From Nitrososphaerales archaeon (GTDB lineage: Archaea > Thermoproteota > Nitrososphaeria > Nitrososphaerales > Gagatemarchaeaceae), in NCBI GenBank assembly GCA_050015955.1, contig JBEKAG010000001.1:1-41838 (forward strand): a stretch of 41,838 nucleotides of DNA, written 5' to 3'. The position numbers and the translations under genes were made by a program. Below, piece by piece: positions 1 through 41,838 of this stretch (positions are counted from its first letter, which is position 1; each line of letters starts with the position of its first letter). The notes under the pieces are model-generated. The model worked only from the letters and a program-made list of their open reading frames with translations, made no database searches and was not told where the DNA came from.

Positions 1-230
1 ATATCCTCAGTAGTCAGGAAGCCTAAGGCAACGATGATACGAGGGTTGTCGAAAGCGACCTTTATGGTCGGTATGGACATCTTAGCTCCGAACTCTCGAA
101 AACCGTCGGGGTATCTCTCCACCGATTTGGGAACCAACGAGTCTCGTTTTCTCCGCTTCGCAACGTAGGACATGGTGAGAAAGCCACCATCCTCCCTATT
201 GTCAACGTAAGACACGTCAAATCTTCTCAT
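1..230 (-). CDS. hypothetical protein, partial (3' part runs off the left edge)
   Basis: Own minus-strand translation. The frame is open from 464 to the window edge, with the first ATG at 230 (MRRFDVSYVDNREDGGFLTMSYVAKRRKRDSLVPKSVERYPDGFREFGAKMSIPTIKVAFDNPRIIVALGFLTTED...). The in-frame stretch 231-464 is hydrophobic, with possible TTG starts at 455 or 368. It is absent from the ORF track because it has no stop inside the window. No family recognised. Confidence 0.3.
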   Translation of the reverse strand, partial: MRRFDVSYVDNREDGGFLTMSYVAKRRKRDSLVPKSVERYPDGFREFGAKMSIPTIKVAFDNPRIIVALGFLTTED

Positions 231-482
231 ACCCCCTCTGAATCTCACATTTGTCCTGACCGCAAGCACGACGAGCGAAAGGAAGCATATCAAGAAAGAC
301 AGGTTTCCTATGGATTGGTCTACAGACTGTGGTATAGATACGACAGTAATGAATTGGACTACGCCCAAGAAGGGAAGGATGATTCCCGAGCTTGAATATC
401 TGAGTCGTTCATACCCAAAGGCACTGAAATTACCTGACTTCGCTCCGCCGTCCAAGGGTCGTGCCTACGATAAGTCTGCATT

Positions 483-974
483 TTACGCCTTCTTAGAGGC
501 ATTCTGAATGATTGTCATCCACCTGTTGTCTCCGTTCACTTTGATTCCTGCCAACTCTGCGGGAGTCCGTCCCTTCAAAGCTTCATGCGGTCGGATGTAG
601 TTGTGGAATAGCTGATAGCCCTTCAGGATGGGCGTGTCGGTTCGCTTCAGGCCTCGCATCACCTTCTCACGGTCTCGAAATTCACCATTGAGCCGTTACC
701 CTCTGCGCGCGCGCTTCGGGTCATGGGTAAGGGCGTTAACCGTCGGGTCATGCCACTATCGAGTGACAAAACCAAGCTTTTCAGCGCAGACCATGCAGTA
801 TATTCGGGAAACTCTCCATTGTCTCTTCCCCCTCCTATTGAAGAAACGTTCACCCAAACTCAGGGTCTTCCCACAGTTCTTGCACCTGAGCAGATAGGAA
901 CTCCCCCGCTCGCTTTCCGCCTTCACGGTTTCGGTCACCTGGAAGATTTGACCGCCAAAGGGTAGGCTCTCCAT
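483..974 (-). pseudogene. DDE (integrase-core type, IS6/IS481-like) transposase remnant, frame-broken and internally deleted
   Basis: 756-974 encodes an N-terminal CxxC..CxxC zinc ribbon (LLRCKNCGK...CMVCAEK). 483-695, in another frame, encodes RLNGEFRDREKVMRGLKRTDTPILKGYQLFHNYIRPHEALKGRTPAELAGIKV, the typical C-terminal end (E of DDE plus the YNxxRPHxxL block) of rve-type transposases. The catalytic middle is missing. Stops lie at 753-755 and 696-698. Confidence 0.6.
705..714. repeat. alternating (GC)5 tract at the frame break of the transposase remnant
   Basis: Read directly: ccctct-gcgcgcgcgc-ttcggg. Confidence 0.9.
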
Positions 975-1050
975 CGCAAGTGACCGGCAATCGGAGTTTG
1001 GTTGAGTATTATAGTTTCACGGTAATCGGCTCTGTAAAGCCTGCGGTTGA

Positions 1051-1060
1051 GCGCGCGCGC
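1051..1060. repeat. alternating (GC)5 tract followed by a 9-bp-stem hairpin (1059-1088)
   Basis: Read directly: gttga-gcgcgcgcgc-catagggaccgaatcttgaccctatggc. GCCATAGGG and CCCTATGGC are inverted repeats. Confidence 0.9.
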
Positions 1061-1184
1061 CATAGGGACCGAATCTTGACCCTATGGCCCGACCGTTAAC
1101 AGGGACAAGATCCTGAGGCATAGCCCATCAACTTAACAGAGCCCTCAATTCTGCTCTTCGGCGCGGGAGCCGTAGAGACTAGCG

Positions 1185-2213
1185 TCAAGCTCTGAAGCTC
1201 GTCACCGCGTCGTGCCATCTCTCGGCTCCGTCGAACGGAAGATACAGCCTCACCCTGTCCGCCAAACCCCCGTACCTGCTCTTCAGTTCCCGCCCGATTT
1301 CATTCCATGGGCCCTCCACGACGAACTCGTCCAGCATGTCGTCCGTCACCTCTCTTGCCATCTTGTCCCATTCTCCCTTCATGGAAAGGTCGTGCAGCCT
1401 GTCGCTGACGTCTCCCCATCCATGTAACACCATCAACCCTCGGTAGGTCCTCGTAGAGGCGTAGAACGCTATCTGCCCCCTGTAGACTTCCCTCACGCTG
1501 CGTATCTCTTTCTGGGTGTCTCCGACCGCGGCGAAGACCGACGCCGTTACGCTCACTTCCTCCTTCTTCCGTTTGCCCTTTTCGAGCCCCCTGGCGAGGG
1601 CCGGGTGGACAACTTCCCGGAGGTATCTGACAGTGTGCAGAGGGTGGACGTGGAGCCCGTCTGCCAATTCCCCCACCAACCGGCACATCAGTTTGTTGAC
1701 CCCTGCGATGTAGATTGGGATTCTCGGACTCTCGACTGGGCCTGGACTGAAGAACGGGGTCATCAGGTCCAGCTTGAAGAACCTTCCCCTGTAATCGAGC
1801 GGTCTCCCTGTCTGCCAGCTCTCCCAGACCGACCTGACGGCCAAAACGACGTCCCTCATCTTCGGAACAGGGTGCTCCCACTTCATGCCGAATCTCCTCT
1901 CGATGTGGCCCTTGACCTGGCTTCCCAGTCCCAGAATCAGCCTCCCCGAGGAAAGCCGTTGCAGATCCCAGGCCGCGTAGGCGAGCGTCGTGGGGCTTCT
2001 GGTGAACGCGAGCGCGATCGATGTCCCGATTCTGATACTCTTCGTCTCCGCAGCCGCGAGGGCCAGCTGCACGAATGGGTCGTGCTTGGTCTCGTTGACC
2101 CAAATGCAGTCGAAGCCATACTGTTCAGCCCGCTTCGACAACACACCGATATCTGTGGCGGAGTCGGCGGAGATCTCAGCGTCCATCTCCATGTCTTGGC
2201 CTGTTCGTGGCAT
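1185..2213 (-). CDS. LLM-class (luciferase-like) F420/flavin-dependent oxidoreductase
   Basis: 342-aa ORF. The blocks GFDCIWVNETKHDPF, RLILGLGSQVKGHIERRFG and IPIYIAGVN, together with the length, fit the luciferase-like monooxygenase family as I remember it. M8 or M10 are alternative starts. Confidence 0.8.
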   Translation of the reverse strand: MPRTGQDMEMDAEISADSATDIGVLSKRAEQYGFDCIWVNETKHDPFVQLALAAAETKSIRIGTSIALAFTRSPTTLAYAAWDLQRLSSGRLILGLGSQVKGHIERRFGMKWEHPVPKMRDVVLAVRSVWESWQTGRPLDYRGRFFKLDLMTPFFSPGPVESPRIPIYIAGVNKLMCRLVGELADGLHVHPLHTVRYLREVVHPALARGLEKGKRKKEEVSVTASVFAAVGDTQKEIRSVREVYRGQIAFYASTRTYRGLMVLHGWGDVSDRLHDLSMKGEWDKMAREVTDDMLDEFVVEGPWNEIGRELKSRYGGLADRVRLYLPFDGAERWHDAVTSFRA

Positions 2214-2469
2214 GACTCTAAGTCTCTGCGCGCGTTACATTGGGTCTCGGCCACCACGGTCGAAGAGTACGCCAGCTCCCTTGGCTCGAAAGGACTCGTT
2301 GAGTTCGAAGGTCCAGTCAAGTTCCCAATCCAGAGCGCGCGTTTATTAACCGGAACCAATGTCTTCTTACTTGCGCCAACTCCGCATGGCTCGCCACTCC
2401 GACGACATTAGAGGCTCGAAGAGGCACAACCTGTGTCCGTTGGACAAGAGAAAATTGGGGGTGAAGTGA

Positions 2470-2646
2470 ATGGCAAGATGCTCGGTTTGCAAGGGTCACG
2501 CCGTGACCTCATGTTCCGATTGCGGTCAGCAGGTCTGCATGTCGCATTCAACTACGATTTTCGACGAAACGACACGCTCTATGAAGGCCTTCTGCGGCAA
2601 CTGCACCGCAAAGAGGATGCCAGTCTGGGTAAAGCGGCGAAGGTAG
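2470..2646 (+). CDS. small Cys-rich zinc-finger protein (58 aa), missed by the >=60-aa ORF track
   Basis: Own translation: MARCSVCKGHAVTSCSDCGQQVCMSHSTTIFDETTRSMKAFCGNCTAKRMPVWVKRRR. Ligand pattern CxxC-x7-CxxC-x4-CxxH-x14-CxxC. SD-like GGGGGTGA lies 5 nt upstream of the ATG. It overlaps the less convincing 2433..2660 ORF in another frame. Confidence 0.45.
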   Translation: MARCSVCKGHAVTSCSDCGQQVCMSHSTTIFDETTRSMKAFCGNCTAKRMPVWVKRRR

Positions 2647-2712
2647 CCCCCGAAGTCTAATTTCCAGCACCACTTCCGAGGTGGAGTAGCGCTTCCTCAC
2701 CTCCCTTGGTCC

Positions 2713-2850
2713 TTACTTCAGGTTGAAGCACCGCTTCATCCCTTCGACCGCCACTGCGTCGACTCTGCCTTTGACGACAAGCATCTTTGCTTTTGTGGTG
2801 AGAGAATTCTTGAGCGTCGGGAAGGACTTCTCTGCGTAATCTGCGTTCAT
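2713..2850 (-). CDS. small hypothetical ORF (45 aa)
   Basis: Own translation: MNADYAEKSFPTLKNSLTTKAKMLVVKGRVDAVAVEGMKRCFNLK. The ATG lies 11 nt downstream of a (GC)n tract in a module also seen at 21857-21878. No family recognised. Confidence 0.3.
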   Translation of the reverse strand: MNADYAEKSFPTLKNSLTTKAKMLVVKGRVDAVAVEGMKRCFNLK

Positions 2851-2861
2851 CTCTCTGAATA

Positions 2862-2872
2862 GCGCGCGCGCG
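2862..2872. repeat. alternating (GC)n tract, 11 nt
   Basis: Read directly: gaata-gcgcgcgcgcg-gcacat. Confidence 0.9.
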
Positions 2873-3000
2873 GCACATCTTATCTTGACGTCACGTACGT
2901 GTACAGCTTCTCGAGGAACTGCTATCTCCGACTAACGGAGGAGGGGCGGACAGGACCACATGAAGGATTGGGTTTGATGTCTCTTAGGAGTCTCTACTGC

Positions 3001-3696
3001 TCATTGCACCGTGAAGTAGATGCGTCGGTTGTTCTTCCCCTTGTTGTCTGTCTTTAGGCCAGTGACCCTTCCAATCTCTTCAGTGTTCTTCACATGCACT
3101 CCTCCGTCTGCCTGCGTGTCGACCTCGCCTATCTGTACGACCCTCAGCATCTCCAGCGAAGGTGGCATCGCGTTGGCTAGCTTGACCAGGCCCGGCGTGG
3201 CCAGCGCCTCTTCCCTCTTCATGAAGAAAGTCCTGACATCTACGGCACGGCGGACGACCTCGTTGACCATATCGACGTAGTGGGCCAACTTCTCCCTGTC
3301 GAACTGGTCGAGGTTCAGGTCTACTCTCGATTCGTCGGGGCCAATCTGGTTCCCCGTAATCAGCGCGCCAGTCTCTTTGTTCACTACCGCGCTCAGTATA
3401 TGCGCGGCCGTGTGCATCCTCATTATCCTGTATCTCCTCTCCCAATCGAGGATGCAGTGGACCGCTTCGCCAGGCTTGAAATCGGGGGGTAACTCCATCA
3501 CATGCACGATCTCCTCCCCCTCCTTCACCGCCTCGGCCAGATTCGCTCCGCTGACCGTGCCCCGGTCGGAGACCAGTCCTCCACCCCTGGGGTTGAAGGC
3601 CGTCTGGTCCAAGACCACCCTGTCGCCCTGCGCGGAGACGACCTTGGCGTCGAAGGTCTTCATGTACATGTCCTCCCAGAAGAGGCGTCGGGTCAA
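3001..3696 (-). CDS. alaX: alanyl-tRNA editing protein AlaX (tRNA_SAD domain)
   Basis: 231 aa. HxxxH motif (MHTAAHILSAV), the later DGGVHV block, and the N-terminus LFWEDMYMKTFDAKV are typical of AlaX-M type trans-editing proteins. Confidence 0.85.
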   Translation of the reverse strand: MTRRLFWEDMYMKTFDAKVVSAQGDRVVLDQTAFNPRGGGLVSDRGTVSGANLAEAVKEGEEIVHVMELPPDFKPGEAVHCILDWERRYRIMRMHTAAHILSAVVNKETGALITGNQIGPDESRVDLNLDQFDREKLAHYVDMVNEVVRRAVDVRTFFMKREEALATPGLVKLANAMPPSLEMLRVVQIGEVDTQADGGVHVKNTEEIGRVTGLKTDNKGKNNRRIYFTVQ

Positions 3697-3738
3697 TGCA
3701 GAGAGGTTGAGGGACGTCCTCTATAACATTGACCGACT

Positions 3739-5055
3739 TCAGTAGTTCGTGATCTTGGTCTGCGTCAGTTCCCTTGAGATCAGCACGCTTTCTTGTATCC
3801 ACTTCGTCTTGGGTATGACAAGCTTGGAGAGGGCTGAGTTCATCGCCCCTTGGAAGGTCTCGTGCCCCTCGAAGGGCCCCTTCATCATCCGGCGGATACT
3901 CTCCCTTATGTTCCAGACTCCCAGCGGCATGATGAATCCAGGGTATGTTTCTCTGAGCACGACGGCGGCAGCCTGCCTGCCCTCCCTTTCTAGCGCCTCC
4001 GCGATGGCCAGCCTGGTCGAATAGTAGCAGCCCCCGACCCTGGCGTACCGTGTTCTGCCGAAGTACTCCTCATAGTCTCCAATCATGTAGGGGGAGTTCG
4101 AGAACTGGTTCCACGTCGTGTTCGGGAACCACGCCTCGATCCACTCAAACCTCCACGGCTCGGGGAGAAGGATTGCCACGTACTGGTTGTCGTAGACTCT
4201 GAAGCTGTAGACTCGGAACTCGTCGGTGGTCGGGTTGTGCTTGACCTTTTCCAGCAGGCTCAGGCTGATGGAGCTGTCCACAGCGGTGATGCTCCACCGC
4301 GTGGGGACGATCCTCCTCCTCGCGCCGTTCCCGAACATCCCCAGGCTGAACGCCTTCTGAATCCGGGTTACCAGGACCCCCTTCGAATAGAGCTCCTCAA
4401 CGGCGTCCATCGCCTTCAGGTCACGGTCGTAGTGCGCAGTCTCGATCCTCCTGTCCGCTGACGGGTTACTAATCCTGAACCGGTCGAGTGGCGCCGAAGG
4501 CCCGAAGGGCTGGGCGTCCTCGCTGAGCGTCAGGATCTTCCTTGGCGGTCTCATCAGCTTGAGTTCTGTATCGACTGGCCTCGCAGCCATCGCGAGCTCC
4601 TGAAGGGAGGAAAGGAGCCTTCCCGGCTTCGCTGCTTCTTCCACGTTCGCCCTGGAGTTGCCTCGAACCAGGGAGAACCTGTAGTCGACTATCTGCTCTA
4701 TCGACCTTCCGAGCCAGTCCTCTGGCGTGTCGAGGATTGCGGTGTCCCCGAACTGGGCCGGCACCATCGGGCCAATAGAGACCTTGGGGTAGCCGATCCT
4801 GCCAACGAAGACCCCTGGAGGAGACGAGCCGTCAATCTCGTTGGTCGCCATCGAGGCGCCCTGTCTTGCCATCGACTGCGCCTTGACTATTATCGGACAC
4901 CTCGGCTTGCTGCAGAGCAGCTTGGCTCCCCTGCATTCTAGGCACATCCACGCGGGAGGGTTCTCTACGACTTCGATTGACCGGGCGACCTCCTCCTCAA
5001 GTCCGGCAACACTCGAAGGGATTACACTCGAGAGCCACGCTATTCTCCTAGGCAA
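3739..5055 (-). CDS. Nre-family DNA repair protein (Nre_N/Nre_C architecture)
   Basis: 438-aa ORF with a TTG start at 5055. An alternative ATG at 4947 lies directly before the Cys cluster MCLECRGAKLLCSKPRCPI, which I remember as the Nre N-terminal signature. The length fits archaeal NreA. Identification is from memory only. Confidence 0.65.
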   Translation of the reverse strand: MPRRIAWLSSVIPSSVAGLEEEVARSIEVVENPPAWMCLECRGAKLLCSKPRCPIIVKAQSMARQGASMATNEIDGSSPPGVFVGRIGYPKVSIGPMVPAQFGDTAILDTPEDWLGRSIEQIVDYRFSLVRGNSRANVEEAAKPGRLLSSLQELAMAARPVDTELKLMRPPRKILTLSEDAQPFGPSAPLDRFRISNPSADRRIETAHYDRDLKAMDAVEELYSKGVLVTRIQKAFSLGMFGNGARRRIVPTRWSITAVDSSISLSLLEKVKHNPTTDEFRVYSFRVYDNQYVAILLPEPWRFEWIEAWFPNTTWNQFSNSPYMIGDYEEYFGRTRYARVGGCYYSTRLAIAEALEREGRQAAAVVLRETYPGFIMPLGVWNIRESIRRMMKGPFEGHETFQGAMNSALSKLVIPKTKWIQESVLISRELTQTKITNY

Positions 5056-5165
5056 TCGCTTGCCGATTTGGCCGTCCTTTCTTCTTAAGCTCCTCGGAGG
5101 GACTCCAAACTGAAACTACTCATGCCTATTGCTAAATAACTGAGCAATAAAACTACCCTATTCTA

Positions 5166-5174
5166 GCGCGCGCG
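5166..5174. repeat. alternating (GC)n tract, 9 nt
   Basis: Read directly: ttcta-gcgcgcgcg-gcctc, in the nre/lrp divergent intergenic region. Confidence 0.9.
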
Positions 5175-5352
5175 GCCTCACTCTGCTTTGGGCAACACCC
5201 TACCTCAGGACTGCACCGCAGTTGGACCATGTCTTCGTTGTGGCCATCTCATTGAGGGCGCCACAGTACTTGCATGGAACCTTGACGATTTCTGCGCGTG
5301 CAGACACGAGCAGGCCTCAGCTTAAGTCGACGACGAACGGCCTTGTAGCGCG

Positions 5353-6270
5353 ATGGACAGGACTGACGTTACCCTATGTCTTTTCCTCATGACAAACTCG
5401 AGAACTCCATACCACGAACTCGCAGCAAAGCTCGGGCTTTCCATCAACGCGGTTCACAAGAGGATCAAGGCCATGATGGATTCGGGAATCATTCGTGCAT
5501 TCACAGCGCGGCCGAGCCTCGTCTCTCTCGGGGCGATTTCGGTATGGGTGTTCGGGAGGTCCGAGGCTTCTCGCCCCAGTGAGGTTCACTTGCGCCTCAA
5601 GACCAACGACAGCACCTACTGGGTAGCCAACTCTGGGGGAGGCTACGTCTACGTTGGCGGACACCTGAGAGACCTTTCCGAACTCGAGCCATATTTGGCC
5701 TTCGTGAAGAGAGAAGGAGGAATAGCCGACCCAACCGTGGGGATTCTTCCGCAGCTGACCAATCGCCCTCCCAAGGAGGAACTCCGTCAACTCGACTACC
5801 AGATACTTGCTTCCCTTCACAAGGACTCGCGCAAGCCTTTGAGCGACGTGGCGTCTGAGGTTCATGCGTCCGCGAAGACTGTGCATCGCCGGTTAGAGAG
5901 GATGATTGAGAAGGGTCTAGTCGACCTTTCTATCGACTGGTACCCAGATGCTTCAAACGACATTCTTGCCCTCTGTCACACCACAATCGACCGCCGCGCC
6001 GAGAGAATGAAGGTCTCGGCAGCGCTGAGACAGAGCTTTCCACAGAACGTCTTGATTGACGTTCTATTCAGCAATCTCCCCAACCAGCTCGTTCAATTTC
6101 TGTGGACCAATTCGATGAAGCAGATGGATGACCTCAGAGAAGGCATCGGCGAAGCGGAAGGCGTCACATCAGTCACTCTGAACGTCCTTCAAATTGGGTA
6201 CATGTTCGATACTTGGAGGGACAGACCCGTATCAAGGGATGGAGAACCAGCCACGACCCTGAGCCACTGA
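5353..6270 (+). CDS. tandem Lrp/AsnC-family transcriptional regulator (two HTH plus effector units)
   Basis: 305 aa with two HTH_AsnC-like segments: TPYHELAAKLGLSINAVHKRIKAMMDSGII and QLDYQILASLHKDSRKPLSDVASEVHASAKTVHRRLERMIEKGLV. Confidence 0.75.
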   Translation: MDRTDVTLCLFLMTNSRTPYHELAAKLGLSINAVHKRIKAMMDSGIIRAFTARPSLVSLGAISVWVFGRSEASRPSEVHLRLKTNDSTYWVANSGGGYVYVGGHLRDLSELEPYLAFVKREGGIADPTVGILPQLTNRPPKEELRQLDYQILASLHKDSRKPLSDVASEVHASAKTVHRRLERMIEKGLVDLSIDWYPDASNDILALCHTTIDRRAERMKVSAALRQSFPQNVLIDVLFSNLPNQLVQFLWTNSMKQMDDLREGIGEAEGVTSVTLNVLQIGYMFDTWRDRPVSRDGEPATTLSH

Positions 6271-6392
6271 CGTTTTCTTCCCATCCTTCAACTGACCTTG
6301 TGAAGGAATGCCCATCCGAGACGCCTTGACATGCTGTTCATTGCCCCGAGGGTTGACGAGAGCCTAACAACTTCGGAGGGGAAGGTGCTGCC

Positions 6393-7157
6393 ATGCAAAG
6401 GGAAATCGCACAGGCCGCTGCTGCCATAACGATTGAAGGCCTGACGAAGGACTACGGCGACGTCAAGGCAGTTGACGGTCTCGCTTTGTCGATTTCCGAA
6501 GCAGAGGTCTTCGGGCTTCTCGGGCCCAACGGCTCAGGGAAGACAACGACAATCAATTGCCTCACCGGGCTCCTGAAGCCAACGAAGGGGACAATCAAGG
6601 TCGGCGGATTCGATGTCCAGACCGAGGGTGTGAAAGCGAGAGGAATCATCGGGGTCTCTCCACAGGAGACAGCAGTCTGTCCATACCTCACAGGGAAGGA
6701 GAACATCCAGCTCTTCGGTGCGCTGTATTCTGTCCCGAAGAAGTCGCTCGTTGGCAGGGTCGACTACGTGTTGGAGAAAGTGGGACTCATGGACGACGCT
6801 GGGCGGAAGGTGAGCAAGTACAGCGGCGGTATGAAGCGAAGGGTGAGCATCGCCATGGCGCTGGTCACGGACCCCAGGATAGTCCTCCTCGACGAGCCTA
6901 CGGTAGGCATGGACCCTCAGTCCCGCCGTGCAGTCTGGGATTTCATCTTGGAATTAAGGGACAAAGGCAAGACGATTGTGCTCACGACGCACTACATGGA
7001 GGAGGCAGAGGAACTGTGCGACAGGGTCGGAATCATCGACCACGGTAGGTTGATCGCACTGGGCTCTCCCGCTGAACTCAAAACCAAGTACGGGGCAAAA
7101 GACCTCGAGGACGTCTTCATTCAGCTGACTGGGAGAAGAATCAGGGAGGGTATGTAG
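6393..7157 (+). CDS. ABC transporter ATP-binding protein (ABC-2/DrrA-like)
   Basis: Walker A GPNGSGKTT, signature YSGGMKRR, Walker B VLLDEPTVGMD, H-loop TTHYMEE. Confidence 0.9.
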   Translation: MQREIAQAAAAITIEGLTKDYGDVKAVDGLALSISEAEVFGLLGPNGSGKTTTINCLTGLLKPTKGTIKVGGFDVQTEGVKARGIIGVSPQETAVCPYLTGKENIQLFGALYSVPKKSLVGRVDYVLEKVGLMDDAGRKVSKYSGGMKRRVSIAMALVTDPRIVLLDEPTVGMDPQSRRAVWDFILELRDKGKTIVLTTHYMEEAEELCDRVGIIDHGRLIALGSPAELKTKYGAKDLEDVFIQLTGRRIREGM

Positions 7158-7159
7158 AG

Positions 7160-8323
7160 ATGAATGTCGGCCGCGCCCTGGCACTGGCGAAGAAGGACTG
7201 GAAGAGAATCTTCAGGGAGCCTGCATTCCTCTTCATCATCATACTTTTCCCCGTCATGCTGACGGTGGCCTTTGGGACATCATTCGGCGCGGTAGGGGGA
7301 TCACAAACGCCCACATTCAAGATCGGGATAGTCGACTTCGGCCCAGGGGGCAATTCAACGTCGGCCGGCCAGTTCGTGGACGACCTCCGAGCTACGGGGG
7401 TAATGAACGTCCAGCACTTCACTGACAATACGACTGCACAATCGGTGCTTAGCCAAGGCCAGCTCCAAGGAGTCATTCTGCTGCCCTCCTCTTTCGATTC
7501 GACCGTTCAATCATACAAGTCTTACCCGAACGAGCCCGGTCGATGGGTGAACTCCACCGTTTCCCTGTACCTCGACAAGGGCTCTCTGCTTTCCCCACAA
7601 ATCATTCCCTCTGTTGTCGGGCAGGCATTGGAACAGGGGGTCCTCGGGATCAAGACGGTCGCGTCGGTGACGCCCTTCACTGTCTCAAGTCCGTCGCTGG
7701 TGAACGTTGAGGGCTCTTCGGTGTTTGCCATGTTTGCCCCAGGCCTATTCGCTTTCGCTTCAATCTACATGATTATGATGGTCGCCCAATCATACACCAC
7801 CGAAAGGGAAAATGGCCTGCTGAGCAGAATCCTGGTGACCCCAGCTACAAGCGCTGACGTAATCATGGGGTCGGTAATGTCTTACCTCGTTATAGGGCTG
7901 GTTCAGGCCTTGCTGGTCTTCCTGTGCGTCTTCGCCTTAGGGTATCACCCCGTCGCCAGTCCTGTGGGATTGCTTGCCGGCTTCCTCATCGTAACTGTTT
8001 TCGCCCTGTGCAACATTGGCTTCGGCCTAATCACGGCGGCCATCTCGAGATCTGCAAGTGCTGCCACGGGGATTTCTTTCCTCTTTCTGATGCCACAGCT
8101 ATTCCTTGGGACCTTTGTGGGGACGGCACTCTCAGCAACGGCCCAGACAGCGGGAAGGTTTGTTCCGGCTTACTACGTAACAGACGCCTTGACATCTCTC
8201 TTCACCAGAGGAGCGGCGGTCACGAGTCAGACTGTGCTTACAGACCTAGCGGTAGTGTCAGCAAGCAGCATAATCATCCTGCTAGCGGGGATTCAGGTCT
8301 TCAAACGATTCGGAAAAACCTGA
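7160..8323 (+). CDS. ABC-2 type transporter permease
   Basis: 387 aa, starting 3 nt after the ATPase stop. It has an N-terminal TM segment, a large extracytoplasmic loop, then about 5 C-terminal TM segments, which is the typical ABC-2 permease layout. Confidence 0.8.
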   Translation: MNVGRALALAKKDWKRIFREPAFLFIIILFPVMLTVAFGTSFGAVGGSQTPTFKIGIVDFGPGGNSTSAGQFVDDLRATGVMNVQHFTDNTTAQSVLSQGQLQGVILLPSSFDSTVQSYKSYPNEPGRWVNSTVSLYLDKGSLLSPQIIPSVVGQALEQGVLGIKTVASVTPFTVSSPSLVNVEGSSVFAMFAPGLFAFASIYMIMMVAQSYTTERENGLLSRILVTPATSADVIMGSVMSYLVIGLVQALLVFLCVFALGYHPVASPVGLLAGFLIVTVFALCNIGFGLITAAISRSASAATGISFLFLMPQLFLGTFVGTALSATAQTAGRFVPAYYVTDALTSLFTRGAAVTSQTVLTDLAVVSASSIIILLAGIQVFKRFGKT

Positions 8324-8654
8324 ACCCTCAGTTCTCCAGGAGAGCATCCTTCACTTCAGCCTCATACTACTGATTGCCTTCTGAGGAAAACCTCTTGGTT
8401 CGCAGCGTGCGCGTAGACAGCGATTCTTACTAAAAAATGGAGATTGGTGGGGATTGTGAAGTGTCGCGGGTCGGCATTAGGGACCACAGTCGTAGTCCCA
8501 GTTGCTTGAGGAAACTCAAAGTCGGATCAAAACAGTAACTTGCGGTAGATTGAGAACGAATCTTCATCCACAGCTCGGATTCAACGCGTTAGACTGGCCA
8601 GGTCCGTCGAACAGACCGATCGACGGTAACCAATCCTCATCCCGCTCTCAGTTT

Positions 8655-8666
8655 CGCGCGCGCGCG
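8655..8666. repeat. alternating (CG)6 tract, 12 nt, about 70 nt upstream of mre11
   Basis: Read directly: gttt-cgcgcgcgcgcg-tctaaaagtagg. Confidence 0.9.
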
Positions 8667-8733
8667 TCTAAAAGTAGGTTCGCCATTCCGCGCTTGTACT
8701 GCTAAATAAGATGCCACTCCCACGCCGAAGTGG

Positions 8734-9984
8734 TTGCCGCGCTTCGCTCACATGTCAGATATTCACATCGGTGCCTTCAGGCAGCCTGAGCTCAAAGACC
8801 TCGTGATGAGGGCCTTCGACCAGGCGATTGGAAAGTGCATCGACGAAGATGTCGACTTCGTAATAGTGTCAGGTGACATATTCGACTCGAACATTCCCGA
8901 CCTTTCCTCAGTCAGGAAGGCGACCGGCAGGATAAGGGAGGCCAGGGAAAGAGGCATCAGATTCTACGTAGTCTATGGCAGCCACGATTACAGTCCCAAC
9001 CATGCCTCAATTGTCGACGTGCTCGAAAGCGCGGGTCTCTTTACCATGGTCGAGCTGGGGAAGGCGAAAGATGGCAAACTCGAACTGGATTTCGTCGTTG
9101 ACGAGACAGGGGCCAAGATCTGCGGTATCTCTGGCAAGAAGCTCTCCCTCGACAGGGCCGAATACGCGTCGCTCGACAGACAGAGGCTGGAATCCGAGCC
9201 GGGCTTCAAGATTTTCGTTTTCCACGGAGCGATTGACGAGCTGAAGCCCCAGTCCCTTTCCGGCATGGAAAGCATGCCGGCTTCCTACCTCCCGGCAAAC
9301 TTCGACTACTATGCCGGAGGTCACATCCACAGTCACAGCTCGCAAGACCTTCCTGGGAGGAGGAATGTAGTCTATCCCGGCCCTCTCTTCGCGACAGACT
9401 TCAGGGACCTGGAGCCGCTGGCGAAAGGCGCGGAAAACGGATTCTACATCGTGGACTTCGAAAAGGAGGTAAACAAGATCACCTTCACTCCGACAAAGGT
9501 GTGCGACGTGCTCGGGCTGGAGTATTCCGCCCATGGAAAGGACGCGCGGCAGACCAGGCTTGAACTGTCGGACTTGACTCGATTCTCGGATGTCAAAGGT
9601 AAGGTCGTCCTTCTTAGGGTGCAGGGAGAGCTATCCGAGGGGTCGATGTCCGACATCGGTTTCCCTTCGATCAGGAAGGAACTGGCATCGAGGGGCCCGA
9701 TTTGCGTCCTCCCGAACCTCAGCCAGCTTACCTCGAGAGACCTGACCACTCCGCCCGGACCTCCGAAGGCGCAGCATCAGACAGAGCGGGAGCTCTTCTC
9801 TCAACGCATTGCTTCCGTTAAGTCCTCCGAACCGAGGTTAAATGGAGAGAGCGGGACAGAGCTCTCACTCGAACTACTGAAGAGCCTCAAGGAAGAGAGG
9901 AAGGAGAACGAGACGAAGGTCGACTATCAGGCGAGGACGGAGAAGGCGGGAATAAGCGTTCTCGGTCTGGCCGGTGACCTGTGA
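8734..9984 (+). CDS. mre11: DNA double-strand break repair nuclease Mre11
   Basis: Calcineurin-like phosphoesterase motifs in order: HMSDIHIG, VSGDIFD, GSHDY, FHGAIDE, GGHIH. TTG start. 4-nt overlap with rad50. Confidence 0.85.
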   Translation: MPRFAHMSDIHIGAFRQPELKDLVMRAFDQAIGKCIDEDVDFVIVSGDIFDSNIPDLSSVRKATGRIREARERGIRFYVVYGSHDYSPNHASIVDVLESAGLFTMVELGKAKDGKLELDFVVDETGAKICGISGKKLSLDRAEYASLDRQRLESEPGFKIFVFHGAIDELKPQSLSGMESMPASYLPANFDYYAGGHIHSHSSQDLPGRRNVVYPGPLFATDFRDLEPLAKGAENGFYIVDFEKEVNKITFTPTKVCDVLGLEYSAHGKDARQTRLELSDLTRFSDVKGKVVLLRVQGELSEGSMSDIGFPSIRKELASRGPICVLPNLSQLTSRDLTTPPGPPKAQHQTERELFSQRIASVKSSEPRLNGESGTELSLELLKSLKEERKENETKVDYQARTEKAGISVLGLAGDL

Positions 9985-12017
9985 CGCTCCTTACGCATCT
10001 CTCGTTGAAGAACATCAGAAGCTTCAATGACGGTTCGGAAGTGAGCATCGACCTTCCCGAAGGGACGGTCCTCTTCGAAGGAGACGTCGGCTCCGGCAAG
10101 TCCACGATCTTGTATGCTGTGGAATTCGCCCTCTTCGGCTTGGGAGACATGAGCGGCAGCTACCTCCTGAGCGAGGGGGCGAATTCAGGTCACGCCAAGG
10201 TAAGGGTCACCCAAGGCGGAAGGAACCTGGAGGTCTATCGGGGGCTCAGAAGAACGGGTGAGAATGTCGTCCAGGAGAACTGCTACATCTCAGAGGACGG
10301 AAGTAGAACGGAGCTATCGCCTGGGGACCTGAAGCAGCGCGTGATCAGCCTGCTCGGGTTCAACGAGCCGTCGCATCCGCGTGCGGAGAGCCTCGTCTTC
10401 AGGTACGCCGTCTTCACGCCTCAAGAGCAGATGAAAGAGATAATCCAGCGCAGCTCGGATGACAGGCTCCTCGTGATCAGGCGCGTCCTCGGCATCCAAA
10501 GCTACCAGGTGGCCGCCGAGAATTCGGACCTCATCCACAGGCGCTTGCGCAACGAGGCCAGGGCAATCGAGGCGGCGACCGAGGACCTTGAAGAGACAGA
10601 GGCGGAGGCCGCACTGCAGCAGTCGAGAATCGAGGACTTGAGCTCCCGCATCCCTCAACTCCAAGACGAGGAAGCCGCAGCGAAGGCCGAGCTGGGTTTG
10701 CTCACGAGTCAGTGGGAGGACGCAAGAGACGAACGCGAAAAGGTTGGCGCAGCTGCCGGACGGATTCCGGAGCTTAGGAGAAGCATAGCGCGCCTGCACT
10801 CCGACATCGAGGAGGACGAGAAGCGAGTCTCCGACCTCGAGCGCAGCCTCGAGCAGGAGTACATCCCTTCGATCAAGTCCTTCCAGGCGAGGGCGCCTCC
10901 GTCGAAGAGGAGTGCCACGGTCCTAGAGGCGAGTCTGAAGTCAAGGCAGAAGACCCTGGACAGGAAGCGCGGGTCGTTGGCGCTGCTGGCAGGACAGCTC
11001 AAAGAGACGAGAGAGCTCGTCAAAGGTAGAGTCTGCCCGCGCTGCGGGCAGCGGATACCGGATGATTTCAGAGACCAGTCTACGCACTTGGAAAGAGAAC
11101 TGGAAGGGACAACTGAAGAGGTCTCAGCACTTGAAGACGAAATCTCAGGACTGGATGACCTGGTGAAGAAGACACTTCTCTACGCGGAAGACGAGAGAGC
11201 GTATCGCCGGGATCTCAGACGGAAGACAGAGGTGGAAGCCGAGATTGCGGACAGAAGAAACCACGTGTTAGAGTCGCGCCGAGAAATGAGACGCCTCGAG
11301 GACGAACTCTCAAGGTCGGAAGCCGAGGAAGTTCGCCTGTCGGATCTCACGAGCAGAATAGACGCCATAGCGGGCGCTCTCAGGAGGTCGCAACAAAGGA
11401 AAGATTCCGCCAGTAGGGAACTCGTCGAATCAATCACAAGGCGGAGCGAAGGAACCGAGTCCCTGAAGAGGCTAACGTTCCAGATTGAGGAAAAGAAAAT
11501 GAAGAGAGCCAAAGAGCAACGCCTCAAATCGTACGCCTCCTGGCTCGACGGGTTCTTCAAACCCACCGTCGAGCTGATCGAGAGACAAGTGATGGTCCAC
11601 ACCAACGCGAGGTTCAGCGAACACTTTCAGCGCTTCTTCTCCTCTCTGGTCGACGACCCCGACCTTCGCGTTCGGGTGATGGAAGACTTCTCTCCTGTCT
11701 TCGAGAGGCAGGGATACTCCCAGGAATTCGACTCCCTCAGCGGTGGGGAACGGACTAGCATCGCTCTAGCCTACAGGTTCGCCCTGAACGCAATCGTTCA
11801 GGAAGACATAGGAACGGGGACAGGTGACCTCGTCATCCTGGACGAGCCGACGGACGGGTTCAGCAAGGAGCAGATCCAGAAGATGCGTGACGTCATCCAA
11901 GAGTTGCATTCGAGACAGGTAATCCTCGTCTCTCATGAAAAAGAGCTCGAGTCGATGGCGGACAAAATGATGATCGTCGAGAAGGTGAACGGCACTTCGA
12001 GAGTATCACCCGTCTAG
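9981..12017 (+). CDS. rad50: DNA double-strand break repair ATPase Rad50
   Basis: Walker A GDVGSGKST, long charged coiled coil, zinc hook VCPRCGQ in the middle, signature LSGGERT, Walker B LVILDEPTDG. 678 aa, which is short for Rad50. Confidence 0.9.
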   Translation: MTLLTHLSLKNIRSFNDGSEVSIDLPEGTVLFEGDVGSGKSTILYAVEFALFGLGDMSGSYLLSEGANSGHAKVRVTQGGRNLEVYRGLRRTGENVVQENCYISEDGSRTELSPGDLKQRVISLLGFNEPSHPRAESLVFRYAVFTPQEQMKEIIQRSSDDRLLVIRRVLGIQSYQVAAENSDLIHRRLRNEARAIEAATEDLEETEAEAALQQSRIEDLSSRIPQLQDEEAAAKAELGLLTSQWEDARDEREKVGAAAGRIPELRRSIARLHSDIEEDEKRVSDLERSLEQEYIPSIKSFQARAPPSKRSATVLEASLKSRQKTLDRKRGSLALLAGQLKETRELVKGRVCPRCGQRIPDDFRDQSTHLERELEGTTEEVSALEDEISGLDDLVKKTLLYAEDERAYRRDLRRKTEVEAEIADRRNHVLESRREMRRLEDELSRSEAEEVRLSDLTSRIDAIAGALRRSQQRKDSASRELVESITRRSEGTESLKRLTFQIEEKKMKRAKEQRLKSYASWLDGFFKPTVELIERQVMVHTNARFSEHFQRFFSSLVDDPDLRVRVMEDFSPVFERQGYSQEFDSLSGGERTSIALAYRFALNAIVQEDIGTGTGDLVILDEPTDGFSKEQIQKMRDVIQELHSRQVILVSHEKELESMADKMMIVEKVNGTSRVSPV

Positions 12018-12132
12018 TCAGGATGCTCATTTCGGCGGCTTTGTCAAGAACCCTTCAACACCATACCGTGAGCAGTGATAATGCTCTGCCCCGTGGTTTT
12101 GTCTCACACGCGCGGCGCAACACAGTAATACC

Positions 12133-14916
12133 TTGTCCGCGCCAGATCCTCTGAGAGCGTTGGCCGACATCGAGAGGATGTTCAACCCGAAGACCGTCGC
12201 CCTGATTGGAGCTACAGACAAGGCGGGGACGGTCGGCGAGGCGACGCTCAAGAACCTCATGATTGGAAAGGGCCGACACTCAATCTTCCCTGTCAACCCG
12301 AACCACGAAAGCGTGATGGGTCTCAAGTGCTACCCTGCCGTTTCAGCGATTCCGGAACACGTGGACCTCGCTGTAGTCGCCACACCTGCAAGCTCAGTCC
12401 CCGCAATCGTGGAAGAGTGCGGGAAGGCCGGGGTCGACGGCATAGTTGTCATCTCAGCAGGCTTCAGAGAGGTGGGAGAGGCAGGCGCGAAGCTCGAAGA
12501 AGAGATCAGGCAGATCAGGTCGAAGTACGGCTTCAGGCTGCTGGGCCCGAACTGCGTCGGCTTCGCCAGGCCCTCGGCTCATCTTAACGCGACCTTCCTC
12601 AGGGACAACCCCGAGCCCGGCTCGATTGCGTTCATTTCCCAAAGCGGGGCCCTCGGTTCTGCGATATTAGACTGGGCGATGACCTCCCACGTCGGCTTCA
12701 GCCTTTTCGCCTCGCTGGGGTCGATGCTGGACCTCGACTTCGGCGACCTGATAGACTTCCTGGGGAGCGATCCTTCGACAAGGAGCATCATACTCTACGT
12801 GGAGGGCATCGGGAATGCCAAGAAGTTCATGAGCGCGGCGAGGGGCTTCGCCCGCACCAAGCCCATCATCGTCCTGAAGGCAGGAAAGCAGAAGACTGGG
12901 GCAAAGGCCGTTCGGTCTCACACCGGGGCGCTTGCTGGCGACTTCGAGGTCTACGATGCGGCCTTCAAACGAGTGGGTGTCGTCAGGGTCGACGAGATAG
13001 GCGACCTATTCAACTGCGCCAGCGTCCTGGACTCGAGGCGCCTGCCAGCGGGGCCGAGGCTTGCCATAGTCACAAATGCGGGAGGTCCAGGAGTCGTGGC
13101 GTCCGACGCGGTCGCCGACCTCGGAGGAGAGCTAGCGAAACTATCGGACGAGTCGATGCGGACCCTCAACGAGCACCTCCCCGCGTTCTGGAGCCGTGGC
13201 AACCCAGTTGACGTGCTGGGGGACGCAGACGTCGCCAGGTACGGGACCGCCCTGGACGTTTGCCTCTCCGACCCGAACGTCGACGGCCTCCTTGCTATCT
13301 GCACCCCCCAAGGAGTCACTTCGCCCACCGAGCTCGCAGATGCGGTCATCAGGTTCTCGAAGGACAGACGGAAACCGATCCTCACCGTTTGGATGGGCGA
13401 GAGGGCTGTCTCCGAGGCAAGGAGGAAATTCACCGAGAATGACATCCCGACCTATCCGACGCCGGAACAGGCCGTTAAGACGTACATGTACATGTACAGG
13501 TACCGGCGAAACCTTGACCTGCTCTACGAGACGCCCGAAGAGCTCCCCGTCGACCTGATGCCACCCATCAGCCATCTGAAACTCATCGTCAGGAGGGCCA
13601 TCAGGGAGGGGAAGCTCCTCCTATCGCAGTCAGACGCGGATAAGTTCCTCGACGCGTACAACATCCCCAGGCTCAGGGGCGGCTTCGCCAGGACGCCTGA
13701 CGAGGCTGTGATGGCCGCGCGCAGGATCGGCTATCCTGTCGTCCTGAAGGTCGTATCCCAAGAGATCGCCCACAAGAGCGACGTCGGAGGGGTCGTGACT
13801 GGCATCGCCTCGAGTGAAATGCTCACGGACGAGTTCGTCAAGCTCATCGAAAGGGTGAAGATTATGAAACCCGACGCCCGAATCGACGGCGCCTACGTCC
13901 AGAAGATGGCGGGAGCGGTCGACTACGAGTTGATACTTGGTTCAAAGAAGGACGTGGACTTCGGCACAGTGATGCTGTTCGGGTCGGGGGGCACAGGGGT
14001 GGAGCTCTTCCGTGACTTCTCAATCGGGCTGCCCCCCATGAACCAGGTCTTGGCACGGAGGATGATGGAGGAGACCATAATCTACAAGGCCCTGTCCCGC
14101 GGTCTCAGGAACAAACCCCCGGTCGCGATGAAGCCTCTCGAGGAGATCATCGTCCGTCTGTCGGGCATGGTCGCAGATTTCCCAGAGATAGCGGAGATGG
14201 ACATCAACCCGCTGTTCGTGACCGAGGGGAAGGCGCTGGCCGCCGACGTGAGGATCCTCCTCGACCCGGCGGCACCGGAGGGCGGCGTTCCCTATCCACA
14301 CCTCGTGATAATGCCCTACCCGACCAAGTACATCGTCCCGTACAAACTCGAGGACGGGACCGACGTGCTTCTCAGGCCGATCAGGCCCGAGGACGAAGCG
14401 ATGGAAGCAGAGTTCATCAACGGTCTGTCGGAAGAGTCGAGCCGGCTCAGGTTCTTCAGCATAGTCAAGGACCTACCTCATGGGGATCTAGTCCGCTTCT
14501 GCAGCATCGACTACGACAGGGAGATGGCGATTGTGGCCGAGATCAAGCAAGGAGGAGAAAGCAGGGAGGTCGGGGTTGGCAGGCTGATTGCCGAGCCAGA
14601 CCAGAAGCGTGGAGAGTTCGCCGTTGTGATAGCCGATCAGTACCAGGGAAGAGGGCTCGGCAGGAAGTTGCTGGACATGCTAATCGACATAGCAGAGGAT
14701 AAGCACCTCGAATCGATTTACGGCGTGATCCTGAAGGACAACAGGACTATGCTGAGCCTGTGCAAAGAGATGGGTTTCACTCTCACTCCTGAGGAAGACG
14801 TGATGAAGGCCGAGCTGGCACTCATCCTCCCAGCCTACTCCAGCAATGAGGCCAGCCAGGTTCAGGAGAAGGAAGGACAGGAAGGAAGATCAGGCTCTGA
14901 TTCACTCCTCCAATGA
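12133..14916 (+). CDS. NDP-forming acyl-CoA synthetase (fused alpha/beta) with C-terminal GNAT acetyltransferase domain (Pat/Pka-type architecture)
   Basis: 927 aa. CoA-binding N-terminus (FNPKTVALIGATDKAG), phosphohistidine loop RSHTGALAG, ATP-grasp part (GYPVVLKVVSQEIAHKSDVGGV), and a C-terminal GNAT with motif A QYQGRGLGRKLL. TTG start at 12133; ATG 12178 is an alternative. Confidence 0.85.
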   Translation: MSAPDPLRALADIERMFNPKTVALIGATDKAGTVGEATLKNLMIGKGRHSIFPVNPNHESVMGLKCYPAVSAIPEHVDLAVVATPASSVPAIVEECGKAGVDGIVVISAGFREVGEAGAKLEEEIRQIRSKYGFRLLGPNCVGFARPSAHLNATFLRDNPEPGSIAFISQSGALGSAILDWAMTSHVGFSLFASLGSMLDLDFGDLIDFLGSDPSTRSIILYVEGIGNAKKFMSAARGFARTKPIIVLKAGKQKTGAKAVRSHTGALAGDFEVYDAAFKRVGVVRVDEIGDLFNCASVLDSRRLPAGPRLAIVTNAGGPGVVASDAVADLGGELAKLSDESMRTLNEHLPAFWSRGNPVDVLGDADVARYGTALDVCLSDPNVDGLLAICTPQGVTSPTELADAVIRFSKDRRKPILTVWMGERAVSEARRKFTENDIPTYPTPEQAVKTYMYMYRYRRNLDLLYETPEELPVDLMPPISHLKLIVRRAIREGKLLLSQSDADKFLDAYNIPRLRGGFARTPDEAVMAARRIGYPVVLKVVSQEIAHKSDVGGVVTGIASSEMLTDEFVKLIERVKIMKPDARIDGAYVQKMAGAVDYELILGSKKDVDFGTVMLFGSGGTGVELFRDFSIGLPPMNQVLARRMMEETIIYKALSRGLRNKPPVAMKPLEEIIVRLSGMVADFPEIAEMDINPLFVTEGKALAADVRILLDPAAPEGGVPYPHLVIMPYPTKYIVPYKLEDGTDVLLRPIRPEDEAMEAEFINGLSEESSRLRFFSIVKDLPHGDLVRFCSIDYDREMAIVAEIKQGGESREVGVGRLIAEPDQKRGEFAVVIADQYQGRGLGRKLLDMLIDIAEDKHLESIYGVILKDNRTMLSLCKEMGFTLTPEEDVMKAELALILPAYSSNEASQVQEKEGQEGRSGSDSLLQ

Positions 14917-15023
14917 TAATGTCTAACGGCAGAATCCTAGGGTTCCTCTCGCGCCTACGACTCCACCCAATTCCATTGCAACTGGCGGATGGAGAATCGG
15001 GCTTCTACCGTCGCCGACCTATA

Positions 15024-15057
15024 GGAAAAGTCCCCGATGGAGGGGCTTTCTCCCTCC
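15024..15057 (-). terminator. hairpin plus U-tract downstream of RNase P RNA (candidate terminator)
   Basis: Minus strand reads GGAGGGagaaagcCCCTCCatcggggaCTTTTCC: a 6-bp stem followed by T4. Confidence 0.3.
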
Positions 15058-15069
15058 ACCGAGGCGTTA

Positions 15070-15370
15070 CGTTCGACGTGTGTCGGCCGTAGTCCTCCTC
15101 CTGTTCTAGGCGGGATTCAGCTCAGCGGCCTACCCTGGTCTCCTGCAGGCGTTTCATCGACCACGTTTGGCCTTGCTCCACACGGGTCAGCCGTTTCATC
15201 CCGGTCCCCACCGACCTCAAGGTTTCCCTATCATCGCCCTTGATGGGCCGGGTCTCGTTTCTGTTCTGGAGCCAGCCGTCTCCGACTGCGCCTCTCGGCG
15301 CCGTGCGTCCTGCTGCGAGGGAGGAACTTCCCCAGGAGGTCCCCGTGGCCCGCCCGCCGACTCGCGTCAG
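15070..15370 (-). ncRNA. rnpB: RNase P RNA (type A-like); ends approximate (+/- 30-50 nt)
   Basis: Minus-strand blocks match conserved RNase P RNA segments as I remember them from E. coli M1 and archaeal type A. These are GGGGAAGUUCC (cf. GAGGAAAGUCC), CAGAACAGAAAC, GGAUGAAACGG, GGAGCAAGGCCAAA (plus 15166-15179), GGGUAGGCCGCUGAGC (plus 15120-15135) and GCCUAGAACAGGA..ACGGCCGAC. A 5' GUCGGC can pair with a 3' GCCGAC (P2-like), with UGACG/CGUCG outside it (P1-like). A TTAATT TATA-like box sits about 25 nt upstream (15389-15396). Confidence 0.7.
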
Positions 15371-15403
15371 GACCTACGACAGGGTTCGACAATTAACCGT
15401 TTC

Positions 15404-15916
15404 TCATGGGGTGAAGAGATGAGGGAAATACTCCCTTTCCTCTCGCAGGACCTTCCCCTCACTCTTGCACATCCTGTATGACTCGAGCGGTTCCTTGTTG
15501 AGCGTCTCGAAGTTGGGGCCCCACTTGTAGATCGAGAGGTACGACCTCGCCTCCTCGACTTCGCCGAGTATGTAGAGGGTGGCTGCGACCGCCTCCACTG
15601 AGCTCAGCATCCCCGCCCTCGCGTAGTTCGTCGGATTGGCCGCCAGAAGAAGCGGAATGCGCCTGTGCTTTCCCCCCAGCTTCCTGAAGAAGACCTCCTG
15701 GGCTTGGTTCCAAGAGCAGTCGACCACCAGTATCCCCTTCGCGCCTCTGTCTGGCGGCGAGAGCATCCTGCGGGCGAACGGGTTGAGCACAATCGTCGTG
15801 TCGGAGGCGTGGAACTTCCTCCCGACCCCCTTGGCCAGCTCCATATGGATCATCTTGCGGGCAGTGCACTTGACGGGGTCGTCCTGGCCCATCTCCAACG
15901 CGTAGACGTTCATCAT
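15404..15916 (-). CDS. tsr3: 16S rRNA aminocarboxypropyltransferase Tsr3
   Basis: MMNVYALEMGQDDPVKCTARKM ... LVVDCSWN ... HRRIPLLLAANPTNYARAGMLSSVEAVAATLYILG closely matches archaeal Tsr3 as remembered. The 322-aa track ORF is over-extended at its N-terminus, where it overlaps the opposite-strand gene at 16064. Start taken at M153 (170 aa); M144 at 15943 is an alternative. Confidence 0.8.
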   Translation of the reverse strand: MMNVYALEMGQDDPVKCTARKMIHMELAKGVGRKFHASDTTIVLNPFARRMLSPPDRGAKGILVVDCSWNQAQEVFFRKLGGKHRRIPLLLAANPTNYARAGMLSSVEAVAATLYILGEVEEARSYLSIYKWGPNFETLNKEPLESYRMCKSEGKVLREEREYFPHLFTP

Positions 15917-16021
15917 CACTTTCAACGATAGCTGTGAACCCATGGTATTAATCATCGCGTCTTCATGGAGGCTTTCGAGTATGGGGTGGAAGCTTTCTTC
16001 AGCGGAGGGAGTAAGGGTTAT

Positions 16022-16042
16022 TACTGCAGTATTACGCGTAAT
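16022..16042. promoter_or_regulatory. two abutting perfect palindromes (TACTGCAGTA, ATTACGCGTAAT) in the tsr3/RAM-protein divergent region
   Basis: Read directly: gttatTACTGCAGTATTACGCGTAATgg, 22-42 nt upstream of the ATG at 16064. Confidence 0.35.
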
Positions 16043-16063
16043 GGCGAGAGGTAGTAGAGCGGA

Positions 16064-16297
16064 ATGCCCATGGCCTTTGTGCTGATTAACGCAGATCTCG
16101 GGGCCGAGGAGGACCTCCTCAAGAAGCTCCGTGAGATCCAGAACGTGAAGGATGTCTACGTCGTATACGGCGTATACGACGTGGTAGCGAGGGTCGAGGC
16201 CGACACCATGGAGAAGGTGAAGGAGACGATTACCTGGAGCATTCGCCGGCTCGACAAGGTGAGGAGCACTCTCACCATGATCGTCGTCGAAGCCTAG
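16064..16297 (+). CDS. stand-alone Lrp/AsnC ligand-binding (RAM) domain protein
   Basis: 77 aa. AFVLINADLGAEEDLLKKLREIQNVKDVYVVYGVYDVVARVEADTMEKVKETI has the typical beta-alpha-beta-beta-alpha-beta RAM-domain pattern without an HTH. Confidence 0.7.
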   Translation: MPMAFVLINADLGAEEDLLKKLREIQNVKDVYVVYGVYDVVARVEADTMEKVKETITWSIRRLDKVRSTLTMIVVEA

Positions 16298-16328
16298 GCG
16301 ACCAATTCCCAAGCTGAAATATCCCCAC

Positions 16329-17549
16329 GTGGCTGACCAGACCGTGCGCTGCCTCGTCGGCATCGACGACACCGACTCTTCAAAAGGAAACTGTACGACC
16401 TACCTCGCCTATCGGATCGCCGCGGACCTCGCCCCGGCCGTCAGTGTTCTTTCCTACCCGAGACTGGTCAGGCTCAACCCGAATATCCCGTTCAAGACAA
16501 GGGGTAACGCTGCAGTCTCCCTCCTAGTCGAGACCGAGTCTCCACCGCGTGCCTTCGACAGCATCTGCGCAAAGGTATCGGAACTGTCGGACGTCAAAGG
16601 GGGCGCAAACTCCGGCGTCGTCTTTCTCAGCGACGTGGCAAAGTCCCGCTTCTTCCTGCCTGTCTACCTAAGTGCCCTTTCGGGCGTAGTGAACCCCCAC
16701 CGTGTCAGGCGACTGTTGGCTCAGCACAAGGTGAAGAGTTTCGAGCTGGGCAATGGAATGGGACTGGTGGGTGCAGCGTCCGCGCTTGCATTTGACGAGT
16801 CTTTCGACCATACCTACGAACTGATCGCGTACAGGCGTCGAGAGTCGTTCGGGACCCCGCGCGTCCTTGATTCCACCTCAGTCAGGGATATGGAGTTGGC
16901 GACTTGGCCTCACACCTTCAACAGTTACGACTACCAGAAGAAGAAGGTCCTTATCGCACCCCACGGGCCCGACCCAGTCTTTCTTGGTCTCCGCGGAGAC
17001 TCTCCCCAGGCTGTTCTAAGAGCGTTCCAGCTCGTCTCCTGCGGCGAGGACCTGCAGGGATACATGGTCTACATGACGAACCAGCACACCGATGCGCACT
17101 TGGAAGGAGGGCTCGACTGGAAGACCTTCTCTTCGGGCTGGGCAGAGGGTCGGGTCGCTTCGCCCTCAGTCGGGCCCGGCGGGCACGTCTACTTCGCGTT
17201 GCTGGACGGTACGAAGAGACACAGGTGCGCAGTCTATGAGCCGACCGGAGACCTGCGCAGGGTAGCCAGGATGCTCATGGATGGGGACTTCATCCGAGCG
17301 TACGGGGGAGTGAGGCGCCCTTCGACCTCGCACCCGAAGGTCCTCAACATCGAGAAGGTCGAGGTCGTTTCGCTCGCGAAGGGCAAAGACCGACCGATAC
17401 TTTGCGGAACCTACATCGCATCCCCGAGGGCAAACAGGCACCTAACGAAGCCCCTAGTCAGGTACGGCCGTGAGATGAACAGGCAGGCCTGCCCCGAGAC
17501 CGCGGGATGGCTGCGGACGTCTGCTATAGAGAATCGAGCGCCTGCTTAA
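16329..17549 (+). CDS. tiaS: tRNA(Ile2) 2-agmatinylcytidine synthetase TiaS
   Basis: The N-terminal signature LVGIDDTDSSKGNCTTYL and the C-terminal ..YIASPRANRHLTKPLVRYG fit TiaS as remembered. GTG start. Confidence 0.8.
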   Translation: MADQTVRCLVGIDDTDSSKGNCTTYLAYRIAADLAPAVSVLSYPRLVRLNPNIPFKTRGNAAVSLLVETESPPRAFDSICAKVSELSDVKGGANSGVVFLSDVAKSRFFLPVYLSALSGVVNPHRVRRLLAQHKVKSFELGNGMGLVGAASALAFDESFDHTYELIAYRRRESFGTPRVLDSTSVRDMELATWPHTFNSYDYQKKKVLIAPHGPDPVFLGLRGDSPQAVLRAFQLVSCGEDLQGYMVYMTNQHTDAHLEGGLDWKTFSSGWAEGRVASPSVGPGGHVYFALLDGTKRHRCAVYEPTGDLRRVARMLMDGDFIRAYGGVRRPSTSHPKVLNIEKVEVVSLAKGKDRPILCGTYIASPRANRHLTKPLVRYGREMNRQACPETAGWLRTSAIENRAPA

Positions 17550-18693
17550 AGTCGGCGATCAGATCCTCTTTATCCTCGATTCCCACTGAGAGCCTGATCA
17601 AAGATTCCGGAATCCCGGTCTTCGCCCTTTCTGCGGCCGTCAGCTGGGTGTGAGTCATCAACGAAGGCTGCGAGACCAGCGTTATGACGCCGCCTAGGCT
17701 GGCCGCCAAGAGAGCGACCTTCAACCTCTCCGTAAGCCGCATTGCGTCCTGCATGCTTCCATTCGGCTCGAAGCTCATCATCCCACCATATCCGCTCATC
17801 TGCCTCTTGGCCAGCGCGTGCTGGGGGTGTCCCTTCAGTCCAGGGTAGTGGACCGCCTTGACCCTCCTGTGCTTGGAGAGGAACTCGGCGAGGGCCATCG
17901 CGCTCTCGTTCTGGGTCCTCACCCTGAGCGCCATCGTCTTCATCCCCCGGAGGACGAGCCACGATGCGAGTGGGTCGAGGGTCCCTCCCAAGTCCCTTCT
18001 AAGATGGCTAATCTTCTCCACATTCTCCCTGCCACCTGCCACAGCGCCTGCGGTGACGTCAGCATGACCGTTGAGATACTTGGTGGCACTGTGCAACACA
18101 AGGTCGGCGCCTAACTCGATGGGCTTCTGGTTTATCGGCGAGGCGAAGGTGTTGTCAACCAACAGGAGGGCGCCTGCCTTATGGGCAATCCTCGCTGTCT
18201 TCGCGATATCGACCACCTTCAGTGTAGGGTTGGTGGGCGTCTCGATGTGCACAAGCTTCGTGTTCGGCCTCATCGCGTCCTTCATGGCCTGTTGGTCTTC
18301 GGTGTCGACCAGCGTCGTCTTCACTCCAAGCCTGGGCAGAATCTTGCTCATCAGCTCGAACGTACCCCCGTAAAGGTCCCTGATTGCGACGGCGTGATCT
18401 CCTGCGCTGAGGAAGGTGAGGACCGAGGTCGAGATCGCCGCCATCCCGGAGGAGAAGAACGCGGCGTCCTCGGCACCTTCGAGTGAAGCGAGCTTCTTCT
18501 CCAGCCTCACAGTGGTCGGGTTGCCCCACCTGGTGTAGGCGAACTTCCCGCTCTCTCCGGCGACAGCCTTCCTCGCCTCCTCGGCCTCCGTAAACGCGAA
18601 GGTTGTGGTCTGGTAGATTGGAGTCACAACAGAGCCAGATTCCGCATCGAATGGCTCTCCCTCATGCACACACCGCGTCGAATCCTTGGCCAT
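17524..18693 (-). CDS. PLP-dependent Cys/Met-metabolism enzyme (cystathionine gamma-synthase / O-acylhomoserine sulfhydrylase family)
   Basis: PIYQTTTF, SSGMAAI, the PLP-lysine block HSATKYLNGHADV, and C-terminal IRLSVGIED. The track ORF starts at 18861, but the family N-terminus aligns with MAKDSTRCVHEGE (ATG at 18693). Confidence 0.85.
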   Translation of the reverse strand: MAKDSTRCVHEGEPFDAESGSVVTPIYQTTTFAFTEAEEARKAVAGESGKFAYTRWGNPTTVRLEKKLASLEGAEDAAFFSSGMAAISTSVLTFLSAGDHAVAIRDLYGGTFELMSKILPRLGVKTTLVDTEDQQAMKDAMRPNTKLVHIETPTNPTLKVVDIAKTARIAHKAGALLLVDNTFASPINQKPIELGADLVLHSATKYLNGHADVTAGAVAGGRENVEKISHLRRDLGGTLDPLASWLVLRGMKTMALRVRTQNESAMALAEFLSKHRRVKAVHYPGLKGHPQHALAKRQMSGYGGMMSFEPNGSMQDAMRLTERLKVALLAASLGGVITLVSQPSLMTHTQLTAAERAKTGIPESLIRLSVGIEDKEDLIADFKQALDSL

Positions 18694-18876
18694 GGCGTCT
18701 CTTCGCCCTTCTAGAGTGTTAGATAAGCACTGCGAGGCAGTCAACAAACTGGTTGCAATTGTGCCACTCTGTTCTGTGGAAATCGGCCGGTCAGGTTGAC
18801 AGGGGTCTGCACGCGCACGGACTGTGGCGCCCTGTTCTGAGAATGGGCCGAGCGACCTCAAGAAGGGAGGGTGGTG

Positions 18877-18984
18877 CTAGTCCTGTCTTCTTTCTCCTCC
18901 ATGATTCCCCTCCAAAAAGAAGGCTGTGATCAAGGTTAAGACTACAATTATCACAAAAAGGACAAAGATCGTAGGGATAGTCAT
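18877..18984 (-). CDS. possible small single-TM peptide (35 aa)
   Basis: Own translation: MTIPTIFVLFVIIVVLTLITAFFLEGNHGGERRQD. It lies in the AT-richer spacer upstream of the PLP enzyme on the same strand. No other support. Confidence 0.2.
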   Translation of the reverse strand: MTIPTIFVLFVIIVVLTLITAFFLEGNHGGERRQD

Positions 18985-19051
18985 CGAATCGGTTTTTTTA
19001 AAGTGAGGCAAATCATCTAGTTTTTATCGTCTGCATGTGGAACTAATTTCG

Positions 19052-20113
19052 ATGAGCGAAATCAAGTTAGCTTTCATCGGGTTTGGAACTGTGGCGCAGG
19101 GCTGTGCCGAACGACTTGTCCTGAACAAAGCGCAACTTTCCCAGGAACACAACTTTGAGTACAGAGTTGTGTCGATCTCTGACACATTGAAGGGGTCCAT
19201 CCAGAACAACGACGGAATCGACCTGTCCGAAGCCCTAAGGCTTGCGAAAGGGGGAAAGAAGTTGGACGGACAAGGAATGAAGGGTGTCGTAGGCCTCTCT
19301 TCGCTCGAATCAATCAGGACATCTGAGGCAGATGTCGTAATTGAGGCTTCTTGGACGAACCTTAAGGACGGCGAGCCCGGTCTTAGTCACATAATAGGCG
19401 CCCTTCAAAACGGCAAAGATGTCGTGACGTCGAATAAGGGTCCTCTGGCGCTGGCGTACAGGCGGCTTGTTGCCCTGGCCAAAGGGCAAGGAAGACATCT
19501 CAGATTTGAATCGACCGTCATGAGTGGTACCCCTGTCTTTAGTTTGAAGGAGTTCGGGCTCGCGGGAGCAAAAGTGACAGAACTGAGGGGGATTCTGAAC
19601 GGAACCACTAACTATATTCTTACTCAGATGGAGCAAGGCATGAGGTACGACGAGGCGCTCAAGCAGGCGCAGAAACTAGGGTATGCCGAGGCGAATCCTG
19701 AGGGAGATGTCGAAGCATACGATCCCGCAGCCAAAGTGACTATCCTTGCCAACGCTCTAATGAGTGCCGATGTTAACTACAGGGACGTCGAAAGGGAAGG
19801 GATAAGCGAGATTACTCCAGAAGCCATTAGGAATGCGTCCAAAAAGTCTGAACGTATCAAGCTAGTTGCCAGCGCTTCAATCGGCGGTGACGGCAAAGTC
19901 AGAGCGGCGGTCAGGCCGACGCCAGTTCCCTACACGAACATCCTAGCCCATGTCGGAGGAGTAATGAATGCGCTCCAAATATCGACCGACGTGCAACCCG
20001 ATGTGACAATCATCGGACCAGGGGCAGGAGGGGACTCGGCAGGGTATGGTCTGTTAAACGATCTCCTTATTGTCCACAAGATGAGAGCTAATGGTGAAAC
20101 GACGACGTCATGA
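19052..20113 (+). CDS. hom: homoserine dehydrogenase
   Basis: N-terminal Rossmann KLAFIGFGTVAQG. The blocks VVTSNKGPLA and LRGILNGTTNYILTQME are characteristic. ATG at 19052 is preferred over the GTG at 19037. Confidence 0.85.
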   Translation: MSEIKLAFIGFGTVAQGCAERLVLNKAQLSQEHNFEYRVVSISDTLKGSIQNNDGIDLSEALRLAKGGKKLDGQGMKGVVGLSSLESIRTSEADVVIEASWTNLKDGEPGLSHIIGALQNGKDVVTSNKGPLALAYRRLVALAKGQGRHLRFESTVMSGTPVFSLKEFGLAGAKVTELRGILNGTTNYILTQMEQGMRYDEALKQAQKLGYAEANPEGDVEAYDPAAKVTILANALMSADVNYRDVEREGISEITPEAIRNASKKSERIKLVASASIGGDGKVRAAVRPTPVPYTNILAHVGGVMNALQISTDVQPDVTIIGPGAGGDSAGYGLLNDLLIVHKMRANGETTTS

Positions 20114-20190
20114 GTTTCAACCCTTATAGGAAGTTCCGGCGCAAGCTCCAATGGTGAATCTTCACGGACCCTGAAGCTGATTTCATCCAG

Positions 20191-21567
20191 GTGAAGGACA
20201 AGTACACAGATAAAGCGATTGGAAGGGTGCCTTCACTTTCTGTTGCACAGTTATCCACTGCAATCGAAGTCGGACACAACGCGTTTCTGAAGTATTCGAA
20301 ATCACTCCGTTTGTACCAGAGGGCCGAGATACTAGCGAAAGCTTCTCACTTGCTCCAAGAGCGTAACGAGGACTTCGCCAGGTTAATCGCAAGAGAGGCC
20401 GGCAAGCCCATCAAGTACTCTCGGAAGGAGGCGAAGCGGGCCTCACTGACGATGCAGTTCTCCTCCGAGGAAGCAAAGAGGGTACACGGCGAGACAATCC
20501 CGTTTGACGCCGAGCCAAGGGGACAGGATAGGACGGGGTACTGGTATCGAGTTCCAGCGGGACTGGTGGCCGCCATAACCCCGTTCAACGATCCCCTGAA
20601 CTTGGTCGCCCACAAGCTGGGTCCAGCGATTGCAGCAGGGGACACAGTGATTTTGAAGCCAGCTAGCCTCACCCCGTTATCTGCAATCAAGCTTGTCGAA
20701 GTGTTGAAAGAAGCGGGTTTGCCCGAGGATTACATCAGCGTAGTAACTGGCCATGGCGAGATGCTGGGCGACGCCTTGGTTTCCAATCCCTATGTCAGGG
20801 TTGTGACCTTCACTGGAGGAGTGGAGGCCGGTGAAAGGATCACAAAGGTGGCGGGACTGAAGAAGATAGCGATGGAGCTCGGAAGTAACTGCCCTGTGAT
20901 TGTGATGGACGACGCGCCACTAGATTCTACTGCAGAATGCGTTGTTGATGCGGGGTACAACTGCCAGGGTCAGAACTGTATTCACGCGCAGAGAGTAATG
21001 ATACACGATTCACTTTATGAAGAACTCACGGAAAGGCTGGTCGAAGATACCAAGAAGCTGAGGGTTGGCAACCCACTGGAGGAGACCACTGACTTGGGTC
21101 CCATGATCGAAGAATCGCAAGCAGTCAGGTGCGAGAGTTGGGTGAACGAGGCCATCAAGAAGGGCGCGACGCTTCTATCTGGGGGCAAGAGAGATGGAGC
21201 ATTCTACATGCCAACTATTCTAGCCGATGTTCCCAGCGACGCGACCATAGCAAAAGAGGAAATATTCGGGCCGGTCGTCGTAGTCTCCAAGTTCAGCAAA
21301 CTGTCCGATGCCATTGAACGAAGCAATGACACCAATTACGGACTTCATGCTGGAATCTTCACCAAGTCCGTCGACAATATCATGAACGCCATCTCAAATC
21401 TAGACTTTGGATCGGTGCTGGTCAATGATACTAGCGACTTCAGAGTGGACTTCATGCCCTTTGGTGGAATGAAGTCCAGTGGACTGGGAAGAGAAGGCAT
21501 CAGGTTTGCCATTGAGGAGACGATGACAGAAATCAAGACAGTCATCCTTAGAAACCCTGTGACATAG
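20191..21567 (+). CDS. NAD(P)-dependent aldehyde dehydrogenase family protein
   Basis: 458 aa. ALDH blocks ITPFNDPLNL, MELGSNCP (the ELGGKxP position), catalytic Cys region NCQGQNCIHAQR, and EEIFGPV. GTG start. Confidence 0.85.
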   Translation: MKDKYTDKAIGRVPSLSVAQLSTAIEVGHNAFLKYSKSLRLYQRAEILAKASHLLQERNEDFARLIAREAGKPIKYSRKEAKRASLTMQFSSEEAKRVHGETIPFDAEPRGQDRTGYWYRVPAGLVAAITPFNDPLNLVAHKLGPAIAAGDTVILKPASLTPLSAIKLVEVLKEAGLPEDYISVVTGHGEMLGDALVSNPYVRVVTFTGGVEAGERITKVAGLKKIAMELGSNCPVIVMDDAPLDSTAECVVDAGYNCQGQNCIHAQRVMIHDSLYEELTERLVEDTKKLRVGNPLEETTDLGPMIEESQAVRCESWVNEAIKKGATLLSGGKRDGAFYMPTILADVPSDATIAKEEIFGPVVVVSKFSKLSDAIERSNDTNYGLHAGIFTKSVDNIMNAISNLDFGSVLVNDTSDFRVDFMPFGGMKSSGLGREGIRFAIEETMTEIKTVILRNPVT

Positions 21568-21622
21568 GCAGACATGGAATCAGCATGCAATGGACGTGTA
21601 TGTCCTCCTAGGATGTGTTCAT

Positions 21623-21859
21623 TCACAAGAAAGCTGACGGTACTGGAAGGTCCTTCATGGTGCAGAGTCCCAGTGGAGATCTCACCACCTTAGGAATCAT
21701 GTTTGCAGGCGTAGCAACAGTTCCGTGGTCCCCGTGCGCGCACGCTACGCTATGATTCTACGCCCTCCCATGAATCCCTCTGCGCGCGCTGGTCGTAACA
21801 GGCCCAACTTCACCAACGACAGTCTTGTCGAGCTTCCACTCGATCGCATCCGCAATCAT
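21623..21859 (-). pseudogene. 78-codon frame interrupted by one in-frame TAG (21758-21760); decayed gene or two chance mini-ORFs
   Basis: Own translation: MIADAIEWKLDKTVVGEVGPVTTSARRGIHGRA*NHSVACAHGDHGTVATPANMIPKVVRSPLGLCTMKDLPVPSAFL. The ATG is preceded at 11 nt by a (GC)4 tract. Two more GC tracts lie inside the frame. Confidence 0.2.
21782..21789. repeat. alternating (GC)4 tract with a CCCTCT flank identical to the copy at 699-712
   Basis: Read directly: ccctct-gcgcgcgc-tgg. Confidence 0.9.
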
Positions 21860-21870
21860 CTCTATTGGTA

Positions 21871-21878
21871 GCGCGCGC
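21871..21878. repeat. alternating (GC)4 tract
   Basis: Read directly: ttggta-gcgcgcgc-ctcc. Confidence 0.9.
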
Positions 21879-22135
21879 CTCCTTTAGGAGTTACACTCCG
21901 AGTGAGCAGGGTATAGCCGCAGAACCATCAAGGATTTCTGTATTGGCAGGTAGCGAGGGGAGGAATTTCAGGGAGCTGGACTCCCTTTTGAACGCACGGC
22001 CGGGGTTTCGCCCCAGTCTCCGCTCTGCGGGTTATGAGCCCGCCGGGATGTACCTAGCCCCTCTAGTGGGACTGGCTTCCCCACCTCGCTGCCAAGTGGT
22101 GGTCCATCACGGTTTGCCCTTAAGTCTTCCTTCAG

Positions 22136-22252
22136 CTAACGTCGCGAAGCAGGTTTCGGCATACAAGCGCATCTGCGGTACGTACAGCAGCTGCATCCTC
22201 CGCAGCTTTCGTAGTCCTTGTGTTTGCAGGTACGACAGATGCAGGAGGCCAT
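22136..22252 (-). CDS. Cys-rich 38-aa peptide (9 Cys), metallothionein-like pattern
   Basis: Own translation: MASCICRTCKHKDYESCGGCSCCTYRRCACMPKPASRR. It starts 14 nt after the stop of the HD-domain gene on the same strand, with GGAGA upstream. Third codon positions are mostly C/G, as in neighbouring genes. It is below the ORF-track size cutoff. Confidence 0.35.
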   Translation of the reverse strand: MASCICRTCKHKDYESCGGCSCCTYRRCACMPKPASRR

Positions 22253-22266
22253 GATGCAGGCGTCTC

Positions 22267-22818
22267 CTACCGAGTTTCTTTAATCTTGTCGAAGATGATC
22301 GTTTCGGGGTCGTCGCCGAGGTCGTCCTCGAGGTTCCGCTTCAGCGCTACGAGCCTCTCCACGTCATGCCCCTTCCTCTCGAACCTTCTGACCTCCTCCT
22401 CGAAAGGCCTGATCTTGTCCGTGTCGACCATTTTGTCGGCGAAGCAAACTGCAACCTGTTCCCTCGTCCTAGGAATGTAGTCAAAATCCGGGAGTCCGAG
22501 CGTCTTCGCCTCCTCGCGGGAGATGCCCGCACCTACGTGTCTCCTGACTATCTGGACGACAACTTCGTCGACCCCCTCGACCTTCAGGATCTCAGAGCCC
22601 TCCAGGCCGTGCCTGACAGTCTTGACCCTATTCCTGCCTATATCATGAAGGAGCGCAGCTGCGATTGCAGCTTTCGAATCGATCTCCTTTCCCTGGCGTC
22701 TGAACTCCTCGGCAAGGATGGCCGTGACCAGGGCGACGGTCCTGCAATGCATGATGAGGACATCGTTGCTCCCGTACCTCCTGTGAAGCCTCAGGGCCTC
22801 CTCCCTCGAAGGCTTCAC
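22267..22818 (-). CDS. HD-domain phosphohydrolase family protein
   Basis: 183 aa. The H..HDIGR motif (AALLHDIGRN) and a later RRHVGAG. 4-nt overlap with tfe upstream. Confidence 0.8.
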   Translation of the reverse strand: MKPSREEALRLHRRYGSNDVLIMHCRTVALVTAILAEEFRRQGKEIDSKAAIAAALLHDIGRNRVKTVRHGLEGSEILKVEGVDEVVVQIVRRHVGAGISREEAKTLGLPDFDYIPRTREQVAVCFADKMVDTDKIRPFEEEVRRFERKGHDVERLVALKRNLEDDLGDDPETIIFDKIKETR

Positions 22819-23324
22819 TTGACCAGTTCCTCGTCTAGCTGCTTAATCTTCCAACGCAGGGCTTCCTTCAATTCCGCGTTGTCGAGCCTATTCAACGGGT
22901 GTCCGCACGTCGGACACTTGAAGAAACTCTCCATCGCGTCCTCGAACGTCCTGGTCAGACAGGTCGCGGTCCCACAGTAGTAGAATTCATGCGTGTCCTC
23001 ATAGTCAAGTCTCTGCCTGAGCCTGTTCAGGACCTTCCTACGCTGCGTCTGGATGAAGCCGTCGGTCTGATCTCTCTGGGCCTTCCATCTGTAGACGAAC
23101 CAACCACGCTTGGGGTCCCTTACCCTCACTCCCGTTATCAGGCTCCGGCCAAAGAGGTCGTAAAGGGCCTTCCTCACGGTCTTGATCTTCAGTCCGGTGG
23201 CAGAGGCAATCTCCTCATCCGTGGCGTTCTCGTTGTTGAGCAGTGCCCTTGCTACCTTGACGTATTCAGGTCCCCCTATCAGACCTGCGACTTTCACAAA
23301 GGTATCCTCGTATTCTATCTTCAT
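22815..23324 (-). CDS. tfe: transcription factor E (TFE alpha)
   Basis: N-terminal winged helix (EYVKVARALLNNENATDEEIASATGLKIKTVRKALYDL), then a zinc ribbon YYCGTATC...FKCPTCGHPL. 169 aa. Confidence 0.85.
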   Translation of the reverse strand: MKIEYEDTFVKVAGLIGGPEYVKVARALLNNENATDEEIASATGLKIKTVRKALYDLFGRSLITGVRVRDPKRGWFVYRWKAQRDQTDGFIQTQRRKVLNRLRQRLDYEDTHEFYYCGTATCLTRTFEDAMESFFKCPTCGHPLNRLDNAELKEALRWKIKQLDEELVK

Positions 23325-23848
23325 TTCTCTACGACCCTCTTGCCCTTTGGTGAAGGCAAGATACGGAGTCTGCTTTTTTCAAACGCTCTCTTAAGCTCTT
23401 CCCCAGACTGGATCTCGTGAAGCGCGATGGCCAGGGCGGCTATCTCCGAGTGTGGCTGCGACGTCACGGCAATGTTGTAGTCAGATTCGTGGTAGACCTT
23501 GCCAGGCACCTTGGGTCCTCCGACCACCAGTAGGAGCTTCTCGAGGCCCCTCAGTTCCGCGACCTTGTCCTGGAGTGGCATTCCGTACATCGTTAGGTGG
23601 ACGATGCTCCTTCTTTCTGCCTTAGAATCTTGGATGACCTTCCTCCACGGCACGCCTAGAATCACTTGGAAGTCCCCGCCCCACGTCCTGTTCACCTCTT
23701 CGAGGGTTCCGACCACGTCCTTCTCTGCGTCTCCGAGAAAGATCGATTCAGCCCCGAGGGCTCTCGACACAAGGCATAGGTGGGTCAGTGTCCTGTCGTC
23801 TCTGACGTACCGTTGCCCTATCCTGAGCACCCTGATGCTCTGTGTCAT
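23321..23848 (-). CDS. trm56: tRNA (cytidine56-2'-O)-methyltransferase aTrm56 (SPOUT)
   Basis: IRVLRIGQRYVRDDRTLTHLCLVSRALGAE ... VHLTMYG ... LLLVVGGPKVPGKVYHESDYNIAVTSQPHSEIAALAI matches Pyrococcus Trm56 as remembered. Start moved to M44 (ATG 23848) of the track ORF. Confidence 0.8.
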   Translation of the reverse strand: MTQSIRVLRIGQRYVRDDRTLTHLCLVSRALGAESIFLGDAEKDVVGTLEEVNRTWGGDFQVILGVPWRKVIQDSKAERRSIVHLTMYGMPLQDKVAELRGLEKLLLVVGGPKVPGKVYHESDYNIAVTSQPHSEIAALAIALHEIQSGEELKRAFEKSRLRILPSPKGKRVVEK

Positions 23849-23850
23849 CC

Positions 23851-24954
23851 TCACGCACCCTCCAGGAGGGTCCGTTGAGGGTCCTCGACCCTCAAAGAAA
23901 CCTCGTGCAAAAGTCGGGGGATTCCTTGGCCAGTTCTGGCGGAAACGAAGGTCGCGTCCCGCATGTCGGCCTGCCACATCTTTTCTCCAAGTTCCTCCCT
24001 GGTGACAAGATCCGACTTGTTCATGACTGTCAGTATTCTAGAGTCGGGGACATCGAGTTCTGAGAGGGTCTCGAAACAACTCCCGCAATTCAAGGTCATT
24101 CTCTCCACGGGAAGGCCGGCATCGACGAGGAGGAGGACGACGGTAGCTAGTGAGACTTCTTCTAGAGTCGACTTGAATGCTTCGACCAAGAAGTGGGGCA
24201 GTCGGCTGATGAACCCCACCGTATCAGTAACGAGGACGCGCCTTCCACCGATGTCGATCCCTCTTGTGGTCGGGCTGAGAGTCGTGAAGACGCCTGCGTC
24301 GACCTCCTTCCCCTCTCCGGTCAGTCGGTTGAAGAGAGTAGTTTTCCCCACCCCTGTGTACCCGGTGATGGCCACCGTGGGGTAACCAGCCTTCTCACGC
24401 CTGTACCTGAAGATCTTCCGTCTCTCGCTCACTTCCCTGACCTTCCTCTTCAACGTGGCGACCCTCTTCTTCATCATCCTCAGATATACGTCCACCTCAT
24501 ACTTTCCGAGCCCGAAGAAGCCTGGCTGCTCACCTGCCTTCGCCATCCTGACCTTGTCCTTTGCCTTTGGCAGCTCATACGCCAGCTCAGCCAGCTCGAC
24601 CTGCAACTTTGCTTCAGCAGTAGATGCCCTTCTTGCGAAGATTTCCAGGATTAGCTTCTCCCTATCTTCAACCTCCACCTTGCAGAGCTTGACCAGGTTG
24701 TAGGACTGGGAAGCGGTCAGTTGCGAGTCGAAGATCACTTTCTCTGCACTTGTCTCCCTTACCAGCTCCGCGACCTTCTCTGCCTTCCCTTCCCCGACCC
24801 CGTACTTCGCCCTCGTCAGATACCTCTGGGTCAGGGACCCCACGACCTCGTACCCCCCCGCCTTCGCAAGCGCGTTCGCTTCCTCAGCCTCGTACCTATC
24901 GGGATAATGAATCAGGATTACCCTAGTCACGCAGACTTCCCGCCCTCCCCCCAT
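23851..24954 (-). CDS. hflX: GTPase HflX
   Basis: HflX N-terminal domain followed by G motifs GYTGVGKTTLFNRLTG, DTVGF and NKSD. Confidence 0.9.
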   Translation of the reverse strand: MGGGREVCVTRVILIHYPDRYEAEEANALAKAGGYEVVGSLTQRYLTRAKYGVGEGKAEKVAELVRETSAEKVIFDSQLTASQSYNLVKLCKVEVEDREKLILEIFARRASTAEAKLQVELAELAYELPKAKDKVRMAKAGEQPGFFGLGKYEVDVYLRMMKKRVATLKRKVREVSERRKIFRYRREKAGYPTVAITGYTGVGKTTLFNRLTGEGKEVDAGVFTTLSPTTRGIDIGGRRVLVTDTVGFISRLPHFLVEAFKSTLEEVSLATVVLLLVDAGLPVERMTLNCGSCFETLSELDVPDSRILTVMNKSDLVTREELGEKMWQADMRDATFVSARTGQGIPRLLHEVSLRVEDPQRTLLEGA

Positions 24955-25060
24955 TGGGGAGCAGTATAACTGTCCGAGTTATGGCGCGCGAGTGTCCCAA
25001 CCAGCCCGAGAATTGGCCGGAGCCATTCCTTTTATCGCCCTCTCCAACCCGCCGCAGTAG

Positions 25061-25522
25061 TTGCAGCCACTTGACGAGCGCCGCAGGCTCTCGATTATGG
25101 TCGACTACCTCTTCGGCAGGGGGGTGGCGAGGGCTCTTCCGAAGCAGAATCTGCATCTCGTCTACTCGCGGAGGTCCGGCCGGGTCAAGCTGGTGTTTCA
25201 TGGAGAGCGGCTCTTGGCAACAGTGAAGCCAAACGGGGCCATGGCCCTCACCCTCTACGGAGCAGAACTGCTCGCCAGGGTCCAGAAGTTCAGAGAGAAC
25301 TGCGTAACGGTCGTCGACGAAACTGCGGAATTCGTCCACGGAGGAAGGTCGGTCTTTTGCAAGTTCGTGACTTCTGCGGGAAGAAACGTCCTTCCGAGAA
25401 GCGAGGTCGCGATCCTGGACTCCAAGGGGAACGTGCTGGGGGTCGGGACTGCCGTCCTGAATGGGAAGGTCATGAAACAGTTTAAGTCGGGGGCGGCGGT
25501 GAAGATCCGAGCAGGTCGTTAG
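25061..25522 (+). CDS. pre-PUA/PUA domain RNA-binding protein
   Basis: 153 aa. The C-terminal block AGRNVLPRSEVAILDSKGNVLGVGTAVLNGKVM...GAAVKIR looks PUA-like. TTG start. Confidence 0.6.
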   Translation: MQPLDERRRLSIMVDYLFGRGVARALPKQNLHLVYSRRSGRVKLVFHGERLLATVKPNGAMALTLYGAELLARVQKFRENCVTVVDETAEFVHGGRSVFCKFVTSAGRNVLPRSEVAILDSKGNVLGVGTAVLNGKVMKQFKSGAAVKIRAGR

Positions 25523-25524
25523 TC

Positions 25525-25854
25525 ATGAAGATGGACAATAGGAATGCCAGGCGCATGATGGAGCGGATGGGCATCAACATGAAGGAAATTCCCGACGTCC
25601 AGGAGGTAGTGATCCGGACCGGAGACAAGGAGATGCACATCAAGAACCCATCGGTTTCCGAAGTAGTCGCACAGGGGAACAGGGTCTTTCAAGTCGCGGG
25701 TGACGTGGAGGAAGTTGAGATCGAAAAGGAGACTTACAGCGAGGAGGACGTCCTCCTGGTCCAGCAGCAAACCGGCGCGAACAGGGAAAGGGCTGTAGCG
25801 GCCCTCGAGGAATCTGACGGGGAGGTCGCCAGGGCGATCCTGAAGCTGACATAG
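25525..25854 (+). CDS. nac: nascent polypeptide-associated complex protein (NAC alpha homologue)
   Basis: 109 aa. MERMGINMKEIPDVQEVVIRT... is the NAC domain, and the C-terminal UBA-like segment is EEDVLLVQQQTGANRERAVAALEESDGEVARAI. Confidence 0.9.
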   Translation: MKMDNRNARRMMERMGINMKEIPDVQEVVIRTGDKEMHIKNPSVSEVVAQGNRVFQVAGDVEEVEIEKETYSEEDVLLVQQQTGANRERAVAALEESDGEVARAILKLT

Positions 25855-25945
25855 TCCTCCCGGGGACTCACTCTTCTAGACAGGTCACGCAGTGAACTCG
25901 GCTGCCGATTCAATGCTATAACACGCCTCCTCGACGGGGGGTGCG

Positions 25946-26896
25946 TTGAAACCGAAGAGTCTCCTTACCCTCGCGGAGTTCGACCCAGATGAGATGGGTT
26001 ACATCCTGTCCCTTTCCCTGAAGCTGAAGGGAGCCAGGGGGAGGTCGAAGGAACGCCTTCTCCGGGGAAAGACGATAGCGCTGCTCTTCGAGAAGCCTAG
26101 CACCCGAACTAGGGTCAGCTTCCAAGTCGCGACCAGCGAACTCGGGGGAAGCTCAATCAGCCTCGGTTCCAACGAGATCCAACTCGGAAGGGGCGAGACA
26201 ATCGAAGACACGGCCCGAGTTCTGTCAAGATATGTCCATGCGATCATGGCCCGGGTCAACGAGCATTCGGAGGTCGAGCGCCTTGCCGCCTCTTCCACCG
26301 TGCCCGTAATCAACGGGCTGAGTGACCTCTACCACCCGGTGCAGATTCTTGCCGACCTCCTCACATTGCGAGAGCGGAAGGGTTCACTCAAGGGGCTGAA
26401 GGTTGCGTGGGTTGGGGACGGGAACAACGTCTGCAACTCCTGGTTGATTGGCGCAGCGACCACGGGGATCGGGTTTTCGGCCGCCACTCCGCCTGGCTAC
26501 CCTCCCAACAAGAAGGCGGTGAGTGTAGCGAAGTCGATTGCGAGAGGCACGGGTGCGTCCCTCACACTTGTTGAAGACCCGAAGGAGGCGGTGGAAGGGG
26601 CGGACTGCGTAATCACCGACACGTTCGTATCCATGGGGTTCGACAAGGAGAGAGAGGAGAGAGTCAGAGCCTTCCTGCCGAGGTATTGTGTCGACAGGCA
26701 CCTGATGGCCCTGGCAAAGAGAGGCGCTATCTTCCAGCATTGCCTTCCGGCCCACAGAGGCGAAGAGGTGACCGACGAGGTCATCGACGGACCGAACTCG
26801 GCGGTCTGGGATGAAGCGGAAAACCGTCTGCACACGACAAAGGCCCTGCTTTGCTACCTTATGCTCGGGCGAACGGAGCTTCGAAGGCTGCCGTAG
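25946..26896 (+). CDS. argF: ornithine carbamoyltransferase
   Basis: STRTRVSF, HPVQILADL, DTFVSMG and HCLPAHRGEEV are the OTCase motifs. TTG start. Confidence 0.9.
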   Translation: MKPKSLLTLAEFDPDEMGYILSLSLKLKGARGRSKERLLRGKTIALLFEKPSTRTRVSFQVATSELGGSSISLGSNEIQLGRGETIEDTARVLSRYVHAIMARVNEHSEVERLAASSTVPVINGLSDLYHPVQILADLLTLRERKGSLKGLKVAWVGDGNNVCNSWLIGAATTGIGFSAATPPGYPPNKKAVSVAKSIARGTGASLTLVEDPKEAVEGADCVITDTFVSMGFDKEREERVRAFLPRYCVDRHLMALAKRGAIFQHCLPAHRGEEVTDEVIDGPNSAVWDEAENRLHTTKALLCYLMLGRTELRRLP

Positions 26897-26901
26897 GCCC
26901 T

Positions 26902-26909
26902 GCGCGCGC
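26902..26909. repeat. alternating (GC)4 tract just after the argF stop
   Basis: Read directly: gccct-gcgcgcgc-ccaag. Confidence 0.9.
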
Positions 26910-27047
26910 CCAAGAAGCACGCACTCGGACCTCCCTAATTATGTCTGGACTGCGAGTTGAGGCAGACTCCGTGTATTGATGCCCTTCCTCATTCAGGAGT
27001 GGACCTCAGGGGCTCCGTTCGGTACCAATACGCTTAAATCCCGAAAT

Positions 27048-27061
27048 CCTAACGCGTTAGG
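27048..27061. promoter_or_regulatory. perfect 14-bp palindrome CCTAACGCGTTAGG ending 2 nt before the ATG at 27064
   Basis: Read directly: gaaatCCTAACGCGTTAGGgaATG. Confidence 0.4.
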
Positions 27062-27063
27062 GA

Positions 27064-27636
27064 ATGGCAGCGAGCCAAGTAGGACCTAGCAGAACGCAGC
27101 AGACGCAGGGAAAGTGGGCTTCGAGGTTCATCTGGGCATCGATTATTCAAGGCCTCATCGCAGTTGTCGTGACGTTCCTCATCGCCGAACCACTCACACA
27201 CTTCGGAATCAACTGGTACTACGCTCCCTCCAAAGTGATCGCCGGGGGCGGGGGAGGTACGTGGATGTTTACAGGCTACGTCTTGTACCTAATCGTAGGC
27301 GTCGTCGCGACCGCAGTCACCGCAATCTTCTACTCCTACATTGAGGGCACAATGGGCAAGGTGTACACAGGGCTTACGAACTACCTCGCCTGGGGGCATC
27401 TTATCTTCATGAACGTTGGGGTCGCCGGCAGCATGCTCCTGATGATGTGGGGGGGTTACATGGCGGGCTGGTCGGGTGCGCTCGTTTCTTCGGGAGGTCT
27501 GGGATACACGAATTATGAGATTCACACGCACTATCTCGGTCAACTTGTGGACCCAATCGGCGCATTGGTCATGCTGGCAGCTCTTGGTGCGGTCCTCGGA
27601 GGCCTAGGATTCGTACTCAGAAGCAGAATGAAGTAG
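27064..27636 (+). CDS. integral membrane protein, unknown function (about 5 TM, Gly-rich)
   Basis: 190 aa with repeated hydrophobic segments (IQGLIAVVVTFLIA, FTGYVLYLIVGVVATAVTAIF, LIFMNVGVAGSMLLMMWGG, IGALVMLAALGAVLGGLGFVL). No family recognised. Confidence 0.6.
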   Translation: MAASQVGPSRTQQTQGKWASRFIWASIIQGLIAVVVTFLIAEPLTHFGINWYYAPSKVIAGGGGGTWMFTGYVLYLIVGVVATAVTAIFYSYIEGTMGKVYTGLTNYLAWGHLIFMNVGVAGSMLLMMWGGYMAGWSGALVSSGGLGYTNYEIHTHYLGQLVDPIGALVMLAALGAVLGGLGFVLRSRMK

Positions 27637-27760
27637 GATCCCCTTCTGGCGTCCATTTTCCCATTTTCTCCACGAACACGCTTCTGCCGGAATCCACTTC
27701 CTGGACCCATTTTGGGGTGAATAGGCCCAGTGATTCGCTTCTGCGTGCACGCTAGCACAA

Positions 27761-29554
27761 TCAGACGAAAGTAGCTGTGATAGTGCCTGCCCCGTTTATC
27801 GTCGCAGTCGTGGTCGCGTTGCTGGGGCTCGCTGTCTTGATCTGTGCGGTATCACTCGTCCACTTTCTGAAGTGGTGGCTTGGTGCAGGGGTCGCCTTGA
27901 TGCCTATCGTGGACCCTGCATTGTGCCATCCGGAGGCCGGACTCGTGGTCCCAGCGCCCGACGAGGTTACGGTGACGTGGAACTGGTGGTGGTATGCGAC
28001 TACGATAGGCATGGTACTAGATACGGTTCCCGCGGCCTTGGACGAGAACCACTTCTGTGTGGTCGTCGAACCCCCGAGAGGATTGGTTGAGGAGTAGGGG
28101 GCGCCGTCGGCCCAAATTGCCTTCGAAGTCTTGGCCAGAACGACACTCTTGCTCGCCCCAAGCGCCTTGTAGTGGAACGTCGGCGCAGCGGGGGTTCCGC
28201 CTCCTATCACAATGTACGAGACCGAGACACGGAACTGGTGGTAGATTATGCGCGAGTAGGTCGGGCATGTGCCCATCAAGCACGTATTGATGGAAAGCGA
28301 AGACGTGCCCATGGAATTGACATAGCGAGCGTTGCTGGTGCTAGGCAGACGCACGATGATGGTACATCCAGAGTCTACTTGGACGGTTTGAGGGGTTCCG
28401 TTTGCCGTTATTGATGTCGGAGACACGGAGCAACCTGACAACTTGACTGTCGCTGGGAGACCAGATTCAGCGACCGTAAGCTTGATGGGCTGGCTGACGC
28501 GCAGAGCCCCTGTTATGAAATCGTACGCATTACTGTATTCAGTGGCACCATTCTTTTCGAAAGAGTGCAATGGAGCAGGATGGGTGTAGTAAACCGGGAG
28601 CTTGCCATAGAACAAGAGAGTCCCGTTGACAGCGTAGAATTCGTCAATCCACATCGTTGCGGAATTCTTGGCAAACGTTGTGTTGGAGTATGTGACCTTC
28701 TTCACATTTGAGTAATAAGGAGACGCGTGATACCACTCTGTCATCAGCCCTGTAAAGAAGCCATTCGAATTGGCAATTTGCCCGATTGCGGACCCGACGA
28801 AAGTTCCTGCGCTCACAGCGCTGTACGTGATTGAGGAGCTTGCACTAGTATTCCAATCATAGGCGTACATCACAACGTTCCCACTCGTGTAGTTCAGACT
28901 GAGGAGGACCTCATCCCCAGCGTTTACCGGCCCAGAGAAAGTCTGAAGCCCGCCCCCACCAGAGGACGGGAAGATCGAGTTCCCGCTTGGGTTGAACACT
29001 TCATAGATGAAAGCAAAGCCAGCCGACCACGAAGGGTCCCAGCTGTACGAAAGACCCACTTGGTACCAGTACCCTTTGTTCGAGAGGCCGTTGAGAAGAT
29101 AGGCCGGTCCTGCTTCGTTTGTTGGGTCTGTCTGTGCTACCGCCGTCACGTTGTAGGCGAGGGATGTGAAATTCTGAGTGAAAGTAGAGCCAAGCTGCTC
29201 GTCGTACATGAACGGATTTGGACTCGCAGGGTTGGAAGCTCTAGGGCGAGGCATGCTTGGAGGATGCTCTGAAGCAACGAGACCACTCTGTGTAATGGAT
29301 GACTGGCCCGCGTCCACAAATGCCAAGCTACTTGAGTGCAATGTCGTACTTATTGCGCTGGGTCCATAGTCGGCAACATGGAGGTCTCCCTTAGAGTCAT
29401 AGATAGATTCAGCCTGTTCCTTGACAGCAGCGGAACCGGACGAGGGAGATGCTGCCTTCTGGGGCACGAACGAAACTGCTACCAACAGCAGAAGGATTAC
29501 TAGCACGGGCGCCGAACGAGTTATCCTCCCGCGAGTTCGATGACTACTCTCCAT
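27761..29554 (-). CDS. secreted or cell-surface protein with N-terminal signal anchor and C-terminal InlB-B-repeat-like modules
   Basis: 597 aa. The N-terminus RSAPVLVILLLLVAVSFVP is followed by a Ser/Thr-rich body. The last ~75 aa (HVTVTSSGAGTTSPASGWHNAGSTIGIKATPAPSHHFRKWTSD...TITATFV) fit the divergent InlB B-repeat pattern as remembered. A thermopsin-like or ConA-like middle domain is only a guess. Confidence 0.6.
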   Translation of the reverse strand: MESSHRTRGRITRSAPVLVILLLLVAVSFVPQKAASPSSGSAAVKEQAESIYDSKGDLHVADYGPSAISTTLHSSSLAFVDAGQSSITQSGLVASEHPPSMPRPRASNPASPNPFMYDEQLGSTFTQNFTSLAYNVTAVAQTDPTNEAGPAYLLNGLSNKGYWYQVGLSYSWDPSWSAGFAFIYEVFNPSGNSIFPSSGGGGLQTFSGPVNAGDEVLLSLNYTSGNVVMYAYDWNTSASSSITYSAVSAGTFVGSAIGQIANSNGFFTGLMTEWYHASPYYSNVKKVTYSNTTFAKNSATMWIDEFYAVNGTLLFYGKLPVYYTHPAPLHSFEKNGATEYSNAYDFITGALRVSQPIKLTVAESGLPATVKLSGCSVSPTSITANGTPQTVQVDSGCTIIVRLPSTSNARYVNSMGTSSLSINTCLMGTCPTYSRIIYHQFRVSVSYIVIGGGTPAAPTFHYKALGASKSVVLAKTSKAIWADGAPYSSTNPLGGSTTTQKWFSSKAAGTVSSTMPIVVAYHHQFHVTVTSSGAGTTSPASGWHNAGSTIGIKATPAPSHHFRKWTSDTAQIKTASPSNATTTATINGAGTITATFV

Positions 29555-29637
29555 TCACTGAGGCCAGCGTCTAGTCGATTTTGAGATTGGATTAAAAGTC
29601 TTGACCTGCGGATTGCCATTGTGCTCGCCGCAGGAAC

Positions 29638-29654
29638 GCGTCTCCCTGAGACGC
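29638..29654. promoter_or_regulatory. inverted repeat GCGTCTC-cct-GAGACGC upstream of atpH
   Basis: Read directly. The left arm is part of AACGCGTCTC, which recurs at 30993-31002. Confidence 0.35.
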
Positions 29655-29676
29655 ACTTGAGCCCCGCCTCCCAACG

Positions 29677-29686
29677 TTTAATTAAG
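29677..29686 (+). promoter_or_regulatory. TATA-like box TTTAATTAAG, 40 nt before the atpH ATG
   Basis: AT-rich octamer in a GC-rich spacer at archaeal TATA-to-start distance for a short leader. Confidence 0.4.
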
Positions 29687-29716
29687 CAAACCGACGCAAA
29701 CCAAAAAGCAATTCGG

Positions 29717-30046
29717 ATGGGTTCTCCAATCGAGGCGACCGTCAAGGCTCTCATCGAATTCGAGTCTGAGCTCGACAGGGTCAAGACCGAGGTCTTGGAG
29801 GCGAACAAGAAGATGATCAAGTACGCTGATGGCTTGGCCGAATCAGCCAAGTCGGACGAAATCTCGAAAGCCCAGCAGCAGGTATCCGAGAGGCTGGCCA
29901 AAGCAAGGGCCGAGGCCGAGAGCGAAGTTGAATCGATAAGGAAGAAGGGAGAATCATCATCTAAGAGTCTCGAAGCATCCATCTCAAAAAGAAGAGCAGA
30001 AGCTGTCGAGGAGGTAGTGGGTCGCCTTCTGGGTGAACGCCAATGA
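29717..30046 (+). CDS. atpH: A-type ATP synthase subunit H
   Basis: 109-aa charged coiled coil (MGSPIEATVKALIEFESELDRVKTEVLEANKK...AEAESEVESIRKKGE...). ATGA overlap with atpF. Start moved to M33 of the track ORF. Confidence 0.6.
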   Translation: MGSPIEATVKALIEFESELDRVKTEVLEANKKMIKYADGLAESAKSDEISKAQQQVSERLAKARAEAESEVESIRKKGESSSKSLEASISKRRAEAVEEVVGRLLGERQ

Positions 30047-30339
30047 AAGTGGTAGCCGTGGGCGGCAACACCTTCGTGACCAGCTTCGTACTCTCCGGCG
30101 TCAGCGGTGAATACGTGTCCTCGCCCGACGAGGCGCTCGGGAAGATTGAGAAGCTCATCAGGGACCCCCAGGTCGGTCTCATCATAATCAGCGACGAAGT
30201 CGCGGAACCCCTCGGCGCACAGCTGACTGCCATCAGGACGCAGAGGGCAACGCCGCTGATCTACGAGGTCCCCGAACCAGGGAGCAAGAAGGAGAAGGTC
30301 GACTATCATGCCTTGCTGAGGAGCATCATGGGAGTCTGA
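30043..30339 (+). CDS. atpF: A-type ATP synthase subunit F
   Basis: 98 aa. MKVVAVGGNTFVTSFVLSGV...VGLIIISDEVAEPL is the typical subunit F pattern. Confidence 0.8.
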   Translation: MKVVAVGGNTFVTSFVLSGVSGEYVSSPDEALGKIEKLIRDPQVGLIIISDEVAEPLGAQLTAIRTQRATPLIYEVPEPGSKKEKVDYHALLRSIMGV

Positions 30340-30344
30340 TCGAA

Positions 30345-30941
30345 GTGAGCAAGGCGATGACAGACACCCTGAAGAAGGTCTCCAGAGAGTTCGAAAGCGA
30401 ACTCATGGTTGAGCTCGAGAAGGGGAAGGTGCAGGCTCTTTCATCCGTAGAGTCGTCCAGAAGGGAGGCAAACGTGGCGGTGACAAGAATCCTGGACACG
30501 AGCGTCAAGCAGGCCGAATCGCTGAGGGACCAGATCATCGGGGCGGGGGAACTTGAAGCGCGGAACGCCCTGTTGAAGACCCTGGAGATGGCCGTGGTCG
30601 AAGTCTTCGACTCGGCAGTCAAGGAACTTCGAAATATGTCCGGCGTACGCTACGACAGGTCGCTGACGCGGCTTGTCAAGGAGGGGCTGGAAGCGATCGG
30701 TCCAAGTGCCAGGATTTACTGCAGTTCCAAGGACAGGGAGGCTATCTCAGCCGTCTTGCACCGGCTCGGGGGCAGTCAGTCAAAGCCGGTCCTCGAGAGG
30801 AAGAGCATAGATACCGTCGGAGGCGTCGTCGTAGCTTCCATGGACGGGTCAGTGAGATTCGACAACACATTCGAGGCTAGGCTTGAGAGAATGCGATCGG
30901 CTCTTAGGATGCAGGTCTCGGCAATACTTGCGCCCGGGTAA
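30345..30941 (+). CDS. atpE: A-type ATP synthase subunit E
   Basis: 198 aa. N-terminal long helix and C-terminal globular part ending ..GGVVVASMDGSVRFDNTFEARLERM. GTG start; ATG 30357 is an alternative. Confidence 0.8.
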   Translation: MSKAMTDTLKKVSREFESELMVELEKGKVQALSSVESSRREANVAVTRILDTSVKQAESLRDQIIGAGELEARNALLKTLEMAVVEVFDSAVKELRNMSGVRYDRSLTRLVKEGLEAIGPSARIYCSSKDREAISAVLHRLGGSQSKPVLERKSIDTVGGVVVASMDGSVRFDNTFEARLERMRSALRMQVSAILAPG

Positions 30942-31054
30942 CTTCGACAGACATCGGCTCCCTGGAAATAGGTTGACTCGATCAGAACTGGTAACGCGTC
31001 TCAGGTCAATGGATGTTCGTCGTCCTGTGACTACTGGCGCGCGTTCCGCCCAAG

Positions 31055-31064
31055 TATTATTAAG
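31055..31064 (+). promoter_or_regulatory. TATA-like box TATTATTAAG, 37 nt before the atpA TTG start (possible internal promoter)
   Basis: AT-rich box in the 150-nt atpE-atpA gap. It is preceded by GGCGCGCG (31036-31043). Confidence 0.35.
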
Positions 31065-31091
31065 TCGAGTCTGGAAGAGCAAAAGAATTCA

Positions 31092-32879
31092 TTGACGGTC
31101 AAGGGAAAGATCGAGTGGATTTCGGGGCCGGCCGTCAAAGCTTCAGGAATGTCTACCGCCGAGATGCACGAAGTCATTCAGGTAGGCGAGGAGAAGCTGA
31201 TTGGCGAAGTAATCAAGCTGACGGGTGACATCGCCTTCGTCCAAGTCTACGAGTCCACTAGCGGCCTGCGACCAGGTGAGCCCGTCCTCGGTACGGGTCA
31301 GCCTCTGTCGGCCACTCTCGGGCCGGGCATGATTGGGACGATCTATGATGGTCTCCAGAGACCACTCGACAAGATCGCAAAGAATGCAGGCGCATTCATA
31401 CCGAGAGGAGTCTCGGCTAACTCGATACCCCTCAACAAACGATGGGCGTTCGTCCCCTCAGTCAAGAACGGAGACGAGATCGAGGGCGGGAGTGTCTTGG
31501 GGTGCGTCCAAGAGACGCCGCTGATCGAGCACAGAGTCCTAGCTCCGCCGACCACGCCCAAGGCAAAGGTCAAGGACGTCTTGAAGGCAGGTGACTGCAA
31601 GGTCAACGAAACTGTCGTCGTGGCTGAGGACAAATCAGGCAAGAAACATGAGCTGATGCTGTATCACCGGTGGCCAGTTAGGACTCCAAGGCCTGTCCGC
31701 GGGAGGCTCGACCCGGAGATTCCGCTCTTGACAGGACAGAGGGTTCTCGACTCTTTCTTCCCGATGGCGAAGGGAGGCACAGGAGCGATACCAGGAGCGT
31801 TCGGGACCGGAAAGACTGTGACTCTTCATTCAGTCGCGAAATGGGCGGACGCTAATGTTGTCTTTCACATCGGCTGCGGGGAGCGGGGGAATGAGATGAC
31901 CGAGGTACTGGTCGAGTTCCCAAAGCTGATCGACCCCAAGAGTGGCAGACCGTTGATGGAAAGGACCATCCTCATCGCCAATGTCAGCAACATGCCGGTC
32001 GCTGCCAGGGAAGCGAGCATCTACACAGGGGTCACGATGGCCGAGTACTACAGAGACATGGGGTACGACACTGTCTTGGTGGCCGACTCGACCAGCAGAT
32101 GGGCGGAAGCGCTCCGCGAGATCAGTGGAAGGTTGGAGGAGATGCCGGCGGAAGAAGGCTACCCGCCCTACCTTGCATCGAGGCTCGCCGAATTCTATCA
32201 AAGGGCGGGAAGGGCCGACCTACTGGGCATGCCGTCAAGGACCGGCTCAATCACCCTCGTCGGCGCCGTTTCCCCTGCCGGAGGCGACTTCACCGAACCG
32301 GTCACCTCTCAGACAATCAGGTTTGTCAAGACATTCTGGTCCCTCGATGCAAGGCTCGCGTATTCAAGACACTATCCGTCCATCAACTGGATGAACTCCT
32401 ATTCGGGGTACACCGAATCGGTAAGTAAGTGGTGGAAGGATAGGGTCGACAAGGAGTGGCTCTCGGTAAGAGCCGATGCCTATGCCATCCTCCAGCGTGA
32501 AGATGCGCTCAAGGAGATCGTGCGGCTCCTCGGGCCCGAGGCCCTGCCCGACGAAGAGAAGCTGATCTTAGACGTCGCAAGGATGATCCAGATTGGGTTC
32601 CTCCAGCAGAATGCGTACGATGACGTCGACGCCTACTGCAGCCCGCAGAAGCAATTCAGGATGATGAAGATGTTCGTGCAGTACCACCAAGAGGCGCTAA
32701 AGGCGCTGAGGAGCGGCGTGCCGCTGCCCAAGATAAGAGGGATGCAAGTAATCGCCCCGATGCTGAGGGCGAAGTTCGAAACAAAGAGCGAAGACCTCGG
32801 CGCGCTCGAGTCACTCGCGAGACGGATGTTCGACGAGTTCGCCAGCCTGTCGGGTCTACCGGAAGCGAAGGCGGAGTGA
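31092..32879 (+). CDS. atpA: A-type ATP synthase catalytic subunit A
   Basis: 595 aa. Walker [10 protein letters not shown], and the non-homologous insert typical of A subunits. 4-nt overlap with atpB. Confidence 0.95.
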
Positions 32880-34288
32880 GCAAGTCGTCCTCAGGCGTAG
32901 AGTACAGCAAAGTGGCCGAGATCAAGGGGCCCCTGCTTGTAATTGACGGCGTCAGCCGAGCCGCCTTCGACGAGCTGGTCGAGATAGAAGACAGCGGAGG
33001 CAAGAGAAGGCTCGCGAGGGTCTTGGAGACCGGTTTCGGCAAAGCCGTAGTCCAGGTCTTCGAGGGGACCTCCGGCCTGTCCATCAGCGGGACAAAGTCG
33101 CGCTTCTTGGGTCATACAATGCAGCTCCCGGTCTCTGACCAGCTCCTCGGAAGGGTCTTCGACGGACTGGGCAAGCCTCTTGACGGTCTTCCCGAGCCGG
33201 TCCCCAAGACTTTCCTCGATGTCAACGGCGCGCCGATTAACCCTGAGAGGAGGGCGTACCCAACCGACCTAATCCGGACCGGCGTCTCGGTCATCGACGG
33301 AATGCTGACCCTTGTCAGGGGCCAGAAGCTTCCAATCTTCTCGGGAGCCGGCATGCCTCACAACATGCTGGCCGCGCAGGTCGCAAGACAGGCAACAGTA
33401 ACGGGGGAAAGCGAAGAGTTCGCAGTCGTCTTCGCAGCCGTGGGCGTTTCGAGCAGCGACGCCAGGTTCTTCCAGCGCACGCTCACGGAGTCGGGCGCGA
33501 TTAGAAGGAGCATCCTGTACCTGAACCTCGCGGACGACCCGGCCATCGAGAGGATCATTACTCCCCGTGTCGCTCTCACGGCAGCGGAGTACCTCGCATT
33601 CGAACTGAACATGCACGTCCTGGTAATAATCACTGACATCACGAACTACTGCGAGGCGCTCAGAGAGATCTCAGCAGCGAGGGAGGAGGTGCCAGGCAGG
33701 AAAGGCTTCCCGGGTTACCTCTACACGGACCTCGCGATGATCTACGAACGGGCCGGCAGAATTAAGGGCATGAAGGGAAGCATCACCCAGATGCCCATCC
33801 TTTCGATGCCCAACGACGACGTGACTCACCCGATCCCTGACCTCACGGGCTACATAACCGAGGGCCAGATATTCCTCGGAAGGGAGCTCTTCCGGAAGGG
33901 TCTCTATCCGCCAGTGTACGTGCTTTCAAGCCTCAGCAGGCTGATGGGCCCGGCGCTGGGCCAAGTCATCAAGCGGGGCAAAGCCCCTGCCGATCAATAC
34001 CAAGTTGGCAACCAGCTGTACAACGCATACGCAAGGTCGGTCGAGTTGCGCGCCCTGGGGGAGATCGTCGGCAAGTCAGGTCTGACAGATTCAGACCTGA
34101 AGTACCTCGCCTTTGGCGATGCGTTCGAGCAAAAGTACCTCAACCAGGGCTCCGACGAGAACCGGTCCTTCGGGGACACGCTGAAGATCGCGTGGGAAGT
34201 CCTTTCGATACTTCCGAAGAGTGAGCTCACCAATGTCAAGGAAGAGTTCATACAGAAGTACTACGTCACGAACAGGTCCACTGGATAG
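32876..34288 (+). CDS. atpB: A-type ATP synthase subunit B
   Basis: 470 aa. Conserved blocks [15 protein letters not shown] and [15 protein letters not shown]. Confidence 0.95.
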
Positions 34289-34290
34289 AG

Positions 34291-34932
34291 ATGTCCGTAG
34301 CCTTCGGCTCCAACGTCCTTCCAACGAAGATCGAACTGATCAGCACGAGCCGGAGGCTTCAGACTGCAGTCAGGGTGAAGAAAGTTCTCGACGACAAGCG
34401 AGAGATCCTCCTGAAGCGTCTAGATGAGACGATCCAGCAGGCGACAGTAGCACGCGACGAGATTTCGCAGCCCCTCTCGGACGCCTATCTCGCGCTGTAC
34501 GACGCATACCTCAAGCTGGGCCCGTTCAGGATCGAGGGGATCGCAGCGAACACTCCACCGATGGTTGAGGCCGACATCGTGGTCCACAGAATGGTCGGCG
34601 TGGATGTGCCCTCGGTCGAGTTCTCCGAGAAGGTGGTGGGTATGACCTATGGCTTCGCGGACACTAACGTGGCCGTCGATAAGGCGTCCAGACAGATGAG
34701 GAAGGTCCTCCCCTCCATCTTCAGGGCCGCAGAGTTCGAGAATACGATATTTAGGCTCGCGAAGGAGCTTGAGAAGACACAGCGCCTCCTAAACGCGCTC
34801 GAGTACATGATTATTCCGCGGTACGAGAACTCCATCCGCTACATCCAGCAGATTCTCGAAGAGAGGGAGAGGGAGGAGTTTACCAGGCTTAAACATGTAA
34901 AGAAGGTCCTTGAGAGGAAGGCCGCGGAATGA
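34291..34932 (+). CDS. atpD: A-type ATP synthase subunit D
   Basis: 213 aa. N-terminal PTKIELISTSRRLQTAVRVKKVLDDKREILL and C-terminal ..TQRLLNALEYMIIPRYENSIRYIQQILEEREREEF. Confidence 0.9.
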   Translation: MSVAFGSNVLPTKIELISTSRRLQTAVRVKKVLDDKREILLKRLDETIQQATVARDEISQPLSDAYLALYDAYLKLGPFRIEGIAANTPPMVEADIVVHRMVGVDVPSVEFSEKVVGMTYGFADTNVAVDKASRQMRKVLPSIFRAAEFENTIFRLAKELEKTQRLLNALEYMIIPRYENSIRYIQQILEEREREEFTRLKHVKKVLERKAAE

Positions 34933-35066
34933 CCGAAGAAACGGTTGACAAGGCGTTCAACGCTGCTGTCGAGAAGGTCGAGGTGGCACACCAACAGGTT
35001 GTGACCGACCTTAGGTCCAAGCTCGAGAAGGCGAAGTCAGCCGCACTGAAGAAGGTCAGCTCCTAG
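34929..35066 (+). CDS. 45-aa helical ORF translationally coupled (ATGA) to atpD
   Basis: Own translation: MTEETVDKAFNAAVEKVEVAHQQVVTDLRSKLEKAKSAALKKVSS. Its start overlaps the atpD stop. It is below the ORF-track cutoff. Confidence 0.35.
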   Translation: MTEETVDKAFNAAVEKVEVAHQQVVTDLRSKLEKAKSAALKKVSS

Positions 35067-35292
35067 GTCCGTCCGTCCAAGCAACGGTCGACCTTATCAC
35101 CTTGAAGAGTATCGCCATTCCGGCCAGGAACCCAACCGTCGAGAAGATTATTGCGAGGACGCTCTTCGAATACCTTGCCGCGTCCCCGACATGGTAGCCC
35201 AGACAGACACCCAGGAACACTAGAGGAGTGATCACCAATGCTGTAGCAAGAAACACGACAATCACGGCCTTTCTTCCCCTCGCTCGGCTCAA
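35056..35292 (-). CDS. small two-TM membrane protein (AtpZ/AtpI-like pattern is only a guess)
   Basis: 78 aa: KAVIVVFLATALVITPLVFLGVCLGYHVGD...SVLAIIFSTVGFLAGMAILFKVI. Downstream of nrdJ on the same strand. Confidence 0.5.
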   Translation of the reverse strand: MSRARGRKAVIVVFLATALVITPLVFLGVCLGYHVGDAARYSKSVLAIIFSTVGFLAGMAILFKVIRSTVAWTDGPRS

Positions 35293-35359
35293 CGTGCGAC
35301 CCAGCCTCGATAGCAGTAAAATTCGTTTGGAAGGGCCGGAGCGACCCGGCCCGTTACCC

Positions 35360-37669
35360 CTATTCGCACTTGCTGTAGCCGCAGCTAGTGCACTTGTAGC
35401 AGCCGTTCTCGAATATCAGTGAGCTCTCATTGCAGTCAGGACACGTCCCTCCCTGCGCGACCTGTCTTGGGGCGGCAGGCTGCAACGGGACCTCCGACTC
35501 CTTCACAACGTGGTTGAGGGTCAGAAGCTCGAGCGCCTTGGCGATCGCGTCCGGAATCGAGAGCAGCTGCGTCCCTTCGTCCCACGAAACGTACTTGCCC
35601 TTGATTCCCTTCAGGGTAGATATGGCGCTCTCCGCGTCTCCTCCGTGCTGAAGGTAGAGGCTGATCAGTCTCCCCAAGGCCTCGGCGTCGGCCTTCTCGT
35701 CCCCGCCTGACTTGCCAAGGGTCACGAAGACCTCTTTCAGCTCGCCGTTGACTAGGTTGGCCGTAAGATACAGGCCTCCTTGCGGGAGGTTCAGCTTGAG
35801 GGTCCTGCCTTCCATCATCCTCGGCCTATCGAAGGGGGCTTTCGGCTGCTCGGCCTTCTTGACCATCTTGGCCGTCTCCAGAATCCCCTCCCTGCTTCCC
35901 TCCCTGTAGACTGTGATGCCCTTGCATCCCATCTTCCAGGCGAGGAGGTAAATCTCCTCGACTTTTTCTGGGGTCGTTTCCTGAGACAGGTTGACGGTGC
36001 TGGAGATGGCCGTGTCGATATGTTTCTGGATGGTCGCCTGCATCTTCACCCTCATCTCAGGCTTGATTTGGTGCGAGGTTACGAAGTAGCTGGGCAACTG
36101 TCCCTCGTTCTTCGCGCCGGTCCGAACCATGTACTCCCTGACGAGCGGATGGAACACCTTGAACTCGCTTTCGCTGAGAGACTTAGTCCTTCTCGTGTAG
36201 TGGAGGGCGAAGACCGGCTCTATCCCACTGGAGCAACCCGCGAGTATCGAGCCCGAACCCACCGGCGGGATTGTCGTTATTGCGGCGTTCCTGATGCCTT
36301 GGGCCCGGATCTTTTCTTTGACCTTCTCGTCCAGCCTCGAGGTGAATGGCTGGTCTAGGTGGCGTTCGGCGTTAAAAGCCGGGAAGCTCCCCTTCTCCTT
36401 GGCGAGGTCGGTGGAGTAATCGTAAATCAGATTCTTGATCCTCTCGAACAGGTGATCCACGAACCCAATAGTCGAGTCCTCATCATACTTCAGGCCGAGC
36501 TTGATCAGCATGTCGCCCAATCCTGTGATGCCGACTCCGATCCTTCTGCTGCGAAGCGATGCGTCCTTCTGTTGGTAGAGCGGGTGTCGTTCTGTGTTGT
36601 AGTCGAGGACGTTGTCAAGGAACCTCACGGCGAATTGGGTCGCCTTTGTGAGCGATTCCCAGTCAATACTAGCCCTTTCCGTAAAAGGCTCTTGGACGAA
36701 GGCGCTGAGGTTGACAGAGCCCAGGCAACAGCACCCGTAGTTCTCTAGTGTCTGTTCGCTGCAGGGGTTGACTCCCTGCACCTCCATGCCACCGTACTCA
36801 GTCGTCGACTCCCTCTTTATGGTGTCCCAAAAGAGAACCCCAGGCTCAGCCGACTCCCACGCGCCCCTGATGAGCGACTTCCAGACGTCCCTAGCCATGA
36901 CGGTCCTGTTGATTTCCGCTTTCTCGTTCTTGAAGTGAAGCAGGAAGTCTCCGTCGCTTTCTACGGCTCTCATAAAGTCGTCAGTAATCTTAACAGAGAT
37001 GTTGGCGTAGTTTACCTTCTTTAGGTCCTTCTTGACGTTGATGAAATCCATCACGTCAGGGTGGTCAACTCTCATCGTGATTATGAGCGCGCCCCTCCTT
37101 CCTGCTTGACCAATCGTCCCTGTCGTAGTCGAGAGGAGCTCCATGAACGAGACCGAACCAGAACTGTAGATTGCCGAGTTGTTGACCGGGGCTCCCCTGG
37201 GCCTCAGCACCGAGATGTCTGTGCCGACTCCTCCACCAAAACTGTAAGTCCTCGCCGCCTCCTTGCACCAATCGAATATCGCTTCAATCGAGTCCTCCCT
37301 TATCCTGAAAAAGTAGCAGTTCAATAGAGTCGACCTCCTCGTCTGTCCAGCCCCGAAGAGAATTCTTCCTCCCGGGACGAACTTATAGTCCTGAAGCAAC
37401 CAGTGGAACTTCGCGGTCCATTCCTGCCTCTTTTCCTCGTCCCTCTCTGGCGAGGCGAGTTCCTTCGCCACTCTGCGCCACATGTCATCCGGGACCTTCT
37501 CTACCTGCCTTCCCTGCTCGTCTCTCAATGCGTACTTTTCATAGAAGACCCTGGCGCGCAGTTCATCTCCTCCGAACGCGGCGAGGGTCTCTGAGGGGAT
37601 CTTCAGTTCTCTCTTGTCATGCTCTCCGACATTCGGAGAGTCACGTGGCTCTTCTACTATTGACGTCAT
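35360..37669 (-). CDS. nrdJ: adenosylcobalamin-dependent (class II) ribonucleotide reductase
   Basis: Class II RNR blocks (FYEKYALRDEQG, TLLNCYF, PCSEQTLENYGCCCLGSVNL, GIGITGLGD, SSGIEPVF) and a C-terminal Cys ribbon CPDCNESSLIFENGCYKCTSCGYSKCE. Start moved to M69 (ATG 37669) of the track ORF, which removes the overlap with the upstream gene. Confidence 0.9.
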   Translation of the reverse strand: MTSIVEEPRDSPNVGEHDKRELKIPSETLAAFGGDELRARVFYEKYALRDEQGRQVEKVPDDMWRRVAKELASPERDEEKRQEWTAKFHWLLQDYKFVPGGRILFGAGQTRRSTLLNCYFFRIREDSIEAIFDWCKEAARTYSFGGGVGTDISVLRPRGAPVNNSAIYSSGSVSFMELLSTTTGTIGQAGRRGALIITMRVDHPDVMDFINVKKDLKKVNYANISVKITDDFMRAVESDGDFLLHFKNEKAEINRTVMARDVWKSLIRGAWESAEPGVLFWDTIKRESTTEYGGMEVQGVNPCSEQTLENYGCCCLGSVNLSAFVQEPFTERASIDWESLTKATQFAVRFLDNVLDYNTERHPLYQQKDASLRSRRIGVGITGLGDMLIKLGLKYDEDSTIGFVDHLFERIKNLIYDYSTDLAKEKGSFPAFNAERHLDQPFTSRLDEKVKEKIRAQGIRNAAITTIPPVGSGSILAGCSSGIEPVFALHYTRRTKSLSESEFKVFHPLVREYMVRTGAKNEGQLPSYFVTSHQIKPEMRVKMQATIQKHIDTAISSTVNLSQETTPEKVEEIYLLAWKMGCKGITVYREGSREGILETAKMVKKAEQPKAPFDRPRMMEGRTLKLNLPQGGLYLTANLVNGELKEVFVTLGKSGGDEKADAEALGRLISLYLQHGGDAESAISTLKGIKGKYVSWDEGTQLLSIPDAIAKALELLTLNHVVKESEVPLQPAAPRQVAQGGTCPDCNESSLIFENGCYKCTSCGYSKCE

Positions 37670-37694
37670 AACCTTAGCTCCAACCCTATTTCCT

Positions 37695-37710
37695 GCGATA
37701 TATATCTCGC
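37695..37710 (-). promoter_or_regulatory. (TA)4-containing near-palindrome GCGAGATATATATCGC, 30-36 nt before the nrdJ ATG (TATA box and/or operator)
   Basis: Read directly on the minus strand. The spacing matches the other TATA-like boxes in the window. Confidence 0.4.
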
Positions 37711-37821
37711 TCTTGCTGACTCGCAGTTGACAACCACGAGAGGTCCGGTCCGAGGTCTCGACGACATGAAGCGATTTGCGGTGGATTTTTCTTGACAGGA
37801 TGTCTACTTCGTTCACTCGGG

Positions 37822-39927
37822 CTAGACGGCCGTCGAATACTGAATCGTGGCCACTGATTTGCATCTTCTGCATCGGGCCGCGTTCTGCGGCAACTTGGCA
37901 CCGCAGTTCCTGCAGACCAATATGGTCCTGTCGACCTTGAAGTACGGTAGCTTGGGTGTTGCATTCAGAATCGGGTTGTAGACGCCTCTGACCTCTTCCG
38001 CGTTTCCGTCGAGTGTTACGGAGAGCCCGCCGTGGAGGCCAGCTGCCAGCTTGGCCATGTAGTTCATCTTCTCAGGGCTTTCTAGGTCCGCCAGGAGCAA
38101 CCTAGGGGCCTGGGTGTAAGCACCTTTCTGCAGTGGCTGGAGATTCGCTTTCCCGTATTTCTCGGAGTCGAGTGTTGCCAGTCTGAGAGCACCGTCGAGT
38201 TCAAGGATAGCAACGCCCAGCCGGTCTATTCTGGTCGACTTGTCGTTGGCGACCTGACTTGCCGTTTCCACTATCTTCTCGGCGAGCTCGGACCGCGAGC
38301 CCATGGTCGGGTCTCTGATCAGGCTAGCTAGGGTCTCCTCGAGACCGACTAAGTTCATGATTAGCGGCATCGTGTCCGAAGTCACAGCGTCCGACCCAGA
38401 CGCGAGAGACGGCAAAAGGCCCCGTTTCATGGTTCTCTCAATGAGTCTTCTCCTTGTCGAGAGCGCATCAGATGCGACGCCGATTAGCAGAGCTAGTTTC
38501 GCGCGGAAGTATGTTTCGTCCTGGTTGGAATCGTATGCTAACCTGGGGAGGTTTAGGCTCAACCCATGGAGTACACTGATGTTGTCCGCCTGCGACTCCT
38601 GTGGAAGGACATTTGCATCTAAACCTAGGAAGCTCCTCCTCTGATCCGATGAGAAGAATGCTATCCTGCCCCCGTTGAATATGATAGAAGCTGCGTCCTT
38701 GAGCGTCTTCGTCTCGTCGACCCTGTTCGGCTTGGCCAGCAGCAGCCTGATGTCGGGCCGGGGCGTCTCCTCCACGAAACTCCTGTATGCCCCGAGCACG
38801 GCGTCGAGAGTTCTGTCGAGGACATCCCTGCCCAAGTCGTCGTGCCTGTACGGGTTCAGCTCAAGGCTGATTGCAGGACCCTGGGCTCCCGCGATGGGGG
38901 AGCTTGCAGCTTCGAAGAACCTCAGGAAGAGTGACTCCATTTCTCTCTTCCCACGCGACTTGCAGAAAGGTCCTAGGTATTGCAGGAAGTTCCTGAAAGT
39001 GACTTCGTCGGATACCTCTTTGCAGAGCATCGATGTCATATTGAGCACGATGTTGAGGGCCCTCTCCGCATTCTCTGGGCTCGGAATCATCGGCATGTTG
39101 AGAATCCTTCCTCGCGGGTTCATCCCTCCGTTCCTTACTGACAACAAGTCGACGAAGACTGTGTCGGGGGTCAGCCCCCAAGTCCCGGCATTGGCGATGT
39201 GAATGTCGCCCGAAAGGTGAGCATCGGCGACGTCTCTGGGAAGCTGCTCCAACAGGAGGTACTCCGAGAAGACCTGCTTTCCGGTCTGATGCACAAGCGA
39301 CTCCACGTTCCCCCCGTCGTCGCCGGCCTTCCCCAAAAGCTGGGTCACGTCATAGATTGGCATGCCAAGCCTCGTCAGCTTGTGCCTGTACTCCTCCATA
39401 CTGTGCTCGACCAGGAGTGCGTTGACTATCTCTCGGATCAGAGGGGCGGTCAGGTACTGCGTCTGGAACTTGTAGAGTCTCGATTCAGTCTCGCTGGTTA
39501 TCTTCTGCGCCAGCTCGACCGGCATCCCCGCCTCCTTCACGAGGGATTGCAGAATCTTGTTCGCGTTGAACTCCTCCATCGTTTGGTGGGAGGTTCTCAC
39601 GTACAACTTCCCGCTTTCGACGAGCGACTGTTCCTCGATTTGACGTGTGAGGTTGAGGACGAGTCTGCCTAGGTTTGTAACAGTGTACTTCCTCTCCTGT
39701 CTGTTAAGCTGAATGAGGAGCTGCTTGACGAGCTTCCTGAGATGGTATGCAAACTTACCTGATTCCTTCTTCGACTTAAAACCGGCCAGAGTCTTCAGGG
39801 CGCTGTAGGTCAGAGGCCCCTTGATGTTCAGAATCCTCAGTATCTCCAGTCTTTGGGGAGATGCAATTACGCTGTAGATCGTCTTAACCCTTCTGGGAGC
39901 TGCCTGCAAATCTGGTCGGAAGGTCAT
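37822..39927 (-). CDS. ArsR-type wHTH + ATP-cone + class III RNR (NrdD)-like domain lacking the radical residues (predicted pseudoenzyme or regulator)
   Basis: 701 aa. The wHTH is SPQRLEILRILNIKGPLTYSALKTLAG..FAYHLRKLVKQLLI. The ATP-cone-like part is KLYVRTSHQTMEEFNANKI...IREIVNALLVEH. NrdD blocks are LPRDVADAHLSGDIHI and LSLNLPRLA. The ribbon is CRNCG-x10-CRRC. DQRRSFLG replaces the GCRSFLG thiyl-Cys block, and the C-terminus KSVATIQYSTAV has no Gly. Confidence 0.85.
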   Translation of the reverse strand: MTFRPDLQAAPRRVKTIYSVIASPQRLEILRILNIKGPLTYSALKTLAGFKSKKESGKFAYHLRKLVKQLLIQLNRQERKYTVTNLGRLVLNLTRQIEEQSLVESGKLYVRTSHQTMEEFNANKILQSLVKEAGMPVELAQKITSETESRLYKFQTQYLTAPLIREIVNALLVEHSMEEYRHKLTRLGMPIYDVTQLLGKAGDDGGNVESLVHQTGKQVFSEYLLLEQLPRDVADAHLSGDIHIANAGTWGLTPDTVFVDLLSVRNGGMNPRGRILNMPMIPSPENAERALNIVLNMTSMLCKEVSDEVTFRNFLQYLGPFCKSRGKREMESLFLRFFEAASSPIAGAQGPAISLELNPYRHDDLGRDVLDRTLDAVLGAYRSFVEETPRPDIRLLLAKPNRVDETKTLKDAASIIFNGGRIAFFSSDQRRSFLGLDANVLPQESQADNISVLHGLSLNLPRLAYDSNQDETYFRAKLALLIGVASDALSTRRRLIERTMKRGLLPSLASGSDAVTSDTMPLIMNLVGLEETLASLIRDPTMGSRSELAEKIVETASQVANDKSTRIDRLGVAILELDGALRLATLDSEKYGKANLQPLQKGAYTQAPRLLLADLESPEKMNYMAKLAAGLHGGLSVTLDGNAEEVRGVYNPILNATPKLPYFKVDRTILVCRNCGAKLPQNAARCRRCKSVATIQYSTAV

Positions 39928-39950
39928 TGTCGATTGTATATATGTATGCG

Positions 39951-39965
39951 TTGACCATTAGTCAA
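39951..39965. promoter_or_regulatory. perfect palindrome TTGAC-CATTA-GTCAA, 24-38 nt upstream of the wHTH-NrdD-like gene (candidate auto-operator)
   Basis: Read directly. It occupies the position where a TATA/BRE would be expected and is followed by an ATATATA stretch (39936-39945). Confidence 0.35.
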
Positions 39966-40020
39966 AACAAATTCGCTTACGCGTCGGCGGCGCCGGAATA
40001 GAACATTCCAGACTTAGCAG

Positions 40021-40131
40021 TGGGGTCGCCCGGATTTGAACCGGGGATCTTCAGCGCCCAAGGCTGAAAGCCTAGACCAGACTAGCCCCTTGATTGCGAA
40101 AGACAAGACTCAAGGTCTAGCCGACGACCCC
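40021..40131 (-). tRNA. tRNA-Pro (anticodon UGG) with a 35-nt non-canonical intron in the D-loop
   Basis: Folded by hand. Acceptor GGGGUCG/CGACCCC is perfect. T arm is CCCGG-UUCAAAU-CCGGG. Anticodon arm is UCAGC-CUUGGGC-GCUGA (UGG, G37). The D arm works only after removal of about 40082-40118. The intron forms helix CCUUGA/UCAAGG flanked by two AG(A/U) 3-nt bulges separated by a 4-bp helix (BHB-like). No encoded CCA. Confidence 0.8.
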
Positions 40132-40155
40132 ACGAATTCGGCATCCTCGCTTGCC

Positions 40156-40761
40156 TTAGTTATGGGTTGTGTGGAGGGTTGATGGTCTTGCCTTCGAGAT
40201 GAATCTATTCCCTTTGACGAAGAACCTCCACCTGAACGCAACTCCTCGACGTATCCCCACCCTTGAGCTCGAGTCAGTCTCTTCCACCTTTTTCCCCTCC
40301 TCCACGAAGAGCCTGTCAGATGTGACTAGGTCCTCCCCGTTCAGGGTGGAGTCTATCCCAAGCGCCTGAGTTAGCTTCCCTGGCCCGTCCGTAACATGTT
40401 CATCTGACTCTAGATCCCTGTTCCTCAGCATCTGTTCTAGGCCCTCGATCGGCTCGATTGCCCTGACCAGGACGGCTCCAGCTCTGCCGGCGGGTTCCGT
40501 GGTCAGATTGAGGCACCAGTGAAACCCGTAAGAGAAATACACGTAGGCATGCCCTCCCTCGCCGAACATCACGGCGTTTCGCTTTGTCCTTCCGCCGTAT
40601 GCGTGGCTAGCGGGGTCTCGAGCCCCTCTGTAGGCCTCAGTCTCCACAATCGTCCCCGAGAGCCTCTCGCCGTCTACGACGCGCACAAGAACCGTTCCCA
40701 GAAGGGCTCTGGCGACACTCGGCGTGTATTTGTCGAAGAACCGCCGGGTCAGCTTTGTCAT
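40156..40761 (-). CDS. mpg: DNA-3-methyladenine glycosylase (Mpg/AAG family)
   Basis: 201 aa. LLGTVLVRVVDGERLSGTIVETEAYRGARDPASHAYGGRTKRNAVMFGEGGHAYVYFSYGFHWCLN is the AAG-family core. Confidence 0.85.
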   Translation of the reverse strand: MTKLTRRFFDKYTPSVARALLGTVLVRVVDGERLSGTIVETEAYRGARDPASHAYGGRTKRNAVMFGEGGHAYVYFSYGFHWCLNLTTEPAGRAGAVLVRAIEPIEGLEQMLRNRDLESDEHVTDGPGKLTQALGIDSTLNGEDLVTSDRLFVEEGKKVEETDSSSRVGIRRGVAFRWRFFVKGNRFISKARPSTLHTTHN

Positions 40762-40773
40762 CGTCTATGAGGC

Positions 40774-41838
40774 CTACCCCTTCGTCTTCACATTTCTGAA
40801 GTTGGCGTAGAGCAGCGTGATTCCGGCTACGTAGAAGGCCACCGCCCCCAGCCACGGGACGTCGTACAGAAAGTGGTTCCCCGTCCTGTATCCGGTCGCA
40901 AGTATGAAACCTCCGAGGATCGTGCTAAGGCTGTTTGGAAGCCTCCACACTATCGCCGAAATCGCGCTGGCCAGCCCCCTCCTGCCCGGATGTATGATCC
41001 CCATCAGGTACGAGTCCATGAGCGGAGAGGCCATGTTCATGAGTGAAGCTCGGATGATGTAGACCCCTCCGGCGATGAACAGATTGGGAATGAAAGCCAT
41101 ACTGAACATGAACACGGTGGAGCTCCCGGCTGTCATCAGGATTGCCTTGAAGAGCCCGAACCGCTTCGACAGCCTCGAACTCCCCACGGCTGCAAAGGCG
41201 ATTGTCATTCCTGATAGGGCGAGGTACGGCCCGCTGAACGTGTTTGAGACAGAGAACTTGTAAAGGAGCCAGGTCGCCATGAGCGGCATTATCAGGCCCG
41301 CGCCCAACCCGATGAGACCATTCATGCCAGAGAACTTCAGAAGCAGCCTCATGTCGCCTCTGTCCTTGGTCTCTTCCTCCTCCTTCGGTTTCTCGTGGTA
41401 GTTCCTGAGGAGCGCCCACAACACGGGGGGTACGAAGATGCTTGCTATCCCAACGAGAAGAAGGGCCCCGGAATGGACTTGGGCTGGGCTCATGCCCCAG
41501 GCGCCTTCAAGCAGAGGCATCACCAGTGGGAGCGCCAGACCGGCAGAGATGCCCACATTACTCACTATGAAAGAAAGGGAGAACGCCGCGTCTCTGTTGC
41601 TTGGGTCGGTCTGGTCGGCAATGATGGCGTTCCATGAAGAGAGGGACGCTGCCTCGCCTAGTCCTGCTAATAGGGCGGCGACGAGAAAGAGTGAAAAGTC
41701 ATTGGTGAGGGCGAAGATGAACATCATTGGCGGCAAGAGCAGGTTCCCAACAATCAGGAACCACTTTCTTTCTCGCTTGTCTGACAGAATCCCCAACGGG
41801 ATTCCTGCTGCAATCATAACAAGGCTCTCTATGCCGAA
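40774..41838 (-). CDS. MFS transporter, partial (N-terminus beyond the right edge)
   Basis: Multiple TM segments. The track ORF begins at the loop 2-3 motif region (GILSDKRERKW), and the frame stays open to the window edge, so the true start is outside. Confidence 0.8.
   Translation of the reverse strand, partial: FGIESLVMIAAGIPLGILSDKRERKWFLIVGNLLLPPMMFIFALTNDFSLFLVAALLAGLGEAASLSSWNAIIADQTDPSNRDAAFSLSFIVSNVGISAGLALPLVMPLLEGAWGMSPAQVHSGALLLVGIASIFVPPVLWALLRNYHEKPKEEEETKDRGDMRLLLKFSGMNGLIGLGAGLIMPLMATWLLYKFSVSNTFSGPYLALSGMTIAFAAVGSSRLSKRFGLFKAILMTAGSSTVFMFSMAFIPNLFIAGGVYIIRASLMNMASPLMDSYLMGIIHPGRRGLASAISAIVWRLPNSLSTILGGFILATGYRTGNHFLYDVPWLGAVAFYVAGITLLYANFRNVKTKG

Follow-up and report, generated by a model that had tools for sequence, protein, structure and literature searches.

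A winged-helix protein built on a catalytically dead class III ribonucleotide reductase: a putative nucleotide-responsive regulator of RNR genes in Nitrososphaerota

We analysed a window of 41,838 nucleotides from the genome of a Nitrososphaerales archaeon (contig JBEKAG010000001.1, assembly GCA_050015955.1), which carries two co-directional genes of interest on its minus strand. The upstream gene occupies an open reading frame of 701 amino acids, confirmed at 37822..39927 (-) and closed by a TAG stop codon at 37824-37822 (-). Its product combines a winged helix-turn-helix (wHTH), an ATP-cone and the barrel of a class III ribonucleotide reductase (RNR, NrdD) without its catalytic residues. Translation probably starts not at ATG 39927, as taken in the initial annotation, but at TTG 39909, a choice favoured by the gene callers and by the homologues, which begin at a TTG or ATG aligned with residue 7. 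The ATG would add six residues and is probably unused; it lies just 9 nt downstream of a TATA-like box (39943-39936). The coding sequence supported by these starts and by dN/dS is 37822..39909 (-), with a predicted product of 695 residues; residues of domains and motifs are numbered below in the 701-residue frame, from ATG 39927. The downstream gene (35360..37669, -; start placed by homologue alignment) encodes NrdJ, a class II (B12-dependent) RNR and the presumed target of the upstream protein. It scores 550 bits with TIGR02504 (cut-off 400), matches the Pfam families Ribonuc_red_lgC, lgN and TSCPD, and contains, besides the TSCPD domain, a C-terminal zinc ribbon; Pfam finds no ATP-cone in it. 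The gap of 152 nt between the genes holds exactly, the spacer running from 37670 to 37821 (-) and nrdJ beginning at ATG 37669.

The three kinds of domain read from the protein in the initial annotation, HTH, ATP-cone and NRDD, are all detected by Pfam, and the window protein shares this architecture with each of the 63 relatives in the alignment. The winged helix, originally placed at residues 14-100, corresponds to Pfam DUF7347 at residues 17-91 (39655..39879, -) with an E-value of 1.6e-9, above the cut-off; HTH_20 matches residues 22-72 (E 2e-5) with a score of 24.8, just under its cut-off of 27. Within the family DUF7347 is matched by 63 of 63 members, HTH_20 by 51 and HTH_5 by 16. The AF2 model of the domain has a pLDDT of 94.8, and its best Foldseek matches are the ArsR-family repressors NolR, CzrA, SmtB and CadC (TM 0.64-0.74), with E-values of merely ~1e-3 because the domain is small. 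Among the aligned Nitrososphaerota homologues, AGFKSKKESGKFAYHLRKL is invariant in this domain. The prediction of an ArsR-type winged helix is borne out by both the profiles and the model, and sequence-specific binding of an operator as a dimer is only inferred, from the palindromes described below.

The ATP-cone, expected at residues ~108-180, was recovered by PF03477 at residues 109-180 (39388..39603, -; E 7e-7, 30.1 bits against a cut-off of 25.8) and is matched in 62 of the 63 relatives. It is followed by a strongly conserved linker, LTAPLIRE...EEYRHKLTRLG.P.YDV, and V110, R111, F120, I125, R165 and R186 are invariant across the cone and linker of the family. The cone resembles that of a genuine archaeal NrdD from one of the compared loci (L084). 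In PcNrdD the phosphates are held by a basic pair, K7 and R8, at the N-terminal hairpin together with the C-terminal R87 and R91 (PMC11226230). The corresponding hairpin of the window protein reads VRTS, with R111 invariant and a Thr in second place, as against KR or RK in the cones of active RNRs, so that one of the two canonical N-terminal basic phosphate-binding residues is missing. A residue-by-residue correspondence with PcNrdD is not established.

The rest of the protein, read as an NrdD body at residues ~225-690, is indeed of this type: Pfam NRDD (PF13597) matches with an E-value of 3.5e-25, and the barrel spans residues ~219-665 (37933..39273, -) by Pfam, profile and Foldseek. With the single protein as query, phmmer against PDB sequences finds NrdD only marginally (E 0.01-1); the family profile is needed to reach the solved NrdDs at 2e-38. 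The full-length AF2 model (pLDDT 87, pTM 0.79) points the same way, as all 36 of its 36 best Foldseek matches in the PDB are class III RNRs (target-normalised TM 0.46-0.69). With 76.1 bits, the protein falls far below the cut-off of 326.35 set for the NrdD equivalog TIGR02487 in NCBIfam. The E. coli motifs cited for comparison in the initial annotation proved correct when set against the actual E. coli and T6 NrdD sequences. In that comparison LPRDVVQAHERGDIHY aligns with LPRDVADAHLSGDIHI, and ISLNLPRIA of E. coli NrdD is retained as LSLNLPRLA. Also kept in the barrel are DAH..G.IH, NLPR and D587.

The residues of radical chemistry have been lost, as the initial annotation had maintained (motif definitions, including finger-loop MGCR/MCCR and HxHD, follow PMC9669993, PMC4493059 and PMC11226230). 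The thiyl cysteine of PMGCRSFLG is replaced by R430 in SDQRRSFLG (nt 38638-38640), and across the family this finger-loop position is occupied by R, K, T, I, H, Y, L and others. The second cysteine, in strand beta-A (T4 C79, Ec C175, Tm C125 in known NrdDs), is T256 here (nt 39160-39162; FNCMLIDL against PDTVFVDL) and T, E, S, D or V across the 63 relatives, whereas all four NrdD-type sequences used for comparison keep it. One of these four is an NrdD-like gene (L088) that has the beta-A cysteine and has lost the other catalytic residues. In place of the triphosphate motif HxHD the window protein has HIAN, and only the first His of the motif is kept in the family. Mapping of the s-site through T. 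maritima Q161, Q210 and Q218 placed Q161 at a seemingly variable position; at ~15% identity this weak alignment was unconvincing, and we make no claim on retention or loss of the site.

The C-terminal end tells the same story. The NrdD-type zinc ribbon and tail lie at 37825..37914 (-), and the CxxC-x10-CxxC pattern is exactly as described, with C672, C675, C686 and C689 (nt 37861-37914) invariant in 63 of 63 members. The 12-residue tail KSVATIQYSTAV contains no Gly and no RVxGY, and its last residues, ...QYSTAV, align with T. maritima EYMRIV|GY in such a way that the protein ends one residue short of the radical Gly. No Gly at all follows the ribbon in 65 of 75 Nitrososphaerota homologues, and in the longer, distant relatives the residue at the Gly position is variable. 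The window protein has six Cys in total. Across the 63 members Cys is conserved only in the four ribbon columns, no other column reaching 30% Cys, and in 14 of 75 homologues those four are the only Cys. From these alignments, loss of both catalytic Cys, of the glycyl-radical loop and of the substrate-triphosphate motif is confirmed for the whole family and not for the window alone; on the same grounds the window protein is not a class III RNR enzyme.

The gene is nevertheless under strong purifying selection, with a dN/dS of ~0.03-0.05 overall. The winged helix is the best-conserved part of the protein (0.000-0.005), followed by the ATP-cone (0.002-0.03) and the barrel (0.03-0.056). No break interrupts the reading frame in the window or at ~75 loci, at least 525 matching stretches are found in GTDB species genomes, and the hundreds of species-level homologues are alike in length and in their ends. 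The named matches are all from MAGs, and cultured ammonia oxidisers such as Nitrosopumilus maritimus and Nitrososphaera viennensis are not established as carriers. No match to the protein came from a tblastn search of 50,697 phage records. In hundreds of genomes the protein carries the label "anaerobic ribonucleoside-triphosphate reductase", which wrongly implies an anaerobic dNTP pathway for these organisms.

Recurrent linkage to RNR genes, on which the initial annotation had staked its case, is borne out by the Nitrososphaerota loci with enough flanking DNA to be informative (n=71; the remaining loci end too soon). All 71 have an adjacent RNR gene; in 70 of them nrdJ follows immediately in the same orientation, and in one it is adjacent but convergent. 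The adjacency holds over regulator protein identities of 43-96% and spans two NrdJ lineages, one 62-92% and the other 32-37% identical to the window NrdJ, and the other neighbours (MPG, MFS) are not kept across loci. Distant relatives are present in Bathyarchaeia and Thorarchaeota. For one distant, Bathyarchaeia-like member the next gene downstream encodes a genuine NrdD, with catalytic Cys and Gly present. Among the eight non-Nitrososphaeria members, one adjoins a true NrdD, one another NrdD-like gene, and for one (L092) the neighbour is undetermined; an RNR-type neighbour is absent in five, and some distant members are near pyrI/pyrB or replication genes (RFC, SSB). The neighbourhood in the window, with a pyrB-like OTCace and an A-type ATPase, resembles the distant loci.

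Sequence elements that could serve as operators abut the promoters of both genes. Upstream of the regulator gene, the exact palindrome TTGAC-N5-GTCAA (39951..39965, -) ends 8 nt upstream of the TATA-like box ATATATAC (39936..39943, -), which was read from the sequence and aligned with the homologue boxes TTAAATAC. This palindrome is a candidate autoregulatory operator, without binding data. The distance of 27 nt from this box down to TTG 39909 suggests, by inference only, that the mRNA is leaderless or nearly so. In the spacer, just past the stop codon, comparison with relatives identifies a distal array, TAGAC-N5-GTCAA-N6-TCCAC (37781..37806, -), a degenerate copy of the TTGAC-N5-GTCAA-N6-TTGAC of the relatives with one or two mismatches per palindrome. 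Its central GTCAA is kept in 43 of 43 distinct spacers between variable flanks, as in a phylogenetic footprint. A further footprint, TCGCTTCATGTCG (37762..37774, -), has the consensus CGyyTCAT, behind which some clades carry TTGAC, and its counterpart is also seen in distant clades. The proximal boxes, GGTTGTCAAC-N5-GTCAGC (37715..37735, -), are conserved as GGTyrAAC...TCAGCC in 43 spacers and stop 8 nt short of the nrdJ TATA box GATATATATC (37697..37706, -), itself conserved as GA.aTATATa and located 28 nt upstream of nrdJ ATG 37669; they are a candidate nrdJ operator, again without binding data. The spacer is unlikely to contain a known riboswitch, since an Rfam scan of 37500-40300 found no known RNA element other than a tRNA.

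The half-site GTCAA/TTGAC is concentrated at these places. It occurs in 69 of 75 upstream regions as against ~20 of 75 random 150-nt windows, and its density is 8.4-9.8 per kb in the regulator upstream regions and spacers, compared with 2.2 per kb in the background. In 900 kb of sequence, 11 of 12 occurrences of GTCAA-N6-TTGAC and 15 of 15 of TTGAC-N5-GTCAA fall within the regulator upstream regions or the regulator-nrdJ spacers, which make up 5% of that sequence. The palindromes are 15-16 bp long, with half-sites 10-11 bp apart. The window by itself is no proof of an operator, because counts of the operator patterns there with up to two mismatches are at chance (14 observed, ~15-16 expected) and the one conspicuous site is the exact copy at 39951-39965. 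The operator case consequently rests on the comparative data, and the genomes compared are related and not independent. In the distant locus L084, a search for the Nitrososphaerota operator gave only short shared words (CATGAGTC; CTACACGTA and its reverse complement), which are anecdotal.

Taken together, we favour, with a probability of roughly 0.6, the view that this protein is a transcription factor that derives from an RNR, responds to nucleotides and acts on RNR genes. The lack of an ATP-cone in the window NrdJ speaks for this view; the incomplete basic pair in the regulator's own cone, the apparent non-conservation of the T. maritima s-site Gln in a weak alignment, the degenerate distal array of the window and the five distant members without an RNR-type neighbour speak against it. 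Every computationally testable prediction of the initial annotation came out as proposed, and its reading of the protein as a regulator of nrdJ is supported by the domains, the catalytic loss, the synteny and the cis-elements; DNA binding, the identity of the operator, the nature of the ligand and the sign of regulation, repression or activation, are inferred. The ArsR-type winged helix would bind the palindromic GTCAA/TTGAC half-sites abutting the TATA/BRE elements of its own and the nrdJ promoters. The NrdD-derived barrel, devoid of radical chemistry and of the substrate-triphosphate motif, may serve as a scaffold for dimerisation and allostery, and the ATP-cone is predicted to sense the state of the adenine (deoxy)nucleotides, most likely the dATP/ATP ratio. 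Nucleotide sensing would alter the oligomeric state or conformation, and with it DNA binding, to give transcriptional feedback on dNTP synthesis by a functional analogue of bacterial NrdR made from different parts. As to origin, an archaeal nrdD was probably duplicated beside its parent gene, and the copy may have retained this position when the neighbouring RNR was the class II enzyme in Nitrososphaerota. A wider proposal, to which we give even odds, is that the family is the missing archaeal counterpart of NrdR: an ancient TACK/Asgard regulator in which a duplicated class III RNR lost its radical chemistry and gained a winged helix, in which the cone, possibly with remnants of effector or substrate pockets, reports the dNTP/NTP state to RNR promoters, and which was retargeted from nrdD to nrdJ in aerobic Nitrososphaerota.

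Other explanations must be weighed against this one. Tandem duplication at the birth of the family could explain part of the adjacency to nrdJ, and a DNA-binding regulator with a broader regulon in replication, the cell cycle or nucleotide metabolism, for which that adjacency is merely a relic of nrdD duplication, would fit the five of eight distant members without an RNR-type neighbour, the occurrence of some of them near pyrI/pyrB, RFC or SSB, and the likeness of the window neighbourhood to the distant loci, a hint that the gene order is old and inert. We consider such a regulator unlikely, if worth keeping in mind, as adjacency to nrdJ has survived 43-96% identity and two NrdJ lineages while the MPG and MFS neighbours have not been kept, and as the half-site motif is common to the regulator and nrdJ promoters. 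Quite improbable in our judgement is a pseudoenzyme that modulates RNR or the nucleotide pool through protein-protein contacts, with the winged helix used for tethering or dimerisation. The strong constraint on the barrel would suit it, as would the invariant zinc ribbon, normally the buttress of the Gly-radical domain, and in anaerobic relatives the paralogous true NrdD next door could form heterodimers. However, the neighbour in Nitrososphaerota is a class II enzyme, and to our knowledge no class II RNR pairs with NrdD; moreover, the most conserved part of the protein is the winged helix, with its resemblance to DNA-bound ArsR-type repressors, and conserved palindromes are present in both promoters.

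An enzyme performing some other, non-glycyl-radical nucleotide chemistry in the NrdD barrel could draw on the retained DAH..G.IH, NLPR and D587 and on the precedent of T. maritima NrdD, for which finger-loop alignments can mislead (PMC4493059). The absence of any conserved Cys beyond the ribbon (the only Cys in 14 of 75 homologues), the loss of HxHD, the truncated Gly loop and the 76 bits reached against the 326 of the NCBIfam NrdD model leave very little room for it. Finally, two related MAG loci (L053 and L055) show apparent frameshifts in the 3' part, as might be expected of an nrdD decaying into a pseudogene or of an error in annotation or assembly; this explanation is effectively refuted by the intact frames in the window and ~75 loci and by the dN/dS of ~0.03-0.05, and hundreds of species-level homologues of matching length and ends also stand against it.

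In bacteria, the control of dNTP synthesis at the level of transcription has been characterised well, with NrdR as its agent, but few archaea have NrdR (PMC9110341). If the reading as a transcription factor for RNR genes is true, it would fill an archaeal gap in the transcriptional control of dNTP synthesis for a large group that includes the Nitrososphaerota, common inhabitants of soils and oceans in high abundance, and would offer a clear example of an essential enzyme reused, together with its allosteric domain, as the sensor of the regulator of its own pathway. The predicted operators and soluble domains make this hypothesis directly testable in vitro. In agreement with the initial annotation, which knew of no described member of such a family, our literature search found no protein combining a winged helix, an ATP-cone and an inactive NrdD; subscription journals were mostly outside that search.

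The putative regulator can be compared with four known systems. It is homologous to NrdD (E. coli, T4, T. maritima, P. copri, S. thermophilus) over the ATP-cone, barrel and zinc ribbon, and keeps NLPR, the first His of HxHD and the four ribbon Cys; it differs in lacking the Cys of M(G/C)CR, the beta-A Cys, the His, Asp and Arg of the triphosphate motif and the RVxGY tail, and in its additional N-terminal winged helix. For the N-terminal 100 residues the best structural match is to the ArsR/SmtB repressors (CzrA, SmtB, CadC, NolR), which share the order alpha1-alpha2-alpha3-alphaR-beta-beta-alpha5, but in those proteins the sensor is a metal site and here it would be a 600-residue RNR-derived module. 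The Nudix-related regulator of NAD metabolism, NrtR (PMC2330246), is a parallel case in which the fold of a pathway enzyme was recruited as the effector sensor of a winged-helix regulator, and, like the window protein, regulators of the NrtR type are often mis-annotated as enzymes; the fold and pathway differ, and the donor here is RNR itself, bringing its own allosteric ATP-cone. With NrdR, the bacterial RNR repressor made of a zinc ribbon and an ATP-cone (PMC9110341, PMC12176259), the protein shares the pairing of an ATP-cone with a DNA-binding module, the location of its gene alongside or close to RNR genes, boxes in pairs or palindromes that mark RNR promoters as well as its own (putative here, without binding data), and the expected logic of nucleotide-dependent control of RNR transcription, which for the regulator is inferred. 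It is not, judged by its sequence, a member of the NrdR family: the NrdR model is absent from the NCBIfam matches to the window protein at E<=1, and the relation of the GTCAA/TTGAC box defined here to NrdR boxes is not shown. At the N-terminus NrdR has a zinc ribbon where the regulator has an ArsR-type winged helix, the sole ribbon of the regulator being the C-terminal one of NrdD type, and against the ~150-170 residues of NrdR the regulator has 695, including a complete, dead NrdD barrel.

The open reading frame at 37822..39927 on the minus strand (701 residues) is present, as the initial annotation had it, and its reading as a fusion of an ArsR-type winged helix-turn-helix (wHTH), an ATP-cone and an NrdD (class III ribonucleotide reductase, RNR) body is borne out by Pfam, which finds all three modules. 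The archaeal winged helix DUF7347 matches residues 17-91 (E 1.6e-9, above the curated cut-off) and is overlapped by HTH_20 (E 2e-5); the ATP-cone covers residues 109-180 (30.1 bits, cut-off 25.8), and the NRDD family is matched with an E-value of 3.5e-25. With the NCBIfam equivalog model for NrdD it scores only 76 bits (cut-off 326), which makes it a relative of NrdD, though a far from normal one. The proposed start codon is probably not the one used. ATG 39927 lies only 9 nt downstream of a TATA-like box (39943-39936) and the homologues align from a TTG or ATG six codons further on; it was therefore rejected in favour of TTG 39909, where gene callers also start. On this alignment the regulator is most likely a protein of 695 residues; residue numbers here count from ATG 39927. 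The TATA-like boxes of the regulator and of nrdJ, the downstream gene for the B12-dependent class II RNR (box 37706-37697, before ATG 37669), both precede the start codon by 27-28 nt, pointing to leaderless mRNAs.

The E. coli and phage T6 nrdD genes were retrieved for an alignment that also took in the window protein and nine diverse relatives, and the E. coli motifs given in the initial annotation proved correct. The finger-loop thiyl cysteine (PMGCRSFLG in E. coli) is replaced by Arg430 (SDQRRSFLG, nt 38638-38640), at a position variable in the family, and the beta-A cysteine (FNCMLIDL) by Thr256 (PDTVFVDL), with T, E, S, D or V in the family. The triphosphate motif, HxHD in active NrdD enzymes (PMC4493059, PMC11226230), reads HIAN, and the family retains the first His alone. 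The glycyl-radical loop, RVxGY after the ribbon in active enzymes, is absent or variable; the window protein ends in QYSTAV, which the family profile alignment places opposite EYMRIV of T. maritima NrdD, so that it stops one residue short of the radical glycine. The proposed loss of both cysteines and the glycine thus holds, and all four catalytic losses are family-wide in a wider alignment that adds to 63 members the two NrdDs from phage and bacteria and one archaeal NrdD-type gene each from the related loci L084 and L088. L084 encodes a real NrdD; in the L088 gene the beta-A cysteine is retained, and the thiyl cysteine and the glycine are missing. Residue counts, independent of alignment details, point the same way. 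Only the four ribbon cysteines (C672, C675, C686 and C689) among the six of the window protein are conserved (63/63 members), Cys stays below 30% in every column outside the ribbon, the ribbon cysteines are the only ones in 14 of 75 Nitrososphaerota homologues, and 65 of the 75 have no glycine after the ribbon. The finger loop is MGCR or MCCR in 1,375 class III RNRs and their beta-A cysteine is 92.6% conserved (PMC9669993), whereas the family has neither; homologous as it is to NrdD, the regulator fails every catalytic membership test.

A protein search retrieved >100 clusters, 65-96% identical, that share the three domains; every one is from Nitrososphaerales/Thaumarchaeota MAGs, and they are inconsistently and generically named 'ArsR family transcriptional regulator' or 'anaerobic ribonucleoside-triphosphate reductase'. 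At least 525 matching stretches, among 600 candidates listed, were confirmed in GTDB species genomes, and an exhaustive search of representatives gave 1,104 clusters at 50% identity with E<=1e-3, 208 of them below 1e-30. The distant members (700-800 residues; Bathyarchaeia and Thorarchaeota among others) retain the wHTH, cone and barrel and have a longer C-terminal tail, a recognizable relic of the glycyl-radical domain (SRSLAKYLP, SRISGMLKP and ARRLGYLEP, compared with SRITGYY in a real archaeal NrdD), in which the glycine position is not conserved; the thiyl cysteine is absent as well. To judge from these sequences, the relic tail is simply truncated in the Nitrososphaerota clade.

Structure prediction and sequence comparison point to a folded protein under selection. 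An AlphaFold2 model of the full-length protein, built on the 63-sequence alignment, has a pLDDT of 87.2 and a pTM of 0.79, and its 36 best Foldseek matches in the PDB are all class III RNRs (E 1e-20 to 1e-13, 12-16% identity, TM up to 0.69 normalized by target), after which come glycyl-radical enzymes of other kinds and class I/II RNRs. A separate model of the first 100 residues (pLDDT 94.8) best matches ArsR/SmtB-family repressors (TM 0.64-0.74), including the ArsR-family protein 3f6o, NolR (also as a DNA complex), CzrA, SmtB and CadC. A gene that has lost its catalytic residues could be a decaying pseudogene; pairwise Nei-Gojobori comparisons with nine relatives exclude this, with a dN/dS of about 0.03-0.05 for the whole protein, 0.000-0.005 for the wHTH, 0.002-0.03 for the cone and linker, and 0.03-0.056 for the dead barrel. 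The frame is broken in two MAG loci (L053, 6001-7959; L055, 6001-7899), either by assembly frameshift or by local pseudogenization; at L055 the C-terminal ribbon and a QYSTAE tail are legible in another frame of the following DNA.

The neighbouring gene is indeed a class II RNR (NrdJ_Z, 550 bits) with TSCPD and a C-terminal ribbon and no ATP-cone. The reported 152-nt gap between regulator and nrdJ is correct, given a start at ATG 37669; the longest nrdJ frame (35360-37873, minus strand, 837 residues), which overlaps the regulator 3' end by 52 nt, is an artefact of the open frame upstream of that start. Of 80 related loci, 70 have a co-directional class II RNR immediately downstream and one (L042) has an adjacent, convergent one; the others end too near the regulator to tell. 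The RNR linkage is thus recurrent, being found in every related locus with enough flank. It spans NrdJs 62-92% identical to that of the window and others only 32-37% identical, which by this measure are a different NrdJ lineage; the upstream neighbours, an MPG glycosylase and an MFS transporter, are retained among close relatives only. In nine loci (L012, L013, L024, L026, L031, L034, L052, L060 and L065) the NrdJ tblastn matches are split or start ~1.4-1.8 kb past the regulator, the late ones at query residues ~117-141 or 303, consistent with inteins or other insertions. At L056, L058, L059 and L063 the match lies ~1 kb from the regulator and the NrdJ frame opens ~650 nt before it, indicating an N-terminal extension that the NrdJ of the window lacks, possibly one or more ATP-cones.

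Among eight distant members, one lies directly upstream of a genuine NrdD (with thiyl cysteine and glycine) and then a thioredoxin-like gene, a second precedes a further NrdD-like gene that itself lacks these two residues, and a third adjoins pyrI; for one (L092) the neighbour was undetermined, and no RNR neighbour was found at four of the eight loci. Most simply, nrdD would have been duplicated in tandem, after which one copy turned regulator and kept its position beside the RNR in use in that lineage. At L088 a second NRDD-like gene (8276-10159, 627 residues, no wHTH) lies downstream of a distant member, with a VRTS cone signature and with PAGLRA and SRSIAFY at the thiyl and radical positions; the pair looks like tandem dead NrdD paralogues. 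A pyrB-like aspartate/ornithine carbamoyltransferase gene and genes for A-type ATPase E, A, B and D lie beside the nrdJ-regulator pair (25946-26896 and 30345-34932, plus strand), and OTCace, PyrI and A-ATPase E/F genes also lie beside the regulator-NrdD pair at the Bathyarchaeia-like L084 and L088, so the neighbourhood may be ancient.

Candidate operators were found at both promoters. An exact palindrome, TTGAC-N5-GTCAA (39965-39951), lies 8 nt upstream of the regulator's TATA box, GGTTGTCAAC-N5-GTCAGC (37735-37715) ends 8 nt upstream of that of nrdJ, and downstream of the regulator's stop codon comes a degenerate array, TAGAC-N5-GTCAA-N6-TCCAC (37806-37781). Mismatch-tolerant searches of the window alone stayed at chance level. 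Across 900 kb of related loci, 11 of 12 copies of GTCAA-N6-TTGAC either precede the regulator or lie in the spacer that separates it from nrdJ, all 15 copies of TTGAC-N5-GTCAA lie in that spacer, and other half-site spacings are essentially absent. The pentamer GTCAA/TTGAC occurs at 8.4-9.8 per kb in these regions versus 2.2 per kb overall, and in 69/75 upstream regions versus about 20/75 random 150-nt windows (maximum 32 in 1,000 resamplings). Phylogenetic footprinting of 43 distinct regulator-nrdJ spacers revealed conserved islands amid variable sequence: GTCAA (43/43), TTCAC six bases after it, CGyyTCAT, GGTyrAAC, TCAGCC and the TATA box. Because the loci are related, these counts cannot be taken as independent events; the exact palindromes nevertheless recur in no fewer than three or four clades, where the sequence around them has diverged. 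The clade of L056, L058, L059 and L063 has a perfect GTCAA-N6-TTGAC in the regulator's own promoter. At L084 the regions upstream of the regulator and of nrdD (5731-5858 and 8159-8436) share CATGAGTC (once as CATGAGTCAAC) and CTACACGTA/TACGTGTAG, anecdotal words that could represent an operator specific to that lineage. An ambiguous tRNA (40020-40131, minus strand) immediately precedes the regulator. Default ARAGORN calls a 69-nt tRNA-Pro(TGG) at 40020-40088, and the Rfam match covers model positions 9-63 only. A segment ~43 nt further upstream (GGGGTCG, ~40131) is perfectly complementary to CGACCCC, the 3' acceptor strand, which suggests that a non-canonical intron lies close to where acceptor and D-arm join; permitting introns in ARAGORN yields another fold, an odd one. 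The same tRNA 3' end is found ahead of the regulator at L012, L014-L016, L021, L035, L052 and L054.

Altogether, a transcription factor is the best-supported reading, and the initial interpretation as a regulator is upheld so far as comparative genomics and structure prediction go; there are no experimental data on DNA binding, ligand or sign of regulation. The wHTH would read the GTCAA/TTGAC operators at the regulator's own and the nrdJ promoters, the dead barrel would serve as dimer and allosteric frame, and the cone would sense adenine (deoxy)nucleotides. The 10-11 bp half-site spacing fits a wHTH dimer on successive major grooves, in the absence of binding data. Invariant V110, R111, F120, I125, R165 and R186 and the likeness to the cone of a real archaeal NrdD support a working cone; what leaves its function in doubt is the family-wide VRTS signature, with threonine where a second canonical basic residue would stand. 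The candidate operators abut the BRE/TATA region from upstream, a position from which an archaeal factor could either repress or activate. The analogy of NrdR leads us to favour dATP-promoted repression, an inference only; since the NrdJ of the window has no ATP-cone, an external sensor of overall dNTP sufficiency would be physiologically sensible. We found no description of the family in the literature searched, including RNR phylogeny, RNRdb and NrdR papers; most subscription journals, arCOG and InterPro were outside its scope, and a passing mention is not excluded. If this reading is true, the regulator, whose DNA binding is inferred, is a transcription factor specific to RNR genes that carries an ATP-cone and derives from a dead RNR. 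Its working would resemble that of NrdR, yet it falls outside the NrdR family, having no N-terminal Zn ribbon, no match to the NrdR model, and a different size and origin. Its design is that of the Nudix-related regulator NrtR, which also contains an enzyme-derived sensor domain (PMC2330246).
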